A stretch of 64,000 bases of DNA from contig JAJVHX010000017.1 in NCBI GenBank assembly GCA_022072405.1, positions 64,141-128,140 of the forward strand, in the 5' to 3' direction. The notes beneath the pieces were generated by a model. That model worked only from the letters and a program-made list of their open reading frames with translations, ran no database searches and had not been told where the DNA came from. A program made the position numbers and the translations under genes. Origin of the DNA: Phycisphaerae bacterium (lineage in GTDB: Bacteria; Planctomycetota; Phycisphaerae; UBA1845; CAIVHJ01). Of the stretch, positions 1 through 64,000 are shown piece by piece (within the stretch, counting starts at the first letter, position 1; the number at the start of each line of letters is the position of its first letter).

Positions 1-3000
1 GCTGAAAATCAGTCGCTGACCACGGACCTGCAGCAGCGTACCCACCGTCTGGAACAACTGGAAGCAGAGCTGGAATCCCGCACTGCACAAATCGCGATTC
101 AAGCATCTGAATTGCAGTCAGAGCAGGCTGAGTTGCACAACGCCCGAGCGGCGCTGGCTGCTGAGCAACATACGACACAGGATCGCATCCGGCAGCTGGA
201 CGAACTGGAAAGCAAGCTGCAACAGCAACAGCAGCAGGTCGCCCGGCTGGAGCAGTCGATCAGCCGGCGCGAAGCGGAAAACGAAAAATCCATTCTTGAT
301 GTGCAATCGCGTGAAGTAGCGCTTGCGGAGCGTGAATCGAGTTGGAAGAAACAATCGGCGGAGCTGGAGCAGCGCGAACAATCGCTTCAGATCAGTGCGG
401 CGGAATTGACCAGACAGCGCTCACAGTTGCAGGCGGAATTGACTAAGGCACAGACTGATCGCCAGGAACTGGATCGGGGCTTGCAGCAGTTACACGAGCA
501 GCAACGCGAAAGTACGTCGCAACGTCAGGTACTCGACCGTGAGCGACAGGAGATCGAACAACGCCAGCGCACTCAGGATGAACAGAAAAAGCACCTGCAA
601 TCCACCACGGCAACGGTGGAGGAACGTAACCAGCAGCTCCGCAAGGATCAGCTGGAGCTGCATGAGTCCCGTCAGAAATTTGAAGCCCAGCAGAAACAAT
701 TACTGGCGGAGCGCCGTAGCCAGGAGGAGCGTCAGCAGGCTCTGCAGAATCAGGAACAACAGTCCACGGTTCGCCAGGTTCAGCTGCAGGAGCAGTCGCG
801 GATCCTGAAGGCCCGTGAGCAGGAATTCGAGCTGCGCCAAAAGGCCATTGCTCAGCAAGCTGATCAGCAGGAACAGCGCCATCAGGAACTCGCGGCGCGA
901 GAAAAGGAACTGGCTGATAAGACGCGTGAATTTGACAAGCGCTGGCAGTCGCTGTCCAAGCTGGAAAAAGACACCGAACGGCGACAGGGCGAGTTGCGCA
1001 AACAGGAACAGGATTGGACCCGCCGCCAGGAGCAGGTCGCGAAACAAGCCGAAGAACAGGATCGCGTGTCCGCTTCGCTTTCATCGTGGGAGAGTAATCT
1101 CCGCCGATTGGAGGAAGAACTGGCCCAGCGAAGCCAGCAGGTTGATGCACAGCTCCAGCAACAGCAACAACAGTTGAAGCAAATCGAGGAGCAGGATCGT
1201 CGCTTGGCTGAACATCGGGCTGAGTGGGCCAGTCGCGAACAAGAGCTGGCGCAGCTGGAAGATCACATTCGCCAGCAACAGCAGCAAACCACCGCTGCCC
1301 AGAAGGAACACCAGCAGGCCATGGCCGGGCTGGAGGAATCGTACAGCGTCCTGGAACAACGGGAAGCATTACTCCGCGATCAGCAGGCGACTCTCAATCT
1401 GCAGCAGCAGAAAGTATCCGAGGATACAGCTGAACTGCAGCAGATCGAAGCCGAATTGAAACAGCAGGCTGATACACTGGAGGCCCAACGCCACGCCGTC
1501 GAAATGCAGGTGGCGCAGAATCGCCAGATGGAGGTAGAACTGCATGAGTTGCAGAGCCAGCTCAGCCAGCAGATGCAAGCCATTGAAAAATCAGAAAGTG
1601 AACTGACGGGCTTGCGTCGGCAATTGGATCAGTCTGCTGCTGAACTACGCGCCCGGGAAGAGCAGTTGAATCAGCTGGATGAACAGCAGAAACTTCTGCA
1701 GGAAGAACAGCAGGAACGCAGCCAACGGTTGAGCCAGGGTGAATGCGAACTGGCGGAACAGCGGCAGCAGTTGCAGCAACGCCATGAACAGCTCAGCAGT
1801 CGCCACACCGATCTGGCTCGCAACGAACAAATCCTGGCCCAGCAACTGGCTGATCTGGATCGAGACCGGGCTGTGGTTCAACAGCAGCGCAACGAGATCG
1901 ATCGGCAGCTCGCGGAATTGCAAAAAGGCGATCGCGGCCTGGCCCAGTTCCGCCGGGAACTGGATGTCAAGTCGGCGGAATTGCAAAAACTGGCCGATCG
2001 GTTGAACGACCAGCAGCAGCAGTTACAGCAGCAGCAGCAGGATTTTGATCAGCGAAATACTGAACTGCAGCGGAAAGAGAAAGCATTACAGCTGGAGATT
2101 CAGGAAGCCCAGTCCGGCAGCCAGAAGTTGAAGCAGGAACGGTCTCAGTATGAACAACTGCAATTGCAACTGGATCGACAGCAGCGCGAAATCAAATCCG
2201 AACAGGAGAAACAGCGTCAGCGCGAACAACAGCTGCAGCAGCGCGAAAAGAAACTGGCTGATCTGCAGGGTGAGTTTTCGGACCGCACTACGGAATTAGA
2301 AGCCCGCGAGCGGCAATCGCTTGATGTGGAACAGCGCCAGAAAGCCACGCTGCAGGATCTGGGTAAACAGCAGAAAGCACTGCAACAGGAGCAGGCGGCG
2401 CTGGTCTCGCGCAAGCAGGTACTGGAGCAGGAGCAGGCGGAAGTCAGCAGTGCCTGGCTGGAAATTGAACGCCTGCAGCAGGACTTGAAGCTGAAATTAT
2501 CCGGCCTGACGCAAGAACAGGAACACGCCCGGCAACTGCGCGATCAGACGGTCACTCAGGCGGAGTCCTGGCAGGAGCGTAACAGCGCTCTGGACTCTCG
2601 GCAGCAGGAAGTTCAGCAGTTGCGTCAGCAGTTGGATACGGAACGGGCTGCTGTTCAGCAGCAGCAGGCGGAGATGACGCAGTTGCGAGAGCAGTTGCAG
2701 CAACGGGAAGCTGCCCTGGAGGCCGGTGAAACCGAAGTGCTGACCATGCAGGAGGAGCTGGAACGCCAGCGCGAGCAGTTATCTCGGCAGGACGGTGAGT
2801 ACGGTCAGCAACAGGATCAATTGCAGCTGCGTCGTACGCAAATGGAAGAATTGCAGCGGCGACTGGCAGCTCGTGAACACGAGTTGGAACAGATGGAGCA
2901 GGCGGCGTTGTCTCGCCATGCCGAGATCGATCATCAACTCGCCGACATTCAACAGCAACGACAGAACATCAATGATCGTGAGCGGCAATTTGCCGAGCGT

Positions 3001-3444
3001 GAAGATCAACTGCAACGGCGCCTGCGTGAATTGGAAGAACAGGCTGCGGAACTGAATCGTAAAGAGCTGGAGCTGGAAGACCTCCATCAGCGTCTCGATG
3101 CTCTGGAAACGCATGCCCAGACCAAGCAGCTGCAGGTGGATGAAGAAGCGATACCGCTCTCCGCCCACCAGATCATCGAAGCTGAGGCTCAACAGCAGGC
3201 CGCAGCCGCTGCACCAGTGGTCGAGCCGGCCAAAGCCGCAGCCGGGGAAGAAGAATTGCCGCTCGAAGTGGTGCTGAAAGACCTCGATCCGGAATTGGCC
3301 AATGCGGTGCGTATGATGCGGCGATTCGGGGTCAAGGGCAGTGTGCGCGAGCTGATCGAGCAGGCCCAGCTGGAACTGGCCCAGCGGCGCGAAGCGATCG
3401 AACAAGCCAAAAAATCCCGCAAATTCAAACTCTGGGGCAGTTAA
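1..3444 (+). CDS. giant Gln/Glu/Arg/Leu-rich coiled-coil protein, 5' end outside window
   Basis: Frame 1 is open from base 1 (AENQSLTTDLQQRTHRLEQLE...) into the 112..3444 ORF. More than 1140 aa of uninterrupted Q/E/R/L heptad-like sequence with poly-Q runs. Short non-repetitive tail (VRMMRRFGVKGSVRELIEQ). No enzymatic motif seen. Confidence 0.75.
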   Translation, partial: AENQSLTTDLQQRTHRLEQLEAELESRTAQIAIQASELQSEQAELHNARAALAAEQHTTQDRIRQLDELESKLQQQQQQVARLEQSISRREAENEKSILDVQSREVALAERESSWKKQSAELEQREQSLQISAAELTRQRSQLQAELTKAQTDRQELDRGLQQLHEQQRESTSQRQVLDRERQEIEQRQRTQDEQKKHLQSTTATVEERNQQLRKDQLELHESRQKFEAQQKQLLAERRSQEERQQALQNQEQQSTVRQVQLQEQSRILKAREQEFELRQKAIAQQADQQEQRHQELAAREKELADKTREFDKRWQSLSKLEKDTERRQGELRKQEQDWTRRQEQVAKQAEEQDRVSASLSSWESNLRRLEEELAQRSQQVDAQLQQQQQQLKQIEEQDRRLAEHRAEWASREQELAQLEDHIRQQQQQTTAAQKEHQQAMAGLEESYSVLEQREALLRDQQATLNLQQQKVSEDTAELQQIEAELKQQADTLEAQRHAVEMQVAQNRQMEVELHELQSQLSQQMQAIEKSESELTGLRRQLDQSAAELRAREEQLNQLDEQQKLLQEEQQERSQRLSQGECELAEQRQQLQQRHEQLSSRHTDLARNEQILAQQLADLDRDRAVVQQQRNEIDRQLAELQKGDRGLAQFRRELDVKSAELQKLADRLNDQQQQLQQQQQDFDQRNTELQRKEKALQLEIQEAQSGSQKLKQERSQYEQLQLQLDRQQREIKSEQEKQRQREQQLQQREKKLADLQGEFSDRTTELEARERQSLDVEQRQKATLQDLGKQQKALQQEQAALVSRKQVLEQEQAEVSSAWLEIERLQQDLKLKLSGLTQEQEHARQLRDQTVTQAESWQERNSALDSRQQEVQQLRQQLDTERAAVQQQQAEMTQLREQLQQREAALEAGETEVLTMQEELERQREQLSRQDGEYGQQQDQLQLRRTQMEELQRRLAAREHELEQMEQAALSRHAEIDHQLADIQQQRQNINDRERQFAEREDQLQRRLRELEEQAAELNRKELELEDLHQRLDALETHAQTKQLQVDEEAIPLSAHQIIEAEAQQQAAAAAPVVEPAKAAAGEEELPLEVVLKDLDPELANAVRMMRRFGVKGSVRELIEQAQLELAQRREAIEQAKKSRKFKLWGS

Positions 3445-3451
3445 TCAACCA

Positions 3452-5179
3452 TCAGGACTGATAAGTGGCAAGGGCCTCACGGATCAGTTGATCGGTACGG
3501 GTGAGGGCATCGGTTACGCTCAGTTTATGCACTTCGGCGGCGTTACGGACTTTCAATTCCACCAATCCCTGGCTGATATTCTTTTTGCCGATGGTTAATC
3601 GTAAGGGAACGCCGATCAGATCGGCATCCATGAATTTGGGGCCGGGGCGGAGTTCGCGATCATCCCACAACACTTCCCAGCCATGCTGCGTCAGTCCGTC
3701 GTAAAGCTGCCGAGCGGCACTTATCACAAGTTCATCACCGCTGTCCAGTGTGGTGATCAGTACCTGGAAGGGGGTGATGCTCATCGGCCAGATGATGCCT
3801 GCATCGTCATGATGAGCTTCAATGGCCGCTGCCATGATACGGTTCACACCGATGCCATAACAACCCATGATGCAGGGATGATTCTGGCCCTGAGCATCCT
3901 GATAATGAGCTTTCATGGAAACGGAGTATTTCGTGCCCAGTTTGAAGACGTGGCCGATCTCAATGCATTTTTCAAATACCAGCGGCTGGCCATTGGGGGC
4001 CGAATCACCGGCGACCGGCAGGCGTATATCCGCCACCTCCTTGATCTCGAAATCGCGCCCCGGATTAACCCCTTTCAGATGGTAATCCGTTTTATTCGCA
4101 CCCGTGACTGCGTTTTGCATCTGCGGAACGGCCTGGTCGACAATAATCCGGACCTGCAAACCTACTGGCCCGGCAAAACCAACCTCCGCACAAGTCACCT
4201 TGCGGATAGTTTCTGGATCCGCCGCCACCAGGCTCCGAACCTGGGCTGCCTTACGCAGCTTGGCTTCGTTCACCTCATGGTCGCCGCGGACGAGCGCCAC
4301 CAGCGGCTGATCATCGGCGACAAAAATAATGGTCTTGATCAGGTCAGCGGGCTGACAACCCAGAAAGCGGCTGACTTGTTCAACGGAACCGACATGCGGA
4401 GTATGAACTTCCTGTAAGGATTCCAGTGGTGATGCCGTGGATGAACGTGTTGAGGGTGGAGCGATGGCAGCACGTTCCAGGTTGGCGGCGTACGAACTGT
4501 CGCCGGTACGGACCAGGATATCCTCGCCGGCGTCGGTGGCGACCATGAATTCATGGGAGGCATCGCCGCCCATGGCACCGCTTTCCGCCTCGACCGCAAC
4601 GTAGGGCAAGCCGCAGCGCTTGTAAATGCGGCAATAGGTGTCGTACATACTGCGGTACTCACGATCCAGATCCACCCAGGAGGTGTGGAATGAGTAGGCA
4701 TCCTTCATTAGAAATTCGCGCGTCCGCAGGACTCCGCTCTTAGGCCGCTTTTCGTCGCGGAATTTCGTCTGAATCTGGTAGAGGTTGATCGGTAACTGCT
4801 TGTAGCTGTTGACGAAGCTGCGGACGATATGCGTGATGATCTCCTCATGTGTCGGCCCCAGCACCGTTCCGCTGCGCCATTCCTGATCGGGCAAATGTAT
4901 GAGCGTATCACCCATGGCTTCGACCCGGCCGGTCTCCATCCATAACTCCACCGGATGCATGGCGGGCATATGCAGTTCGATCGCTCCCGCGCGGTTCATT
5001 TCCTCGCGTACGATATTCGTGATTTTCTGCAGGACGCGATACCCCAGCGGGAGGTAGATGTAAGCGCCTGCCACCAACTGCTTGACCAGGCCGGCACGCA
5101 GCATTAACTGGTGTGAAGGAACGATGGCTTCGGCGGGGGTTTCACGAGTGGTCGGGATAAAATAGTTATTCCAGTGCAT
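3452..5179 (-). CDS. proS: prolyl-tRNA synthetase (bacterial type with editing insertion)
   Basis: 575 aa. N-terminus SHQLMLRAGLVKQL..YIYLPLGYRVLQKI..IVREEM; GPTHEEIIT; YQIQTKFRDEKRPKSGVLRTREFLMKDAYSFH. These are class II ProRS signatures. Confidence 0.95.
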   Translation of the reverse strand: MHWNNYFIPTTRETPAEAIVPSHQLMLRAGLVKQLVAGAYIYLPLGYRVLQKITNIVREEMNRAGAIELHMPAMHPVELWMETGRVEAMGDTLIHLPDQEWRSGTVLGPTHEEIITHIVRSFVNSYKQLPINLYQIQTKFRDEKRPKSGVLRTREFLMKDAYSFHTSWVDLDREYRSMYDTYCRIYKRCGLPYVAVEAESGAMGGDASHEFMVATDAGEDILVRTGDSSYAANLERAAIAPPSTRSSTASPLESLQEVHTPHVGSVEQVSRFLGCQPADLIKTIIFVADDQPLVALVRGDHEVNEAKLRKAAQVRSLVAADPETIRKVTCAEVGFAGPVGLQVRIIVDQAVPQMQNAVTGANKTDYHLKGVNPGRDFEIKEVADIRLPVAGDSAPNGQPLVFEKCIEIGHVFKLGTKYSVSMKAHYQDAQGQNHPCIMGCYGIGVNRIMAAAIEAHHDDAGIIWPMSITPFQVLITTLDSGDELVISAARQLYDGLTQHGWEVLWDDRELRPGPKFMDADLIGVPLRLTIGKKNISQGLVELKVRNAAEVHKLSVTDALTRTDQLIREALATYQS

Positions 5180-5358
5180 AATAGAGGGTAATCAATACCG
5201 GCCCGCGTGACAAAATGCAAGCCGGATGCATACTTGGCTGTCGGGGTGCTGGTTTGAGCAGGCCAAAATCGATAAAATAGTCTGTCTGAATTTCTGAATT
5301 CTCGCGTTGGCCGTCGACATCGATCGGCACGTTAATATACTTCCAACCAAGGGGCGGT

Positions 5359-6342
5359 ATGACACATCGATATATCAATGATATGGGGCCCGGTGAGACG
5401 GTGATCAATCAGGTTTTTATGATCGCTTCGAAAGACCTGCGTACGACCAGCAATGGATCGCTGTACATTCACACTGTTTTGGCCGACAAGACCGGCCAGA
5501 TTCCCGCGCGGATGTGGCAGGCGACCGAGAGCCATTACAAACTGCTGCCGGAAGGCGGCTTTGTGCAGCTGCGCGGGCGGACGGAGAGCTACAAAGGTCA
5601 TCTGCAATTCATCATTGAAGGCATCAATGTCATCAATGAAAAAGATGTCAACGTGGCTGATTTCCTGCCCACGACCGAACGCAATATTCCGGAAATGTGG
5701 ACCAAGGTCCGGACGATAATGGAAAGCATCAAGGATCACGATCTACTGGCTTTGGTGAAGTGTTTTATCGATGATCCCCAGCTCGCCGCCAATTTTCAGC
5801 GCTCCCCAGCGGCGATTACCATGCATCATGCCTACGTCGGTGGCCTGCTGGAGCACACGCTCAATCTGCTGGAATTGGCCCAACTGGTGATCCCGCGTTA
5901 TCCGGAGTTGAGCCTGGATCTGGTTCTGGCTGGATTGTTTCTGCATGATATCGGCAAGACGCAGGAGTTGAAGTATGACACCAACTTCAGCTATTCCGAT
6001 CAGGGGCAGCTGGTCGGACACATTGTCATGAGCGTGATGTGGATCGAAGAGAAGGTCCGCCAGGCGGAAAAAATCACCGGTCGGAAGTTCCCTGACGAAA
6101 AGAAGTGGGCCTTGCAGCATCTCGTATTGTCGCATCATGGGCAATATGAATATGGCAGCCCCAAATTGCCGGCCACTCCGGAAGCGATTGCCGTTCATTA
6201 CCTGGACAATCTGGACGCCAAACTGCAGCAGGCGCTCAAAATCATCGCGGCGGATAATGACGAAGAATCCAACTGGACCGCTTATCTGCCGGCTTTGGAA
6301 ACCAAGTTATATAAACGTGATGTGGTGCCCGATGGCAATTGA
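5359..6342 (+). CDS. OB-fold + HD-domain phosphohydrolase, YhaM-like 3'-5' exoribonuclease family
   Basis: N-terminal OB-like segment (LYIHTVLADKTGQIPARMWQ...VQLRGRTESYKGHLQF) followed by an HD domain (HHAYVGGLLEHT, FLHDIGK, LVLSHHG). SD-like AAGGGG lies upstream of the ATG. Confidence 0.75.
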   Translation: MTHRYINDMGPGETVINQVFMIASKDLRTTSNGSLYIHTVLADKTGQIPARMWQATESHYKLLPEGGFVQLRGRTESYKGHLQFIIEGINVINEKDVNVADFLPTTERNIPEMWTKVRTIMESIKDHDLLALVKCFIDDPQLAANFQRSPAAITMHHAYVGGLLEHTLNLLELAQLVIPRYPELSLDLVLAGLFLHDIGKTQELKYDTNFSYSDQGQLVGHIVMSVMWIEEKVRQAEKITGRKFPDEKKWALQHLVLSHHGQYEYGSPKLPATPEAIAVHYLDNLDAKLQQALKIIAADNDEESNWTAYLPALETKLYKRDVVPDGN

Positions 6343-6370
6343 TAAACCTTAAACAGGATGGAGTGAGAGT

Positions 6371-6889
6371 ATGAAACTGCGTTATGTACTGACAATCGGT
6401 GTGGCGGGACTGATCGCCGGATTCATGATCGGAGCCGGCGAACCGGGGAACGGTCGTGGAACCTATAACGACGCCCGCTATGGCTTCACTATTCAGACCC
6501 CGAACTATCCCGCCGTACCCACCGGTGAAACGGTTATACCGATCATGACCTTTGCTCCGCAGGTCAATGGGTTCTGTCCCAATATGCATGTCATGATCCA
6601 GGCCCAGACGGTGACGGCTGATCAATATGCACAACTCACGCGCGATGAGTTCAAAACCGCCAAGTTCAGCATCAACAGCGAGAGAACTTTCAAGGTGTCC
6701 GGACGGGATGCGCTGCTGTGGGATTATCAGGGCGTACAGGATTCGATTGATCTGCGTTTTCTGGCGCTGGCGGTGATCGATACGGATAAGGTTTATCTGC
6801 TGACTGCCGCCGCGCCGCCAACCGAATATCCGAAATACGAAGCGGAATTCAAGGCTTGCCTGGAGAGCTTCCAGTTGGCAGGTCGCTAA
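6371..6889 (+). CDS. hypothetical membrane-anchored/secreted protein
   Basis: 172-aa ORF 29 nt after the upstream gene. N-terminal hydrophobic segment LTIGVAGLIAGFMIGA. No recognisable catalytic motif. Confidence 0.6.
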   Translation: MKLRYVLTIGVAGLIAGFMIGAGEPGNGRGTYNDARYGFTIQTPNYPAVPTGETVIPIMTFAPQVNGFCPNMHVMIQAQTVTADQYAQLTRDEFKTAKFSINSERTFKVSGRDALLWDYQGVQDSIDLRFLALAVIDTDKVYLLTAAAPPTEYPKYEAEFKACLESFQLAGR

Positions 6890-6981
6890 TCATGCCGCTC
6901 GAGCTTGACGAGTGTCCTGCGTATGCGGAAAAACATCGATATGTATGATTGAGGTGCATTGGCACTGCTGAGAGTGAGTCC

Positions 6982-8328
6982 ATGGATTACACACAATTAA
7001 CGTCGAACGATGTGCAGCGGATGCTGCAGACCATCGGGATTTCTTCCGTTGATAACTTGTTTTCCGGTATTGATGCCCGGCATCGCGTGCCGAGCGGGCT
7101 GAAGATCCCCGCCGGACTGTCTGAGCCGGAAATGCTGGCTGATCTGCAGCGTCTGGCGAGCAGGAACAAGTCCACCGATCAGCAGATCAGTTTTCTGGGG
7201 GCGGGCATCTATGACCATTTTATCCCCACGCTGGTTGATGCTCTCGCCCACCAGAGCGAATTCGTCACCGCCTACACACCCTATCAAGCCGAAGCTTCCC
7301 AGGGCACGTTGCAGGCCTTCTACGAATTTCAAACCATGGTTTGTCAGTTGTTCGGTATGGATGTCTCCAACGCCTCGTTGTATGAGATGACCTCAGCAGC
7401 GGCGGAAGCGATGCTGATGGCCCGTGATATTAATGGCCGCAGGAAGGTACTGATCAGCGGTGCGGCTCATCCTGATTTACTCGCGGTCCTGCGCACCTAT
7501 GCCTCCAACAATGCGGAGACGCAGATCGCCGTTCTGCCAATAACGGATGGTATCACGTCGCTCACCGCGTTGCGCAGTCAGATCGATCCGGAGACTTGCG
7601 CCGTCGTCATGCAGCATCCCAACTTTTTCGGCAATCTGGAAGCGCAGCCGCAGATCGCCGACATTGTGCATCAGTCTGGTGCGCTCCTGATCACCGCCGT
7701 TGATCCGATCAGTTGCGGTTTGCTCAAACCGCCGGGAGATTACGGAACGGACATCGCCGTTGCGGAAGGGCAGGCGCTGGGCATTCCGCAGCAATTCGGC
7801 GGACCTGCTCTTGGCCTGCTCGCCACGCGAAATGAGTACATGCGTAAAATACCCGGTCGCCTGGTGGGCATGACCGTCGACAAGGAAGGGCGGCGGGCGT
7901 TTTGCCTGACGTTACAGGCCCGTGAACAGCATATCCGCCGCGAAAAAGCCAGCAGCAACGTCTGCACCAATCAGGGGCTGATGGCCATGCGGGCCACCGT
8001 TTATATGGCGACAATGGGTCGACAGGGCCTTCGTCAGGTCGCCCAGCAATGTTTCGATAAAGCCCACTACGCTGCCCGGCAGATCGCTCAGTTACCGGGT
8101 TACGAACTGGCTTTTCCGAAACAATCTTTCTTCAAGGAATTCGTGATTCGTACCAGACACGACGTTAAAAAACTGCTGCACCATGCTCAAGCACATGGCG
8201 TATTGGCCGGCGTTCCCCTGGACTGCTGGTTCGCTGAGATGAACGATTGTTTCATGATGACCGTAACTGAAAAACGCACCCGGGCGGAAATAGACCGCCT
8301 GGTTGAGATATTAAGGAATGTACAGTGA
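6982..8328 (+). CDS. gcvPA: glycine dehydrogenase (aminomethyl-transferring) subunit 1
   Basis: MDYTQLTSNDVQRMLQTIGI..., FLGAGIYDHFIP, AYTPYQAEASQGTLQAFYEFQTMV. The ORF track starts at 6949, but the ATG at 6982 matches the usual N-terminus. The stop overlaps the gcvPB start. Confidence 0.9.
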   Translation: MDYTQLTSNDVQRMLQTIGISSVDNLFSGIDARHRVPSGLKIPAGLSEPEMLADLQRLASRNKSTDQQISFLGAGIYDHFIPTLVDALAHQSEFVTAYTPYQAEASQGTLQAFYEFQTMVCQLFGMDVSNASLYEMTSAAAEAMLMARDINGRRKVLISGAAHPDLLAVLRTYASNNAETQIAVLPITDGITSLTALRSQIDPETCAVVMQHPNFFGNLEAQPQIADIVHQSGALLITAVDPISCGLLKPPGDYGTDIAVAEGQALGIPQQFGGPALGLLATRNEYMRKIPGRLVGMTVDKEGRRAFCLTLQAREQHIRREKASSNVCTNQGLMAMRATVYMATMGRQGLRQVAQQCFDKAHYAARQIAQLPGYELAFPKQSFFKEFVIRTRHDVKKLLHHAQAHGVLAGVPLDCWFAEMNDCFMMTVTEKRTRAEIDRLVEILRNVQ

Positions 8329-9803
8329 TGACCCAGAATCATGGTGTCGCGGATGTAGATGTCACTATCCCGTTGTTGTTTGAAGAGGGTTCACCGGGTA
8401 GTTGTGCGGTTTCGTTGAGCAAGTCGGATGTCCCACAGCAGGATGTACGAAAAATGCTGCCGGCGGAACTGGTGGCTGATGATAGTCCGCCATTGCCGGA
8501 AATCGCCGAGATGGATCTGGTGCGACACTTTACGCGTCTGGCTCATCGGGCGTTCAGTGTGGATGCCAATTTCTATCCACTCGGTTCCTGCACCATGAAA
8601 TATAACCCGCGCATCAATGAACGCGCCGCCGCTCTGCCCGGGTTTGCTAATCTGCATCCTTATCAGCCGGTGGATCAAATTCAGGGGCTGTTGGAATTAC
8701 TCTACGCAGTGCGCGAGTTTCTGCAGGAAATCAGCGGTTTGCCCGAAGTCTGCCTCCAGCCGGCGGCGGGGGCCCATGGCGAAATGACCGGTCTGATGCT
8801 GGTCAACGCTTATCACCGTGATCGCGGAGAACAGCGCCTGAACGTACTCGTTCCGGACTCGGCCCATGGCACCAATCCTGCAACCTGCACCGTGTGCAGC
8901 CGCACAGCCATTACCGTCAAATCGCGCCCGGATGGCAAAGTCGATCTGGACGACCTGAGGAAAAAAGTGGACCGCCACACCGCGGCTCTGATGATTACCA
9001 ACCCCAACACCGTCGGGGTATTTGATGAGCAGATCGGTGACCTCGCCGAAATACTGCACGAGCAGGGGGCGCTGTTGTACATGGATGGGGCCAACATGAA
9101 CGCCATGCTGGGCATCATGCGACCGGGAGATTTCGGCGTTGATGTCATGCATTTCAACACCCACAAAACCTTCAGCACGCCACACGGTGGCGGCGGGCCT
9201 GGTTCCGGCCCGGTGGCGGTCGCTGAGAAACTACGCCCTTTTCTGCCGATCCCACAGGTGATCAAAAAAACGGACGCTACATTCGAGCTGGATCACAACC
9301 GGCCCAAGAGTATCGGTAAGGTGCGGGCCTTCTTCGGGCAGGTGGGCGTGCTGGTGCGCTGTTATACTTACATCCGCTCGCTGGGTACGGAAGGGTTACG
9401 GAATGTCAGCGATAAGGCGGTGCTCTCCGCCAATTATCTGGCCAAGCGCCTGGAGAAAGCCTATCACTTCCCGATTCCCGGACCCTATGCTCATGAGTTT
9501 ATTCTGGTACCGAAATTTGAAGAGACCGGCGTCACAGAAATCGACGTCGCCAAGCGGCTGATCGATCACGGTATCCATCCGCCGACCATGAGCTGGCCGG
9601 TGCATCATTGCCTGATGATCGAACCGACCGAAACGGAGTCGCTCCGCACGCTAGATTATTTCGCCGACACCATGCTGAAGATCGCCCGCGAAGCCCGCGA
9701 AACTCCCGAAGTGGTCAAGAACGCTCCGCACCACACACCGATCAGCCGCGCCGATGAAGTGGGCGCTGCCCGCAAGCCCAACGTCCGCTGGTTGCCGGGC
9801 TGA
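8328..9803 (+). CDS. gcvPB: glycine dehydrogenase (aminomethyl-transferring) subunit 2
   Basis: GSCTMKYNPRINE, HFNTHKTFSTPHGGGGPGSGPVAV (PLP-lysine region). The ATG at 8328 overlaps the gcvPA TGA; GTG at 8325 is an alternative start. Confidence 0.92.
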   Translation: MTQNHGVADVDVTIPLLFEEGSPGSCAVSLSKSDVPQQDVRKMLPAELVADDSPPLPEIAEMDLVRHFTRLAHRAFSVDANFYPLGSCTMKYNPRINERAAALPGFANLHPYQPVDQIQGLLELLYAVREFLQEISGLPEVCLQPAAGAHGEMTGLMLVNAYHRDRGEQRLNVLVPDSAHGTNPATCTVCSRTAITVKSRPDGKVDLDDLRKKVDRHTAALMITNPNTVGVFDEQIGDLAEILHEQGALLYMDGANMNAMLGIMRPGDFGVDVMHFNTHKTFSTPHGGGGPGSGPVAVAEKLRPFLPIPQVIKKTDATFELDHNRPKSIGKVRAFFGQVGVLVRCYTYIRSLGTEGLRNVSDKAVLSANYLAKRLEKAYHFPIPGPYAHEFILVPKFEETGVTEIDVAKRLIDHGIHPPTMSWPVHHCLMIEPTETESLRTLDYFADTMLKIAREARETPEVVKNAPHHTPISRADEVGAARKPNVRWLPG

Positions 9804-9817
9804 TCAAGGATACACGA

Positions 9818-10156
9818 ATGCTGCGGAAAGTCTGCATCGTAATGCTGATCATCGCGGGCAGTAATCTGCTGACTTTCGCCAACACCCGTTACCAGACCAG
9901 CCGTATGGTTGGAACACAGGCCCAGAAATATGTTGCCGAATACCTCGAACAGAATCAGTTGCCGACATCCCGGTCGTCTGTCGAGGGTTCGGAGATGCCG
10001 ATATTGGTGCGCGTTGCCTGGGCGGGGGGCGAGAAATTTGGTTATAACCAAATGTTGCCGTATCAATCTGCCGGAATGATCTGTCTGGCTGGTGCGCTGT
10101 TGTTATTTTGCATGCCCCTGCTCGTGGCGCAAAAGCGACGTCAATCTGATTCATGA
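9818..10156 (+). CDS. hypothetical small membrane protein
   Basis: 112 aa. AAGGA lies 8 nt upstream of the ATG and the gene begins 14 nt after gcvPB. N- and C-terminal hydrophobic segments with a basic tail KRRQSDS. Confidence 0.5.
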   Translation: MLRKVCIVMLIIAGSNLLTFANTRYQTSRMVGTQAQKYVAEYLEQNQLPTSRSSVEGSEMPILVRVAWAGGEKFGYNQMLPYQSAGMICLAGALLLFCMPLLVAQKRRQSDS

Positions 10157-10323
10157 GATTATGTAAGGTGTGCTTGCACACCATCACCCATTTCGTAAAA
10201 CTGATAAAGGTGTATAACCCACCCCGCTTCTGCTGTTCAACCGGTCATAATCTACAATAGCTTTGCCTATCGCTGCGTGGTCCGTAAAAGCATTGTATTC
10301 TGGATCCATGTGCACATTACATA

Positions 10324-10359
10324 TAAAAAAATCAGCCGGCCCCGAGAGGCGACCGGCTG
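10324..10359 (-). terminator. intrinsic terminator downstream of the porin-like gene
   Basis: Stem CAGCCGG (10333-10339) pairs with CCGGCTG (10353-10359). On the minus strand it is followed by A + 7 T (plus-strand A-run 10325-10331). About 80 nt past the stop at 10440. Confidence 0.55.
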
Positions 10360-10439
10360 TTAAAAAAATGATGTGACTTTGGTATTTGTTTCGGGTGGGT
10401 ATAAATTTCATCCCGAACATAGCTCATAAAGTGATGTTG

Positions 10440-11522
10440 TCATCCACCGAAACTATAGGTCACGGCGAAGCCACCATAAAATTCATCCTTGATTGTTCCA
10501 TTATCGTACGCATTACCCAGCGCATCGCTGTAATAGAGCAATCCGGAAAGGGCGATCGAACCCCACGGGTCAGGAATCTGCAGGAGCTTGGTCAGGTCAT
10601 AAGTCAGGTCCAAACCCCAGACCATCGTCGCCAGACGGGTCGTATGATCGCCGTCACGCACCGCCGTGAAATACTTGTAGTAATTGTGATCAATACCCAG
10701 CGTCCAGCTGGGGGTGAGGGAGAGATCCTCGGTCAGGGCAAATTTATGGCTTAAGCCCACTTCCATCCATTGCGCAGTGCCGCTGCCGATGCCACAATCC
10801 ATGGCATAAAAAAAGCTCGGATTCAAGATGCCCTCTTCATTATCCGGCCATAACCACTTCCACATCCACGCATCATTGTGGTCCAGACGAAACCACCATT
10901 CATGGGTGTGGTTATTGTGATTGTTACTGGGATCCCGGTCCAGGTTTAGTGGCCGCGATAAACCGGGATAATTGAAATGTGTCCAGCCTACTTTGAAATT
11001 GGTAGCGATCGGATCAATCGGGTGGGAATACCAGACCGTTAAGTCCACCTCCTGAAGATCCGAATCAGCGTAGGGGTTAATCTCATCCTGGGCGGCATAC
11101 CACTCGAACCAGGTATCAAATCCAAATGTGCCCCATTCGCCGAAACTGTAACTGACCGACGTTGACATCTGATGATTGACATCTTCGTCGCCCTCCGCGG
11201 GAAAATCGGAAAAGTTTATACCTCGGAAGATATAATCGCTGAACAGGGCATAACGAATACTGAACGTCAATGGATTGCTGGCACCTTCTTCCGCCGCCGT
11301 CGGGGCCGGGGCATCGGCCGAATCCAGCGCCGGCTGGTCAGGCGGGGGAGCGGGTTGCTCATCGGCCTGCAGTCGGAAACTGGTCAATTGCGGTGAGGTT
11401 GTTCCGGAATCAGTGTTCTGGGCCAAGGCACCATGAACCATCCACCAACCCGATAGCACCAGACCCAGTGTGATAGTTTTACTCAGTGACATGATGCTGT
11501 TTCCTAAAATAGCAAAAGCCAA
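10440..11522 (-). CDS. putative outer-membrane beta-barrel protein (Gcw_chp/TorF-like)
   Basis: Signal peptide MSLSKTITLGLVLSGWWMVHGALAQ. SDYIFRGINFSD resembles the SDYvfRGis motif of the Gcw_chp family. Alternating aromatic/polar strands, C-terminal ...AVTYSFGG. The start could be 11492 instead of 11522. Confidence 0.65.
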   Translation of the reverse strand: MAFAILGNSIMSLSKTITLGLVLSGWWMVHGALAQNTDSGTTSPQLTSFRLQADEQPAPPPDQPALDSADAPAPTAAEEGASNPLTFSIRYALFSDYIFRGINFSDFPAEGDEDVNHQMSTSVSYSFGEWGTFGFDTWFEWYAAQDEINPYADSDLQEVDLTVWYSHPIDPIATNFKVGWTHFNYPGLSRPLNLDRDPSNNHNNHTHEWWFRLDHNDAWMWKWLWPDNEEGILNPSFFYAMDCGIGSGTAQWMEVGLSHKFALTEDLSLTPSWTLGIDHNYYKYFTAVRDGDHTTRLATMVWGLDLTYDLTKLLQIPDPWGSIALSGLLYYSDALGNAYDNGTIKDEFYGGFAVTYSFGG

Positions 11523-11525
11523 TTT

Positions 11526-11717
11526 CTAAATAGCCAAGCCACCGGAAATCGATCCCCAGACCGCATTCAATAAAGAAATGGCTATCCCTGATACCGCCGC
11601 AGTGCCGACGTTATCCGCCTGGACCGCCCAGAAGTTATCCAGCGTGCAGCCGACTCCGCTGACCAGACATAAAACACTCACTAACCACAGGCTCCAATTT
11701 GACTTAAACTTGTGCAT
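11526..11717 (-). CDS. small (63 aa) secreted or lipoprotein-like protein
   Basis: The ATG at 11717 is preceded by a strong AAGGAG 7 nt upstream. MHKFKSNWSLWLVSVLCLVSGVGC is a signal peptide with a non-canonical lipobox. Its stop lies 3 nt from the start of the downstream barrel gene. Confidence 0.55.
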   Translation of the reverse strand: MHKFKSNWSLWLVSVLCLVSGVGCTLDNFWAVQADNVGTAAVSGIAISLLNAVWGSISGGLAI

Positions 11718-12450
11718 CCTTGTGCTCCTTAAATGATGGATTCGAAACGTCGGCATTCTATATATTGCTTATTGACATCGCAAGCGTATTCAGAGTAGCA
11801 GACTCAATCATAGTAGAAAAATATTCATGATATCGTTCGGGGAAATTACTACTGATCATCGTTCTTATTGATAGTTTATTTTCATCTCAACGGTAGCAAA
11901 GGGAAGTTCAGGTACTTCAACAACCCGTCTGATGCAATTTCATAGTAAGCCAGCTTGATGCATCAGTATTTTGCATGCATGGGACAAAGCCAAATTTAAT
12001 TCAGTACACAAATTGAGCGACTTTCTAAACGACATTATTTACCAGCCAATAATATTGGGAATATATCGCGTTGCAGATCAGAATGTTGTTAATAGTTACG
12101 GACAACGCGTAAAATTTATGTAATGATCTGGAACTGAGACTCGCTGAAGTAGTCTACCGATCAGCAGACAGCAACATGTTCTGATTATGAAAAGGTCTAA
12201 GGAATGAGGATGTTAAACTCTTTTGTCACGTAAGCTGTCGATATTGTAACTCATTACCATGCTACAGCTTCGGATGCCATTACAACCTGTTAATAAAACT
12301 CGGACAATGATACGGCATCGGCTGACGGATTGGGTTAGAATAGCTGCTAGGGTAATAAACTCATCCATTATTATTCAAATGCCTAAATTGAGGGACCAAA
12401 GCGTGCTTGAGCGACCAGTTACTACAGAGTTCCGTAGACATGTATCTTGT

Positions 12451-14526
12451 ATGCAGGTCTATTCTACTGTTTTATTGTATCCTCACATTTGCGGGATTAT
12501 TCGCTGGATTGCCGGCGTCATAATCTTTCTGGCAGTTATGACAGCGGATTTATCTGCTCAGCAAGGTTCAGCCCAATCTACACCCTCTGTGCCACCGGAA
12601 TCTCAGCCGTTTCGTCCCTTTGCAGATTTCAATGAAGTTCCCGTTACCGATGCCGAAAAAATTGCTCGCTTGCAACGGGCCATCCAGGATGCCCAGAAAC
12701 GCATCAGCGAGATTCAGGTCCAATTAGCCGACCCGCAGTCGGAATATGCACTGGCCGAAGCTGACTTTTCACAGATTGATCAATTGATCTCTGAAAAAAT
12801 GGTGGATTTAAAGCAGTTTCGAGCAGTCGGTGATACCGCCTCTGCTGAGCAGCTGGATGCCGAAATCAAACAGTTGGATGTCAAATGGGAACTGGCCCGT
12901 AAACGCTTTGATCTGGCGATACAGGAGCGCAAAACTCAACAAGAACAATTGACCGCTCTGGAGAAGAAAATTGAGAAAGATCAGGTGGCGTTGAACAAGC
13001 TGCAGGGCACAACTTCTGCCCCGGCGACGGAGGGTATAAGCCAGGAAACAGCTCCCGTGACGAGCATTGTTTCAGCCACTCAGCCAGCGATTGTCCCAGC
13101 AGTGGAAGCAAAACCAGAAAACCAGACGATATCCGCTCCGGTATCGTCGGCTGAGCCAGCCCGGGGAAATACACCCGTCCAGCCGCCGCGCGAAGAGGTG
13201 CTCAAGGCTCGCCAGGAAGCGGAGATCAAGGCCGCCGAAGCCCATGAAGCGGCTCAGGATGTCCAAACGATTGAAGAACGCCTGGCGGCTTTGAATACCG
13301 CCATTGAAAACGAAAGAAAATTATTGGAAACCGCTCAACAGCGGGCCACAAATGAACAGGATACTGAACGCACTCTTTATGACCAGTTCAAGAACAGCTG
13401 GGAACAGGAAATGACCGCCGAGCAGCGGACCAAGCTGCGCGACGAATTGAGCAGTGTGCGTGAACGGCTGCAAGTGGCGCAGACGGAAATTAATTCCCAC
13501 AATTCTCGTTTGAATCAGTTGCAGAATGAATTGAATTCGCTGTTGAGCGAACGATTAGCCGCCCAGGGAAAGGCGGATGAGAAACAACAGGAAGCGCAGA
13601 CTGCCGCCAAGGAAGTCGCCCGCCTGGAAAGTCCCTTTGCTCTGGGGAATATTCGAATCTGGCTACTGACGCACGGAGTTCGGATTGTCGGCATTATTCT
13701 GTGCATGATGCTGTTATTGTGGATGGCTCGTAATGGGGAGGGCTATCTGATCAAACTGCTCGCCGGGCGCAATGATCGCGGCAGCATGGAAGATCGTCAG
13801 AACCGCGCCCACACGCTGGCTTCGGTATTTCGCAGTGCGGCACGTCTGGTCATCATCATCGGCGGTATGCTGATGCTGCTTACGGAATTGAATGTGAACA
13901 TCGCTCCCTTGCTTGGAGGTGCTGCCGTTCTGGGTTTGGCGGTGGCTTTCGGTGCCCAGAATCTCATTCGCGATTTTTTCTACGGTTTTATGATCCTGCT
14001 GGAAAACCAGTACATGATCAACGATGTGATCAAGGTCGGCGATATTTCCGGCCAGGTGGAGCGCATCACGCTGCGCTTGACGGTGCTGCGCGGATTGGAT
14101 GGCACGGTTCATTTTGTGCCCAATGGAGAAATTTCCAAAGTCAGTAACATGACTCATGGCTGGTCTCGCGCCCTGTTCGACATCGGGGTGGCCTACAAGG
14201 AAGATATCGATGAGGTCATGAAAGTTTTGACCGATCTGGGGCGGGAATTACGCCGTGATCCCGAATATCGTGATCTGATTCTGGATGATCCGGAAATGCT
14301 CGGCCTGGATGAATTTGGCAATTCGGCGGTGATCGTCAAGTTTCTGATTAAAACACGACCGCTCAAACAGTGGCTGGTGCGGCGGGAGATGCTGCGGCGG
14401 ATCAAGATACGCTTTGACCAACTGGGCATTGAGATTCCTTTCCCGCATCAGACGGTCTATCATCGATATCCGGGAAATTCGCCCCAGGCTCGACTGGCTG
14501 AGCAGATGGCAGCCGAGGGTGATTGA
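12451..14526 (+). CDS. mechanosensitive ion channel (MscS family) with long periplasmic coiled-coil N-domain
   Basis: C-terminal MscS core (LGGAAVLGLAVAFGAQNLIRDFFYGFMILLENQYMINDVIKVGDISGQVERITLRLTVLRGLDGTVHFVPNG). Signal-like segment after the ATG at 12451. The ORF-track start at 12259 adds 64 aa of AT-rich, non-protein-like sequence. Confidence 0.85.
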   Translation: MQVYSTVLLYPHICGIIRWIAGVIIFLAVMTADLSAQQGSAQSTPSVPPESQPFRPFADFNEVPVTDAEKIARLQRAIQDAQKRISEIQVQLADPQSEYALAEADFSQIDQLISEKMVDLKQFRAVGDTASAEQLDAEIKQLDVKWELARKRFDLAIQERKTQQEQLTALEKKIEKDQVALNKLQGTTSAPATEGISQETAPVTSIVSATQPAIVPAVEAKPENQTISAPVSSAEPARGNTPVQPPREEVLKARQEAEIKAAEAHEAAQDVQTIEERLAALNTAIENERKLLETAQQRATNEQDTERTLYDQFKNSWEQEMTAEQRTKLRDELSSVRERLQVAQTEINSHNSRLNQLQNELNSLLSERLAAQGKADEKQQEAQTAAKEVARLESPFALGNIRIWLLTHGVRIVGIILCMMLLLWMARNGEGYLIKLLAGRNDRGSMEDRQNRAHTLASVFRSAARLVIIIGGMLMLLTELNVNIAPLLGGAAVLGLAVAFGAQNLIRDFFYGFMILLENQYMINDVIKVGDISGQVERITLRLTVLRGLDGTVHFVPNGEISKVSNMTHGWSRALFDIGVAYKEDIDEVMKVLTDLGRELRRDPEYRDLILDDPEMLGLDEFGNSAVIVKFLIKTRPLKQWLVRREMLRRIKIRFDQLGIEIPFPHQTVYHRYPGNSPQARLAEQMAAEGD

Positions 14527-14533
14527 TTTTGTT

Positions 14534-15901
14534 TCAGGCGAGATGTTGGCGTAATTGCCGCTTGAAGGTCGCATAATCAGCCGGGAGCGTGGAATACTGT
14601 TCCGTTCGTTCATCAAGTCCCGACAGGCTGGGCGGCAGGGGGGGATCGATCTGCAGAATCTGACGAATTTCTTCCGGAAATTTGGCGGGATGGGCCGTCT
14701 CCAGACTCACCACTAACTGGTGCTCAGCGTCCGGATGCTGATGCACATAATCCATTACACCAGCCCAGCCGACGGCGCCGTGCGGTTCAAGTAATACCTG
14801 GTGTCGTTGATAAGTCTCACGAATTGTATGTCGGGTGCGCTCATCAGAAACAGGGGTTGCGAAGAGGTCGCGGCGCATGGCGACCATATCTGCCGGCTCC
14901 CGCATCAAACCGGTCTCATCCAGCCAGCCACCATAGAGGTCTATCAGTCTGGCCAGATTCGAAGGGTGGCCAACATTCATCGCATTCGATAATCCCACAT
15001 GCGACGGCACAATTTTCTGATATTGCCCACTTTGCAGAAAACGCGGAAATTCATCATTCACATTGGTCGCAATAATCAGTTTATTAATCGGCAGGCCCAT
15101 CTTCCAGGCCAGCATCGCGCCCATCATATCGCCGAAATTACCGCTGGGTATGGAAAAGGTAATTGGTTCCCGCTGGGCGACCTCCGCCAACTGCAGATAG
15201 GCATACACATAATACACACTCTGCGGCAGCAGCCTTCCGATATTGATAGAGTTGGCTGACGATAAGTGGTATTTCCGAAAATCGGGATCGGCGAAGGCTT
15301 CCTTGACCAGTGCCTGGCAGTCGTCAAATTTCCCCGCTACCGCCCAGGTGGTGATATTATCACCCAGCGTCGTCATCTGGCGGCGCTGCCGATCGGAAAC
15401 TTCCGCCTGCGGAAACAGCACCACCACTCGAATACGCGGGACCCGATGAAAAGCATGCGCTACCGCGCTACCCGTATCACCGGATGTCGCAGTTAAAATG
15501 ATCAGTTCCTCAGCTTGTTGTTGCATCAGGTGGCTCATCCAGCGGGCCATCATGCGTGCGGCAAAATCCTTGAACGAAGCAGTCGGTCCGCGATCCAGTC
15601 GCAACAGGTAGTGACGTTGGGTGACCCGTTCCAGGGGCACCTGAAAGCTGTAGGCTTCGCGGCACCAGCTTCGTAATTGTTCAGGTGTCGCTAATTCAGC
15701 GGTGAAATGTTGCAGGACATATTCGGCGACTTCCGGATAAGAAGCTTGTTGAAATTCGCTCAGGCGGGACCAATCCAGTTGCGGTAAATGATCGGGCATG
15801 AATAACCCGCGATCGGCGGCCTGACCCTGCAACAAGGCTTCGGCAAGTGAGACGGGTGGCACCCGTCGATTGGTGCTGTAGTAGCGAAGGGGTCTGTTCA
15901 T
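14534..15901 (-). CDS. thrC: threonine synthase
   Basis: MNRPLRYYSTN..., PLP-lysine motif GPTASFKDFAARMM, TATSGDTGSAVAHAF. The ATG at 15901 has GAGG upstream. The longer ORF to 16072 would overlap the divergent gene. Confidence 0.9.
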   Translation of the reverse strand: MNRPLRYYSTNRRVPPVSLAEALLQGQAADRGLFMPDHLPQLDWSRLSEFQQASYPEVAEYVLQHFTAELATPEQLRSWCREAYSFQVPLERVTQRHYLLRLDRGPTASFKDFAARMMARWMSHLMQQQAEELIILTATSGDTGSAVAHAFHRVPRIRVVVLFPQAEVSDRQRRQMTTLGDNITTWAVAGKFDDCQALVKEAFADPDFRKYHLSSANSINIGRLLPQSVYYVYAYLQLAEVAQREPITFSIPSGNFGDMMGAMLAWKMGLPINKLIIATNVNDEFPRFLQSGQYQKIVPSHVGLSNAMNVGHPSNLARLIDLYGGWLDETGLMREPADMVAMRRDLFATPVSDERTRHTIRETYQRHQVLLEPHGAVGWAGVMDYVHQHPDAEHQLVVSLETAHPAKFPEEIRQILQIDPPLPPSLSGLDERTEQYSTLPADYATFKRQLRQHLA

Positions 15902-16037
15902 GGCCTCGTTATCATGCGTTATTCGCCAATGAAGTTCAAGAGCGGAGTACGGGAGCGGATTGGCGAACAGTAACGAATAAGGTAAGCTATCTGCAGGTCG
16001 ATCTGGGGGGAAGCCAACTTCCGCACGGGAGACGGTT

Positions 16038-17480
16038 ATGTATAACAGCCAGGTTGGTATTACCCCCGGCATGCAGCACTACATCGATCGCAACCAAGCC
16101 TATCTCGCCAAACGCGACCAATATATTCGCGACGTCGTCAAGCACTGGAAATTTGATACCATCGCGGTTCATGGGCTTTATTCCGTCGAGGAAGCCATCG
16201 AAGACTATCAGGGCGCCATCATCGAACCGATCTTCATGAGCAGTGCCCAGGCCTACCGCGATTCGGATGAAATGGCGGCGGCGCTGGCCTATCTGATTCC
16301 CACCTGGTGCTATTCACGTATCGCTAATCCGTCCACCTATTACTATGAGTGGACCCTCGCTCTGCTGGAGGGTTATGGTTTTAGCGGTGATACTTCCGCT
16401 TGTTCAACTTCATCGGGCATGGCTGCGATTATGACCGCCGTCCAGCCTTTCCTGGTGCATAAGGAGCACCATCACCACGAACCGCGTAATTTCATCGCCA
16501 CCGCCCAGTGTTATGGCGGCACTTTTCAGCAATTCAGCGTCCGCTTGATGGAAGAACGGGATATCGAGTGCCGCTGGGTAACCGACCCGACCAACATCGA
16601 GGAATGGGCCAGGCTGATCGATAAGAATACACGCTTCTTATATGGCGAGTTGCCCAGCAATCCGCAGCAGGGTTTCTTTGATATTCAGGCGGTGGCCGAT
16701 CTAGCCCACAGTCATCAGTTGCCTCTGATCTGCGACAGCACAGTAGCGACGCCGGCGTTATTGCGCCCGATCACTCACGGAGCTGATATTGTAGTTCAGT
16801 CCGCTACGAAAAGTCTGACTACCAGCGGCTTTGGGGTTTGCGGAGCGGTCATTGCACGCAAAAACCTCATGACCAATATCGATAATGACGAGTTGCGGCG
16901 GGACTTCGCTCTCTATATCAAATATTTGCCTAATCGGGACTATGGCCCCAATCTACATCCGCTGCAGGCCATCATGACCCTGAACGATATGCGCACGCTG
17001 CGCTCCAAGATGGATATGCTCAGCCGCAACACCCAGCAGATCGCTGAATTTCTGGCGACCCACCCGATGATTGAAAGCGTGGAATATCTGGGGCTGCCCA
17101 ATCATCCTCGACATGAACTGGCCAGCAAGTATATGTGGCTGGTTGATGCTGAGCACGACCCGCAATATCGCCAGCCGGTCAATCGTTATGGCCACCTCAT
17201 GTCCTTCTGTGTGCGCGGTGGAGCGGAAGCAGCTCGAAAGTTCTTTGACGGTTTGCAGCGCATTTGGCGGGCGACCGACCTGGGACGCATCAAGAGTGTG
17301 GCCACGATTCCCGCCATCTCCACTCACCAGCAGCAGGGTGAAGCAGGTCGCAAGCTTGCGCACATTCCTCCCAATCTGGTACGGCTCTGTGTCGGCGGCG
17401 AACATCCGCACGATATCATGGCTGATCTGGACCAGGCCCTGAATCGTCTGAATACCCGGATCACAACTGCCCATCGATAG
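16038..17480 (+). CDS. Cys/Met-metabolism PLP-dependent enzyme, O-acetylhomoserine sulfhydrylase-like
   Basis: YSRIANPST, ADIVVQSATKSLTTSG (PLP-lysine), LVRLCVGGEHPHDIMADLDQAL. GGAGA lies upstream of the ATG. Longer than typical MetY, so subfamily is uncertain. Confidence 0.8.
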   Translation: MYNSQVGITPGMQHYIDRNQAYLAKRDQYIRDVVKHWKFDTIAVHGLYSVEEAIEDYQGAIIEPIFMSSAQAYRDSDEMAAALAYLIPTWCYSRIANPSTYYYEWTLALLEGYGFSGDTSACSTSSGMAAIMTAVQPFLVHKEHHHHEPRNFIATAQCYGGTFQQFSVRLMEERDIECRWVTDPTNIEEWARLIDKNTRFLYGELPSNPQQGFFDIQAVADLAHSHQLPLICDSTVATPALLRPITHGADIVVQSATKSLTTSGFGVCGAVIARKNLMTNIDNDELRRDFALYIKYLPNRDYGPNLHPLQAIMTLNDMRTLRSKMDMLSRNTQQIAEFLATHPMIESVEYLGLPNHPRHELASKYMWLVDAEHDPQYRQPVNRYGHLMSFCVRGGAEAARKFFDGLQRIWRATDLGRIKSVATIPAISTHQQQGEAGRKLAHIPPNLVRLCVGGEHPHDIMADLDQALNRLNTRITTAHR

Positions 17481-17793
17481 AATGCGCTAGCATGTAGTAA
17501 AGAATTGTGTTGCTGGATTAGAGCTTAATAATAGTAATAACTATTAAGACAAATTCAGTTGCATATCATTGATCTCGGGGTATGTTTCAAATAATTCAAA
17601 CATCTGGTGAGAAAAATCATATATGTAACTCATTTGAATCGTTTCGGGATCATGTCCGTTAATCGCCGTATCTGAATACGATTGCACAGTGTAAGTATGT
17701 AGTAAATTCAGCAGACATGCTATGCGCTGTTGTCATGGCATGTCGCACAGTAGCAGTATGCGCATAATATATTTTACGAAAAAGGAGTAGAAC

Positions 17794-18153
17794 ATGGGGC
17801 AGAACGGGAAAAAACTGGTATTAAGCAAAGAAACAGTTCGTGTATTGTCTGAAAATGATCTTCGCCAGAGTCACGGTGCGGTATTGTGGTCCTGGTTCTG
17901 GTGCTGGAAAGGAAGCGCCAAAGTATCTGATACCGTCAGCAAAGTAATCAGTGGTGTATCCAGCGGTTCTGTGAGTGTGGCAACCAGCGTGGTTATTTCT
18001 GCAGAAACGACAATAATCGTCAGCGAATCGTCCTCCGTTACTTCTGTGGTTGTAACCAGTGCCGCTGCTTCGGTGTCAGGTGGAGCCAGTGCCAAGAGTT
18101 CTTACGATTTAAGTGGTGTAATCAGTGAATCAATCAGCACCATTATCACCTGA
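17794..18153 (+). CDS. small protein with double-glycine-type leader and Trp-rich / Ser-Val-Thr-rich core
   Basis: Strong SD AAAGGAG lies 6 nt upstream of the ATG and a perfect terminator lies downstream. Leader KKLVLSKETVRVLSENDLRQSHGA, then VLWSWFWCWKGS, then low-complexity S/V/T sequence. Confidence 0.65.
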   Translation: MGQNGKKLVLSKETVRVLSENDLRQSHGAVLWSWFWCWKGSAKVSDTVSKVISGVSSGSVSVATSVVISAETTIIVSESSSVTSVVVTSAAASVSGGASAKSSYDLSGVISESISTIIT

Positions 18154-18180
18154 TTGGTGATGTTAATCGTGTTACTTTCA

Positions 18181-18210
18181 GGCCCAGTGAAAATTTCACT
18201 GGGCCTTTTT
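18181..18210 (+). terminator. intrinsic terminator
   Basis: Perfect 11-bp stem GGCCCAGTGAA (18181-18191) / TTCACTGGGCC (18195-18205), loop AAT, then TTTTT. It overlaps the last codons of the convergent apgM gene. Confidence 0.75.
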
Positions 18211-19392
18211 ATTGATAAATTCCTGAATGAGTAGTTCGCCCTTCGGGGCATAATTATTCTGCTGAGCCGCTGCGGCTTCATGGAAACCTGAGGCTCCGGA
18301 GGCTGGTATATCAGTACCACAATAACAATACGGCGGGGGAGTGGCATCATGGGCCCGTGTGCTGACGGGTGTATAATGATCCGGAGCAATCAACATCCTC
18401 CATTCCGGATAGGAGCGTAAAGCTTCCCGCAGCGGACCGACAACATGACGATCTATCTCTTCCAGGGCTTTGACTTTTTCATGGGCTAACCCACGATGGC
18501 CCGCTTCGTCCGGAGCTTCGACATGGACCACCACCAGGTCGAAGCGGTCCAGAGCATCTACAGCGTACTGTCCCTTACCTGCAAAATTCGTATCCAGATA
18601 GCCAGTGATGCCCGGAACGTCAATATACTCCAGTCCCATCATCGCTCCCAATCCATGAATGATGTCCACGGCGGTAATCACCGCTCCGCGCAGGCCATAG
18701 CGTTCCCACAGCGTGGGCATGGATACCGGGCGTCCCTGACCCCACAACCAGATATGGGTTACCGGAATACGACCTTGCTGCCGCCGCCAGCGATTGACTT
18801 CGTGGTTTTGTAATAGTTGCGCCGCCTGCTGCATGATGTCACGTAATCGCTCGGCCCCCGCGCCGCTTGGCCAGTAATCATCTACCGGTTGATCGGGAAT
18901 GTCATGCGGTGGCTGGCATTTGACCTGCATGTGATCGGTATCTTTCAAAACCAGCAGATTCCGATAGGAGACTCCACTATAAAATTGGCAACCCTGTTCT
19001 CTGAATAGCTGGTTCAGATCGGCAATCAGTCGATCAGCTTCCGGCTGGTGGATATGATCGGCCGTGAAGTCGGTCATACGCCCGTCCAGTATGGTCACAA
19101 AATTGGAGCGAAAAACCATCTCGCCGGGCCCGACCGGAATTTGCCGCGCTGCAGCTTCAATAGGAGCGCGGCCGGTATAATAGCGTTGCGGTTCGTAACC
19201 AAATAATGTCAGACTGGCGACATCGGTGCCGGGAATAAACCCATCCGGCACAGTCTGGACCAGGCCCAGTCGTCCATGGGTGGCCACCCAATTCATATTC
19301 GGTTTCCCGGCTGCTTGCAGGGGTGTCTGATTACTCAGTTGTGGAACCGGGAAATCAGCGGCGCCATCCGGTAGAATGATGACATATTTCAT
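18196..19392 (-). CDS. apgM: cofactor-independent phosphoglycerate mutase, archaeal-type
   Basis: MKYVIILPDGAAD...GKPNMNWVA..., GTDVASLTLFGY and VVVHVEAPDEAGH are typical of the ApgM/metalloenzyme superfamily. Confidence 0.85.
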   Translation of the reverse strand: MKYVIILPDGAADFPVPQLSNQTPLQAAGKPNMNWVATHGRLGLVQTVPDGFIPGTDVASLTLFGYEPQRYYTGRAPIEAAARQIPVGPGEMVFRSNFVTILDGRMTDFTADHIHQPEADRLIADLNQLFREQGCQFYSGVSYRNLLVLKDTDHMQVKCQPPHDIPDQPVDDYWPSGAGAERLRDIMQQAAQLLQNHEVNRWRRQQGRIPVTHIWLWGQGRPVSMPTLWERYGLRGAVITAVDIIHGLGAMMGLEYIDVPGITGYLDTNFAGKGQYAVDALDRFDLVVVHVEAPDEAGHRGLAHEKVKALEEIDRHVVGPLREALRSYPEWRMLIAPDHYTPVSTRAHDATPPPYCYCGTDIPASGASGFHEAAAAQQNNYAPKGELLIQEFINKKAQ

Positions 19393-19528
19393 AGTGGTAG
19401 CTCTCCGGTGATATGGTATATCAAGTCATGAATTACTGGCCAAGATAACTATACTACACTATGATCGTCACTCTGAATATTTCGTAGAGCGTGGTCCGCC
19501 TGGATGGTAAATGAGGGGTTGAAGCACG

Positions 19529-20503
19529 ATGATCTGGTTCTGGGTTGGTTTTATCGCTCTGGTTTTAATTATTCTGGCATTGGATCTGGGAATTTTTCAC
19601 CGACAGATGCACGAGATTCATACCCGTGAAGCTTTGATCTGGACCGCTGCCTGCATCAGCCTGGCATTGCTTTTTACGGTATTTGTTTATTTTGCCTACA
19701 ACCACCATTGGTTGGGAATTGGTTTAAATGTTGGCCACTCGATCAGTGGAAAAGATGCCGCCATCCAGTTCCTGACGGGTTATATCATTGAAGAATCATT
19801 AAGCCTGGATAACATCTTTGTTTTCGCCATGATCTTTGCTTATTTCCGTGTCCCGCTGCTATTCCAGCATCGTGTCTTATTCTGGGGAATTTTGGGAGCG
19901 TTGATCCTGAGAGGATTGATGATCGGTATCGGAGTAGCCCTGATATCTCATTTCGAATGGGTAATTTACCTGTTCGGGATGATACTCATTTACTCCGCTT
20001 ATAAAATGCTTGTATCGCGAGAAGAAGATTTTGATCCTCAAACAAATCCGTTAATACGCTTGGCCAGGCGTTTTCTGCCCATATCGAATGAATACGATGG
20101 GGCACATTTTGTAACCCGGATTGATGGCCGTCGCTTCTACACACCCCTCTTTATCGTACTTCTCACTGTTGAAAGTTCGGATGTGATTTTTGCCATCGAC
20201 TCCATCCCGGCAATTTTCGCCGTCACCCGTGACCCGTTTCTGGTGTTTACTTCTAATGTATTCGCCATTCTGGGGTTGCGATCTCTGTACTTTGCTCTGG
20301 CCAGCATGATGAAGCAGTTCCGTTACCTGAAGACCAGCATCGTGTTCGTTCTCGCCTATGTGGGTGTGAAAATGTTGCTCAGCAAGACATACCCGATTCC
20401 GTCGGAAGTGTCGCTGGCTGTGATTTGCATCATGATTACGATCGGTATAATGGCGTCCTGGTTGGTACGGGAGCGTGACAATACACAGCCACCGTTACCA
20501 TAA
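19529..20503 (+). CDS. TerC-family integral membrane protein
   Basis: 324 aa with multiple TM segments. FLTGYIIEESLSLDNIFVF and ESSDVIFAIDSIPAIFAVT match TerC repeat motifs. Confidence 0.85.
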   Translation: MIWFWVGFIALVLIILALDLGIFHRQMHEIHTREALIWTAACISLALLFTVFVYFAYNHHWLGIGLNVGHSISGKDAAIQFLTGYIIEESLSLDNIFVFAMIFAYFRVPLLFQHRVLFWGILGALILRGLMIGIGVALISHFEWVIYLFGMILIYSAYKMLVSREEDFDPQTNPLIRLARRFLPISNEYDGAHFVTRIDGRRFYTPLFIVLLTVESSDVIFAIDSIPAIFAVTRDPFLVFTSNVFAILGLRSLYFALASMMKQFRYLKTSIVFVLAYVGVKMLLSKTYPIPSEVSLAVICIMITIGIMASWLVRERDNTQPPLP

Positions 20504-20548
20504 TATTGCCGTTGCCTGTCGTTCCCGGAAATTTTGGAGGTATATGTA

Positions 20549-21040
20549 ATGCGTTCTGCCTGGAAACAGATCGGATTATGGTTGGTCATGATGGCGGTCG
20601 GGTTAACATGGCTTACTGCTTACGCCGGGCCGCCTCGCCGTCAGCATCGCGATGAAGAAGCCACCGTGATGTCCGGGAAGCTGGTCGATTTGAAGAGTTA
20701 TATGAGCGAAGAGCTGGAAGGAGACGAGCTGGTTCGGATGATTCAATCCAATCTGCGTGAGGGTATTCCGGCGGCGATCGAAACCAAGGAAGGATTGGTT
20801 GTTGTCGGCTGGGACCGCAAAATCCCCAAGGCCAAAGTACTGCAAATGGCTAATCAGGATATTGAAGTCCGCGGGCTTCTGTATGAAAAAAGCGGTCTTC
20901 ATTATATGCAGGTGACCGCGGTACGCGTCGAAGGCGATGAAGCTGAGCAACCCGAGCAACCGCAGGAACCGACAGAACCCGGGGATGAAACGCCTCCCAA
21001 TGAGGAACCTGCCGAACCCACGCAGCCGGAAAATAACTGA
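20549..21040 (+). CDS. hypothetical secreted protein with acidic Pro/Glu-rich tail
   Basis: The ATG at 20549 has GGAGG 8 nt upstream. Signal peptide MRSAWKQIGLWLVMMAVGLTWLTAYA. Followed by a strong terminator. Confidence 0.6.
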   Translation: MRSAWKQIGLWLVMMAVGLTWLTAYAGPPRRQHRDEEATVMSGKLVDLKSYMSEELEGDELVRMIQSNLREGIPAAIETKEGLVVVGWDRKIPKAKVLQMANQDIEVRGLLYEKSGLHYMQVTAVRVEGDEAEQPEQPQEPTEPGDETPPNEEPAEPTQPENN

Positions 21041-21060
21041 TCATTTGATTGCTGGCGACG

Positions 21061-21091
21061 ACGGGCAGTCTCGAAGACTGCCCGTTTTTTT
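21061..21091 (+). terminator. intrinsic terminator
   Basis: Perfect 11-bp stem ACGGGCAGTCT (21061-21071) / AGACTGCCCGT (21075-21085), 3-nt loop, T7 run to 21091. Confidence 0.8.
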
Positions 21092-21136
21092 GCAGAGCCT
21101 ACTTTGCGGTCCATGCTTTCCAGTAGGCTCGCTTGT

Positions 21137-21227
21137 AGGTACTGGTAAAGTTTCACCGAGCCGCGACTGTCAGGGAGCGGTCTTCAAGATTTTTTGATCG
21201 AATATGATTCAAACTGTACCAGTATCC
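21137..21227 (-). repeat. MITE-like palindromic element, copy A (inverted, slightly degenerate)
   Basis: The reverse complement matches the 40-nt core GCTCCCTTACGGTCGCGGCTCGGTGAAACTTTACCAGTAC with 2 mismatches. Terminal inverted repeats are present (GGTACTGGTAAAGTTTCACC ... GATTCAAACTGTACCAGTATCC). Confidence 0.7.
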
Positions 21228-21278
21228 GCTAGTAGGGGTAAGTTGTGCTTGTGGTGTTAGCCGTTATGCTGTCTGACT

Positions 21279-21953
21279 ATGACGCACAGCGAAATATCTG
21301 CCGGCAATACTTCCGCACGGCGTAATAATTGGTTTAATGGCATCCTGCTGATTATGGGGGTGATTATTGTATTCGGCTTGCTAATTCCTTTTGATCTGCC
21401 GCTCGCTCGCCAATTGCAGAGCTGGGCACCTCCCAATGCTGCCCATCCCCTTCATTACATGCTGGTTATTTTTCGACTGTTTGGAGAATTTTCCACCTGG
21501 GCGGGTGTGATTCTGATTATTGCGTTGTTTGAAACTCGTCGACGGCTGTTACTCTCCAGTCTGCTCTTGTCTATTTTTATTTCGTGGGCAGGCTATTCTT
21601 CATTGAAGCGTTTTGTTCCACGCTTGCGACCGAATTCAGAGATTGTAAAAAATCACCAGATCGATACCTGGATGGAAACGTGGTCACAGGCACACCGTAC
21701 TTTATCCGGTGAAGCCATTCGCTCATTCCCCTCCGGCCATACCGCTTCCGCCTGGACATTGGCGATCGTATTATCGATTTACTATCCCCGGGCGCGATGG
21801 GTCTGCTGGTGCCTGGCGATGGGCTGTGGCTTAAGTCGAATCATTGAAGCCTGGCACTGGACGACCGATTGCTGGGCGGGGGGATGGTGGGGCGGCTTCG
21901 CTGCCTGGATGGGCTGTCGAATCGCCCGGATCCGCCCGCCGCCGTCTGCCTAG
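21279..21953 (+). CDS. PAP2-family phosphatase (membrane)
   Basis: All three PAP2 motifs are present: KRFVPRLRP, PSGH, SRIIEAWHWTTD. Several TM segments. Confidence 0.8.
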   Translation: MTHSEISAGNTSARRNNWFNGILLIMGVIIVFGLLIPFDLPLARQLQSWAPPNAAHPLHYMLVIFRLFGEFSTWAGVILIIALFETRRRLLLSSLLLSIFISWAGYSSLKRFVPRLRPNSEIVKNHQIDTWMETWSQAHRTLSGEAIRSFPSGHTASAWTLAIVLSIYYPRARWVCWCLAMGCGLSRIIEAWHWTTDCWAGGWWGGFAAWMGCRIARIRPPPSA

Positions 21954-22132
21954 CTGCCGCTCAGGGCATCCGCCACCGGCAGCAGTGCGGTCAGACTATC
22001 GGTGATCGTTCCGCTGATAAAATCAAATAAACCGATGGTCGCTGCATCCTGGAAATCGCTGCTGGTGCAGCCGGAAATGAGCAGAAACCCGATCCACCAC
22101 CATTTTTTCATGTGACATCGATACCCGTTCAT
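21950..22132 (-). CDS. small (60 aa) lipoprotein
   Basis: The ATG at 22132 has AGGAG 8 nt upstream, 17 nt after the porin stop. Signal peptide plus canonical lipobox ...WWWIGFLLISGC. The alternative start at 22111 lacks an SD. Confidence 0.5.
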   Translation of the reverse strand: MNGYRCHMKKWWWIGFLLISGCTSSDFQDAATIGLFDFISGTITDSLTALLPVADALSGS

Positions 22133-22149
22133 ACGAAATGCTCCTGAAA

Positions 22150-23430
22150 TTACAAATTGAAGGTCATCATGAGTGATCCCACCAACGCGTCCCGACCATC
22201 TCCGCCGGGGTCGATTACGTATTGCACAACAGGCTGTACACTGAGATGGGGGGTCAGCTGACACTTATAAAAACACTCCAACGCCATTTCGTCAAAACGC
22301 TGCTCCAGGCGTTGGATTTCTTCACTGATCTGGCCGTGAAATATTCCCATCCCGAACACGTCTTCATCGCGCGTTGGAAGTAATCCGGTATATTGCCAGC
22401 CCCCGACATAACTCTGGGAAATCTCGTTGTATGCCGACGGGGCCCAGCCATACATGAAAAAGAGACCTAACCCTTCTATACTGTCAGCCTGATCGGGGTT
22501 TTCCCGTGTAATTTGTTGATCCAGGCTGAGATACCACCCAGAATTCCCTTCGTGGAAGCGCGGGCGACGCCGGCCTTGCAGATCATTAAAATAAATCTCC
22601 CAGTCACCACTGTGATACCAGCCGCCGATTCGATAAAGTCCCGGCAGGGTCGTTTCAGCAATGGACCACTCGGGCATCAATCCCAGCTCGACCAGTGTGA
22701 ATGAATCATTGTTGCCATGAAATGCGGTGTGAAAAGGGCTATGGTCACCGATGCCTTCGCCATCATATATTCCGCCCGACAAATACAACCAGGGCAGGGG
22801 TTCAATATAGAGTTCGGAGCCGAAAGCACAATCCGGATAGGTGGGTTGCGGCATATTGGGAATGGCTACCGCCACGCTATGCAGAAAATCAGCCCCATTA
22901 AGGGTATTGGCCAGATGGGCATTACTATCGAGTTTACCGATACGAAAGGTGACATGATCAGACCAGAGCGTTTGCTGCCACCAGAATTGCGACAGTTGCG
23001 TGCGATCCGGGCTGTCATATTCATTGATGCCCAGCAGATCGCCGACGTGTTCATCCGTCAGGCTGCGCCCATGAATATTCTGAAACTCAAAATAAAATTG
23101 ACCGCCCGGCCAGAGTCGCAGTTCTTCAGTATTCAGAGTCAACCCCAGATTGAAGGCCCCGCGATAGGCTTCTGCTTCGTTGACATTTTGCCCACCTTGA
23201 AAGTTCTGTGATCAGATGGCCACATAGCCGGCATCGATGATCACTCCCTCCGGCAATAGGAGCGCTTGATATGATTCTTCCTCCGGTGCGGGTGGTAACG
23301 CCGGCTGGGTAGTCGGGGAATTTGACACTGTGCTGATTTTATCCGACGGCGAGTCGGGAGATTCTGCATCCTGTAGCGGTTCGGTCATGGGTAACAGATT
23401 GACAAACAACAATAAAATTATCTTGGTCAT
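22150..23430 (-). pseudogene. OprB-family carbohydrate-selective porin interrupted by one in-frame TGA
   Basis: ORFs 23212..23430 (signal peptide MTKIILLLFVNLL...) and 22150..23142 are in the same frame. They are separated only by the TGA at 23212-23214 (...DAGYVAI*SQNFQGGQNVNEAEAYRGAFNLGLTLNTEELRLWPGGQFYFEF...). OprB-like motifs include LWPGGQF, LSQFWWQQTL and RIGKLDSNAHL. C-terminal MMTFNL. Confidence 0.7.
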
Positions 23431-23875
23431 AAATTCGATTCCTGCCCGGGTATCACCCGTCTGTTACCTTCACGATCATTCCGTGAGCTGAATTAATATA
23501 AGATACTGAGACTCACTCTCATTATATTAACCGCTATTTCTACAAAATCAATGGCTCATACTTGTAGTGAAAATCGGAGTGCAAATTCAGATATCTGGTC
23601 ATGTTCAACGATCGGTGACCGTAAGGGATCGCTCTTAACCCTATTGCGCATACGCTGAATTCAAACGATTTCTGAACCTAAGTAAACTTGACGATCTGAT
23701 AATGGCAGATCTTAATGGATTTATCCTAGGCAGCTTAGGGTATTACTTACTCGAATCGATCTGTTCACTTGCTGAGTTGCATCGTTACATCAAGAATGAG
23801 TCGATCAACCCTACAGGCCATGTGATCTACCATTTATTGTCAAACACCAAGCAAGATATACAGACAACGTAAACC

Positions 23876-25803
23876 ATGAGTATTCAATATCGATTCATTC
23901 TGATTATCGGAATCGTCACCGGTCTATTGATGGTGACCTTGGCTGTCGTAGAACGATGGGTCGTAGAAGAACATTTTTCGGAGCTGGAACAGCAATGGAT
24001 GCGCCACAATCTGGCCCAGATGAAACATGGCATGGCGGTAGTTCAACAGGAATTGGATGATTATGCACGCGAATGGGCCTGGTGGTCAGACATGTATGAG
24101 TATGTTGACCGACGTAACGTCCAGTTTGAGTCCTCCAACTTCTCACCCACGATGCTCGCCAACCTGAAACTGAATCTGCTGGCGGTGCTGGATATCGAAA
24201 ACCAAGTGATATTTAGTTGTGCAGTCGATTCTTTCAGTCAAAGACATGCAACAATACCGGATGAGACCTGGCAAATATTACAAACCAGCCTGCCCAACTA
24301 TGTAGCACCCCGTTCGAATAAGCCCTTTAGCGGAATACTGAGCCTGAAACAAGGGCCGATGTTTATATCCGCTTATCCCATTTTAACCAGCGAACGCCAG
24401 GGACCCCCGCGCGGTACGCTCATATTTGGACGACCAATCAATGATCGTATCGCCGAGCGACTGAGTGACATGCTAAATATGAAAGTGGAAATTTCCGACT
24501 GGGGGAAACAGAACGATTTCGCCCCGCTCGGAAGCGAGGCCATGGAGACATCGCCCAAGCAATTCAATGACACACGGATCGAGACGACATCCCAGAGTCT
24601 GATTGGCAACTTGATATTGAGAGATGAATCAGGCCAGCCGGCATTGCGGCTACGTCAGCAGTCGAATCGTACGGTATATCAGTATGGACTGGCCACCGTG
24701 AATCATCTGATATGGAGTCTAACCGGAGTGGTCATACTGATGACCTGCCTGACTTATTATCTGGTGGACAGGCAGATAGTCAGCCGGGTCAAATCATTGA
24801 TCGACCAAGTTCACGAACTTCATGCCACCACCCAGGACCGTAACGCCATAGTCATTCCAGGCCAGGATGAGTTGGGCATGCTGGCCCTTGAAATAAACCG
24901 GATGCTCGACCGAAATACTTTGACACAGCAATTACTGCAGGATGCCGTCGATGAGTCCCAGCGTCTGATTCAGTCGGTTGAAACAGCCAATACCCATAAG
25001 AGCCAGTTTTTGGCCAATATGAGTCACGAAATTCGAACCCCAATGACGGCCATTCTCGGATATCTCGATTTACTCGGTGATGGCTGTGCCCAGACGTGTC
25101 AATTCGGTGAACAACACACCCAGAAGTATGTACAGATTATGCGCCGGAACGGAACTCACCTGCTGGAGTTGATCAACCAGATTCTGGATCTGTCACGTAT
25201 CGAAGCGGGCCAACTGGAGTTCGACTGGCAGTCACATCATCCCTCCAGGCTCCTGCAGGAAATTGTCGAGATCGTTCAAGATCAGGCGCAGAAAAAAAAT
25301 ATTGCCCTGACCGTGGAAGATCAGGCGCCGGCGGACCTTTATTGGAAGTGGATCCCCTGCGCATGCGCCAGATACTGCTTAATATCGTGAATAATGCCCT
25401 CAAATTTACCGATCAGGGCGAAGTCCGAATCAACCTGACTTGTCACAGCTCGGTAACTGCACGCTGGTTCGAAATTCTGATCAGCGATACTGGTATCGGT
25501 ATACCCGAAGATAAGCTCGATTCGATCTTTGATAAATTCCGTCAGGCCGATGCGTCGATGACCCGACGATATGGGGGAACCGGTCTGGGGTTGGCAATTG
25601 CCCGCTCTCTGCTGTTATCAATGGGCGGCACTATCAGTGTGTCGAGCAAATTGGGGCAGGGCAGCACCTTCAATATCGAATATCCCGTCGCCGAAGAGTT
25701 GCCGACTCAGTTTATTCCCCAGGCCGATGACTGTGCCTATCGGAATAGCCCCGCAGGGCCGTCGGCTGCACCTGCCAATTTTCGTGTATTAGAAAGCGTG
25801 TGA
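23876..25803 (+). pseudogene. CHASE4-type sensor histidine kinase with a 1-nt frameshift between HisKA and HATPase
   Basis: ORF 23876..25390 carries a TM segment, a CHASE4-like sensor, a second TM/HAMP-like segment and the H-box FLANMSHEIRTPMTAILGY. ORF 25342..25803, in another frame, carries the N, G1 and G2 boxes (NIVNNALKFT, SDTGIGI, GGTGLGLAI). The frames join at about 25340. Confidence 0.8.
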
Positions 25804-25953
25804 TGAGGTTTTCGTTGAGGCCTGGGAAGGTAATGAGCCAATATCGGCCAATTTCCTGGCGCCGGCTACTCAGCTAAGGTTCAGCGATCGGTGGTCGAGT
25901 ATATATAATCATCATGGCGACAGCGACCCGTCGTAGAGCAGAACCGGAGCAGG

Positions 25954-26041
25954 GGCTGGTGAACGGTTGACCAGCGGCTGGTCAACGATTGACCAAAGGC
26001 TGGCGTAGGGCTGACCAGCGGCTGGTCGGTGAACCACCACT
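25954..26041. repeat. four tandem 22-bp direct repeats with internal dyad symmetry
   Basis: Units are GGCTGGTGAACGGTTGACCAGC / GGCTGGTCAACGATTGACCAAA / GGCTGGCGTAGGGCTGACCAGC / GGCTGGTCGGTGAACCACCACT. Half-sites TGGTCAA and TTGACCA alternate every 11 bp. A 22-nt period is incompatible with a coding repeat. Confidence 0.8.
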
Positions 26042-26182
26042 TGCGGACTTCGTCAACAGCGGCGCCGGGACGACAATCCCTATTCCCACACCGCACCACC
26101 CTGCTCCGTAGCGTTATGATCCACTTCATGATTCCTCGACGATAACTGGACCCAGGAACGCTTTTCACACACGCTCCTACTG

Positions 26183-26596
26183 GTGGAAGATTCAGAAGAC
26201 ATCCAACGACTGTTCAGCCACATTTTAGGCAAGTCGGATCTGCAGGTGGATAGCGCCGTTAATGGTTTGCAGGCCCTGGTTCGGATCAAACAAGCCCAGG
26301 ACGATTCAATTCCATACGCTGTGATATTGATGGATATGCAAATGCCGTTGATGGATGGCTATACAGCGGTTCATCATTTGCGCTCCTGCGGCTATCAAGG
26401 CGCCATCATTGCACTTACTGTACATGCCTTGGATGAAGAAAAAAAACGTTGCTTACAGGTGGGTTGCGATGCTTACATTACCAAACCAATTGTCCGCTCA
26501 GCGCTGTTAGAAGTGGTCTACCATAACGCCGGCAAGACAAAATCCGACCCGCTGGACAGCCACTGTCTTGAACAACTGATCGCCAATCCTGGTTAA
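26183..26596 (+). CDS. response-regulator receiver (REC) domain without a credible start codon; probably the detached C-terminus of the hybrid kinase
   Basis: (LLLV)EDSEDIQRL..., phospho-acceptor ILMDMQMPLMDG, ALTVHA, YITKP. The reading frame is open only from 26132 (after the TGA at 26129). It has no ATG/GTG/TTG before the GTG at 26183, which lies inside beta-strand 1. Confidence 0.7.
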   Translation: MEDSEDIQRLFSHILGKSDLQVDSAVNGLQALVRIKQAQDDSIPYAVILMDMQMPLMDGYTAVHHLRSCGYQGAIIALTVHALDEEKKRCLQVGCDAYITKPIVRSALLEVVYHNAGKTKSDPLDSHCLEQLIANPG

Positions 26597-26665
26597 TCAA
26601 ACAACCCGTGCAATGGCACTAATTGTCCAGAATTAATCGCCATTGGCGTTAAAATTCACGGGGAT

Positions 26666-26747
26666 TGCGCGAGGGGAGAATCGAACTCCCACACCTTGCG
26701 GTACAGGAACCTAAATCCTGCGCGTCTGCCAATTCCGCCACTCGCGC
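26666..26747 (-). tRNA. tRNA-Leu (anticodon UAG)
   Basis: The reverse complement folds as a class II tRNA. Acceptor GCGCGAG/CTCGCGC, 3-bp D stem with GG loop, anticodon stem CAGGA/TCCTG with loop TT-TAG-GT, long variable arm, T arm GGGAG-TTCGATT-CTCCC, discriminator A. CCA is not encoded. Confidence 0.9.
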
Positions 26748-27311
26748 TAATTCAATCTCAGGCAGAATAATCATAATCATTGAAGATACCAAATTACATT
26801 AATTATTGCTCAACCAATGGCTTGTGACGGCTATGCCATCAGCCATGAAATTATTCCTCACTTTGCAAGAAGTTTTCCTGCACAGTAATATACCGATCTC
26901 GATTTAAGTTGACCCGGTCAATTTTTTTCTGAAAAATCGGGAAAATTCTATGATTATCGGTCGTCTATTGTTAAACTTAAGATTATGATTGACATCGCTT
27001 TCGGGCTTGAGTATCACTATCTATGAGGAGGGTGGTCTTCCTGCAAATCAGCTGACAGGTCTTGCTGGTCACTTGGGCAGCACCACAATTTATCGGGCAG
27101 GATCAATTTCATCACCGGAAAGCACTTGGTGAGCGTGGTCGTCCAAATTAGCTGAGACCTGTAGCGGGAGCTTGGGGAAGCTCTCACCATAAACAGTACT
27201 GGACTCGTTGCGCGGTCGTATGGCGGCCAACGGGGCAGTTGCTGTTATTTTCATGGTTAACAGTAAATCAAGGTCGTCCACGTGCAAATGCTCCACTGGA
27301 GGAGAAGGTTC

Positions 27312-30300
27312 ATGAGCACCCGTCAAATGTCCACCACATGTCAAGCGGCCTGGCGGGCCGCCCAAGTCCTGGTTTTCAGTTTGCCTCTCTGGCTGGCGGT
27401 CGCCGAAAGCCAAGCTGAAACCCGCAAGTTCAACGTATTTCTGGCCAATCCGCGGGCCCAATGGATTCCACAAGACCAGCCGATGGGTAGTGATATGTCC
27501 TCCGATGCTGGTGGGCAGCCGGCGGATGGTACGATGATGCCCAACCCGGGTGACATCGACAAATGGTACTTCGACTACACCCGGAACGGCGTTCCGCCGC
27601 AAGCGCGGATCGACTCTTTCAAGGAGTGGTGGTTTGAAGTTTCTTATGGCAACGTGATCATTGAAGGTTCGGATATTAACGTTCATACCTTCGGCTGGTT
27701 CGATCTGCCCTGGCCTGTCTCTCCCAAGAATCATCTGGAATTATCTGCTGAAGATCACATCGATCTCGATAATGCCGGTCCTTACACCTATGGCCGAGGT
27801 GAGCGGTTCACCGATGGAACCGTTATGTTTTACACAGATTTCAGTGGACAGGATTTGCCTCTCGATGGCACGACTCAGCCATCCATTCACGCCTTGGAAG
27901 ACGGCGCCTTCACGCCCGGTGAGCGCTTCATGGACCTGGATGGTGATAATCGTTACGACTCCTTGTTTGAACCCTACAGCACCCAGGATATCAACGAGAA
28001 TTGCATCTGTAATTATGCCGGTAATGATCTGGATGCCTTGAAGTATGGCGGTGATTTCACCTTGATGGATCTGGCAGGGAATCCTGTTCCTGGTAGTGGC
28101 AATCTGGAGGATTGCATCGAACAGACCAATGAATTGTTGACTGCCGAATGTCCAGAAACGGAAGCTGGCCAGATGGCCTGTGAAGATGCCGGTTGTACCT
28201 GGGATCCCGGTACGCTTCCGAACTGCCCCTCTCACGGGGATCAGACATCCTGTCAGGGTGACGAAGGCTGTGAGTGGATTCCTGCCTGTACCGGTGCCCC
28301 GCAATGTCCAGCCAAATTGACGCAAACACAGTGCGAATTAGATACGGAATGCACCTGGGATCCACCGGCGGAATGCGTTCTCGACCCTGGCTTTGTGGCG
28401 GATGATGCCGAGTGTATCGCGCAGGAATGTCCCGAAGGCGGCGGCACCTGTCTGGTGCAGGGATGCGACATAGAAGATTATTTTGAATCCGGCAATGACG
28501 ATGAGCGCAACCTTCCTGAACCATTTGAGGATTATCTGATTTTCCGGGATCGGGCGGGCGATATCACCAACGGTGGTTCTCCTCCATCGGACAATCCGTA
28601 TCAGCCAGTGCCCGCTGATTATATACAAGCCAACTATCCGGGTGATTGGGAAACGCTGCAGACGCTGGCTGATAACAATGTTTATGATTCTCCGGAAGCC
28701 TGGGAACCGTATACGGAAGATGGCGGTTATGTACGCGGGACGGGAGATTTTGCAAATCCGACCAATGATCAGGGTAACCTGGAACGTAATCTGGAGTTGA
28801 CCGAGTTCCAGGGAGATATCGCGGCCACTCCCCAGCCCAGCTGGTATGAAGATTTCTGGAAATCAACTTTTGTTCCGGAAGGTCCGGCTGATGTGCCACC
28901 GGCATGGCCCGATGAAGGCCTCATTCGCGATCTGCAATATTTCCCGGCTGAGGATGTTGCCGGATATACTTATCCGTTCGAGATCAACTATCAATCGAAC
29001 AAAGGCGGTCGGAAGGGATATGGAACAGCCGGTGACCAGGAAGCGATTGGTCAGCCGGTTGGTTTCTCACCCGATACATTCTGTGGTGTTGCGGACAGCC
29101 CCTGGCAGCCGCTGGCGGAGGATGGCTGCGGTGATGGCACCTGGGTCAACCCGGAAGATCCCACTGATCCCGGTTCACCGATTTATCCCACACCACAACA
29201 GAATTACAACGGACCGAAGGAATATTATGATTCGCCTTCATCCATCTATCATGCACGATACATTCCACTGACCAACGAAGATGGCTGTCCGATCGATCTG
29301 GAAGGCGAAGAAATCTGTGATGATTGTATTGATTGTGATGCGGGAGATATCGCTCAATTCATACCCATCATGCTGGACTACGGTGGAGATACGACATTTG
29401 GCGAAACCACCTCTTCGGATCCATACTTCCAATCGAATCGAACTAACCGAGGTGCAGATCGCGGGACTTCACCATTTACCACTTCGCTGGAGATTCTGTT
29501 CCCGGATGGTTACATCGTTCCGGCGGGTCCTCTGGCCGGCGGCGATGTTTTCTTCCCGACATTTGAAGAAGGTAATCCCGGCCCGTATGGTAAAGCCATT
29601 CCGGTTCACGGTTGCAAGCTGGCGGATGGCGGAAACGTCATGACCCTGGAATTAATGACCTGGGTCCGCAAACTTGAAGATCCCCGCGCCTTGCCCTTTA
29701 GTCAGGATACGGGCAATGTTGTGGGCCAGAGTGCCGGATCGATGGGCATGGGATTTGATTTCCGAACCGGTGAGGATGCCATCGGTTTCGCCGATTTCGA
29801 TATGGATGGCTTACTTGATCTCGGTGAAGGTGTGACTTTCGGTTATCGCGATACTGATGATGACGGGACGCTGGATTCCTATTACGGCGTCGAATCCTAT
29901 GCAGTAGATGGCCGTATCGGCACCGGCGGTATGAATAACGGTACGTTTACGGATTACCCCTATAATCGCGATCGCATGATCGAAGATATCATTGGGTATA
30001 TTGATTCGATCCACAACATGGCTGGATTGATCGACTCCTGGGGTGTCAGCGGCATTACGCTGCTACCGGGCAGTATGGGTGGTGAAACCGGTAGTGACGG
30101 TACCTTCTCTCACGAAGTTGATAACAGTGTTTTTTCGGTTCCAGCGGCAGGTTTCAATGCCATGCCGGTGAATGATGTGATGGTTCAGGCCGGACCGTAT
30201 GATGGTACGGTGCCTTGTCCGGATGGGGCTGATTGTACGTTGGTGCCTACGCCGTGGCGGCTGATGCAGGCTTATGTCTCCGCCAACAGCATGGCCATCG

Positions 30301-33300
30301 CTTTGGATCGAGGCCATCCGATGGATGTGCAGCAGGCGACAGAAGGTAAGTTCAAAATTACCTTTGCGGCCCACGAATATGGCCACATCTGGGAGGGATG
30401 GGTCGACTTCTATGATTACGATACTCTGCCCGACGTGCCGTCTGTGGAAGAAGCACCGGTGGGCGGGTTTGATATCATGGCGGGTGACCGGGCCATCGGT
30501 CTCCTGCCGAAGGTTCATACTGCTGCATGGCACAAACAGTGGTCCGGCTGGATCGATCCGGTTGATCTGACCACCGTGCTGACTCCGGGCATATCCAAGG
30601 AAATCACTATTATCGGCAGTGAAGCCCCCAATCCCGGTGCGGGTCAGGGCTCACCATTCTCACCGCAATCGTACTACTTCTTCCCCAATCAGTATGTGGG
30701 CGGCGGCCAGCTGGTGAATGTTGAACGATTTGATTTCTGGCACATCAGCGATACACGTGACAATATCGGATCGGAACCCAAATTCGGAAACGAATATCCC
30801 TGGGGTGACGAAGAGATTGATTACGGTCTCGGCTCCGAACCAGATGGTATCATAACACTGAATCGTCGGGCTGATGAATGTGACAGCGGTGAAGATCCGT
30901 CTGGCGACGAACCGGATGGCGGCGTATTGATCATGCATCTGGATGTGGAAGCTGATTCACTGGGTATTCCTGCACAACAGATTGATCCCAGCCATGTCAA
31001 TTATCTGATACTGCAGGCGGACGGGGATGATGATCTGATGGCCAATTTCGCTATTGGCAACGGCGGGGACAATGGTGATTACTACCCCGGAACCTGTAAC
31101 AATACCCTCTGGACTCCGTTGTCCTACCCGCACACACGCTGGTGGGCACCGGAAGCGGGCGTCAGTGGCATTGAAATCCATAATTCCGAAAACCTGGGTG
31201 TGAACCCGAATACCGGTTTCGGTTCCTCGCGGGTGGAATTCTTCTGGCAACCGCGCGACACCGCTTCGCTGACCTGGCTGAATGTGGATTCCACAGTCAG
31301 CAGCGGTTCGATGTTCCCATTGAATTACCGTGCTTATGATGTCGCCGGATTTACCCGCATCCATATGTTCAAGGATACGGACAGCACCGGCTTCAACGGT
31401 GTAGCCATACCTTCATGTCCGCCTTCGCCTTTGTCTGATACCACGCCTTTCCTCAAGAAGGCGCCGACCGGACCGGGACCGAAGGATGTCCAGGGTATTT
31501 TTGATGTCGATCTGAACTGTTTCGATGATGGTCCGGCTTACTTCTACGCATTCCTCGAACCAACCGGTTCGGAGCCGAAGGTCAGTCCGGTACGTCCGTT
31601 CATTAATAATGTGGGTAACGGAAATGTAACCATCAATCCGGCAGATGTTCGTCTGGATCCAGCCAATGTGAATTCGGTCAAGGTGGAGAGCTGGACGCTG
31701 ACAGTAGTGGATGATGCGATACCCGGTGCTGAAAAATGGAGCGTGGTCGGAACCCGATCCGGTCTGCAGGCGACTCAAGCGACCACGAACGTACTTTATA
31801 CGTCGGCAAACCCGGCTGGGGCGATCAAGCTGACGATACATCGCGGCTCGATTGACTTCAAGGATGGGGATTACTTTACCTTTACGACGCCTGGCTGGAC
31901 TCCTTATTCGTCCATGATCCAGGTGGAAGATCATGCGGTCGGCCCTCATCCGTTGGCCGACTTCGAAGCACTGGATCCGACGGTTGGACCGCGTCCGTTG
32001 CAGGTTCAATTTGACGGCACGTTATCCACCGATCCCAGCGCCGGCTTGTGTGTGGGTGATCCGCTGGATTACGACTGGGATTTCGGCGATGGCGGCAGTT
32101 CGACGCAGGCCATGCCGACTCATACGTTTGATGAATCCGGTACCTACGACATCACCCTGGTTGTCACCAACTGCCTCGGGCAGACGGGGACGAAAGTGCG
32201 TGAAGGTTATGTCGTGGTGCTCAGCAATCCACCGACGGTGATTCTGTCCACGACACCGAACCCGGCGCAGGGTGCTTTACCGTTGTCGGTGCAGTTTGGT
32301 GTTCAAGCCAGCGACCCAGATGGCGATGCCATCAGCAAGTATGAATTTGATTGGCAGATGCCGGGTACGATGGATGATTTCGACATAGATGATTTTGCGG
32401 CTGATTTCACGATGAATACGAGCCAAGGCGCGGTCAACACCACGCATATTTATTCGACGGTGTATAACGGACTGGCGGCGGTTCGCGTTACCGATGTATC
32501 CGGTGACAGTCGTACGGTGGTGGTCGAAATCAACGCCGGCAACCTGCCGCCCAATGCGATCTTCAGTGCCGGCAGTCGGACTATTAATGGAAATGACCCG
32601 CTGCCGTTGATCGGAACTGTTCCGTTCACACTGAATTTCAACGGTGCCGTTTCTACAGACCCGGATCTTGATGCGCTGACCTACGCGTGGTTCTTCAGTG
32701 CGGCGGCTTTGCAATCGGGCATTCCCGATGCCACCGGTCCGCAGGCCACCCATACGTTCAGTGCAGTTGGTACATTCCTGGTGACATTGGTGGTCACTGA
32801 TCCGGATGGAGCATCCGATTCTGCCTCTGTTCAGGTTCAAACCACATTGGGCGAACCGAACGTGATTACCGTGTCGATTGTTGCTTCCAAGTCATCCGGA
32901 GCTTCACCGCTTGCGGTGAACTTCACCGCCAATGCCACCTCATCCAACGGTTCGCCGCTGGATTACACCTGGAGCTTTGGCGATGGTTCCGCGGATGCTT
33001 TCGGCAAGACGGTATCTCACACCTTCACGAATGCCGGCTCGCAGCAGATTGTGCGAACGGTCTCCGTGCTGGTGCAGGACGATGCCGGAACGCAGAAAAC
33101 CGCTACCAAGCAGATTACTGTCTATCCACCTGGTGGCTCGGGTGACGACGACGGTCCGTTTGATCCTAATCTGATCGCTGAGTTTTTCATTGAAGAGGGC
33201 AGCGCTTCCGGCAATGCTCCGCTGGCGATCACCTTTAATACCACCGGTTCAGAGGCATTGGATGGTACGCCGGTTACCTGTCGAATCGAGTTCGGAGACG

Positions 33301-33884
33301 GGTCGATGCCGGTAAACGTTCTGCCGGGTACACTTGTACCTCATACTTATCATTCGGTGGGTACCTTTACGGCCTATTCATTCACGGTAGGCCAGGGTGG
33401 TTCGGAAACCCGTTCAGACGGTATTGCGATTACGGTGAACGATTCCGGCACGCCGATCGCGGCGATTGATGCAAATGTTCTGGAAGGTGAGGCTCCGCTG
33501 ACCATCTCGTTCGACGCTTCCGGCTCCGTTGATCCGGAAGGTCAGGCGCTGACCTTCAGTTGGGAATTCGGCAATGGAGCACAGGGTACCGGGACCACCG
33601 TCAATTACACATACCAGTCAGCGGGTACTTATGTGGTAACCTTGTCGGCTGATGATGGGGGTGCGGTGGGAACGGCGACCGTGACGATTGAAGTTTCCAG
33701 CCCACTAACCCCACCGGGAGGAGGTGGTGGTCTGGGTAACGATAACACCGTCACGCAGCCGAATCCGGATGACGCCAACGGAGCATGCGGTGCGGGTTGC
33801 GGTCCGATGGGTGCCGGACAGCTGTTGGCGACACTGATCGGGTTGCTCGGTGTACGGATGAATTTCCGTCGCCGCCGTCTCTAA
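27312..33884 (+). CDS. giant secreted M6 (immune-inhibitor-A-like) metalloprotease with Cys-rich module, Ca-binding-like loops, six PKD repeats and a C-terminal sorting signal
   Basis: The ATG at 27312 has GGAGGA upstream. Signal peptide ...VLVFSLPLWLAVAESQA. M6-like N-region FKEWWFEVSYGNVIIEGSDINVHTFGWFDLPW. Zinc site HEYGH at 30372-30386. PKD repeats at about 31960-33695. Tail ...GACGAGCGPMGAGQLLATLIGLLGVRMNFRRRRL. Confidence 0.85.
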   Translation: MSTRQMSTTCQAAWRAAQVLVFSLPLWLAVAESQAETRKFNVFLANPRAQWIPQDQPMGSDMSSDAGGQPADGTMMPNPGDIDKWYFDYTRNGVPPQARIDSFKEWWFEVSYGNVIIEGSDINVHTFGWFDLPWPVSPKNHLELSAEDHIDLDNAGPYTYGRGERFTDGTVMFYTDFSGQDLPLDGTTQPSIHALEDGAFTPGERFMDLDGDNRYDSLFEPYSTQDINENCICNYAGNDLDALKYGGDFTLMDLAGNPVPGSGNLEDCIEQTNELLTAECPETEAGQMACEDAGCTWDPGTLPNCPSHGDQTSCQGDEGCEWIPACTGAPQCPAKLTQTQCELDTECTWDPPAECVLDPGFVADDAECIAQECPEGGGTCLVQGCDIEDYFESGNDDERNLPEPFEDYLIFRDRAGDITNGGSPPSDNPYQPVPADYIQANYPGDWETLQTLADNNVYDSPEAWEPYTEDGGYVRGTGDFANPTNDQGNLERNLELTEFQGDIAATPQPSWYEDFWKSTFVPEGPADVPPAWPDEGLIRDLQYFPAEDVAGYTYPFEINYQSNKGGRKGYGTAGDQEAIGQPVGFSPDTFCGVADSPWQPLAEDGCGDGTWVNPEDPTDPGSPIYPTPQQNYNGPKEYYDSPSSIYHARYIPLTNEDGCPIDLEGEEICDDCIDCDAGDIAQFIPIMLDYGGDTTFGETTSSDPYFQSNRTNRGADRGTSPFTTSLEILFPDGYIVPAGPLAGGDVFFPTFEEGNPGPYGKAIPVHGCKLADGGNVMTLELMTWVRKLEDPRALPFSQDTGNVVGQSAGSMGMGFDFRTGEDAIGFADFDMDGLLDLGEGVTFGYRDTDDDGTLDSYYGVESYAVDGRIGTGGMNNGTFTDYPYNRDRMIEDIIGYIDSIHNMAGLIDSWGVSGITLLPGSMGGETGSDGTFSHEVDNSVFSVPAAGFNAMPVNDVMVQAGPYDGTVPCPDGADCTLVPTPWRLMQAYVSANSMAIALDRGHPMDVQQATEGKFKITFAAHEYGHIWEGWVDFYDYDTLPDVPSVEEAPVGGFDIMAGDRAIGLLPKVHTAAWHKQWSGWIDPVDLTTVLTPGISKEITIIGSEAPNPGAGQGSPFSPQSYYFFPNQYVGGGQLVNVERFDFWHISDTRDNIGSEPKFGNEYPWGDEEIDYGLGSEPDGIITLNRRADECDSGEDPSGDEPDGGVLIMHLDVEADSLGIPAQQIDPSHVNYLILQADGDDDLMANFAIGNGGDNGDYYPGTCNNTLWTPLSYPHTRWWAPEAGVSGIEIHNSENLGVNPNTGFGSSRVEFFWQPRDTASLTWLNVDSTVSSGSMFPLNYRAYDVAGFTRIHMFKDTDSTGFNGVAIPSCPPSPLSDTTPFLKKAPTGPGPKDVQGIFDVDLNCFDDGPAYFYAFLEPTGSEPKVSPVRPFINNVGNGNVTINPADVRLDPANVNSVKVESWTLTVVDDAIPGAEKWSVVGTRSGLQATQATTNVLYTSANPAGAIKLTIHRGSIDFKDGDYFTFTTPGWTPYSSMIQVEDHAVGPHPLADFEALDPTVGPRPLQVQFDGTLSTDPSAGLCVGDPLDYDWDFGDGGSSTQAMPTHTFDESGTYDITLVVTNCLGQTGTKVREGYVVVLSNPPTVILSTTPNPAQGALPLSVQFGVQASDPDGDAISKYEFDWQMPGTMDDFDIDDFAADFTMNTSQGAVNTTHIYSTVYNGLAAVRVTDVSGDSRTVVVEINAGNLPPNAIFSAGSRTINGNDPLPLIGTVPFTLNFNGAVSTDPDLDALTYAWFFSAAALQSGIPDATGPQATHTFSAVGTFLVTLVVTDPDGASDSASVQVQTTLGEPNVITVSIVASKSSGASPLAVNFTANATSSNGSPLDYTWSFGDGSADAFGKTVSHTFTNAGSQQIVRTVSVLVQDDAGTQKTATKQITVYPPGGSGDDDGPFDPNLIAEFFIEEGSASGNAPLAITFNTTGSEALDGTPVTCRIEFGDGSMPVNVLPGTLVPHTYHSVGTFTAYSFTVGQGGSETRSDGIAITVNDSGTPIAAIDANVLEGEAPLTISFDASGSVDPEGQALTFSWEFGNGAQGTGTTVNYTYQSAGTYVVTLSADDGGAVGTATVTIEVSSPLTPPGGGGGLGNDNTVTQPNPDDANGACGAGCGPMGAGQLLATLIGLLGVRMNFRRRRL

Positions 33885-33912
33885 ATAGTTGTTGTTTGCT
33901 TACATAACCATG

Positions 33913-33945
33913 CCCGTGGATGGGATTCCATCCACGGGTTTTTTT
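33913..33945 (+). terminator. intrinsic terminator
   Basis: Perfect 11-bp stem CCCGTGGATGG (33913-33923) / CCATCCACGGG (33928-33938), loop GATT, T7 (33939-33945). Confidence 0.85.
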
Positions 33946-34025
33946 ATTAGACAGGGTCTCAAAAATTCAAAGAGCCGCAGGTTCTAGCCCGCGCGATGCC
34001 TCAATTGGTGATGATGATACCAGCA

Positions 34026-35084
34026 CTAGTTGCCTTCACCGTTATGGGTCGATTCATCGGCTGATGTGTTTGATCCCCACAATTTCCAGTCATTCGGAAT
34101 ATCGGTCACTACCGGGATCGCGGGGAGGAGGCGTAGTAAAGAGCAGGAAACGTCCTGATCCTGAAGTTCTGCAGCGGCCTGTTCGGACATTTCCTGCTGC
34201 AGCTCCTGGGTAACCGGCTGAGTAGTGGCGGGCCAGTGCTGCAGAATCTGCCATCGCCACCAGATCAACGTACAGCGCGCCTGCTGACCTTGAGCTTCGG
34301 AAGAATAAGCTTGAGCAGTGGATTCTTCGAGCTTGAGCAGTAAGGCAACAGCTAAATCCGGTTGTTGCCGGCGGGCGAGAATCCGGCATCGTTCACCGGC
34401 CAGGTACAGACTGATCGGTTGTTCAGATGAGAGGCGCATTGCTTCGGGCAGAGTAGCCAAGGCCCGATCCCAGCGTTCATTGGCTGCATAGATCAGGCTT
34501 TGCCAGAATAAGGCGTAATCGGAAATTTCGGCGCGATCATCATCAAGCCAAACGGCGAGTGTATTGGCCAGTGAATCCAATCGTGCGGCGTCACGTTGGC
34601 CATCCTGCGCCTGGCTCCAAGCCTCCAAAACGTCAGTCATCAGTCGCAGGAATTGAGCTTGGTCCTTATTCAGGTCATCCTCTGAGGCGGATTTATCAAG
34701 CAGAGTGCGCGTCTGCAGCAGCAGTTTCTGCAGTTCATTAAGTTCTGCTTTGGTATTGATCTGCTGCAGAATGCTGCTGATCATTGGTTCAGCCCGGACA
34801 CTCAGATTCCAGTTGGCCAAGGCCAGTACTTGACTCGGATCAGGAGTTGAGGAGGATTGAAGCAGCAGTTCTACGCGCCGATACTCCTCATCCAGATAGG
34901 CCTGGTATTGTTCTTCTGAGGTAAAAGTCGGTGGATAATTGGATGTACTTAATAGCGGGTGCGGTACAGCAGGCCGGCTGGTCACAGCTTGAGTGGCAGG
35001 TTCAGTTGGCTGAGATTCCGTGGCTGGTTGCTGGAGCAGGACTGAAAATAACATACCGGCCAATAAAATGACGGACATGTTCAA
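34026..35084 (-). CDS. hypothetical secreted helical protein
   Basis: 352 aa. Signal peptide MNMSVILLAGMLFSVLLQQ, then a Pro/Thr-rich linker and alpha-helix-like sequence. Divergent from the vWA/ExbBD cluster. No recognised motif. Confidence 0.6.
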   Translation of the reverse strand: MNMSVILLAGMLFSVLLQQPATESQPTEPATQAVTSRPAVPHPLLSTSNYPPTFTSEEQYQAYLDEEYRRVELLLQSSSTPDPSQVLALANWNLSVRAEPMISSILQQINTKAELNELQKLLLQTRTLLDKSASEDDLNKDQAQFLRLMTDVLEAWSQAQDGQRDAARLDSLANTLAVWLDDDRAEISDYALFWQSLIYAANERWDRALATLPEAMRLSSEQPISLYLAGERCRILARRQQPDLAVALLLKLEESTAQAYSSEAQGQQARCTLIWWRWQILQHWPATTQPVTQELQQEMSEQAAAELQDQDVSCSLLRLLPAIPVVTDIPNDWKLWGSNTSADESTHNGEGN

Positions 35085-35331
35085 CTCCTTTTCTAGAATT
35101 CGCCAAGAGTACGAACTGACTGAAGCGATTGCAACGCGTATACTATGGGTGATGCCGTCTCTTCCGGGGTGACTCTGTCGGTTTACTGGCTCTGACGGTT
35201 TGACCTAAACAGTTATCTAGCCTACACTAATGTTAAATTAAGACCGACTGGAACGAGACAACAGGAGTTCGTACCTCGAACTGATTTTTCAGAGAATCAG
35301 GACTGCTGCTCCGGCTTCACAGGACGACCAG

Positions 35332-36357
35332 ATGAGTCAGCTGCCCAAACCATCCCAGATTAAAGCTGATGGCCAACCGGCGTCGCCTGGAGCAACACCA
35401 CCGGTTCACGCCGGATTAGCAGCGAAAAAAGAGGAATCGATTTTCCAGGATCCCGGTGAGCTGCTGAACAAGATGTTACCCTGGGGTATATCTCTGCTAA
35501 CCCATGTGTTTCTTTTTCTATTGATGTTTCTCGTGGTCTGGGTGGTGCAGGTAACCGGTATGGATAAGCCCCTGCCGATTCCCACCGCCGGAGTCGAGGA
35601 TCTGTTCGATGAAAACATGATGGGGGGTTCGGAAAATCCGGATCTGAAGGTTACCCAGAACAACGTTCCGGTCAGTGCCCAGAGCGTTTCCAATCAACAG
35701 CTCGATTTATTGCGCGAAGTGGGCATGAGCGGCGAAGGGGATCTTTCCATCATCGGAATCGGTGCCGGCTCAACCGGCGGCGACTTTGCTGATTTCGGCG
35801 CCGGCAGCGGACAGGGTGATGGACCTTCATTTTTCGGACTAGGCCGCGGCGCCACCAACATCAAAAAGGTTGCTTATGTTGTTGATCGTTCCGGTTCGAT
35901 GACGGACGTGATTGATGGTTTGAAAGAAGAAATCAAACGCTCCATAGATCGGCTACATCGGGTGCAGCAGTTTATGGTGCTCTTCTTCAGCAACGGTCCG
36001 CCCATTGAAGTGCCCCCCGGTCAGTTCGTATTAGCCCATAAGCAGTACAAGGATCGGGCCTTCGAGTTCATCGACAAAATCGAGCCAGGCGGCAGCACTG
36101 ATCCGATCCAGGCGATGAGCAGGGCGTTTTATGCCAAACCGGATCTTATCTATTTCCTGACCGACGGTGAATTTTCTCCTGAACTGATCGAGAAGCTGCA
36201 CGTTTGGAATAAAGATAAAAAGGTGCGCATCTACACGATATTTTTCAAAACCAGCAATATGGGTTATCTGGGCAGTGATCCGGAAGCCCTGTTACGGCAG
36301 ATCGCCCGCGAGAATAGTGGAGACTTTCGCAGTGTTTCGGAAGAAGATTTATATTAA
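35332..36357 (+). CDS. membrane-anchored vWA-domain protein with TonB-like N-terminal anchor signature
   Basis: Single TM segment LPWGISLLTHVFLFLLMFLVVWVV (Ser54-x3-His58). Gly/Ser/Asp linker. vWA with MIDAS DxSxS (VAYVVDRSGSMTD) and downstream GGSTD. Confidence 0.8.
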   Translation: MSQLPKPSQIKADGQPASPGATPPVHAGLAAKKEESIFQDPGELLNKMLPWGISLLTHVFLFLLMFLVVWVVQVTGMDKPLPIPTAGVEDLFDENMMGGSENPDLKVTQNNVPVSAQSVSNQQLDLLREVGMSGEGDLSIIGIGAGSTGGDFADFGAGSGQGDGPSFFGLGRGATNIKKVAYVVDRSGSMTDVIDGLKEEIKRSIDRLHRVQQFMVLFFSNGPPIEVPPGQFVLAHKQYKDRAFEFIDKIEPGGSTDPIQAMSRAFYAKPDLIYFLTDGEFSPELIEKLHVWNKDKKVRIYTIFFKTSNMGYLGSDPEALLRQIARENSGDFRSVSEEDLY

Positions 36358-36361
36358 GCCG

Positions 36362-37393
36362 TTGATACGGGCATTGAGTTTGGCGGTACTGGCCGGCGGC
36401 TGGGGCGTTGCATCAGTGCAGGCCGATGATATTCGCTCCAGCGAGGGAGAATTCCGTCGCGCCACGATCCGCGGATTTGATGGCGAATTTGTCATTTATA
36501 ACAACGCCGCCGGCGAAGCCCAGGCAGCGAGAATTACCGATATACAGCAGCTCATAGTCGACAGCACGGATGGTCTGGATAATTTTAATCGCGGTGAAAA
36601 ACACTTTTTTGACAAGAAATATTCCGAGGCGGCTACACAATACAAACAATCACTGGGGCGCGCCCGTGGGTTCTGGAAAAATCTGTGCTGGGCGCGCTAT
36701 CTGCAGGCCAGCGAGCGGGCGGGGCAACTGGATCAGGCGGTGGAAGCCTTCCTTTTTCTGCTCAACGCGCTGCCGGAAAAAGCATCGGCACTGATTCCGG
36801 TAAATATTACAGGGGCCACTCCGGAAGTCCGTCAGAAGGCGTTGAATCTGCTGGCTGAGGAACTGGCCAAAGCCGCAAACAGTAACGTCTACTGGGAACT
36901 GGAAACGCTGCGATTGACGATTCTGGAGGAAGTGGACAGCAAGGAGGCCGGACGCATCGCTAATGAGATCTTCGAGAAGGCTCGGCGCGACGGGCAGGTG
37001 ACAACTCAATATCGCCCCATGATCCTGGTCGTCCAGGTGGAGATGAAGCACCAGCAATATGCCTCCGCCCGTGATCACATTAATGAATTGATTCCGGCGG
37101 TGGAGGATCGATATTTGCCGGAATTGCTTTTTCAAAAGGGACAGTGTGTCTTCGCGCTAGCCAAAGATCGGAATGATTATTATCAGGCCGGTCTGGTATT
37201 TATGCGCGTCACCATTCATTTTCCCAAGAGTCGCTTTGCAGCTCCCAGTCTGTACTGGACGGGACAGGTGCATGAAAAAATTGAACGGCCTGCGAAAGCG
37301 GTGGAACTATACCAGGCGTGCCTGGAGATCGCCGGAGCAGACGAATCCATCAAAAAACAAGCCCAGGAGGCTTTGAGTCGACTGCGGCCATAG
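36362..37393 (+). CDS. secreted helical/TPR-like repeat protein
   Basis: The ORF is open from 36275 but overlaps the vWA gene. The TTG at 36362 lies 5 nt after the vWA stop and gives a signal peptide LIRALSLAVLAGGWGVASVQA. TPR-like helical pairs follow (YSEAATQYKQSLGRARG..., YQAGLVFMRV...). The start is uncertain. Confidence 0.6.
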   Translation: MIRALSLAVLAGGWGVASVQADDIRSSEGEFRRATIRGFDGEFVIYNNAAGEAQAARITDIQQLIVDSTDGLDNFNRGEKHFFDKKYSEAATQYKQSLGRARGFWKNLCWARYLQASERAGQLDQAVEAFLFLLNALPEKASALIPVNITGATPEVRQKALNLLAEELAKAANSNVYWELETLRLTILEEVDSKEAGRIANEIFEKARRDGQVTTQYRPMILVVQVEMKHQQYASARDHINELIPAVEDRYLPELLFQKGQCVFALAKDRNDYYQAGLVFMRVTIHFPKSRFAAPSLYWTGQVHEKIERPAKAVELYQACLEIAGADESIKKQAQEALSRLRP

Positions 37394-37430
37394 AACAGAT
37401 ATCAGCGGCTCGGAACGGCCCTGAGCCGCC

Positions 37431-38303
37431 ATGGGAGGATGCATGTTCGCAACAATATCACGACGAAGGCGTTTATTCTTGTGCAGCTTGCTGCTGGGCT
37501 GGGCTGGTTGTTTTGTGCTGCCCGCGATGGCTCAGAACAATCCACCGGCCAATCCGCTCCAGAAAAAAGAACTTAAAACCAGCGCTTTTGATCAATATGT
37601 GACCGGCGGCGGCTGGATCACCTATTTCGTGCTGATACCGCTTTCATTCCTGATGACCGGACTGAGTATTGAGCATTTTCTCAATATTCGGCGGGGCACG
37701 CTGATGCCGGATGAACTGAAGGCTTCGCTGGTGCAGTTGATACAGGAGCGGCGGTACAAAGAAGTGGTCGAGACGACTGCGCAGCATCCCAGTATGCTGG
37801 CTGGGGTTATTCACGCGGGTTTAACGCAAGCCAACTCCGGACTGGCTGCCATGGAACGGGCCATGGAAGAAGTGCTGGAACTCCGTGCTGCGGTATTGTT
37901 TCGTCATATAGAGTATCTGAATGTCATCGCCAATGTCAGCCCGATGATTGGACTGTTCGGAACCGTGGTCGGCATGATTCAGGTCTTCAGCACGATTAAA
38001 CAAATGGGTGGCCAGCCGGATGCGGTTGAACTGGCGGGGGGTATCGCTGTTGCTCTGATTACGACGTTTTGGGGTTTGCTGATCGCCATTCCAGCGTTGT
38101 CGATCTTCCACATCATGCGCAATCGAATTGATGCGCTGCTGGCGGAATGTGCCGAAGAGGCCGAGCAATTGCTGCAGGTCTTCCGGCCGATGGGTCGCGG
38201 AGGATTGACTCCCGTCAAGGAAACACCCAAAAAGCCGGCGGCTGCCGAACCGAGCGGACTGGTCGGCCAGAGCGGAACACCTTCCGCCAATTCGCCTGCA
38301 TGA
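37431..38303 (+). CDS. exbB: MotA/TolQ/ExbB-family proton channel
   Basis: N-terminal signal-like segment, then the ExbB core: IEYLNVIANVSPMIGLFGTVVGMIQVF, GGIAVALITTFWGLLIAIPALSIFHIMRNRID. Confidence 0.85.
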   Translation: MGGCMFATISRRRRLFLCSLLLGWAGCFVLPAMAQNNPPANPLQKKELKTSAFDQYVTGGGWITYFVLIPLSFLMTGLSIEHFLNIRRGTLMPDELKASLVQLIQERRYKEVVETTAQHPSMLAGVIHAGLTQANSGLAAMERAMEEVLELRAAVLFRHIEYLNVIANVSPMIGLFGTVVGMIQVFSTIKQMGGQPDAVELAGGIAVALITTFWGLLIAIPALSIFHIMRNRIDALLAECAEEAEQLLQVFRPMGRGGLTPVKETPKKPAAAEPSGLVGQSGTPSANSPA

Positions 38304-38336
38304 TGTTTACTCCTGAATCAGGAGCTGCGCTGAATA

Positions 38337-38798
38337 ATGGCATTGAAAGCACCCAGCCAATCGTCTAATAAAGGCTCTCTGCAGGTCAATCTGACCCCGA
38401 TGATTGATTGTGTATTTTTATTGATCATTTTTTTTGTAACCGTCAGTCGTTATATTTCGGCGGAGAATATCAACATTGTTCTCCCCAATCCGCAATATAG
38501 CCTGGCCCAGCCGATCGAACTGCCGGATCGTACCGTATTGAACTGCCAGTTCATCCCCGACTCAGAAGATGGAAATACCGGTACTGTGCATTATCAGCTG
38601 GGTGCGACCATCATTACTGATCTGGATGATTTACAGGCTCGTCTGCAGCAAATCCGGCAGGATCGACCGGATGTGCAGATTGTGGTGCGTGCCGATCGTC
38701 GCCTGGAATATCAATATATTCGCGATGCCATGATGTGCATTGCCAAAGCCAATATCAAGAATATGAATATTGCAGCGGAGCTGGCGGAACGACAATGA
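38337..38798 (+). CDS. exbD: ExbD/TolR-family protein 1
   Basis: VNLTPMIDCVFLLIIFFV (TM with conserved Asp), then a periplasmic domain ...VVRADRRLEYQYIRDAM. Confidence 0.85.
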   Translation: MALKAPSQSSNKGSLQVNLTPMIDCVFLLIIFFVTVSRYISAENINIVLPNPQYSLAQPIELPDRTVLNCQFIPDSEDGNTGTVHYQLGATIITDLDDLQARLQQIRQDRPDVQIVVRADRRLEYQYIRDAMMCIAKANIKNMNIAAELAERQ

Positions 38799-39319
38799 CA
38801 CCTACCGGCCAACACCATCCTGATGAAACCGTTCACTACGAAGCCCCGCGCAAAAAGCGTGCCAAGGAAGAAGCTTCGATGTCGGTCAACCTGACGCCAG
38901 CGATCGATATCACCTTCAATCTGCTGATTTTTTTCGTGGTCGGCACTACGTTCGCCAAAGTTGAGGGATTATTGCCTTCTGCCTTGCCCAGCGTAGAAGG
39001 GGTAGTGCAGGCTACTCCGCTGCCGGTCAGCCCGATTAAAATTCGATTGAAGCAGGTGGGTGACGGGCCGGGCGATTACCAGTTACGCATCGATCAATGG
39101 CGACAACCGCCGGAAAGTTTTGAAGAACTGACCGTCATCCTGGAGGATTTTCTGAACAAACCCGGTTTTAACCGGGACACACCGGTGATCATCTACGCCG
39201 AGAAAAAAGTGCGTTGGAACCATGTGGTCAACTGTTTCAATGCCATTCGCCGGGTGCGCTGGAGTCTGCCGGGAGAAGAAGGATTCAAGAACATCTCTTT
39301 TGCCATAGGTACCTTGTAG
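38795..39319 (+). CDS. exbD: ExbD/TolR-family protein 2
   Basis: The ATG at 38795 overlaps the upstream TGA (ATGA). VNLTPAIDITFNLLIFFVVG has the conserved Asp. ...VIIYAEKKVRWNHVVNCFNA. Confidence 0.8.
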   Translation: MTPTGQHHPDETVHYEAPRKKRAKEEASMSVNLTPAIDITFNLLIFFVVGTTFAKVEGLLPSALPSVEGVVQATPLPVSPIKIRLKQVGDGPGDYQLRIDQWRQPPESFEELTVILEDFLNKPGFNRDTPVIIYAEKKVRWNHVVNCFNAIRRVRWSLPGEEGFKNISFAIGTL

Positions 39320-39330
39320 GATCGTGCATA

Positions 39331-42069
39331 GTGGGAATGTTGATGGTTATTGGTTGTAGTCTGGTGCTGGCGGCAGGCGAACCGGAAAATGATCGCCTGC
39401 CCAATGACACCTTTCGCCGCGGGTTGAAGCAGTATGGGCTGAATGATCTACTGGATTATTATGTTCAGCAGTTTCCGCCCGGGGATCCGATCGAAGCGGC
39501 GCTCCTGGCCCGTGAGCTGAAGTTGAATATTTACGCGGATCCGTCGGTTCCGGCTGCCGAACGAATGACCGCCGCCCGCGAAGCCCATGCGCTCCTGCAG
39601 CAATTGCTCCAGGCCAACCCCGATCATCCTCAACGCTATACCTGGCAGTTGGATCTGGCCCGTGATTTGATCGATCGTCAGGCCGAACCCTTTTATAACA
39701 ATATTCTCTATCGTGGAGGCAGCAGTGCCGACCGCGAGCAGTTACGACAGTTGACCACGGCGGCGCTGGCGATTTACGACCGACTGATCGCCGAACTGAC
39801 CAGGGCGGTCGCGGGTATTGATGACTTGTCGATTCAGGAATTTGAACGACTGGCCAAGATTGGCTACATCGAACAAGTCGAAAATCTATTGCCCAAAACG
39901 CGCTACTTCCATTGCTGGGCCCGCTATTACCATGCCCTGACCCTGTCTGCAGACGATCCGGAACGAGCCAATATTCTGCAGCAGGTGCTCCTCTACCTGC
40001 AGGATGAGTCCAAGCTGACCACGATCGAACATGAAACCTCGCACTATCAGGCCCAGTCATTGCTGCTGGCGGGCATGACTTCTCGACTGCTGAATAACGT
40101 TGATCAGACGGAACAATATCTGTCGCAGGCGGCCAATATCGTCAGCAATCTTCCCGATTTTGCCGAACGCTATAATCTCCGCTGGGTTCAGGTGCTGGCG
40201 GGTCTGGAGCGAATTAAGAACTTTCGGGATAACGGCCGTTATGATCAAGCCCTGCAACTGGTCACCCGTCAGCGGGAAGAGTTGCCCAAGGACACGGCGA
40301 GTGGCTTTGCCGTGCGCTTCGCCCTGGCTTTATTGGAAGGAACCGTTTACTCAGCCCAGGCGGCTGCTCTGCCCGACAGTGATACTCAGCAACGACAGCA
40401 GTTATTGTTGCAGTCACGTGCTCCTCTGATTGCTCTGGCTCGTGCCTTTCCGAAATATCAGGATCAGATTTACGATACACTCTATGACTTGCTGGGAAAT
40501 ATTACCGACCCATCCAGACTCGATTCTTTTGAAAAGAATATTTATATTTCCGGTCTGCTGCGTCAGGCCCATGACCTGCAGAATCAAATTAATACTGCCG
40601 GTGAGGCCTCGGCGGTTAAGGACAAATTGAATACCTCCAAGCGCGATCTGATCACCAGGGCCCGCCGGACGGCCGAACTCCTGTTGAACGAAGATACTCC
40701 CTTGGCCCGTGAAATTCGCCCGGAGGTACGGTTTAATCTGGCCGTTTGCCATTATGAGCTGGATGAAACGATTGCAGCGATTACTGATTTTGCCCGTGTC
40801 GCCAATGAACACCCGGATTTTGAGCGCAGCGAAATGGCGGCTCAATATGCCGTTCGGCTGGCTGAATCCATTTATTTGCCCAGTCAGGATCCGTTGCGCA
40901 ACCAGTTGCGTCCCCATTATCTGTTGGCGCTACAAACGCTGCTGGAACGATTCCCCACAACGGATATTGCTCAACAACATCGTTTTGCCTTCGCCCGGGC
41001 CTTACAGGAAGCCGGCAATTTTACGGAAGCCGCACAGCAATACAGTCGCGTCAACCCGGACGATCCGCAGTACGTAGAAAGTCTGTATCGTATTCCGGAG
41101 TGTGATCTGGAAGTACTACGTCAGAAAGTTACTCAAGGAGTTGGTGCGGAGATCATCAACCAGGCCCGGTTGACGCTGGATGGCGCACAACGCTTCCGCG
41201 ACAAATTGACCACGATCAAATTGCCTGCTGGTTCGACGTTAAAAGAGGAATCGCTGCTGATCAGCGCGGAAGCGTACTTGCTCAAAACCCCGGCAGAACC
41301 CGCGCAAACAATAACCATGCTGGACCAGATGAATACCGACAGCCAGGAACATCTGGCGCTTCTGGGCCGTTCGTTGCGTTTGCAAATTCTGGCTTTGCAG
41401 GCGTTGGGACAGTCAGAGGAAGCCGCCCGCATCATTCCTGAGTATGTGCAACGCGACCCACAGTCTGCCGGGGCGACTTTATCCAGCCTGCTCGAAACGC
41501 TGAAGAAAGAACACCAGCAATCTCTCGCGAAGGCTGATACGGAACTATCTCGGACCAAGGCAGCGGACGCTTTGCTTGTCGCCCGACAACTTGCTGAATG
41601 GGCCAATCAACCAACAGTCTCTTTGGAGGAGAGCGCCCGGGTTGCCTTTCGGCTCGAGCTGGCCGAGGCTTTGCTACGAACCACCAGTTCAACCGATGCA
41701 CAAGAAGCCCTTAATCTGTTACAGTCGATAGTCAGCGTTGAAGAAAAAAACCAACCCGATGGCCGATGTCGGAATGGCCGGGCTTTGATGGGACTGGCTG
41801 ATGCTCATTTTGCCTTGCAGCAGTATGAACCGGCCTTGAAGTTATACAGTCGTATATTTCAGGAATCGGTGGAAAACACCGATTTATGGTGGCGGGCGTT
41901 TCTGCGCGACATTGAATGCCGGTTGCATCTGAAATCGCCGCCGGATACTCTTTATAGTCTATTGAAACAGAAGGAATATCTTTATCCGGAATTGGGGGGG
42001 GCAGCGATTGCCGGTGAATTTCATCGTCTGGAGCAACTTCTGCAACCGACTCCCACATCCAAGCCATGA
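39331..42069 (+). CDS. large (about 910 aa) TPR/helical-repeat protein, probable lipoprotein
   Basis: The start at GTG 39331 or ATG 39337 lies just after the ExbD stop at 39319. N-terminus MLMVIGCSLVLAAG has a lipobox-like VIGC. All-helical repeat sequence throughout. The stop overlaps the miaB ATG. Confidence 0.7.
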   Translation: MGMLMVIGCSLVLAAGEPENDRLPNDTFRRGLKQYGLNDLLDYYVQQFPPGDPIEAALLARELKLNIYADPSVPAAERMTAAREAHALLQQLLQANPDHPQRYTWQLDLARDLIDRQAEPFYNNILYRGGSSADREQLRQLTTAALAIYDRLIAELTRAVAGIDDLSIQEFERLAKIGYIEQVENLLPKTRYFHCWARYYHALTLSADDPERANILQQVLLYLQDESKLTTIEHETSHYQAQSLLLAGMTSRLLNNVDQTEQYLSQAANIVSNLPDFAERYNLRWVQVLAGLERIKNFRDNGRYDQALQLVTRQREELPKDTASGFAVRFALALLEGTVYSAQAAALPDSDTQQRQQLLLQSRAPLIALARAFPKYQDQIYDTLYDLLGNITDPSRLDSFEKNIYISGLLRQAHDLQNQINTAGEASAVKDKLNTSKRDLITRARRTAELLLNEDTPLAREIRPEVRFNLAVCHYELDETIAAITDFARVANEHPDFERSEMAAQYAVRLAESIYLPSQDPLRNQLRPHYLLALQTLLERFPTTDIAQQHRFAFARALQEAGNFTEAAQQYSRVNPDDPQYVESLYRIPECDLEVLRQKVTQGVGAEIINQARLTLDGAQRFRDKLTTIKLPAGSTLKEESLLISAEAYLLKTPAEPAQTITMLDQMNTDSQEHLALLGRSLRLQILALQALGQSEEAARIIPEYVQRDPQSAGATLSSLLETLKKEHQQSLAKADTELSRTKAADALLVARQLAEWANQPTVSLEESARVAFRLELAEALLRTTSSTDAQEALNLLQSIVSVEEKNQPDGRCRNGRALMGLADAHFALQQYEPALKLYSRIFQESVENTDLWWRAFLRDIECRLHLKSPPDTLYSLLKQKEYLYPELGGAAIAGEFHRLEQLLQPTPTSKP

Positions 42070-43544
42070 AAACCAAATCCCTCTATCTCGAAACCATCGG
42101 CTGCCAGATGAACGTGCTGGACAGCGAGCTGGTGCTCGGCCAACTGGTCAAACTGGGTTATCAACCCGCCGCCAGCGCCCAGCAGGCTGACGTGGTACTG
42201 TTCAACACCTGCAGTGTGCGCGAGCATGCTGAAGACAAAGTGCTTTCCAGACTGGGTCAACTCAAACAGGCCAAGCAGCAGCGTCCTGAAATGATCGTCG
42301 GCGTGATCGGCTGTATGGCGGAAAGGGATCCGCAGGGGATAACCCGGCTGATGCCGCACGTCGATCTGATCTGCGGACCAGGACAATTGAACCATATACC
42401 GGCCATGCTGCAGGCGGTTGAAGAGACGCGCGAACCTCAGACCCTGGTTGGCCGGGAACATTCCCGCAAACTCGATCCTGCACAGCGCTCCCTGCAGCAA
42501 TATGATTCGCTGGAAGCTCTGGACCTGGCCCGTCAACTGCAACCCGGAACCAACAGGCTGCAAGCCTATATTCGTGTTCAACGAGGCTGCGATAAGTTCT
42601 GCACGTTCTGCGTGGTGCCCTTTACCCGCGGTCCGGAGCGCAGCCGTCCTCCTGCGGTCCTGGTTGATGAAGCCCGCCGCCTGATCGATCAGGGTACGGT
42701 CGAGATTACCCTGCTGGGCCAGACCGTTAACAGTTATGCCCATCAGGAAGATGACCGGCGAGTGACTTTCAGTGAACTGCTGTCACGGATTCATGATATC
42801 CCCGGATTGCAACGGTTGCGCTTCGTCACCAGCCATCCCGGTGATTTCGGGGATGACATTCTGCAGGTCATGCGTGATCTGCCCAGAATGTGCGAATATC
42901 TGCATTTACCGGCACAGAGCGGATCAAATTCCGTGCTGCAGCGGATGAAGCGGCAATATTGTATTGAGGAATATATCGATCTGGTTCATCGGGCCCGCGA
43001 GTATGTACCCGATATTCAACTGGCGGGGGATTTCATCGTCGGGTTCAGCGGTGAATCCGACGCTGAGTATGCGGAGTCGGTTAAACTGGTTCAGCACGTG
43101 CAATATAAAAACATTTTCTGTTTCAAGTATTCTGAACGACCGGGCACAGCGGCAGCCCGCAATCTGCCGGATGATGTACCCGACGAATTGAAGCGTCGTC
43201 GTAACGTGGAACTGCTCCGGGTTCAGGAAAAAATTGCCGCCCGCAACAACCATCAGTTTCTGGGTCGAACGGTTGAAGTCCTGGTAGAAGGTTACAGCAA
43301 AGCCGCTCGCAAGGCACAGGAATCCGAGCAGTCGCGTGGTGCAGAGGTGGGCTGGCGACGCAGCGATCAGCTGGTCGGACGGACGCGCGGTGATCATATC
43401 GTGGTTTTTCCCGGCGGCCCGGAGTTGATCGGGCAGCTGTTCAAGGTGCAGATCATCGGCAGCACGGCGTTGACCCTGCACGCGACTATGCAAACAGGGC
43501 CAGTCACCTCATCGCTGCTGACACCGCTGACCCTCAAACATTGA
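42066..43544 (+). CDS. miaB: tRNA-2-methylthio-N6-dimethylallyladenosine synthase
   Basis: LETIGCQMNVLDSE, FNTCSVREHAE, radical-SAM CDKFCTFCVVP, C-terminal TRAM-like domain. Confidence 0.93.
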   Translation: MKTKSLYLETIGCQMNVLDSELVLGQLVKLGYQPAASAQQADVVLFNTCSVREHAEDKVLSRLGQLKQAKQQRPEMIVGVIGCMAERDPQGITRLMPHVDLICGPGQLNHIPAMLQAVEETREPQTLVGREHSRKLDPAQRSLQQYDSLEALDLARQLQPGTNRLQAYIRVQRGCDKFCTFCVVPFTRGPERSRPPAVLVDEARRLIDQGTVEITLLGQTVNSYAHQEDDRRVTFSELLSRIHDIPGLQRLRFVTSHPGDFGDDILQVMRDLPRMCEYLHLPAQSGSNSVLQRMKRQYCIEEYIDLVHRAREYVPDIQLAGDFIVGFSGESDAEYAESVKLVQHVQYKNIFCFKYSERPGTAAARNLPDDVPDELKRRRNVELLRVQEKIAARNNHQFLGRTVEVLVEGYSKAARKAQESEQSRGAEVGWRRSDQLVGRTRGDHIVVFPGGPELIGQLFKVQIIGSTALTLHATMQTGPVTSSLLTPLTLKH

Positions 43545-43566
43545 ACCATTGAACGAGGAATCATAT

Positions 43567-43893
43567 ATGGGTAGTGCTAGCGCGTATGCTGCTGAACCGG
43601 CGCAGGCTCAACAATCGCGAAAACAACCGCGCTATCAGGTGATCCTCGTTAATGACGATGATCATACTTATGATTACGTGATGGAGATGGTGCGGCGGTT
43701 GTTTGGTTATGCCCGGGAAATGGCCTATCAACTGGCTTATGAAGTGGATCACACCGGTCGGGTCATCCTCGACACCACGACGCTGGAACGCGCCGAATTT
43801 AAGCGTGATCAGATTCATGCTTATGGCCGAGATTGGCGCATCGCTCGTTGTCAGGGCAGTATGCTGGCGGAGATTCAGGCGGTGGAAGATTGA
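43567..43893 (+). CDS. clpS: ATP-dependent Clp protease adaptor ClpS
   Basis: YQVILVNDDDHTYDYVMEMVRRLFG...AYQLAYEVDHTGRVIL. The ATG at 43567 has GAGGAA 7 nt upstream. Confidence 0.9.
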   Translation: MGSASAYAAEPAQAQQSRKQPRYQVILVNDDDHTYDYVMEMVRRLFGYAREMAYQLAYEVDHTGRVILDTTTLERAEFKRDQIHAYGRDWRIARCQGSMLAEIQAVED

Positions 43894-44405
43894 ACTACGG
43901 ATTCATTGCTGACGCCCGCAGCTTTCCGGGCAAAGGTCAAAATCGCGAAAATAATCAGACTGATGGAAATGATCGCCAGCAACTGGCGTGAGGTGTTGTT
44001 GCTGTAGACATGCGCCAGTTCTGCCGGATAAATGGTTCGCACCCACTGCGGAAACGTGTCCGGAATGGATGGCATCGAGTTTTGAGCTGCAGGCGGAACG
44101 ACCGGTAAAGCCTGACCAACCACCCGCACCTCGCCGGGCATTTGATAGCCTAATTCACGCTGGGCCAGACGAGCGTTCAGTAATGGATCACTGCGTAATG
44201 CTTCCAGTAATTTGTGTTGCTGGGTAATCTGTTGTTCCAGCTCGGCGGTGCGCATCTGTTCACGGCGCTCCACGGCGGCCAGTTGCCCCAGCGCGTTAAT
44301 GGGCGGCACCAGGAAGCAGGGTAAAGCGACCGCCACACCCATGCCCGCCAGCAGCCAGAACATCAGCACGTGCGAAATCGGTTCCACCGCGACCTTGTCA
44401 GTCAT
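43875..44405 (-). CDS. septum-formation-initiator-like (FtsB/DivIC family) membrane protein
   Basis: The ATG at 44405 has AAGGAG upstream, 22 nt after the eno stop. TM segment LMFWLLAGMGVAVALPCFLV, then a coiled coil (RREQMRTAELEQQITQQHKLLEALRSDPLLNARLAQRELGY). The eno-ftsB neighbourhood is common in bacteria. Confidence 0.5.
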   Translation of the reverse strand: MTDKVAVEPISHVLMFWLLAGMGVAVALPCFLVPPINALGQLAAVERREQMRTAELEQQITQQHKLLEALRSDPLLNARLAQRELGYQMPGEVRVVGQALPVVPPAAQNSMPSIPDTFPQWVRTIYPAELAHVYSNNTSRQLLAIISISLIIFAILTFARKAAGVSNESVVQSSTA

Positions 44406-44427
44406 CCCTGACTCCTTGCGCCTCCGG

Positions 44428-45783
<1,356 letters not shown>

Positions 45784-45867
45784 TCAGCTTTTCTGCCTTC
45801 TGCTGACCAACGGGCTGTTGAAAGTCTGATTAAACCCGAACAGATGATGACTGACAACACAATATTT

Positions 45868-45958
45868 GGTACAGGTAAAGTTTGAACCAAAATTCAAACC
45901 CACCATATTGAAAACCGCTCCCTTACGGTCGCGGCTCGGTGAAACTTTACCAGTACCT
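45868..45958 (+). repeat. MITE-like palindromic element, copy B
   Basis: Terminal inverted repeats GGTACAGGTAAAGTTTGAACC ... GGTGAAACTTTACCAGTACC. The 40-nt core is identical to copy C. Flanked by direct AATATTT at 45861-45867 and 45959-45965. Confidence 0.8.
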
Positions 45959-46199
45959 AATATTTAGAGGTTGTTGACTGTGCAGACTTAACTAACCTGG
46001 AAATACAACAACACCAGACAGTCTGTCCGCCTTGGTTTCGTTATGTTAAGCCAGCCATGATGTTACGGCATAATCTGGTTCATCATAACCCTTCGGTCAA
46101 GGTAAAATGATTTCCAGCAAATATCACCCTGAGTCTTGCGAATACCTCAACATGGGATGGCACTGGTTTGACTACCACCGGAAAGATGGAGGATCCGCC

Positions 46200-46835
46200 A
46201 TGACTCGGCCCGAAGGAAATATGATCGTTCATAAGCGTATGTCATTTTTAAGTTCGCTGGTCTGGGGCATCTGTTCACTGTTGATCATCACCATATTGTC
46301 AACGGTGGGTTTGGTGGTCTACGTGCTGCATGTGGCCGACCATAAGACGGATGGTGTCATAGCCTTTGTTCGCGAAATCGGTGCTGATCTTCCGGCAGTC
46401 ACCCGTTCCATTCCAATCGTGGCAGATGTTCTCAATGATCAACGCCAACCCGATTACCTAAAACAATTGCAGGTCAGTGTCACTCTGGCCAGTGATCCAC
46501 ACCATCCCCAGCAGACCGTGCCGGTCATGACCATTCAGAATAACGGCACGGAGATGGTCACGTTCCTGAGTATGCGCATGGTTGTTCTGAACAATCAGAA
46601 TCATCAACCGGTTCAGGATTGCGTCAGCTACCTGGCTACACCCTTTGCGGCAGAGCGAGATATTCCCGGACCGCTCATGCCCGGAGCGACGCGACAGATT
46701 GCACTGCAGGATTGTCGCACCGACCCTGGAGATTTGCAGGCAGAATACGAAATTACGGATATCCGCACCTGGCAGCGGGAATCCCAGCCTGCAGAACGGG
46801 CGACCACCAGCCTGTCAGCCAACATCAATCAGTAG
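46200..46835 (+). CDS. hypothetical membrane-anchored protein
   Basis: The ATG at 46200 has GGAGGA 6 nt upstream. TM segment FLSSLVWGICSLLIITILSTVGLVVYVL. No recognised motif. The ORF track starts at 46107. Confidence 0.5.
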   Translation: MTRPEGNMIVHKRMSFLSSLVWGICSLLIITILSTVGLVVYVLHVADHKTDGVIAFVREIGADLPAVTRSIPIVADVLNDQRQPDYLKQLQVSVTLASDPHHPQQTVPVMTIQNNGTEMVTFLSMRMVVLNNQNHQPVQDCVSYLATPFAAERDIPGPLMPGATRQIALQDCRTDPGDLQAEYEITDIRTWQRESQPAERATTSLSANINQ

Positions 46836-47685
46836 CATTATTGTAACTGGGTGTCAGCCCCCAGCCGAGCTTCGTGACCAGTGTGTGCCAGGGTGGGTAA
46901 AGCGGATTATGTACCAGGCGAAAACAGTGGGGCGATTTGACCAGATGCAGAACATCGCCCTGAGCCAGAGGCGTGTTCAACTGACCGTCAATGACCAGCG
47001 TTGTTCCGCGATTGACCTTCAGCAGCCGGATCGTAATCCGCGCCTCACTATCGATAACGATTGGCCGGAGAGTCAACGAGTGTGGCGCGATGGGTGAAAT
47101 AGCGATACCCTGCACACCGAGAAGCAGAATCGGCCCGCCGACAGACATGTTGTAAGCGGTCGACCCGGTGGGAGTGCTGACAATCACTCCATCACCGTAA
47201 ATCCTCGACAGCCTCCGCTCGTCAATACTGATCTCCAGATCGATCATGCGAAATTCCGGCCCGGCAATGATACTCGCATCATTGATGATCAGATTGGTGA
47301 AGTCCGTGATCCCGGAGGTGCGTTCCACGATGCTGTTAAGCATCATATGAGCGGTAATCAGCCCGGGAGTCTTAACAACCTCGGCGAAGTGATTGATTAT
47401 TTCATCTACGGAAAATTCGGCAAGATATCCGAGCTTGCCGAGATTGATGCCGATCAGGGGGATTTCCCGCTGACCGAGGGTACGAGCTGCAGCCAGCAAT
47501 GTGCCGTCACCGCCCAGAACCAGTGCGTAATCAGCAGCGATATGATCCAGTTCCGCAGCCGACGTCCCCATCACGGTTGCAATCACGTCAGCCTGTTGGC
47601 TGATACTTTGTTGTATTTTGTCTATGGCGGCAGGGGCCTGCTCTTTGGCGGGATTGGCGATGATGATTACCCTGGATCGGGCCAT
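46825..47685 (-). CDS. nadK: NAD(+) kinase
   Basis: YALVLGGDGTLLAAAR, IGINLGKLGYL, DGVIVSTPTGSTAYNMS. Confidence 0.9.
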   Translation of the reverse strand: MARSRVIIIANPAKEQAPAAIDKIQQSISQQADVIATVMGTSAAELDHIAADYALVLGGDGTLLAAARTLGQREIPLIGINLGKLGYLAEFSVDEIINHFAEVVKTPGLITAHMMLNSIVERTSGITDFTNLIINDASIIAGPEFRMIDLEISIDERRLSRIYGDGVIVSTPTGSTAYNMSVGGPILLLGVQGIAISPIAPHSLTLRPIVIDSEARITIRLLKVNRGTTLVIDGQLNTPLAQGDVLHLVKSPHCFRLVHNPLYPPWHTLVTKLGWGLTPSYNNATD

Positions 47686-47694
47686 AACTACAGT

Positions 47695-49638
47695 TTACCT
47701 GATCCGGGGAGCTGTGGCGAATGGCTGCTGGCGTGGCACTGCGGTTGGATTCGACAGCAGATCAAATAATTGCCGGGCAATACCCGCCGCGTCGATACCC
47801 GCCTCCGCCAGTTGGCCGCTGCGTGATCCCTGAGCAATGAAGTAGTCGGCGGGCAATCCCAGACGATGCAGATCGTTGGTGGGCAATTGGGCGTCCTGGG
47901 CGGCTTCGAGTACCGCGCTTCCGAAGCCGCCATCACGGCTGTGATCTTCGACGGTCAGAGTGACATGGCCGGGCACCAGTATTTCGCGCAACATGTCGAG
48001 ATCGACCGGCCGGGCAAAGCGGCCATTGATCACTCGAATCGAGAGCTGCTGCGTTTGCAGTAAATCGGCAGCATCCAGAACGGCTGCTACGGCGGAACCA
48101 TAGGCGATAATGGTGGCATCATGGCCCTCCCGCATCAAGCGGGAAACCCCGGTCACAAACGGCGGGGAGACGCCATAACCCGGATCGGGAACATTGTCGC
48201 GGGGATAACGAATCGCACAGGGTTGTTCAAGATGTAAAGCCAGTTCCATGGCGGCGCTGAGTTCCGCTTCATCCGCAGGAGACATCAGCACCATGCCGGG
48301 CAAACTGCGCAGATACGCCAAATCCATAAACCCATGATGCACCGCACCATCGCCGCCCACCAGTCCGGCACGATCAATGCAGAACATCACCGGCAGTTTC
48401 TGTAGTACCACTTCCTGAAAGACCTGGTCCAGCGCCCGCTGCAGAAAAGTGGAATAAATGGCGCAGACCGGTCGTAAGCCATTCTTGGCCATTCCGGCGG
48501 CGATATCCACCGTGCAACTTTCGGCAATACCCACATCCAGAAAACGGTCGGGGTATTCTTTCTGGTAGCGGCTCAGTCCCGTACCGTCAGCCATTCCGGC
48601 GGTCAGCGCAAAAATGCGACGATCCGTGGCTGCTTTGGCACAGAGTGTATCCGCGAAGGCGCTGGTCCAGCTTTTGCCCTGTCCTTTGATGATCTCGGCC
48701 TTACCATCGCGAAGCGTAAATGGTTTGGGGCTGTGAAATTTGCCGGGTTCAGCACAGGCCCAGCTGGCCCCTTTGCCTTTTTCGGTGTGCACGTGCAACA
48801 GTACCGGATGGTCTACATCACGCAGCGCGGTCAGCAGTTCAATCAGGTGGGCAATATCGTGGCCATCGGTCGGCCCCACATAAATATAACCCATCTGTTC
48901 AAAAATCTGATGCGGTGAGACCGTCGCCTTGATCCCTTCTTTGACATGATTCAGAACGTTGAACATGGACTTGCCGACGACCGGCAATTTGGGTAGCAGT
49001 TGCTTGGCACGTTGTTTCACATCCTCATAAATATTGCTGACCCGGAACTTGGCCAGGTATTCAGCCATGCCGCCCTGGGTTGGTGAAATGCCCCATTGAT
49101 TATCATTCAGTATCACCAGCATCTGGCGCTTGAGAAGCCCTGCCTGATTCAAGCCCTCGAAAGCCAGTCCGTTGACGATACTGGCATCACCGACCAGTGC
49201 AACCACGCGACGAAGTGTGTTTGTGAGCAGATCAGCGCGGGCCAATCCTACGGCGGTGGAAATGGCTGTCCCCGCGTGGCCGGTGGCAAACAGGTCATAT
49301 TCGCTTTCCGAGGGGGCTGGGAATCCGCTGACGCCGCCCGCTTTGCGCAATTGATCAAAACGCGCATGTCGACCGGTAAGCAGTTTGTGGGGATAGCACT
49401 GATGACCGACATCCCATAGCAGGCGATCCTGACGAAAATCGAAGACATAGTGCAGGGCGATCGTCAGCTCGGCGACGCCCAGGTTACTGGCCAGATGGCC
49501 GCCGTTTCGCGACACCACCTCGATGATCCGCTGGCGAATTTCCAGGGCCAGTTTAGGCAATTCGGCCACGGGCAACTCGCGTAGATCGATCGGGCTGCGA
49601 ATGGTATCCAACAGGGGATAATGTGTTGTTCCACTCAT
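47695..49638 (-). CDS. dxs: 1-deoxy-D-xylulose-5-phosphate synthase
   Basis: GGHLASNLGVAELTIALHYVFD, ATGHAGTAISTAVGLA, VGDASIVNGLAFEGLN, FLDVGIAESC. Confidence 0.96.
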   Translation of the reverse strand: MSGTTHYPLLDTIRSPIDLRELPVAELPKLALEIRQRIIEVVSRNGGHLASNLGVAELTIALHYVFDFRQDRLLWDVGHQCYPHKLLTGRHARFDQLRKAGGVSGFPAPSESEYDLFATGHAGTAISTAVGLARADLLTNTLRRVVALVGDASIVNGLAFEGLNQAGLLKRQMLVILNDNQWGISPTQGGMAEYLAKFRVSNIYEDVKQRAKQLLPKLPVVGKSMFNVLNHVKEGIKATVSPHQIFEQMGYIYVGPTDGHDIAHLIELLTALRDVDHPVLLHVHTEKGKGASWACAEPGKFHSPKPFTLRDGKAEIIKGQGKSWTSAFADTLCAKAATDRRIFALTAGMADGTGLSRYQKEYPDRFLDVGIAESCTVDIAAGMAKNGLRPVCAIYSTFLQRALDQVFQEVVLQKLPVMFCIDRAGLVGGDGAVHHGFMDLAYLRSLPGMVLMSPADEAELSAAMELALHLEQPCAIRYPRDNVPDPGYGVSPPFVTGVSRLMREGHDATIIAYGSAVAAVLDAADLLQTQQLSIRVINGRFARPVDLDMLREILVPGHVTLTVEDHSRDGGFGSAVLEAAQDAQLPTNDLHRLGLPADYFIAQGSRSGQLAEAGIDAAGIARQLFDLLSNPTAVPRQQPFATAPRIR

Positions 49639-49664
49639 ATCCTGCTGTTCACCTCTACGAAAAT

Positions 49665-50555
49665 TCAGTTCGTGCGGTTCATTATATACTGGGCCAGGCT
49701 TCGCAAATCCTCAGCCTCCGGACCAAAATCAGCCAGCGCCAGCGTCGCCTGCTGAATCAATTCCTGACCCTGGTGAATGCTGGCTTCACGACCCATGACG
49801 GCCGGGTAAGTCTGTTTGGCTCTGGCTGCATCCCGACGGGTATCCTTGCCCAACGCGCCGGGGGCACCGGTTTCATCCAGTAAATCATCGGTAATCTGAA
49901 ATGCCATGCCAAGTGCCCAGCCATATTCTTCAAGCTTATTGAAAACTTGAACCGGGGCATCAGCCGCCAAGGCTCCCAGTCGCAGGGCACAGACAATCAG
50001 ACGGGCGGTTTTCTGTTGATGTATATAGTTAACCAGATCAAGTGCAGGCGCTTGTCGTTCGCCCTGTAGATCCGCTACCTGTCCGCCAATTACTCCCGAC
50101 CAACCAATCGCTCCGGCCAATTCAGCGGTCATCTCTCGATTTCGACTCCATTCCTGCCGAGCAAGAAGTTCAAACGCCAATGCCAGCAGGGCATCACCCG
50201 CCAGCACCGCCATGGCCTCACCGAATACTCGATGATTCGCAGGTTGGCCGCGGCGTAATTGCGCATCATCCATGCAGGGCAGATCATCGTGGATCAGAGT
50301 AAAAACATGAGCACATTCAACGGCCCAAGCAATCGAATGAGGTGAATAGTGACGACCACCGGCGAGCGCATAGGACCGTTCGACCAGATATGGCCTGAGC
50401 CGCTTGCCTGGTGCCTGCAGTGAATAGAGAACCGCAGTATGCAGTGGCTCCGGAACATTGATCTTCGACGCGCTAAGAAGGGGTGCCAATTGGTTATTCA
50501 GCGTCGCCGAATAATCAGCCAATTGTTGTTGAATGTCAGGCACCATAACCGGCAT
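49665..50555 (-). CDS. ispA: polyprenyl (farnesyl/geranylgeranyl) diphosphate synthase
   Basis: First Asp-rich motif LIHDDLPCMDDAQLRRG and second motif FQITDDLLD. Confidence 0.9.
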   Translation of the reverse strand: MPVMVPDIQQQLADYSATLNNQLAPLLSASKINVPEPLHTAVLYSLQAPGKRLRPYLVERSYALAGGRHYSPHSIAWAVECAHVFTLIHDDLPCMDDAQLRRGQPANHRVFGEAMAVLAGDALLALAFELLARQEWSRNREMTAELAGAIGWSGVIGGQVADLQGERQAPALDLVNYIHQQKTARLIVCALRLGALAADAPVQVFNKLEEYGWALGMAFQITDDLLDETGAPGALGKDTRRDAARAKQTYPAVMGREASIHQGQELIQQATLALADFGPEAEDLRSLAQYIMNRTN

Positions 50556-50687
50556 CTTGATCTAACTACCAATAAACATTACGGTTATACGGATAGCAAT
50601 TCCGCTAACGAAGTGTTAATAATAATCCAGCAATCGGATCAGAACAATGAAAATCTACCCACCCATTTTATCATGCTGTGCAGATGA

Positions 50688-50951
50688 TTACTCCGACGGG
50701 CTGGCTTTTCCAGTGGGTGAGGAATCGTCGGGATAGGGTTGAGACCGAAATTGGGTTTCGTCGGCCTGTTGTAACTGCTGTACGCGCAATTCCGCTTTTT
50801 GGAGTATCTGCCGGCAGTGGTTTAACAGACGCATGCCCTCTTCATAACTTTGAATCGATTCCTCCAGCCCGATTTTGCCCTGTTCGACCTTTCGCACCAG
50901 TTCTTCCAGACGGGCAATAGACTGTTCGAAATTCATTTCCTGACTAGTCAT
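50688..50951 (-). CDS. xseB: exodeoxyribonuclease VII small subunit
   Basis: 87 aa. FEQSIARLEELVRKVEQGKIGLEESIQSYEEGMRLLNHCRQIL. Overlaps the xseA stop by 8 nt. Confidence 0.85.
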   Translation of the reverse strand: MTSQEMNFEQSIARLEELVRKVEQGKIGLEESIQSYEEGMRLLNHCRQILQKAELRVQQLQQADETQFRSQPYPDDSSPTGKASPSE

Positions 50952-52506
50952 TTTCCCCCTCGCTGATTCCTGGAATGATCTCTTTTACGATACTGTCTAA
51001 ACGTCCGTCAACCAACTCTGTTCGGATCAGTTCACCCTCCGCCAGATCATCAAGTTTCCGTATTAATTTTTCATCGCTTGCGCGGCGAGTGACGGAATAA
51101 CCGCGCTGCAGCGTACGTTTATAGCTGGTGGCTTGTAGTTTATCATGCAGATGATCCAGGCGCAATCTCTGTTTTTCACCCAGTTGCAGAATCGCCCGAG
51201 ATATATCCTGTGATGTCGTTCTCCACTGCCATTGGTGATGCTGCAGTAATTGCCGGGGATGGTGGGTATCGAAGCGGTGCTGCAACGTCATTATTATTTT
51301 GTGCCGCTTTTGGCTGTTCTGCCGCACGGACGTGGTAAGTCGCTGTTCCAATTGATACAAGCGCTCCCGGCGCGTGGTCAGATAACGATGCGGCTCCAGG
51401 GCTTGTAAAGCACGATGGAAATTTTCCAGTCGTATGCGCCCGCGATGTAATTGTATCATCAGACTTTGCCGCTCGCGGCTGGCAAGTTGTTGCACCTGAT
51501 GATAGCGGCGCTGTTGAGTGTTCCACCATTGCCGCGTCAGATCACGTTCAGCCAGATGATCCAATCGCTGACGAGACTGGTTCAATTTATGTTGCAGTAG
51601 TTGATGCAGATGATGTTGGCGCTGGTTAAGCCGATGGGCGATTTCATCGCGATGCGGAGCGATCATTTCAGCAGCGGCAGTTGGTGTAGCCGCCCGAAGA
51701 TCGGCCACCAGGTCGCTCAGGGTTATATCCACTTCATGGCCAATCGCACTGACTACCGGCAGGCGACTCTGATGAATCGCCCGCACGACAGGTTCTTCAT
51801 TGAATGCCCACAAATCCTCCAGCGACCCACCACCGCGGGCCAGGATAATCAGTTCGACGGGATCGCCCGGAACTATTAACGTGTTGATTTTTTTCAAGGC
51901 TTCCACGATCTGGGCTACAGCCTGCGGACCCTGCACCATGATGGGTAAAATGCTGACCAGCGCCGGCGGGTAACGTCGACGAAGCGTCTGAATGATATCC
52001 TGTATTACTGCACCGGTTGGGCTGGTTAATACCGCGATATGTTGCGGGTAAGGGGGCAATGGCCGTTTTCTACCGGGATCAAACAAACCCTCCTGCCTGA
52101 GCTTTTCATAAAGCTGACGAAAAGCCAATTCCAGTGCACCGGTTCCGGATGGCTGCAAACGCTGTACGTAAAGCTGATATTTTCCCTGCCGTTCATAAAG
52201 ATCAATTTCGCCCCAGGCTGTTACCGCCAGACCATCCTGGGGCTGAAACTTGAGATGAGTCGCCGCAGATCGCCACATGACGCAGGGCAATTCGGAACGA
52301 TCATCCTTCAGCGTAAAGTAGCAATGGCCGTTGGTGTGCTTTTTGAAATTACTGATCTCGCCGCTCACGCCGATGCGTTGAGGAAATTGTCGGCGTAACG
52401 CATCACGCATTTCCAGGGTAAACTGGGTGACGGTGTAGATCGTCGCCACCGGAGCCGGTTGAGCGAATAATTCGTTCTGGTGTTCTGATCGACGAGGGGC
52501 AGCCAT
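50944..52506 (-). CDS. xseA: exodeoxyribonuclease VII large subunit
   Basis: N-terminal OB fold (IGVSGEISNFKKHTNGHCYFTLKD), catalytic core (LILARGGGSLEDLWAFNEE, VSAIGHEVDITLSDLVAD), long helical C-terminus. Confidence 0.9.
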   Translation of the reverse strand: MAAPRRSEHQNELFAQPAPVATIYTVTQFTLEMRDALRRQFPQRIGVSGEISNFKKHTNGHCYFTLKDDRSELPCVMWRSAATHLKFQPQDGLAVTAWGEIDLYERQGKYQLYVQRLQPSGTGALELAFRQLYEKLRQEGLFDPGRKRPLPPYPQHIAVLTSPTGAVIQDIIQTLRRRYPPALVSILPIMVQGPQAVAQIVEALKKINTLIVPGDPVELIILARGGGSLEDLWAFNEEPVVRAIHQSRLPVVSAIGHEVDITLSDLVADLRAATPTAAAEMIAPHRDEIAHRLNQRQHHLHQLLQHKLNQSRQRLDHLAERDLTRQWWNTQQRRYHQVQQLASRERQSLMIQLHRGRIRLENFHRALQALEPHRYLTTRRERLYQLEQRLTTSVRQNSQKRHKIIMTLQHRFDTHHPRQLLQHHQWQWRTTSQDISRAILQLGEKQRLRLDHLHDKLQATSYKRTLQRGYSVTRRASDEKLIRKLDDLAEGELIRTELVDGRLDSIVKEIIPGISEGEND

Positions 52507-52511
52507 AGAAG

Positions 52512-53333
52512 CTAATCCATATCGGCACTGTCAGGAGGCAGTTCATCCGCCGCCAGTGACAGTCGCGTGATCTTTCGAGCCAGATGAGTCTCCGGATCGA
52601 TTTCAACCAGCACGCCGCATAATCGCGGCCAGCCGGTCGCCACATCGAAATGGCTGGGTATGCCGGTACGCATCGTTTCCACCACCCGGTCGCGACGCCG
52701 CCCCAGTACTGAATCATAGGGACCGGTCATGCCCAGGTCCGTGATATAAGCGGTCCCTTGCGGCAAGATCTGCTCATCAGCGGTCTGAATATGTGTGTGG
52801 GTACCGAAGACGCAACTCACTCTGCCATCCAGATGCCAACCCAACGCCACCTTTTCGCTCGTCGCTTCCGCATGAACATCGACCACGATGGCGTGCAGAT
52901 CGCGCGGCAATCCTCCCAGCACCTGATCCAAAGTATTAAACGGCGAGTCCGGCCGGACGTTCATGAACAACTGGCCCAGCACACTCGCCAGAGCCACCCG
53001 ATGGCCTTGGGCGGTCTGATAGATCGCGTAGTTCCGGCCCGGACCGGCTGGCGGCAGATTTACCGGTTTAACGATATTGTGATTCTTCTCCAGCGTGGGA
53101 TAAATCTCCCGCCGCTTGTAGATGTGATCACCCAGCGACATCAGATGAACGCCGTAACGAACGAATTTTTCATAGAGTGGGGGAGTAAGCCCGGACCCCG
53201 CTGCAGCGTTCTCGACATTGGCGATAACGCACTGAATACCATACTGGTCAACCAGTCGGGGCAACAACTGGCTGATCGCGTGGCGGCCGGGGCGCCCCAC
53301 CACATCACCGATACATAAAATATTCAGCGCCAC
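52512..53333 (-). CDS. YmdB-family metallophosphoesterase (TIGR00282-like)
   Basis: GTG start. LNILCIGDVVGRPGR, ANVENAAAGSGLT, VDVHAEATSEK, GTHTHIQTADE. Located directly downstream of rny, as in Bacillus. Confidence 0.85.
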   Translation of the reverse strand: MALNILCIGDVVGRPGRHAISQLLPRLVDQYGIQCVIANVENAAAGSGLTPPLYEKFVRYGVHLMSLGDHIYKRREIYPTLEKNHNIVKPVNLPPAGPGRNYAIYQTAQGHRVALASVLGQLFMNVRPDSPFNTLDQVLGGLPRDLHAIVVDVHAEATSEKVALGWHLDGRVSCVFGTHTHIQTADEQILPQGTAYITDLGMTGPYDSVLGRRRDRVVETMRTGIPSHFDVATGWPRLCGVLVEIDPETHLARKITRLSLAADELPPDSADMD

Positions 53334-53342
53334 AAATGCTTT

Positions 53343-54929
53343 CTAGCGGGCGTATTCCACTGCCCGAATTTCGCGGAGCACCGTTACGCGAATTTCACCG
53401 GGATAAGTCATTTCCTCTTCGATCCGCTTGGCGATATCGCGGGCAAATTTCATTGCGGTGCCGTCATCCACGCGGTTGGCATCGACAATCACGCGCACCT
53501 CACGTCCGGCTTGAATGGCATAAGCCTGCCGCACGCCCTGAAAACTACTGGCCAAGGATTCGAGCTGTTCCAGCCGCTTGATGTAATGTTCCAGCGATTC
53601 CCGCCGACTGCCGGGACGTGACGCACTGATCGCATCCGCTGCGGTAACAATCGGGGTGTAGGGACTGATCGAAGGAATATCGCCATGATGACCGGCGATA
53701 GCGTTGAGTACTTCGGGACGTTCGTTGAAGCGCTTGCAGATATCCGCACCGATCTGGGGATGTCCGCCCTCCACCTCGTGATCGACCGCTTTGCCTATAT
53801 CATGGAGCAATCCGCAGCGCCGCGCTAACGCACCATCCAGTCCCAGTTCATCGGCGATGACCTGGCACAGGTAGGCTACTTCGACGCTATGATCGAGCAC
53901 ATTCTGCCCATAACTGGTGCGATAATGCAGGCGACCCAGCAGATCAATCTGCTTCTTGTGCAGTTTGCCGACGTTGGCTTCCATGGAGGCTTTATTGCCC
54001 CAGTCGAGGATTTGCTTTTCAACCTGCTGGCGGGTTTCTTCAACCACTTCCTCAATCCGGGCGGGGTGTATCCGACCATCCTGTATCAACTTTTCGAGTG
54101 ACAGGCGGGCCACTTCGCTGCGCACCGGGTCAAACGACGAAACGACCACTACGCCGGGAGTATCGTCGACAATGACATCAACACCGGTGGCTTTTTCAAA
54201 GGCCCGTATGTTGCGGCCTTCGCGACCGATGACCCGGCCTTTCATTTCATCAGACGGAATATCAACCGTGCGCACCGTGCTGCTGGAAGTATGTGCAGCC
54301 GCGTAGCGCTGGATGGCGGTGATGAGAATTTCCCGCGACTTTTCCTCAGCGTGTTCACGAGCATCGTTGATCATCTTGTCAATCAGCTGGCCGCATTCCT
54401 GGCTCATTTCCTGTTCAAGATTGCTCAGCAGAGTCTGCTGGGCAATTTCCATACTCATGCCGCTGATTTGTGTCAGTTTTTCGCGCTGGGCATCAACCAG
54501 CTGCTGGGCCTGCTCTTCCTTCTGTTCAACCTGCCTGGCCCGTTCGATCATTTGCTTTTCCTGCTGATCGATTTTACGCTCTTTGGTATTGAGCGTATCG
54601 AGCTTGGCTTCGAGACTGTCTTCGCGTTTGGTCAGTCGTTTTTCAATTTCACGTAATTCGGTACGGGTTTCGGCAGACTCGGCCTTGAACTGCTCCTGCA
54701 TCTTGAGAAGTTCTTCCTTGGCTTGCACCCGAGCATCATGAATCAACTGCTCGCTGGTCCGCTGAGCATCGGCGGTAATCGATTCCGCTTCCCGACGCCG
54801 GGCTTCCAGCCGAGATCGTCCAAGCCAAAAAATGACACCGCAAGTTGCTGCGGTTCCCACCACCAGACCGAGGATAAGCCAGACAATTTCCGAACCCGTT
54901 ACAGCTAGCATGGGTTCCACTGTGGTCAT
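53343..54929 (-). CDS. rny: ribonuclease Y
   Basis: N-terminal TM, coiled coil, KH domain ([26 protein letters not shown]), HD domain (HSVEVAYLC..., [12 protein letters not shown]). Confidence 0.93.
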
Positions 54930-55591
54930 CCTCCGAGGGTTACCGATCTATTGCGCTGCCAGCATTGCATCCATCTAACTCTGAAGGATGCGTGATTGGC
55001 CAACAGCCATTCGATCGAATAAAATATTAAATTGGGCGATAGGGGTCGGAGACCAGAGTGCATACTCAGGCAGGTAAAACGATAACTATCTGGCGTATAA
55101 ATAGATAAATAATCTACACGATTAAAACCGAGTCTTCTCGGTCCAGCCTGATAAGCAGCCGAATGACCGGTTTCAATCGCCAATCAATTGTATCGTACGC
55201 CAAAATCATACGTTTACAGTCAGCGCTACTGATAGAACAACTCAGCAAGCGGAGATGTACCCAAAATACCTGAGTCAATCTGGTGTTGTCCTGAACACCC
55301 ATACTCGTCAAACAAAGACAATCCACCCAACTATTGCTGAAATAGAATGTCCTTAATCTGACATTTATATATAAACCGTTCAAAAGAACGGAATAAGTAC
55401 CATATTAGGAAAATATAACAATGTGTCAATAGTATAAACGAGGCGGAATATATCAAAATCATGTTCAGCAAATAAGTTATGAATGTTACCCTCCTGAATG
55501 GTGTGTATCAGAATATGATGTAACCTTTTTATTGACTTTGAGATACAATAAGCTTTAATCCCGAGATGACCTTGAAGTTGCTGGAGTCTAT

Positions 55592-58087
55592 ATGTCCACT
55601 ATTAGATTATCTCAGTCCTGCCTCATTTTGACGACGTTTGCGATAGCTTCTGCAAATGCACAGTCAGTAGCTCCTCAGGTAGATGTGCAGTTAATCCCAG
55701 CGGTCAGTGGCGTATCACCTGGCCAACCATTTGAAGTTGCACTTCAATTCGTTATCCAAAAAAATTGGCACATATATTGGCAGAATAGCGGCGATTCTGG
55801 ATTTTCACCTGGCGTGAAGTGGGAGTTGCCGGAGGGTTGGCATGTTTCTAATTTATCCTACCCGGTACCTATCCGTCATGTGGACAGTATTGGCTTGACG
55901 ACTTTCATTCACGAAGGCGATCCGATACTGACTGCTACGATTACACCCGGAACGATAGCGGCTGATGTTCAAGAAGTGGAGATCAAGGGTGATTTGCGTT
56001 ACCTGGTTTGCCAAGAATCCTGTGTTATTCAGGAAAAAAACCTGTCGCTCAAATTGCCGGTAATTCACAACGTCAAAGAAATTCAACCCGCTAACATAGA
56101 CACCTTTACGAAAGTCAAAAAGACTCATCCGTTGCGGCCTGCTGATGCGCAATATACGACCATCCAACCGTTGCTGAATGTGGACCGCATTCGACCTGGC
56201 GATACATTCCAATTGGCCCTGGTGGTCGATATAAAAAACGGTTTTCATATTCAATCTAACGCTCCTCTCGAAAAATATCTGATCGCCACCGAGTTGTTTC
56301 TAGAACATGTGGATGATTTGAAGACCGGCGAGCCGCAATACCCCGCAGCGGAGGTCCGCCAGCAAGCCGATTTGAAGCTGGCTGAATTTAAGGGTGAGCT
56401 GGTTATTAATGTGCCGGTGGAAACACAGAAAGCCCTGCCAATCGGTCAGACCCGACTGGCAGGTGTGCTGCGTTATCAAGCCTGTAACGAAAAGGGGCAG
56501 TGCTTTGCCCCAGAGAATGTGGCCTGGGAAATCTTGGTACCGGTAGTTGCGGAAGGGGAGGAAATCCATCCGCAGAACCAGAAATATTTTTCCGGCGTAT
56601 CGATGAATGATCCTGACCAGCCAGCAGATACAACAGCACCTGATCAACCGGTTGAAGCTGCCGCTGAATCGAAGCAGCAGCCAACATCCCCGATTGAATC
56701 GGCGATGACCACAAGTAATGGCCCCTCCATGTCTCTGCTGACGGCTCTTGGTTTGGCATTCATGGGGGGATTAATCCTCAACATTATGCCCTGCGTCTTG
56801 CCAGTCATATCGATCAAAATATTGAGTTTTGTGCAACAGGCAGGGGAAGATCGACGTCGCGTGCTGGTACTGGGGCTGGCTTTTGCGGCGGGCATTATCA
56901 GTTCGTTTATCATGCTGGGAGCTGCTTTTGCATTATTAAAGAGTGGGGGAGTGGCGGTAACGTGGGGTGAAATGTTTTCACGCCCACCACTGGTGGTGAC
57001 GATGGCCAGTCTGATTTTTATTTTCGCACTGAGTCTGTTCGGCGTGTTTGAATTCAACATTCCCGGCACGGCGGTAGCTCAGTTATCCGGCATGGAATCG
57101 CGCGAAGGCGTCGTCGGATCATTTGGTAAAGGTGTCCTGGCGACGATACTGGGCACCCCCTGCCTGGCGCCTTTCATGGGAGTAGCCATCACCTGGGCCT
57201 TTACGCAGCCTGGTTCTATCCTGATACTGGTTCTCGGGGTGATGGGGGTGGGAATGGCGCTGCCCTACTTGATGTTGGCTGCTCAGCCCATCTGGCTGAA
57301 GTTTTTGCCGAAGCCCGGTAACTGGATGGTGCAGTTCAAGCAATTGATGGGCTTTGTACTGATGGGCACCGTGGTTTGGTTTCTGAGCATTCTTGCCCAC
57401 CTGGTTTCCGACGCTGATCTGACCTGGACACTAATATTCCTGTGCGTGCTGGGGCTGGGACTTTGGATCATCGGCCAGATTAAACTCACCATGTCGATGG
57501 CGCGACAGTTAAGCATCTGGGCCATCGCCGTCTTTGTTGTCCTGGCGGGTGGGTGGCAATCGTTCGTGCATCGAGAAAACGCACTGGCTATTAGCACGGA
57601 CGAAACAGTCCTGGCTGGTTCAGCAACTTCCCAAAGCCTGGATGATGTGCTCAACAGAAAAAGTGACTCTGCTGTTCAATCGGACCTGCTCGCCAGCCTG
57701 GATTTTTCCCGAAAAATGCCCTGGATACCCTGGCAGCCCGACATTGCCCGACGACTGGCGGAACAAGGGTACACTGTCTATGTCGATTACACGGCGGTGT
57801 GGTGCCCGAATTGCATCGCCAACAAGGAAGCGGTGCTGGAATCGCAGACGGTACGCGATAAGTTCGCGGCGTTGGGAATTGTTCCCGTCCACGCTGACTT
57901 CACTGCCACACCTGATGATATGCAGGCGGAAATCATCGCGTGTGGCGGCATCAGCGTGCCGTTGAATATCATTGTGCCTGCTAACCAACCCAGCCAGTTC
58001 ATTAAGTTACCGGAGAATCTGATCGGCCAGACCCAACTGGTTCTGGATTTACTGGATCAGGCGGGACCCTCACGCGGCCGGCAGTAG
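55592..58087 (+). CDS. DsbD-like thiol:disulfide interchange protein (two N-terminal DsbD-N-like domains, CcdA-type TM core, C-terminal thioredoxin)
   Basis: GGAG lies 5 nt upstream of the ATG. Signal peptide. Two WHIYWQNSGD / GFHIQSN-type periplasmic domains. TM core with LNIMPCVLPV and GTPCLAPF. C-terminal VDYTAVWCPNC. Confidence 0.85.
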   Translation: MSTIRLSQSCLILTTFAIASANAQSVAPQVDVQLIPAVSGVSPGQPFEVALQFVIQKNWHIYWQNSGDSGFSPGVKWELPEGWHVSNLSYPVPIRHVDSIGLTTFIHEGDPILTATITPGTIAADVQEVEIKGDLRYLVCQESCVIQEKNLSLKLPVIHNVKEIQPANIDTFTKVKKTHPLRPADAQYTTIQPLLNVDRIRPGDTFQLALVVDIKNGFHIQSNAPLEKYLIATELFLEHVDDLKTGEPQYPAAEVRQQADLKLAEFKGELVINVPVETQKALPIGQTRLAGVLRYQACNEKGQCFAPENVAWEILVPVVAEGEEIHPQNQKYFSGVSMNDPDQPADTTAPDQPVEAAAESKQQPTSPIESAMTTSNGPSMSLLTALGLAFMGGLILNIMPCVLPVISIKILSFVQQAGEDRRRVLVLGLAFAAGIISSFIMLGAAFALLKSGGVAVTWGEMFSRPPLVVTMASLIFIFALSLFGVFEFNIPGTAVAQLSGMESREGVVGSFGKGVLATILGTPCLAPFMGVAITWAFTQPGSILILVLGVMGVGMALPYLMLAAQPIWLKFLPKPGNWMVQFKQLMGFVLMGTVVWFLSILAHLVSDADLTWTLIFLCVLGLGLWIIGQIKLTMSMARQLSIWAIAVFVVLAGGWQSFVHRENALAISTDETVLAGSATSQSLDDVLNRKSDSAVQSDLLASLDFSRKMPWIPWQPDIARRLAEQGYTVYVDYTAVWCPNCIANKEAVLESQTVRDKFAALGIVPVHADFTATPDDMQAEIIACGGISVPLNIIVPANQPSQFIKLPENLIGQTQLVLDLLDQAGPSRGRQ

Positions 58088-58145
58088 AGCCAGCGAAATC
58101 CCTGATGGACTTGGCGAAACGATAGATATCTGGATAATAGATGGC

Positions 58146-58625
58146 ATGAGCACCTCGGATAAACAGTTGATTGAACAATTGACTCCCGCCAAGGCGCTGG
58201 CGCTGGGAATATATGGTGAGGATGTTGCAGCCTATGGTTATGTGCTGCTCTCTGAAAAAGCACCGCGTGAAGAGGATCGCGAGCAGTTTCGTGATATGAT
58301 CACCGAGGAACAAGAACATCGTGACCGATTACAGACGATGATGGATCGTTATTTTCCTGACACACACTATGTGCTGACTCCGGTGGAAAAGGAGCTGGTG
58401 GAAAGCGGTGTGCGTCCGGCACAGATTACCGATCAAGGTGGTTACGAACAGGCCTTACGCGTCGCCATTGAGTCGGAAGGTAAAACCGCCCGATTCTATG
58501 ATCAGATGTGGTCACGGATGGAGATCGAGCAAATCTGTAAAATTTTCCGCGAACTGGCAAGCGAAGGTTTCGATCATCAGCAACGGCTGCGCGATATCGC
58601 CACGGCAAATAACATCACCGCCTGA
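58146..58625 (+). CDS. ferritin-like / rubrerythrin-family domain protein
   Basis: 159 aa. Paired ExxH-like helices (EEQEHRDRL; ESEGKTARFY; LASEGFDHQQRL). Family-level call only. Confidence 0.6.
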   Translation: MSTSDKQLIEQLTPAKALALGIYGEDVAAYGYVLLSEKAPREEDREQFRDMITEEQEHRDRLQTMMDRYFPDTHYVLTPVEKELVESGVRPAQITDQGGYEQALRVAIESEGKTARFYDQMWSRMEIEQICKIFRELASEGFDHQQRLRDIATANNITA

Positions 58626-58682
58626 AGCGAACCCGCCCGATTACTATTCACGCAATCTATTACTCGCTCACCTCTATAATCC

Positions 58683-58767
58683 GGTACTGGTATCGTTTGA
58701 ACCCAAACCCACCCTGCTAAAGATTGCTCCCTTACGGTCGCGGCTCGGTGAAACTTTACCAGTACTC
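58683..58767 (+). repeat. MITE-like palindromic element, copy C
   Basis: GGTACTGGTATCGTTTGAACC ... GGTGAAACTTTACCAGTACTC. The 40-nt core is identical to copy B. Flanked by direct ATAATCC at 58676-58682 and 58768-58774. Confidence 0.8.
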
Positions 58768-58859
58768 ATAATCCGATGCTGATTGGGTAGTGTAGTGAAT
58801 TACAGTATGATACTGCTTTACGTTTTCTAAACCCGTGCGGCGCGAGCGGAGTGATGGTA

Positions 58860-59942
58860 ATGTCAGAATTAACCAAAGAAATGGTTATCGATCAATTGCG
58901 GCTGGTCAATGATCCGGAGTTGCATCGGGATCTGGTCAGCCTGAACATGGTGAAGAATGTGGCGGTTTGCGATGGACTGGTCAAGGTGCACATCGAATTG
59001 ACCACTCCGGCTTGCCCGCTCAAAGAGACCATCAGCCAGGATGTCACCCGCGTGGTGAAGCAATTACCCGGTGTTCACCAGGTGGTGCTGGAGTGGAGTG
59101 CCCGGGTTCGCGCCATGCCCCAGACCGCCAATGCTCTGCGCGAAGTGCGGAACGTGGTGGCCATCGGTGCCGGTAAGGGGGGCGTGGGCAAAAGTACCGC
59201 GGCGGTGCTGGTGGCGGTGGGATTAGCCCGCGATGGCGCCCGGGTCGGTCTGATGGATGCTGATGTTTATGGTCCGTCAATTCCCAAAATGATGGGAGTG
59301 GAAGAAGAGCGCCCCCAGTTACAAGGCAGCACCATCAAGCCGATCGAGCGGTGGGGCGTGAAGATCATGAGCATGGGGTTTCTGATCGATCGGCAGCGGG
59401 CGGTGATCTGGCGCGGACCGATGGTGCATGGGGCGGTGAAACAATTTCTGGAACAGGTGGACTGGGGTGAACTGGATTACCTGATCGTCGATCTGCCACC
59501 CGGCACCGGCGATGTGCCTTTGACGTTGGCCCAGAGCATACCCATGACGGGTTCGGTGGTGGTCTGCACGCCGCAGGATGTAGCCCTGCTTGATGCGACG
59601 CGGGCGGTGCGGATGTATCAGCAACTGAACGTGCCCTGTCTGGGTATCATAGAAAACATGAGCTACTATCTCTGCCCCCATTGCGGCCATCGTGACGAAA
59701 TCTTCGCTCACGGCGGGGCGGAGCGGGCTGCGGAGGAGCTGGGCGTTCCGTACTTAGGCGAGATACCGTTGAACATCACTATCCGCCAAAGCGGCGATGC
59801 CGGATCTCCCGTGCAGAATTTCGATCAATCGGAAGATTACATCAGCAGCGCAATTACGCAGGTGGTGCGTAACCTGGCGGGACGGATCAGCGTCAAGAAC
59901 ATGAAGAAGATTTCCTTGCCGACGATCAGTATTGAATCCTGA
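58860..59942 (+). CDS. apbC: Mrp/NBP35-family iron-sulfur cluster carrier ATPase
   Basis: N-terminal DUF59-like domain (LVSLNMVKNV...TTPACPL), Walker A GKGGVGKST, CPHC motif. The ATG at 58860 lies 9 nt after GGAG. Confidence 0.9.
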   Translation: MSELTKEMVIDQLRLVNDPELHRDLVSLNMVKNVAVCDGLVKVHIELTTPACPLKETISQDVTRVVKQLPGVHQVVLEWSARVRAMPQTANALREVRNVVAIGAGKGGVGKSTAAVLVAVGLARDGARVGLMDADVYGPSIPKMMGVEEERPQLQGSTIKPIERWGVKIMSMGFLIDRQRAVIWRGPMVHGAVKQFLEQVDWGELDYLIVDLPPGTGDVPLTLAQSIPMTGSVVVCTPQDVALLDATRAVRMYQQLNVPCLGIIENMSYYLCPHCGHRDEIFAHGGAERAAEELGVPYLGEIPLNITIRQSGDAGSPVQNFDQSEDYISSAITQVVRNLAGRISVKNMKKISLPTISIES

Positions 59943-60675
59943 TCAAAGCCAGTCGAGGCGGCGCGTGCGCGAATCACTTGCCAAAAAAACAATACGGGCC
60001 GGTCAGATTCTAAATCTGCTACATGATCACTATCCCGATGCCGACTGTGCTCTGCAACACCGTTCTGCGTGGCAACTATTGATCGCCACCATACTGTCGG
60101 CGCAATCCACCGACGAAACCGTCAATCGAGTCACACCCCGGTTATTTCGGCGATTTCCTTCACCGGCGGCGCTCAGTCAGGCGGAGACTGCTGAAGTTGA
60201 AAAACTGATTTATGCAACGGGATTTTTTCGACAGAAAGCACGACATATCATCAACAGCAGCCGGATCATCATGGATCAACACGGCGGTGAAGTACCTGCT
60301 GATCTGGAACAGCTAATTCTGCTACCCGGTGTAGCTCGCAAGACCGCCAATGTCATATTGGGAACATGGTTCAAGCAAAATGTCGGAATCGTAGTTGATA
60401 CGCATGTCGGGCGGATTGCTCACCGCTTGGCTATGACCTGGAACAGTCGAGACACGAAGGATGCGGTGAAAATCGAGCGCGACCTGCAAAAAATACTTCC
60501 ACAAGCGGAGTGGACCTTCATCAGCCACGCCCTGATCTGGCATGGTCGAAAAATCTGTCAGGCCCGGCGACCGGACTGCCTGCGGTGTCCGCTGCTTGAA
60601 TTGTGTCCTTCCGCACAGCAACCCGATGCTGTTTTAACAAAGAAAAAGAAGAAATCAACTCAGCAGCAGAGGTAA
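59932..60675 (+). CDS. nth: endonuclease III
   Basis: LIATILSAQSTDETVN, helix-hairpin-helix LPGVARKTANVILG, VDTHV, Fe-S cluster CQARRPDCLRCPLLELC. The start is uncertain: TTG at 59932 overlaps apbC, or GTG at 59965. Confidence 0.9.
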   Translation: MNPDQSQSRRRVRESLAKKTIRAGQILNLLHDHYPDADCALQHRSAWQLLIATILSAQSTDETVNRVTPRLFRRFPSPAALSQAETAEVEKLIYATGFFRQKARHIINSSRIIMDQHGGEVPADLEQLILLPGVARKTANVILGTWFKQNVGIVVDTHVGRIAHRLAMTWNSRDTKDAVKIERDLQKILPQAEWTFISHALIWHGRKICQARRPDCLRCPLLELCPSAQQPDAVLTKKKKKSTQQQR

Positions 60676-60680
60676 TCTAA

Positions 60681-61388
60681 ATGTCTGGCCGGCAATTCGA
60701 TGTGGTGTTTATGGATTTTTATGGAACGGTGGCGGCGGGAGATCGTCACATAGTAGAGCAGACCTGTGAGCGGGTGATCCGCGATCAGGAAATGTCCATT
60801 ACCGCACGGGAGCTGGCAGATCATTGGGGCCGTGAATTCTTCCGTGTGGCTGATGAGAGTAATCATCAGCAATTCCGTAACCTTTTTGAGTGTGAGTGCC
60901 TAAGCTTGATCAACACCCTGCAACACTATCAAGTGACCCTCGCTCCGGCGGATTATGTGCGGCCGATGCGCGATTATTTCCGCCAGCCGCCATTGCACAG
61001 CGATGCCCAGCCGGCCATGAATCGGCTGGTCGAACTGGGTGTACCTATCTGCTGCATCTCCAATATTGACGAGGAAGACCTGCAGGCGGCGATACGCCAT
61101 CATGCGTTACCGTTCACCGATTGGGTCAGTTCGGAAGCGGCTCGTTCCTACAAGCCGGACCGGCGTATTTTTGAGCAGGCGCTCGCCCAGACCCAGGTGG
61201 CACCACAGCGAGCATTGCATGTGGGCGATTCTCTGCATAGTGATATTGGCGGAGCCAGGGCGGTTGGAATTACCGCAGTTTGGATCGAACGCGACGGGCG
61301 TATCAGCGATATCGGAAGGAGTGCCCCAGATCGTAGAGTCAGCTCATTACTGGAGTTGGAAGAAATCGTAAAATTCGGTTGCCGATGA
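60681..61388 (+). CDS. HAD-superfamily hydrolase
   Basis: Motif I VVFMDFYGTV, motif II CCISNID, motif III/IV SYKPD ... HVGDSLHSDIGGA. GAGG lies upstream of the ATG. Confidence 0.75.
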   Translation: MSGRQFDVVFMDFYGTVAAGDRHIVEQTCERVIRDQEMSITARELADHWGREFFRVADESNHQQFRNLFECECLSLINTLQHYQVTLAPADYVRPMRDYFRQPPLHSDAQPAMNRLVELGVPICCISNIDEEDLQAAIRHHALPFTDWVSSEAARSYKPDRRIFEQALAQTQVAPQRALHVGDSLHSDIGGARAVGITAVWIERDGRISDIGRSAPDRRVSSLLELEEIVKFGCR

Positions 61389-61503
61389 TTTTGTGTGGTA
61401 TATAATTAACACGTGCTAACTAAAATAGGCGCAAGAGAGTTGGCACTACAATCCGTATAGCAGCTACCTCGACACTGCTGACACGGAAAGTGGAGGATGG
61501 ATC

Positions 61504-63630
61504 ATGAAAGGAATCAGTAAATTACGAACAGTACTTCTGCTGGTTTTGATTACCAGCTTAACACTGGGCAGCAATGTCCTGTTGGCGAAAGATAGCAAGG
61601 ATAAGCCGCAACGCAGCAGCCGACCGCAAACTCGGCGAGTAAGTCCCAGCCACAGATCGGCTAGTCCGCAACGTTCGCGGCCGGCCAGCAGTCCCAAAGC
61701 ATCAGCTGCACAACGGTCGTCGCCCGCAGCGGCTCGGCCGATCCAGCGTTCTGGTCAGCCTTCGGCACGCAAAGGTCAGCCGACCGTATCCCGTCCCAAG
61801 GTGACGCCGCGATCAGAATCGACTGCACCGCGTAGCAACTCCACGGGGCAGGGTATTCAGCGAAAGCCATCGCCGGGTCGCTCGGTCGCGCCGGCGAATA
61901 ATTCATCAGCGCAGTCACGCAACAACGGACAGTCCTCGGTTCGACGCTCCGCGCCAATCCGTCAGCCAGAAAGTACCCCGCAAGGTTCCACGGGTACTAC
62001 TGAATCCCGTCGATTCAGCCCAGGCGGCCGATCCGTTGATTCCAGTGTGAGCCGTCAGCGAATACTGGCTCCTTCGGGCATTAAACGTAGTCCGGGAGTC
62101 GCTACGCCCAGTTCACGTTTAGAGCGAACGGTGCCGAATAAATCGACGATCAATCAGGCGACTCCTAAGGTTACTCAGCGGCCGCTCTATCGTGGCCAGG
62201 ATCAAAGCCAGGTATCTCGCCGTGGCGTGCTCCAGCCACTGTTAGACAAGAACCGGACGTTGCGTCCTTCAGGTAGCAGCATCAAGGGCAACCGTCTTCT
62301 CCAACCGCAATCGGGCGGTAAAGGGGCAACCCAATCACCGGCTGGTCTGACACGCAAGCCCGGCAAGCCGGCGCCTGGCCAGTTGAATCAACAGAGGAGC
62401 GGTTCGTCATCCAATCTGAACGGACTGAAGGAATTCAAAACGCGCAGCGGCTCCAGTGGATATTACGGCAATTCCCAGCACAACGGCCATCATGCCAGTT
62501 ATGTGGGTAACCGCCATTCCAATGATGTGAATATTGACGTGGATCTCCATTTCGGCGGCGACGACCATTATTATCGTGGTTATCCGAGCGGCCATTGTGG
62601 AACCCGTTTCTATGGATGGCGAAGCTGGCCGACCTACAGCAGTTGTTGGTATCCAAGGGTATCGCCCTGCTATCCAAGCTACAGTGGGTGGTGGCCCAGC
62701 TACAGCTACTACCGTTCCAGTGGATTCAGCTTCTATTATAGTGATGATGATTTTGCCCTGGGACTCGGCTGGTGGGATCCCTGGCCCAGCACAGTAATAT
62801 ACGAAACGAATTTCGTACCCGTGGTGGGTTATCCGCAGGTGGTGACCAATTATATCCCCTGCTCGATTCCAAGTTATACGACAGTCTCTTATTATGAAAC
62901 CGTGCCTGCCATCGAGACGACGCTGCTCTATCAACCGGCCAGCAGCGGTGAGTATGAAATTGAATATGATTGGGATGACGATGAACTGGAGATTGAGATT
63001 GAAGCCGAAGATGGGGCTAGGTTAAATCCGGCTATGGTGGACCTGGCGATCGGGAATCAACCACTGGTCACCAGCCAATCCGGCACGACGGCTGTGGAAC
63101 CGAAATCTGCTCCGGCAGAAGCGGCTGCTGATCGGGAAGATTATCTGGGCGAGCGTTTGTCCCAGGCGGAAACGGCTTTCTCCCAGGGTGATTATCTCAC
63201 CGCCAAGCAGCACTTCACCGCGGTCATGCTTGAAGATATCAACAACGGTGCCGCCCGCATCGGTTATGGCCTGGTCAACTTCGTCAATCGCGATTATCGC
63301 ACGGCAGCGAGATCATTGCGGAAAGGGTTGACGCTCATGCCGGAAGTGATCGATCAGCCGTTCGACCTGACGGCCTTTTACGGTTCGCCGGAAAACCTGC
63401 GTGAACAAGTAACCCAGTTGGAGACTGTTCTGAAAAGCCAGCCGAAAAATGGTGATGCCTGGTTCGTGCTGGGATTTGTACAGTATTTCAGCCGTAACTA
63501 TGCCCAGGCGCAGAATGCCTTCAGCCAAGCCCTAAGCATTGAAGAAGACGATCAGGTAGCTCAGGTGATGCTGGATACGATCCAGCAGATGGCCTCCGTG
63601 CCGGCCATTGGGGCCATTCCAGCCAATTGA
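61504..63630 (+). CDS. secreted protein with basic Ser/Arg/Pro/Gln-rich region, aromatic-rich segment, acidic patch and C-terminal TPR-like domain
   Basis: GGAGGA lies upstream of the ATG. Signal peptide MKGISKLRTVLLLVLITSLTLGSNVLLA. Composition blocks are visible in the translation. Followed by a terminator-like hairpin. Confidence 0.65.
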   Translation: MKGISKLRTVLLLVLITSLTLGSNVLLAKDSKDKPQRSSRPQTRRVSPSHRSASPQRSRPASSPKASAAQRSSPAAARPIQRSGQPSARKGQPTVSRPKVTPRSESTAPRSNSTGQGIQRKPSPGRSVAPANNSSAQSRNNGQSSVRRSAPIRQPESTPQGSTGTTESRRFSPGGRSVDSSVSRQRILAPSGIKRSPGVATPSSRLERTVPNKSTINQATPKVTQRPLYRGQDQSQVSRRGVLQPLLDKNRTLRPSGSSIKGNRLLQPQSGGKGATQSPAGLTRKPGKPAPGQLNQQRSGSSSNLNGLKEFKTRSGSSGYYGNSQHNGHHASYVGNRHSNDVNIDVDLHFGGDDHYYRGYPSGHCGTRFYGWRSWPTYSSCWYPRVSPCYPSYSGWWPSYSYYRSSGFSFYYSDDDFALGLGWWDPWPSTVIYETNFVPVVGYPQVVTNYIPCSIPSYTTVSYYETVPAIETTLLYQPASSGEYEIEYDWDDDELEIEIEAEDGARLNPAMVDLAIGNQPLVTSQSGTTAVEPKSAPAEAAADREDYLGERLSQAETAFSQGDYLTAKQHFTAVMLEDINNGAARIGYGLVNFVNRDYRTAARSLRKGLTLMPEVIDQPFDLTAFYGSPENLREQVTQLETVLKSQPKNGDAWFVLGFVQYFSRNYAQAQNAFSQALSIEEDDQVAQVMLDTIQQMASVPAIGAIPAN

Positions 63631-63663
63631 GTTTCCTGATTTCTCCGATTCGCGTTCAGCAGC

Positions 63664-63698
63664 GAAAAAGCGGTTACCCTGCGGGGGGCCGCTTTTTC
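63664..63698 (+). terminator. terminator-like hairpin (A-tract / GC stem / T-tract)
   Basis: GAAAAAGCGG (63664-63673) pairs with CCGCTTTTTC (63689-63698), with a loop of about 15 nt. Begins 34 nt after the stop at 63630. Confidence 0.55.
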
Positions 63699-63938
63699 CG
63701 TTTATCGCAGTTTTGCTTGCTTGCGTATACCGAGCCATGAGGCGTGCCCCGGTTATATCAGCCGTCGAAAATTAACGATGGTTCGCACGTACGCAGAGCC
63801 GTAACGCGCCTTCATTCATCCTGCCACTGAATACACTTAAATATTAACCGCTCTAGCAATCAGTTGCCCTGATGATTGCTCAGGGCTTCGCGCTTGGTAT
63901 ACTAGCCGACTTGGGTTTATCTCCACCCCAGGTGTGCC

Positions 63939-64000
63939 ATGATCTACCATGTGATTCGCGTCATATTTGTCTTGCTGCTGGCCGGCGTTGGCAGCCGCTT
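63939..64000 (+). CDS. start of a membrane protein (3' end outside window)
   Basis: The ATG at 63939 opens MIYHVIRVIFVLLLAGVGSR..., a hydrophobic N-terminus, to the window edge. Only 20 codons are visible and no clear SD. Confidence 0.3.
   Translation, partial: MIYHVIRVIFVLLLAGVGSR

Follow-up and report, generated by a model that had tools for sequence, protein, structure and literature searches.

A vWA protein as the probable force transducer of a TonB/Tol-type proton motor in a conserved planctomycete gene cluster

What does an ExbB/ExbD-type motor drive when its genes are packed together with a vWA gene and no tonB is in sight? This question is raised by six closely spaced genes on the + strand (35332-42069) of the 64-kb stretch of DNA that we analyzed (the window), for which a first-pass annotation had proposed a novel, "TonB-less" envelope machine powered by the proton motive force (PMF), with the vWA domain as its output module. 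All six open reading frames (ORFs) were confirmed and are listed below together with the upstream region.

Organization of the locus

34026..35084, - strand: divergent, apparently secreted helical protein, 352 aa; signal-like N-terminus; without Pfam family
35085..35331, no strand: divergent intergenic region, 247 nt; promoters in both directions presumed by position only
35332..36357, + strand: vWA protein, putative inner-membrane-anchored force transducer, 341 aa (AlphaFold2, Foldseek, Pfam VWA_2)
36362..37393, + strand: apparently secreted protein with a five-strand beta domain and a TPR superhelix (TPR_2, AlphaFold2), the small TPR protein
37431..38303, + strand: ExbB/TolQ-like channel subunit with a signal-like N-terminal extension (Pfam MotA_ExbB)
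38337..38798, + strand: ExbD/TolR-like protein 1 (ExbD1), 153 aa (Pfam ExbD)
38795..39319, + strand: ExbD/TolR-like protein 2 (ExbD2), 174 aa, a highly diverged paralogue (Pfam ExbD)
39331..42069, + strand: large, apparently secreted TPR/helical-repeat protein, about 908-912 aa (TPR_19, TPR_6, TPR_14)

The vWA stop codon is followed after 4 nt by the TTG start of the small TPR gene (36362), which is separated by 37 nt from the ExbB gene; a further 33 nt lie between the ExbB and ExbD1 genes. The two ExbD genes share ATGA at 38795-38798. A gap of 11-23 nt, according to the start chosen, precedes the large TPR gene, whose stop shares ATGA (42066-42069) with the start of miaB (MiaB family match of the product at 7e-128). 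The neighbors of the block in the window are housekeeping genes. The divergent gap (35085..35331) contains four sigma-70-like matches on the + strand, all weak, and the number of such matches in the scanned region did not exceed that in shuffled controls. The sole porin encoded in the window, of the OprB family (22150-23142), lies 12 kb from the block.

Profile searches of the block returned the matches that had been expected (MotA_ExbB, ExbD twice, VWA_2 and TPR) and none to TonB_C. The domain scans of the window took in ORFs down to about 110 aa, leftover ORFs of 112-214 aa included. In agreement with the earlier reading of the window, Pfam scans found no TonB_C, Plug/TonB-dependent receptor, TolB, Pal or OmpA domain in the 47 further ORFs, and TolA domain III was likewise absent from the window ORFs scanned. 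Nor did we find TolA domain III, TolB or Pal among the recurrent flanking clusters of 80 loci, as judged by reading representative sequences rather than by Pfam scan. The description "TonB-less" is supported for the 64-kb window and not for the genome as a whole.

Conservation of the genomic neighborhood

A survey of gene neighborhoods shows that the block is conserved outside this genome, far beyond chance expectation: among 66 related loci whose DNA reaches far enough downstream, 63 have the six genes in colinear order, and the large TPR gene closes the block in the same proportion (63/66). Almost all related loci belong to Phycisphaerae or other Planctomycetota. No gene is linked to the vWA gene more tightly than the small TPR gene, which adjoins it in 80/80 genome loci, including three in which vWA and TPR genes occur with no motor genes nearby. 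A homolog of the divergent gene (34026-35084) is found directly upstream of the vWA gene and on the opposite strand in 53 of the 72 loci with enough upstream DNA, which makes it a frequent seventh member of the module. Phycisphaerae-type loci from the genome collection carry one vWA gene each and no extra transducer copies. Metagenome loci of other subfamilies have a vWA gene followed by ExbB and ExbD genes, with TPR genes present or absent, and some of them have two vWA genes in tandem (e.g. L084, L085).

Motor proteins

The channel protein matches Pfam MotA_ExbB at 9e-29. Its top NCBIfam match is tolQ, at 74.5 bits far under the cut-off of 221, and its matches in PDB include TolQ (1e-10) and ExbB (4e-10). 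Residues T178 and T212 align with the two transmembrane Thr of TolQ, which we take to be T145 and T178 in E. coli numbering, and are invariant in 69/69 homologs. The Glu in the third transmembrane helix (TM3) of TolQ/ExbB is replaced by V207 here and by I or V in 67/69 family members; therefore, the chemistry of the motor may differ. The ExbD-like proteins match Pfam ExbD at 3e-19 (ExbD1) and 1e-12 (ExbD2), carry the Asp motifs LTPMIDCVF and LTPAIDITF, and resemble each other in the membrane segment alone, where 39 aa align at 38% identity. The membrane Asp is kept in both, as had been noted from the window alone: ExbD1 D24, which aligns with the transmembrane Asp of ExbD (presumably D25 in E. 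coli numbering), and ExbD2 D38 are each invariant in 69/69 homologs. The ExbB-like protein is the predicted channel subunit of a 5:2 motor, which keeps its key Thr and Asp residues.

The vWA protein

The Pfam VWA_2 match is marginal (27.5 bits versus a cut-off of 27); however, both AlphaFold2 and Foldseek confirm the vWA fold. The protein is single-pass with a cytoplasmic N-terminus. In the AlphaFold2 monomer model, the membrane helix (residues 41-75, nt 35452-35556) has block-mean pLDDT of 85-96 up to about residue 70. It is followed by a disordered Gly-rich linker of 100 residues (76-175, pLDDT mostly <50) and by the vWA domain (176-341, pLDDT mostly >90). Foldseek matched this domain to the vWA domains of ITIH1, Cav alpha2delta, CMG2 and BatB of Bacteroides (E 1e-11 to 1e-9). 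The MIDAS suggested by the first-pass annotation is present, and its five residues (D185, S187, S189, T256 and D278) are invariant among homologs.

The membrane helix carries W51, S54 and H58, each found in 79/79 homologs, and M65, found in 73/79 (L in 4), while the helix positions neighboring these residues vary freely. These residues hold the S-x3-H core of the motif by which TonB and TolA bind their motors. Three of the four SHLS positions match, and the fourth (the second Ser) is Pro or Val in the family. P-W-x2-S-x3-H is also invariant in 26 more distant subfamily members and present in 84 of 144 further representatives of the family. The linker is Gly-rich and not proline-rich (6 Pro per 100 residues), with two conserved islands, LSIIGIG (138-144) and GPxFFGLG (164-171). 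The stretch 6-15 residues past the helix holds another island, LPVxxTELVG, which is moderately conserved and stands where TonB and TolA have their motor box; in the AlphaFold2 monomer model, no part of the linker forms a "motor box" beta-strand.

Accessory secreted proteins

The small TPR protein (Pfam TPR_2) has a signal peptide ending VQA before DD. Its AlphaFold2 model (mean pLDDT 87.6) shows strands at residues 18-65, which make up a small five-strand beta domain, and then 15 helices forming a TPR superhelix of about seven repeats. In Foldseek, this model came closest to TPR superhelices that bind peptides (LGN/Pins and designed CTPR) and not to CpoB. The large TPR protein may start at GTG 39331, ATG 39337 or ATG 39343, and depending on this choice only 5-8 residues would stand ahead of the Cys in MLMVIGC, which had been read as lipobox-like. 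About 60 N-termini of its homologs, judged by eye from sequence without a signal-peptide predictor, resemble typical Sec signals that end in A-x-A or A-x-G, and none has a Cys at that position. A near-invariant E-x2-R-[LF]-x4-F motif stands at the mature N-terminus, with E19, R22 and F28 each kept in 66/67 homologs. The divergent protein has no family match in Pfam, NCBIfam or PADLOC. Instead of the lipoproteins proposed earlier, both TPR proteins, in which no lipobox is conserved, and the divergent protein look Sec-secreted and soluble.

Predicted function of the locus

We consider it fairly likely that the products of the locus form a proton-driven envelope machine of the TonB/Tol type with the vWA protein as its force-transducing arm. 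That the vWA domain, and not TonB, serves as the output module of the PMF motor is the best-supported reading of the sequences, and it is favored because of the W-x2-S-x3-H helix, the conserved block, the intact motor residues and the invariant MIDAS. It is favored also because the authors of PMC12204202 independently reached the same conclusion via AlphaFold 3 complex models. The original proposal of a vWA output thus has good support from motif, synteny and motor residues, while contact between the vWA helix and the motor, and with it their coupling, is what sequence conservation would suggest.

We infer force transmission, ligand and physiological role as follows. A pentamer of the ExbB/TolQ-like protein would encircle an ExbD1:ExbD2 heterodimer, each subunit of which has its proton-binding Asp, to form a 5:2 inner-membrane motor. 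The vWA protein could dock on the outside of this motor through the W-x2-S-x3-H face of its single membrane helix, much as TonB and TolA dock through the SHLS motif, and proton flow through the motor would then pull on it. The disordered Gly-rich linker of about 100 residues would allow the vWA head to reach across the periplasm, where its MIDAS metal site may grip an acidic residue on a partner. Its partners or scaffolds are probably the three co-conserved helical-repeat proteins that look secreted, namely the small and large TPR proteins and the divergent protein. The linker islands LSIIGIG and GPxFFGLG might sit in TPR grooves, and a candidate ligand for the MIDAS is the near-invariant N-terminal E-x2-R-[LF] of the large TPR protein.

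Judging from genomic context and the absence of alternatives, the most likely role is a housekeeping envelope function like that of Tol-Pal, in outer-membrane tethering or remodeling. A Tol-like role is suggested because the neighbors are housekeeping genes and because the phylum is reported without Pal (no pal was found in Planctomycetes in the supplement of PMC12204202) and mostly without TonB (TonB and TonB-dependent receptors in only 4 of the planctomycete genomes surveyed; Speth 2012, PMC3422733). Points against the force-transducer reading are that no outer-membrane component is encoded within the block, that the three accessory proteins look soluble, that the last SHLS position and the TM3 Glu are not kept, that the monomer model shows no motor-box strand, and that three loci have the vWA and TPR genes but no motor genes nearby.

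The same machine could instead work in import, with the vWA head energizing uptake of large substrates (e.g. polysaccharides or other macromolecules, whose uptake has been reported for planctomycetes) across the outer membrane by engaging a channel encoded elsewhere, and so replacing TonB where TonB-dependent receptors are absent. The TonB-like topology, a motor nearer to ExbB/TolQ than to MotA, the lack of TonB and its receptors in most planctomycetes surveyed (PMC3422733), and a MIDAS that could stand in for TonB-box strand pairing as a gripping device are all in keeping with import. Nevertheless, we regard it as unlikely: neither the block nor its conserved neighbors encode an outer-membrane barrel or receptor (the window's only porin being 12 kb off), Phycisphaerae-type loci of the genome collection have a single transducer gene each, and the housekeeping context gives no hint of nutrient regulation.

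Less probable still is that the motor serves a canonical TonB or TolA encoded elsewhere, and that the vWA and TPR proteins form a separate Bat-like complex that merely shares the operon. The three loci with vWA and TPR genes away from motor genes, the Foldseek match to Bacteroides BatB, and a window of 64 kb that is compatible with a distant tonB could all be read in this way. However, the vWA gene and the motor occur together in 63/66 loci, and in other subfamilies the vWA gene directly precedes ExbB with no TPR gene between them. The Ser/His spacing of the vWA helix matches that of TonB/TolA, and it is difficult to see why an otherwise variable helix would keep Ser and His invariant if no other helix packed against it. 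Bat operons are typified by a MoxR AAA+ ATPase and a DUF58 protein alongside vWA and TPR proteins, and genes for MoxR and DUF58 are absent from the scanned ORFs.

Surface adhesion or gliding, with a vWA adhesive element set in motion by analogy to Myxococcus Agl-Glt/CglB, is the least probable job for the machine: one channel gene with two different TolR-like genes is the AglR-AglQ-AglS layout and a vWA domain is the adhesin of Agl-Glt, but CglB is an outer-membrane lipoprotein whereas the vWA protein here has a TonB-like helix as its inner-membrane anchor, Glt-like partners are absent from the block and its conserved flanks, and the accessory proteins look periplasmic. The authors of PMC12204202 raised this possibility as well.

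Comparison with known systems

Several assignments to known families were tried and rejected. The vWA protein does not belong to the TonB family, since it has no match to TonB_C, the beta-alpha-beta domain by which TonB pairs with TonB boxes, its C-terminal domain is vWA and its spacer is not proline-rich. The small TPR protein is not CpoB/YbgF, which combines a coiled coil with TPR (TIGR02795, 30.9 bits versus a cut-off of 90.1); it consists of a beta domain and a seven-repeat TPR. The block is not a Bat (BatA-E) operon, as there is no AAA+/MoxR or DUF58 in the scanned ORFs and the BatB match is generic. Neither is it a Zorya-type defense motor, in which ZorA and ZorB go with ZorC/D or ZorE effectors: PADLOC gave a generic 14.6-bit MotA/ExbB match to ZorA only, and none for the other six proteins.

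Our preferred reading, a proton motor with a vWA transducer, shares with TonB-ExbB-ExbD a 5:2 motor with conserved Thr/Asp, an N-in single-pass transducer with S-x3-H-x6-[LM] and a flexible periplasm-spanning linker. It differs in that the two ExbD proteins are distinct and do not make up a homodimer, in Val/Ile at the place of the ExbB TM3 Glu, and in that no TonB-dependent receptor was found in the window. Like Tol-Pal, the block has a channel protein that scores best against TolQ models, a housekeeping context and a TPR gene adjoining the transducer gene, comparable to that of CpoB in tol-pal operons. Myxococcus AglRQS/Glt/CglB likewise combines one TolQ-like subunit with two different TolR-like subunits and has a vWA domain as its working end. 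Coupling in Agl-Glt runs through the TonB-like GltG and GltJ; CglB is an outer-membrane lipoprotein and not a TonB-helix transducer, and no Glt genes are found here.

The closest counterpart is a class of vWA force transducers with tolQR-like motors that was published in 2025 as a sequence-based prediction (PMC12204202), and the machine is accordingly not novel, contrary to the earlier proposal. In the AlphaFold 3 models of that study, the His of the membrane helix sits where TonB and TolA contact their motors; its authors also state that no deletion phenotypes are known. A second vWA family in the same paper also has a membrane-tethered vWA domain beside a TolQ-like gene; its trans-pore helix is TolR-like with an Asp and it has tolQ only, without tolR genes, whereas the helix here has Ser and His but no Asp and is accompanied by two tolR-like genes. 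Compared with the main class, the vWA gene opens the block here and often follows the TPR and motor genes there, two motifs are strongly conserved in the Gly-rich linker, and the Phycisphaerae-type block adds the 900-residue TPR protein and the divergent secreted protein, which the text of the paper does not mention. Tichowtungia carries two transducers rather than one. Searching with a profile of the window family brought up vWA proteins that carry P-W-x2-S-x3-H; when these in turn served as seeds, loci were found in which TPR and motor genes accompany two transducer genes in tandem, Tichowtungia-like by description and not by sequence comparison. In other respects the cluster has the features of the class: an SHLS-type helix (S54-x3-H58-x6-M65 in 79/79, 79/79 and 73/79 homologs), a disordered linker of about 100 residues, a C-terminal vWA fold, a neighboring TPR gene with one tolQ-like and two dissimilar tolR-like genes (colinear in 63/66 loci) and occurrence in the Planctomycetes-Verrucomicrobia-Chlamydiae (PVC) group. 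We see in it a conserved planctomycete cluster where a proton motor appears to drive a vWA protein, replacing TonB/TolA.

Gene organization of the locus and content of the window

The first-pass annotation described six closely packed genes on one strand, and this is what we find: ORFs occupy 35332-42069 with spacing of nearly nil. The domains that it expected (MotA_ExbB, two ExbD, VWA and TPR) were all matched by Pfam and NCBIfam models, VWA marginally, since the vWA protein scores 27.5 bits against Pfam VWA_2 (cut-off 27) and 23.5 against VWA (cut-off 23.8). The channel protein matches MotA_ExbB at 9e-29, the two ExbD-like proteins match ExbD at 3e-19 and 1e-12, genes 2 and 6 carry TPR repeats, and the gene after the block matches MiaB (7e-128). 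A seventh gene of the module is divergently encoded upstream.

Features of the seven-gene module and its borders
34026-35084, minus strand: divergent upstream gene; its product is helical, bears a signal and matches no family in Pfam or NCBIfam
35332-36357, plus strand: vWA gene, an ORF with its stop at 36357
36362 (TTG start), plus strand: small TPR gene, directly after the vWA stop
Plus strand, after a 37-nt gap: ExbB-like gene
Plus strand, after a 33-nt gap: ExbD1 gene
38795-38798, plus strand: ATGA overlap of the ExbD1 and ExbD2 genes
39331 (GTG), 39337 (ATG) or 39343 (ATG), plus strand: candidate starts of the large TPR gene, 11-23 nt past ExbD2 depending on the start
42066-42069, plus strand: ATGA overlap of the large TPR stop and the miaB start; clpS follows miaB

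For the large TPR gene, the gene caller used on the identical public contig chose the start at 39343. We compared 47 further ORFs of the window with Pfam, including leftover intergenic ORFs of 112-214 aa, and they are of a housekeeping nature (prolyl-tRNA synthetase, glycine cleavage P protein, MscS, threonine synthase, enolase, DXP synthase, NAD kinase, RNase Y, DsbD and others). None of these 47 ORFs matched TonB_C, Plug/TonB-dependent receptor, TolB, Pal or OmpA, which agrees with the earlier remark that TonB and Tol partners are missing, a remark that applies to the window rather than to the genome. Rfam and tRNA scans gave no match inside the block; tRNA-Leu at 26666-26747 on the minus strand is the sole RNA gene of the window (ARAGORN and Rfam). 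A promoter and terminator scan returned match counts no higher than those of shuffled controls and only one strong hairpin, a 12-bp terminator at 33912-33939 that lies upstream of the block and closes a PKD-repeat gene; the scan is therefore uninformative on operon limits. This gene (27282-33884, plus strand) is directly upstream of the module and encodes a protein of 2200 residues with at least five PKD repeats.

Several other features of the window were recorded. An OprB-family porin is encoded at 22150-23142 on the minus strand. A CHASE4-HisKA sensor kinase ORF (23876-25390, plus strand) overlaps a HATPase_c ORF (25342-25803) in another frame, a sign that the histidine kinase gene may be split or carry a frameshift, and a receiver (response-regulator) ORF follows at 26183-26596. 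At its 5' end the window cuts into an ORF (1-3444, plus strand) whose product, a coiled coil rich in Gln, Glu and Arg with no Pfam family, has 1110 residues or more; this ORF explains the strong AT skew of 0.34 in the first 2 kb.

Conservation of the module

We scanned one genome per species and obtained 394 stretches encoding vWA relatives, the best 80 of which were analysed as loci by searching their six-frame ORFs with the window proteins and then with family profiles. Nearly all of these 80 stretches (77) are titled Phycisphaerae, Planctomycetota or Planctomycetales. All six genes are colinear on one strand in 63 of the 66 loci with at least 4.5 kb of downstream sequence, so the block is conserved well beyond its source genome, mostly under Phycisphaerae and Planctomycetota titles. 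The remaining three loci (L029, L054 and L063, all Phycisphaerae) encode the vWA and small TPR pair, with ExbB, ExbD and the large TPR protein absent from the flanking DNA searched; their motor may be encoded elsewhere or be absent. Upstream DNA is sufficient in 72 loci, and 53 of these also have the divergent gene. Complete genomes with the block include CP070718.1, CP070744.1, CP070691.1, OY776568.1 and that of Phycisphaera mikurensis.

Clustering of flanking genes across the 80 loci found no further universal neighbor. Only among the closest relatives of the window do miaB and the PKD-repeat gene adjoin the block. Of the four, L001, L002 and L004 have both; the fourth, L003, ends before the miaB position and has no PKD-repeat gene upstream, and more distant loci do not have that gene in this place either. 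In 27 loci a gene of about 200 aa, which we label isochorismatase-like from reading its sequence, lies directly downstream of the large TPR gene on the same strand at a median distance of 63 nt (for example L056, 18031-18651), a place taken by miaB and clpS in the window.

We searched 1.84 billion representative proteins with a family profile and obtained 1961 matches at E <= 1e-30. Among the 144 best new representatives, 84 have a hydrophobic S-x3-H segment, which in nearly every case takes the form [PAST]-W-x2-S-x3-H, and in an alignment of 26 more distant subfamily members P-W-x2-S-x3-H and the MIDAS residues are invariant. Metagenome loci of the distant subfamilies encode the vWA protein followed by ExbB and ExbD, with TPR genes in some only, and P0120, a still more distant relative, has a single ExbD gene alongside. 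In two loci, L084 (6079-14939) and L085 (1187-10358), a pair of vWA transducers is encoded in tandem, each with P-W-x2-S-x3-H, followed by genes for the small TPR protein, ExbB, two ExbD and the large TPR protein; these loci resemble the two-transducer locus reported in the supplement of PMC12204202 for its seed organism, Tichowtungia aerotolerans. Many distant members (P0187, P0203, P0249 and others in alignment A4) also bear an N-terminal cytoplasmic CxxC...CPxC zinc ribbon ahead of the helix. In one source a protein of this kind goes under the name 'phage FluMu protein Com'; the vWA protein of the window has no zinc ribbon.

The motor proteins

TolQ models give the channel protein its best score, 74.5 bits, which is far under their cut-off of 221, and the protein is equally distant from the solved structures of TolQ (1e-10) and ExbB (4e-10); "tolQ/exbB-like" is therefore the honest name for it. 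When aligned to E. coli TolQ, its T178 and T212 are invariant in the family and correspond to T145 and T178 of TolQ. D24 of ExbD1 and D38 of ExbD2, which align to the membrane Asp of ExbD (D25 in E. coli), are each conserved in 69 of 69 homologs. The motor looks functional, as suggested earlier, with one oddity. V207 of the channel (38049-38051) replaces the Glu of TM3 (TolQ E173 and ExbB E176 in E. coli), and 67 of 69 homologs have Ile or Val there. ExbD1 and ExbD2 are alike in their membrane segment only (38% identity over 39 residues), which is compatible with a putative obligate heterodimer of the two.

The vWA protein

The vWA protein has 233 relatives by homology search, and those that are named belong to Planctomycetota or Phycisphaerae. 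In an alignment of 29 sequences (33-56% identity) the MIDAS residues D185, S187, S189, T256 and D278 are invariant, as are S54 and H58 within the single membrane helix. Among 79 locus-derived homologs W51, S54 and H58 are each present in all 79, and adjacent helix positions vary freely; at position 65, 73 have Met and 4 have Leu. The SHLS helix motif is what TonB and TolA use to bind their motors (PMC12204202), and the S-x3-H-x6-[LM] of the vWA helix has the spacing of its positions 1-3, whereas position 4, Ser in TonB and TolA, is Pro or Val in the family of the window protein.

The AlphaFold2 model of this protein, computed from the homolog alignment, consists of a confident helix (41-75), an unstructured region (76-175) and a confident alpha/beta domain (176-341). 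Foldseek matched the last of these to the MIDAS-type vWA domains of ITIH1, calcium-channel alpha2delta, CMG2/ANTXR2 and Bacteroides BatB, with E values of 1e-11 to 1e-9. With 6 Pro per 100 residues the linker is not proline-rich. It has a conserved island, LPVxxTELVG, 6-15 residues past the helix, which is the position of the "motor box" strand in TonB and TolA; 90% of homologs keep P121, and shortly ahead of the vWA domain come two Gly-rich motifs with strong conservation, LSIIGIG (138-144) and GPxFFGLG (164-171). Judged from these sequence features, the vWA protein looks like a transducer of the TonB/TolA type.

The TPR proteins

In the window and in homologs alike, the small TPR protein has a Sec signal that ends in A-x-A|D. 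A homology search with it yielded five matches only, since repeat words saturated the candidate list, and its model (mean pLDDT 87.6), built from five sequences only, has about seven TPR repeats after a beta domain of five strands. Its best structural matches by Foldseek are peptide-binding TPR superhelices such as LGN/Pins. CpoB was considered and rejected as an identity for this protein: it scores far under the cut-off, and by fold it resembles generic TPR proteins.

The large TPR protein had been taken for a lipoprotein from a lipobox-like N-terminus, MLMVIGC. We reject this assignment, since the 5-8 residues ahead of the Cys are too short and about 60 homologs have no Cys at that position, their N-termini resembling ordinary signal peptides by eye. 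Just past the predicted cleavage site, the mature N-terminus (residues 17-28; 39379-39414) reads [AP]-E-x2-R-[LF]-x4-F, with E19, R22 and F28 each found in 66 of 67 homologs. Conservation suggests this E-x2-R-[LF] N-terminus as a candidate MIDAS ligand, and the Gly-rich linker motifs of the vWA protein as segments that may be bound in TPR grooves.

Proposed mechanism and physiological role

Most likely, a proton-driven ExbB5-ExbD1/ExbD2 motor would pull the vWA protein via the W/S/H face of its helix; the flexible linker would bring the MIDAS head within reach of a ligand in the periplasm or outer envelope, and the co-conserved TPR proteins would act as partners.

TonB and TolA were long the sole known routes by which inner-membrane proton energy reaches the Gram-negative outer envelope. 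A third type of transducer, with a metal-dependent adhesion domain, would widen this repertoire. The module may explain how planctomycetes energise envelope processes. Previous surveys of the phylum did not detect Pal and in most cases did not detect TonB: pal was not found in Planctomycetes (PMC12204202, supplement), and TonB as well as TonB-dependent receptors turned up in just four surveyed planctomycete genomes (Speth et al. 2012, PMC3422733). We lean towards a housekeeping, Tol-like envelope function, which is favored by the single copy per locus, the recurrence of the block across sampled Phycisphaerae genomes, the housekeeping neighbors, the lack of receptor genes nearby and the reported lack of Pal in the phylum. 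The role may instead be adhesion or motility; gliding was suggested as a possibility for the published class, for which no deletion phenotypes were reported (PMC12204202). It may also be import.

A bolder proposal, which we consider improbable, is that the seven-gene module is the main proton-powered link between inner membrane and outer envelope in Planctomycetota, a phylum reported to divide without FtsZ and to have no Pal and mostly no TonB, doing the work of Tol-Pal by a MIDAS grip and a linker clamp. The metal site of the vWA head would capture the near-invariant E-x2-R-[LF] peptide at the N-terminus of the large periplasmic TPR protein (900 residues), with the Gly-rich linker motifs clamped by the small one. 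If true, force would be transduced through a metal-dependent, reversible 'catch', as opposed to the beta-strand pairing of TonB and TolA.

Comparison with known systems

Force transducers with a vWA domain were predicted in PMC12204202 as proteins tethered to the inner membrane. They combine a helix of SHLS type with a disordered linker that holds a motor box, about 100 residues of domain II and, at the C-terminus, the vWA domain, and they occur in Proteobacteria, Planctomycetes, Verrucomicrobia, Bacteroidetes and Rhodothermaeota; in the AlphaFold 3 models of that study the helix His sits at the TonB/TolA motor site. Three of the six defining features listed for that class are found at the locus of the window. 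It lacks the TonB_C domain and Pro-rich spacer of TonB, the TolA domain III, TolB, Pal and CpoB of Tol-Pal, and the MoxR and DUF58 of Bat operons. A Zorya defense system was rejected on a negative PADLOC result. A Rhodopirellula transcriptome study (PMC2754498) includes exbBD and a gene for a 327-aa vWA protein at unlinked loci and is therefore uninformative for the module.

With three features of the published class present and the hallmarks of TonB, Tol-Pal, Bat and Zorya lacking, we place the locus in the class of PMC12204202. The first-pass annotation had called the machine novel, which does not hold: the class was already predicted, and no new one is established here. We file the locus as a well-conserved Phycisphaerae-type variant of a known, purely predicted class. 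It adds a well-defined conserved form of that class, with seven genes in a fixed order and a list of invariant residues. Together with the candidate contacts, which involve the linker motifs of the vWA protein and the N-terminus of the large TPR protein, these render the published hypothesis directly testable. The variant is distinguished from the class as published by a vWA gene in first position, a single transducer, and the addition of a 900-residue TPR protein and a divergently encoded secreted protein.

Follow-up and report, generated by a model that had tools for sequence, protein, structure and literature searches.

The closest described counterparts of the locus analysed here are the inner membrane-tethered vWA 'force transducers', which have been predicted computationally in the PVC group including the Planctomycetes (Williams-Jones et al., 2025, Mol Biol Evol 42:msaf138; PMC12204202). 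In that study, AlphaFold3 models of relatives position the histidine of the transmembrane (TM) helix where TonB/TolA dock on the motor, and no phenotype is given as known for any vWA force transducer. The idea of a vWA transducer has therewith already been published in 2025, and the present locus adds a member to this recently predicted class, an assignment made by architecture and synteny; the reference transducers of that study are those of Tichowtungia aerotolerans. On the side of the classical transducer, cryo-EM has shown that S16 and H20 of TonB, located in the built segment PWPTLLSVCIHGAVVAGLLYTS, contact S34 and W38 of ExbB and hence P190 (PMC12215075). A literature search for the motif under the term 'SxxxH' gave no match.

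The locus is situated in a stretch of 64,000 nucleotides from a Phycisphaerae bacterium, referred to as the window, with all coordinates on the forward strand unless noted otherwise. Positions 35332..36357 encode a protein of 341 amino acids (open reading frame with translation, Pfam VWA_2/VWA and AlphaFold2 model) for which 233 homologues were found, with about 160 distinct relatives from Phycisphaerae/Planctomycetota at 34–58% identity. The protein is built of a cytoplasmic N-terminus (residues 1–49), a TM anchor, a disordered linker of about 100 amino acids and a C-terminal vWA domain. AlphaFold2 models one long helix from residue 41 to 75 (pLDDT about 90–96), disorder from residue 76 to 165 and a confident vWA domain (pLDDT >90). 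This head, residues ~166–341 (35827..36354), as delimited by AlphaFold2, Foldseek and invariant columns, possesses a complete MIDAS, with D185-x-S187-x-S189 (35884–35898) in YVVDRSGSM at residues 182–190 completed by T256 and D278. These five residues, which include the intact DxSxS described by the first-pass annotation, are invariant across 61 aligned relatives. Foldseek matches the head to the vWA domains of ITIH1, CMG2, alpha2delta and BatB with E values of 1e-10 to 1e-8, and VWA_2/VWA are the sole Pfam matches of the full protein, with no Pfam or NCBIfam match for its N-terminal 110 residues. The linker, or domain II, had been called Gly/Ser/Asp-rich, and its composition in the window protein amounts to 20% Gly, 9% Ser and 9% Asp, with 6% Pro; across the family, its length averages 100 residues and its Pro content 9.6%.

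A Kyte-Doolittle scan delivers one hydrophobic stretch in the whole protein, with windows that cover residues 48–79. In agreement with the annotation, the segment PWGISLLTHVFLFL falls into this sole hydrophobic segment and is reproduced by translation as residues 50–63 (35479..35520) of the open reading frame 35332–36357, in the half of the TM helix closer to the cytoplasm; the core of this helix comprises residues 51–73 (35482..35550) according to hydropathy, AlphaFold2 and conservation. Within the segment, W51-x2-S54-x3-H58 (35482..35505) forms an invariant core whose Ser and His correspond to S16/H20 of TonB and S18/H22 of TolA (alignment; PMC12215075). Trp51 is present in 108/111, Ser54 in 109/111 and His58 in 113/113 aligned homologues, so that the two residues on which the annotation had built its comparison are essentially invariant among orthologues, and Trp51 as well. 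On the level of genome loci, all three residues are found in 76 of the 80; three of the four remaining loci are cut by the contig end and one reads W-x5-S-x3-H. The background frequency of S-x3-H in hydrophobic segments of neighbouring open reading frames is 21/1720 (1.2%), while W-x2-S-x3-H occurs in 0/1720 of them. The Ser/His signature in the vWA anchor is more than a chance occurrence.

Conservation along the anchor peaks at positions −7, −4, 0, +4, +7 and +11/12 from His, a helical periodicity near 100 degrees, which places W51, S54, H58, F62, M65 and V69/W70 on a single helix face. This face shares its register with S(−4), H(0), L(+7) and S(+11), the SHLS motif, of 50 TonBs. M65 and V69 sit at the Leu and Ser positions of SHLS, which are conserved in the vWA anchor but occupied by different residues, as the family carries Met in 84% and Leu in 8% at H+7, and Val in 50% and Pro in 38% at H+11. 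SHLS is thus not matched in its Leu and Ser, two positions that TonB itself conserves less well than the Ser and His preceding them (PMC12215075; also in the 50 TonBs analysed here). In a divergent subfamily of the vWA protein, S-x3-H is kept and an ExbD gene follows directly.

The E. coli TonB anchor, MTLDLPRRFPWPTLLSVCIHGAVV as read in NC_000913.3, had been quoted correctly by the first-pass annotation, which claimed the same spacing and the same preceding Pro-Trp for the vWA protein. The S-x3-H spacing is indeed identical; the Pro-Trp part of the claim, on the other hand, does not hold, as the distance from Trp to Ser is 5 in TonB (W11, S16) versus 3 in the vWA protein (W51, S54) and the Pro before Trp51 is unconserved, being found in just 19/111 relatives. 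When scored with an HMM of the TonB anchor derived from 50 diverse TonBs, the vWA anchors reach a median of 5.9 bits, while 1993 hydrophobic segments used as decoys have a median of −0.7 bits and a 99th percentile of 4.9 bits. The window protein alone receives 2.7 bits, about the 95th percentile, with 106/1993 decoys scoring as high; the case for a TonB anchor therefore rests on the family and not on the single sequence. In a profile–profile comparison with hhalign, the vWA anchor aligns to the TonB anchor with a probability of 76% and P 2.3e-5, with Ser and His in register, whereas nine TM or signal-peptide profiles of the same cluster used as controls give P 0.04–0.4. With the conservation of Ser54 and His58 and this likeness to TonB anchors, the two conditions that the first-pass annotation had named as refuting both turned out in its favour. 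The likeness may reflect common descent or convergence.

Part of these data might equally be read as conservation of W-x2-S-x3-H for a role unrelated to ExbB, such as self-association, binding of lipid or metal or contact with another membrane partner, in which case the protein would be a periplasmic adhesin tethered to the membrane, or BatA/BatB-like, and merely co-transcribed with the motor, with the real transducer encoded elsewhere. Such a role, which we judge to be distinctly improbable, would agree with the window sequence alone not being an outlier against TonB anchors and with the search of the anchor profile against all PDB sequences, which up to an E value of 10 returned a rhodopsin chimera and VirB10 alone, TonB and TolA being absent. 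For a TM profile of 52 columns (70 sequences), HMMER lacks power or filters too strongly, and the decoy test and hhalign were used instead. On the other hand, the coincidence of the conserved positions with the SHLS register and the specificity of the profile–profile match speak against a role unrelated to ExbB, as does the genomic neighbourhood.

The vWA gene is the first in a cluster followed by genes for a TPR protein, an ExbB/TolQ-type protein, two ExbD-type proteins and a large TPR protein, an order that is colinear in 66/69 species genomes and recurs in the gene calls of three other assemblies. This synteny, together with the adjoining ExbD in the divergent subfamily, speaks against co-transcription of a protein unrelated to ExbB. 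In the three exceptional genomes (L034, L061 and L071), the motor genes are not adjacent and unrelated genes lie downstream of the vWA gene; their motor may be encoded elsewhere in the genome. Directly 3′ of the vWA gene, there is always a gene for a secreted TPR protein, here of 353 amino acids (36332..37393; start as in the called gene, with the longest open reading frame from 36275), with a signal peptide, a small five-stranded beta domain and a TPR superhelix of about eight repeats. The fold of this protein is no more specific than that of TPR superhelices in general, with LGN and designed CTPR among its matches; identification as CpoB/YbgF was rejected, as the similarity is generic to TPR with 30.9 bits versus a cut-off of 90. 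Subsequent genes encode the ExbB/TolQ-type pentamer subunit with an N-terminal signal peptide (37431..38303; Pfam MotA_ExbB 9e-29) and the two ExbD/TolR paralogues identified by Pfam, NCBIfam and alignment, paralogue 1 (38337..38798) with a TM Asp24 invariant in 70/70 and paralogue 2 (38795..39319) with a TM Asp58 invariant in 71/71 sequences. Asp58 is numbered in the longest open reading frame, which starts at 38735; translation probably begins with the ATG at 38795, which shares bases with the stop codon of paralogue 1 (ATGA). The conserved cluster ends with the gene for the large TPR protein of ~910–950 amino acids with an N-terminal hydrophobic signal (39214..42069, start between 39214 and 39337). 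On the reverse strand, the divergently transcribed gene at 34026..35084 encodes a secreted protein of 352 amino acids without a family match, a homologue of which occupies the same position in 48/71 loci, which makes it a possible seventh component. No TonB_C domain was detected by HMM in any open reading frame of the window or of 85 loci (about 9 kb on either side of each), which again argues against a role unrelated to ExbB. Regarding absence of canonical TonB or TonB-dependent transporters from these genomes, the literature provided nothing specific. Among sequencing runs, the locus is contained in four DNA runs, all from a single bioreactor metagenome study, and in no RNA run.

The best NCBIfam match of the ExbB-type subunit is TolQ, and its PDB matches are TolQ/ExbB. 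Its TM1 Ser72, equivalent to S34 of ExbB and S28 of TolQ, is kept in 71/71, T178 and T212 of the Thr ring in 71/71 each, and the TM3 Pro221 in 68/71 sequences; the essential TM Asp and the Thr ring of the motor are hence present in the cognate ExbB/ExbD proteins. A Glu176 equivalent is absent from the subunit, and the TM1 Trp position is occupied by Ile, Val or Leu in the family and by Thr in the window. Compared with the contact network of TonB, Ser and Pro are consequently kept, while the TM1 Trp, which contacts His20 of TonB in E. coli, is lost; a motor without this Trp would also suit a vWA anchor unrelated to ExbB. With a Ser-x3-His helix encoded in a putative operon with a motor, it is highly likely that the vWA protein acts as a 'puller' driven by this motor and equipped with another head, and conservation, profile likeness, synteny and motor residues together support the proposal of the first-pass annotation that an ExbBD-coupling anchor has been combined with another output domain. 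More specifically, we consider it probable that the 341-amino acid protein is the TonB/TolA-like force-transducing subunit of the adjoining 5:2 motor driven by the proton motive force.

Docking as such does not necessitate pulling. The protein might dock via its Ser/His face as a static tether, an assembly factor or a gate, with the vWA domain positioning ExbBD at an envelope site or the protein regulating the opening of the channel. Conservation, hhalign and synteny fit docking of this kind equally well, the vWA domain is a classic adhesion and scaffold module, and the conserved linker motifs beside it (see below) suggest a stable complex with a TPR partner. Still, we hold a static function to be unlikely: an anchor, a flexible linker of ~100 amino acids, a globular head and a D-box candidate at TonB spacing represent the layout of a transducer, and the intact Asp in both ExbD paralogues points to a motor that actively rotates and whose work calls for an output. 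A further arrangement derives from a second published class of vWA proteins, whose helix takes a trans-pore position within the TolQ pentamer, like that of TolR/ExbD. While the occurrence of a TM-tethered vWA protein beside a TolQ-like gene is common to both, this class is characterized by a TM Asp, no Ser/His and no adjacent tolR/exbD (PMC12204202). The trans-pore identity was rejected because residues 51–73 contain no Asp, the Ser and His of the anchor are invariant, and the neighbouring genes include two for Asp-bearing ExbD proteins; its probability appears very small.

Motif A, PLPIPTAGVED at residues 80–90 (35569..35601), was recognized by family conservation as a candidate D-box or 'motor box', with the moderately conserved consensus [DE]-L-P-[VI]-x-x-[AT]-[ED]-[LVI]-[VIL]-G at H+21..+32. 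Pro82 lies 24 residues past His58, the same distance as Pro44 past His20 in E. coli TonB, the D-box peptide of which is QPISVTMVTPAD (PMC10907165). With Pro82 conserved in 84/119 and Gly90 in 78/119 sequences, the correspondence to the D-box is weak; global hhalign puts motif A over the D-box columns of TonB with low confidence and no strand is modelled for it in the AlphaFold2 monomer, and equivalence of motif A with the D-box is accordingly proposed as a candidate. Motifs B–D, DLSIIGIG...GGDF..FG...GPSFFGLG at residues 137–171 (35740..35844), are nearly invariant yet disordered in AlphaFold2 and therefore a candidate partner-binding segment.

Returning to the vWA protein as a force transducer, its motor would consist of an ExbB/TolQ pentamer together with an ExbD1/ExbD2 heterodimer. 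From the sequence features, we infer docking on ExbB, D-box-like binding of ExbD, transmission of force and the nature of the ligand. The N-in/C-out TM helix would turn its conserved face (W51, S54, H58, F62, M65 and V69) towards an ExbB subunit at TM1/TM3, with Ser54 and His58 acting as Ser16 and His20 of TonB, and motif A, about 24–32 residues past His, would probably engage the periplasmic ExbD dimer like the D-box of TonB. The disordered linker of ~100 residues would then span the periplasm. As the head is a MIDAS vWA domain, the ligand would therefore be bound not by beta-strand addition but via the metal ion, which presumably holds an acidic residue of a periplasmic or outer-membrane partner. 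Rotation of the motor would pull on this vWA-bound partner, with the secreted TPR proteins of the cluster as likely co-factors or targets.

In a wider and more doubtful reading, to which with all its details taken jointly we assign a rather low probability, the seven-gene cluster would encode a Ton/Tol-like envelope machine of a third functional type, serving the Phycisphaerae as a core housekeeping system. ExbB5-ExbD1-ExbD2 would pull via the MIDAS metal bond on an outer-membrane or periplasmic partner organized by the TPR proteins, with the near-invariant motifs B–D as the handle held by the TPR superhelix and with an interface rewired by relocation of the Trp from TM1 of ExbB to W51 of the transducer. 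Such a machine might perform the outer-membrane tethering or constriction job of Tol-Pal; pal has been reported to be absent in the phylum in the supplement of PMC12204202. Independently of this wider reading, a transducer that combines the docking helix with an integrin-like metal-dependent adhesion head implies a different load and a different bond under force, in a cluster conserved in several hundred species genomes of the Phycisphaerae/Planctomycetota, whose envelopes and cell division are unusual. The present locus provides a clean and well-conserved example, with W51, S54, H58, D185/S187/S189 and ExbD D24/D58 as residues to probe, and supplies candidate partners in the two TPR proteins and the divergent 352-amino acid protein.

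Membrane-tethered periplasmic vWA proteins are equally represented by BatA/BatB, involved in aerotolerance in Bacteroides and Leptospira, and BatB (3ibs; Foldseek E 6.5e-9) as a structural neighbour of the head would be compatible with the role unrelated to ExbB discussed above. Bat identity was rejected, though, as no MoxR-type ATPase, DUF58 or BatC-E is encoded among the called neighbours or in the window cluster, and the lack of genes for MoxR/AAA or further Bat proteins around the vWA gene also stands against that role. Bat proteins are not known to be linked to ExbBD or to have an S-x3-H anchor.

In the Agl-Glt gliding machinery of Myxococcus, the motor AglR/AglQ/AglS is composed of one TolQ-like and two different TolR-like subunits. 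The machinery further includes the TonB-like GltG/GltJ, TPR proteins and the vWA adhesin CglB (PMC9946355, PMC11761067) and has thus one TolQ-like and two TolR-like subunits, TPR proteins and a MIDAS vWA domain in common with the present cluster. In Myxococcus, however, the vWA domain belongs to a lipoprotein of the outer membrane and separate proteins of TonB_C type act as transducers, whereas the present protein joins transducer anchor and vWA domain in one chain; further Glt homologues were not seen. With regard to the Tol-Pal system (TolQ-TolR-TolA), the anchor IIISAVLHVILF resembles WGISLLTHVFLF, the motor of the cluster scores slightly higher on TolQ/TolR than on ExbB/ExbD models, and the transducer is encoded within the motor operon like tolA, accompanied by a TPR protein as is CpoB in Tol-Pal; the cluster differs by having no TolA C-terminal domain, TolB or Pal.

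With the ExbB-ExbD-TonB system, the vWA protein shares the N-in single-pass S-x3-H anchor, the ExbB-type motor with the ExbD Asp, the flexible periplasmic linker and possibly a D-box equally distant from His (+24). TonB, in contrast, has a TonB_C domain and a Pro-rich rod (25% Pro), neither of which is present in the vWA protein, and binds the Ton box by beta-strand addition, while the vWA head carries a MIDAS; Met and Val/Pro take the place of the SHLS Leu and Ser, the Trp sits at S−3 versus S−5 and there are two ExbD paralogues. Because Pfam finds only VWA_2/VWA, Foldseek a vWA fold and the TonB_C HMM no match, the protein falls outside the TonB family, although it is predicted to work like TonB. 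Agreement with the vWA force transducers of PMC12204202 extends to a TM helix with Ser/His, a disordered domain II of ~100 residues, a candidate motor box and a vWA C-terminus, and to a neighbourhood that combines a TPR gene with a single tolQ-like gene and two tolR-like genes differing from each other. In that study, the vWA gene is often downstream of TPR-tolQ-tolR-tolR, whereas here it comes first, followed by TPR, the motor and a second large TPR. Further details recorded in the present analysis are the invariant Trp at S−3, the Met at H+7, the linker motifs B–D, the missing Trp in TM1 of the motor and the divergent gene as a possible seventh member.

The 341-aa vWA protein encoded at 35332-36357 (+) possesses only one hydrophobic stretch, with hydropathy windows over residues 48-79, and within it the segment at 35479-35520 (+) translates, as annotated at first pass, to PWGISLLTHVFLFL (residues 50-63). 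In the AlphaFold2 prediction with 61 homologues, a single confident helix (residues 41-75) is followed by a low-confidence linker (76-165), the Gly/Ser/Asp-rich region noticed earlier (20% Gly, 9% Ser, 9% Asp), and a confident domain (166-341), which matches the vWA/integrin-I domains of ITIH1, CMG2, calcium-channel alpha2delta and Bacteroides BatB (Foldseek, E 1e-10 to 1e-8). The DxSxS motif is intact as read previously (YVVDRSGSM, residues 182-190), and the MIDAS is complete, with D185, S187, S189, T256 and D278 all invariant in the alignment of relatives. Detectable relatives in the protein collection number 233; the 120 listed are 34-58% identical, those with names being 'VWA domain-containing protein' from Planctomycetota/Phycisphaerae. 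Equally, a pattern scan with one genome per species identified a relative in 389 genomes, the best 80 of which are nearly all Phycisphaerae/Planctomycetota MAGs. Among the 80 loci, one labelled 'Alphaproteobacteria bacterium' (L014, JANQQE010000015.1) carries a complete Phycisphaerae-type cluster nearly identical to that of locus L013; wrong binning or labelling of this MAG contig is probable.

The first-pass annotation had made the distinction from a chance match within one TM helix dependent on the conservation of Ser54 and His58 in orthologues, and both residues are indeed kept (S54 in 109/111, H58 in 113/113 aligned relatives), as is W51 (108/111). W-x2-S-x3-H occurs in 76 of 80 genome loci, the exceptions being three anchors truncated where the contig stops and a single one with W-x5-S-x3-H. 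Among 1720 hydrophobic segments from ~1.4 Mb of related genomes, S-x3-H occurs in 21 (1.2%) and W-x2-S-x3-H in none. A lone S-x3-H in one TM helix is weak evidence; judged from the alignments, it is conservation in the family that settles the non-chance question. Conservation in 161 distinct anchors peaks, relative to the His, at -7 (W), -4 (S) and 0 (H), and further at +4 (F/L), +7 (Met, 84%) and +11/+12 (Val/Pro, Trp/Phe); as its periodicity is strongest near 100 degrees, the conserved positions represent one helix face.

The E. coli TonB anchor had been quoted correctly (PMC12215075), and the Ser-x3-His spacing is shared with Ser54 and His58, but the supposedly identical preceding Pro-Trp is not: the Trp is located five residues before Ser16 in TonB and three before Ser54 here, so that the two 'PW' are out of register, and Pro50 is kept in only 19/111 aligned relatives. 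From 150 TonB-family representatives, 50 diverse TonBs with TonB-like length and N-terminal anchor were aligned from -10 to +55 of the TM start with the motif not forced; their conservation peaks are those of the SHLS motif, with S at -4, H at 0, Leu at +7 and Ser at +11. The vWA anchors have the identical register, with the last two residues other than Leu and Ser. Against the TonB-anchor HMM, 173 vWA anchors reached a median of 5.9 bits, whereas for 1993 decoy segments the median was -0.7 and the 99th percentile 4.9, and only 0.75% of them attained the vWA median. A likeness of the N-terminus to TonB anchors beyond that of other TM helices is supported for the family; the single vWA sequence of the window, which with 2.7 bits is equalled by 106 of the 1993 decoys, is by itself not decisive. 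Profile-profile comparison by hhalign aligned vWA and TonB anchors at Ser and His (probability 76%, P 2.3e-5), while nine control profiles of the same cluster (four signal peptides, the TM helices of ExbD1 and ExbD2, and all three of ExbB) gave probabilities of 0.1-1.2% and P 0.04-0.4. The anchor profile did not retrieve TonB or TolA from the PDB, which is regarded as lack of power and not as counter-evidence.

Five genes on the same (+) strand follow the vWA gene. The first (36332-37393) encodes a 353-aa secreted TPR protein, the second (37431-38303) a homologue of ExbB/TolQ, the third (38337-38798) and fourth (38795-39319) ExbD/TolR homologues that differ from each other, and the fifth, ending at 42069, a TPR protein of roughly 950 aa. 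Gene calls from three further assemblies repeat this order, which is also kept in 66 of 69 species loci reaching far enough; in the three exceptions (L034, L061, L071) the vWA and small TPR genes stand together, followed by unrelated genes instead of the motor. In locus L077 the small TPR gene is missing between vWA gene and ExbB, and a divergent vWA subfamily (the contig of homologue P0120 and locus L004; anchor …LPSYGTSTLLHVAV…) keeps S-x3-H and has a single ExbD gene directly 3', with no ExbB or TPR gene alongside. That the anchor motif is conserved for a reason unrelated to the motor appears, next to this synteny, quite improbable. A divergent gene for a secreted 352-aa protein without Pfam or NCBIfam match (34026-35084, -) has a homologue at the same position in 48/71 loci and may encode a seventh component. 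A TonB_C HMM, which recovered 85/100 held-out TonB-family proteins, had no match in 9470 ORFs of 85 loci plus the window; a canonical TonB is not encoded nearby.

A secreted protein of 2200 aa (27282-33884, +) has at least five PKD domains at its C-terminal end, and its terminal hydrophobic segment plus Arg-rich tail (…LLATLIGLLGVRMNFRRRRL) recall a sorting signal of PEP-CTERM type; the closest relatives (L003, L006, L007, L009) have a homologue upstream of the cluster, most Phycisphaerae loci do not. The genes after the cluster (42066-43893, +), a MiaB-type radical-SAM methylthiotransferase (UPF0004, Radical_SAM, TRAM), which adjoins it in L003 too, and ClpS, are ordinary housekeeping neighbours. 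In several Phycisphaerae loci (L010 16818-18830, L011 16665-18614, L016 10118-12124, L024, L031, L039, L051) the large TPR gene is followed by one for a ~650-aa membrane protein, a TM segment of which, FH..S...H.(N/C)..LL, surfaced as an S-x3-H-bearing decoy.

The TM Asp is kept in both ExbD paralogues (70/70 and 71/71). The 71 ExbB sequences align with E. coli TolQ and ExbB (hhalign probability 99%), whereby the invariant Ser72 corresponds to TolQ Ser28 and ExbB Ser34, T178 and T212 to the Thr ring and Pro221 to ExbB Pro190. In E. coli cryo-EM, TonB Ser16/His20 contact ExbB Ser34/Trp38, and Trp38 touches Pro190 (PMC12215075). In the ExbB stretch 72-76, which keeps the TM1 Ser, the TM1 Trp of E. 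coli ExbB/TolQ contacting the TonB/TolA His is here Ile/Val/Leu (Thr in the window), and Glu176/173 is Ile/Val (residue 207). As the motor lacks the TM1 Trp, while a transducer Trp one helix turn ahead of the Ser and Trp214 in ExbB TM3 are invariant, the alignments suggest a possibly rewired motor-transducer interface.

The linker, on family average 100 residues, contains four conserved motifs. Moderately conserved motif A, [DE]LP[VI]..[AT][ED][LVI][VIL]G, lies 21-32 residues past the His, its Pro at +24 like Pro44 of E. coli TonB from His20; the ExbD-binding D-box of TonB is QPISVTMVTPAD (PMC10907165). With its only moderate conservation, motif A is at most a candidate equivalent of that box. 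The Gly/aromatic motifs B-D (residues 137-171, 35740-35844 +), DLSIIGIG.G, GGD[FL]..[YF]GL and GP.FFGLG, are nearly invariant, more conserved than D-box-like motif A near the membrane, yet modelled as disordered, as is typical of a segment folding on a partner. A plausible candidate for this partner is the adjacent 353-aa TPR protein; its model (mean pLDDT 85) combines a small beta domain with a superhelix of eight repeats, and LGN and other peptide-binding TPR proteins are its closest matches.

Family conservation, TonB-profile likeness and motor synteny support, with the Pro-Trp register corrected, the proposed ExbBD-coupling anchor with replaced output head. Probably, the vWA protein docks on ExbB and pulls a vWA-held partner by proton-driven rotation, although we infer docking, force transmission and ligand alike: in an ExbB5-ExbD1-ExbD2 motor, the W-S-H-F-M face would dock on one of the ExbB subunits, the flexible linker would span the periplasm, the MIDAS metal would hold the partner and motor rotation would pull on it. 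A static tether or regulator, sharing the docking and dispensing with the pulling, is unlikely, if somewhat less so than conservation unrelated to the motor.

Assignment to the TonB family proper, without a TonB_C domain, and identity as a Bat protein were rejected, as was the second class of Williams-Jones et al. (trans-pore helix with Asp). By these authors the motor-coupled vWA-transducer reading is already published, with vWA force transducers in Proteobacteria, Planctomycetes, Verrucomicrobia, Bacteroidetes and Rhodothermaeota, AF3 models in which the conserved His falls on the motor site used by TonB/TolA, function stated as unknown and no deletion phenotype reported (PMC12204202). A literature search found no other report of such a protein; with the kind described in 2025, the window's protein is a further case of it, in an uncharacterised system widespread in Phycisphaerae that now offers precise residues and candidate partners. 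Compared with the force transducers as described by Williams-Jones et al., the window's vWA protein agrees in every feature that could be tested, while the gene order differs, with vWA first here.
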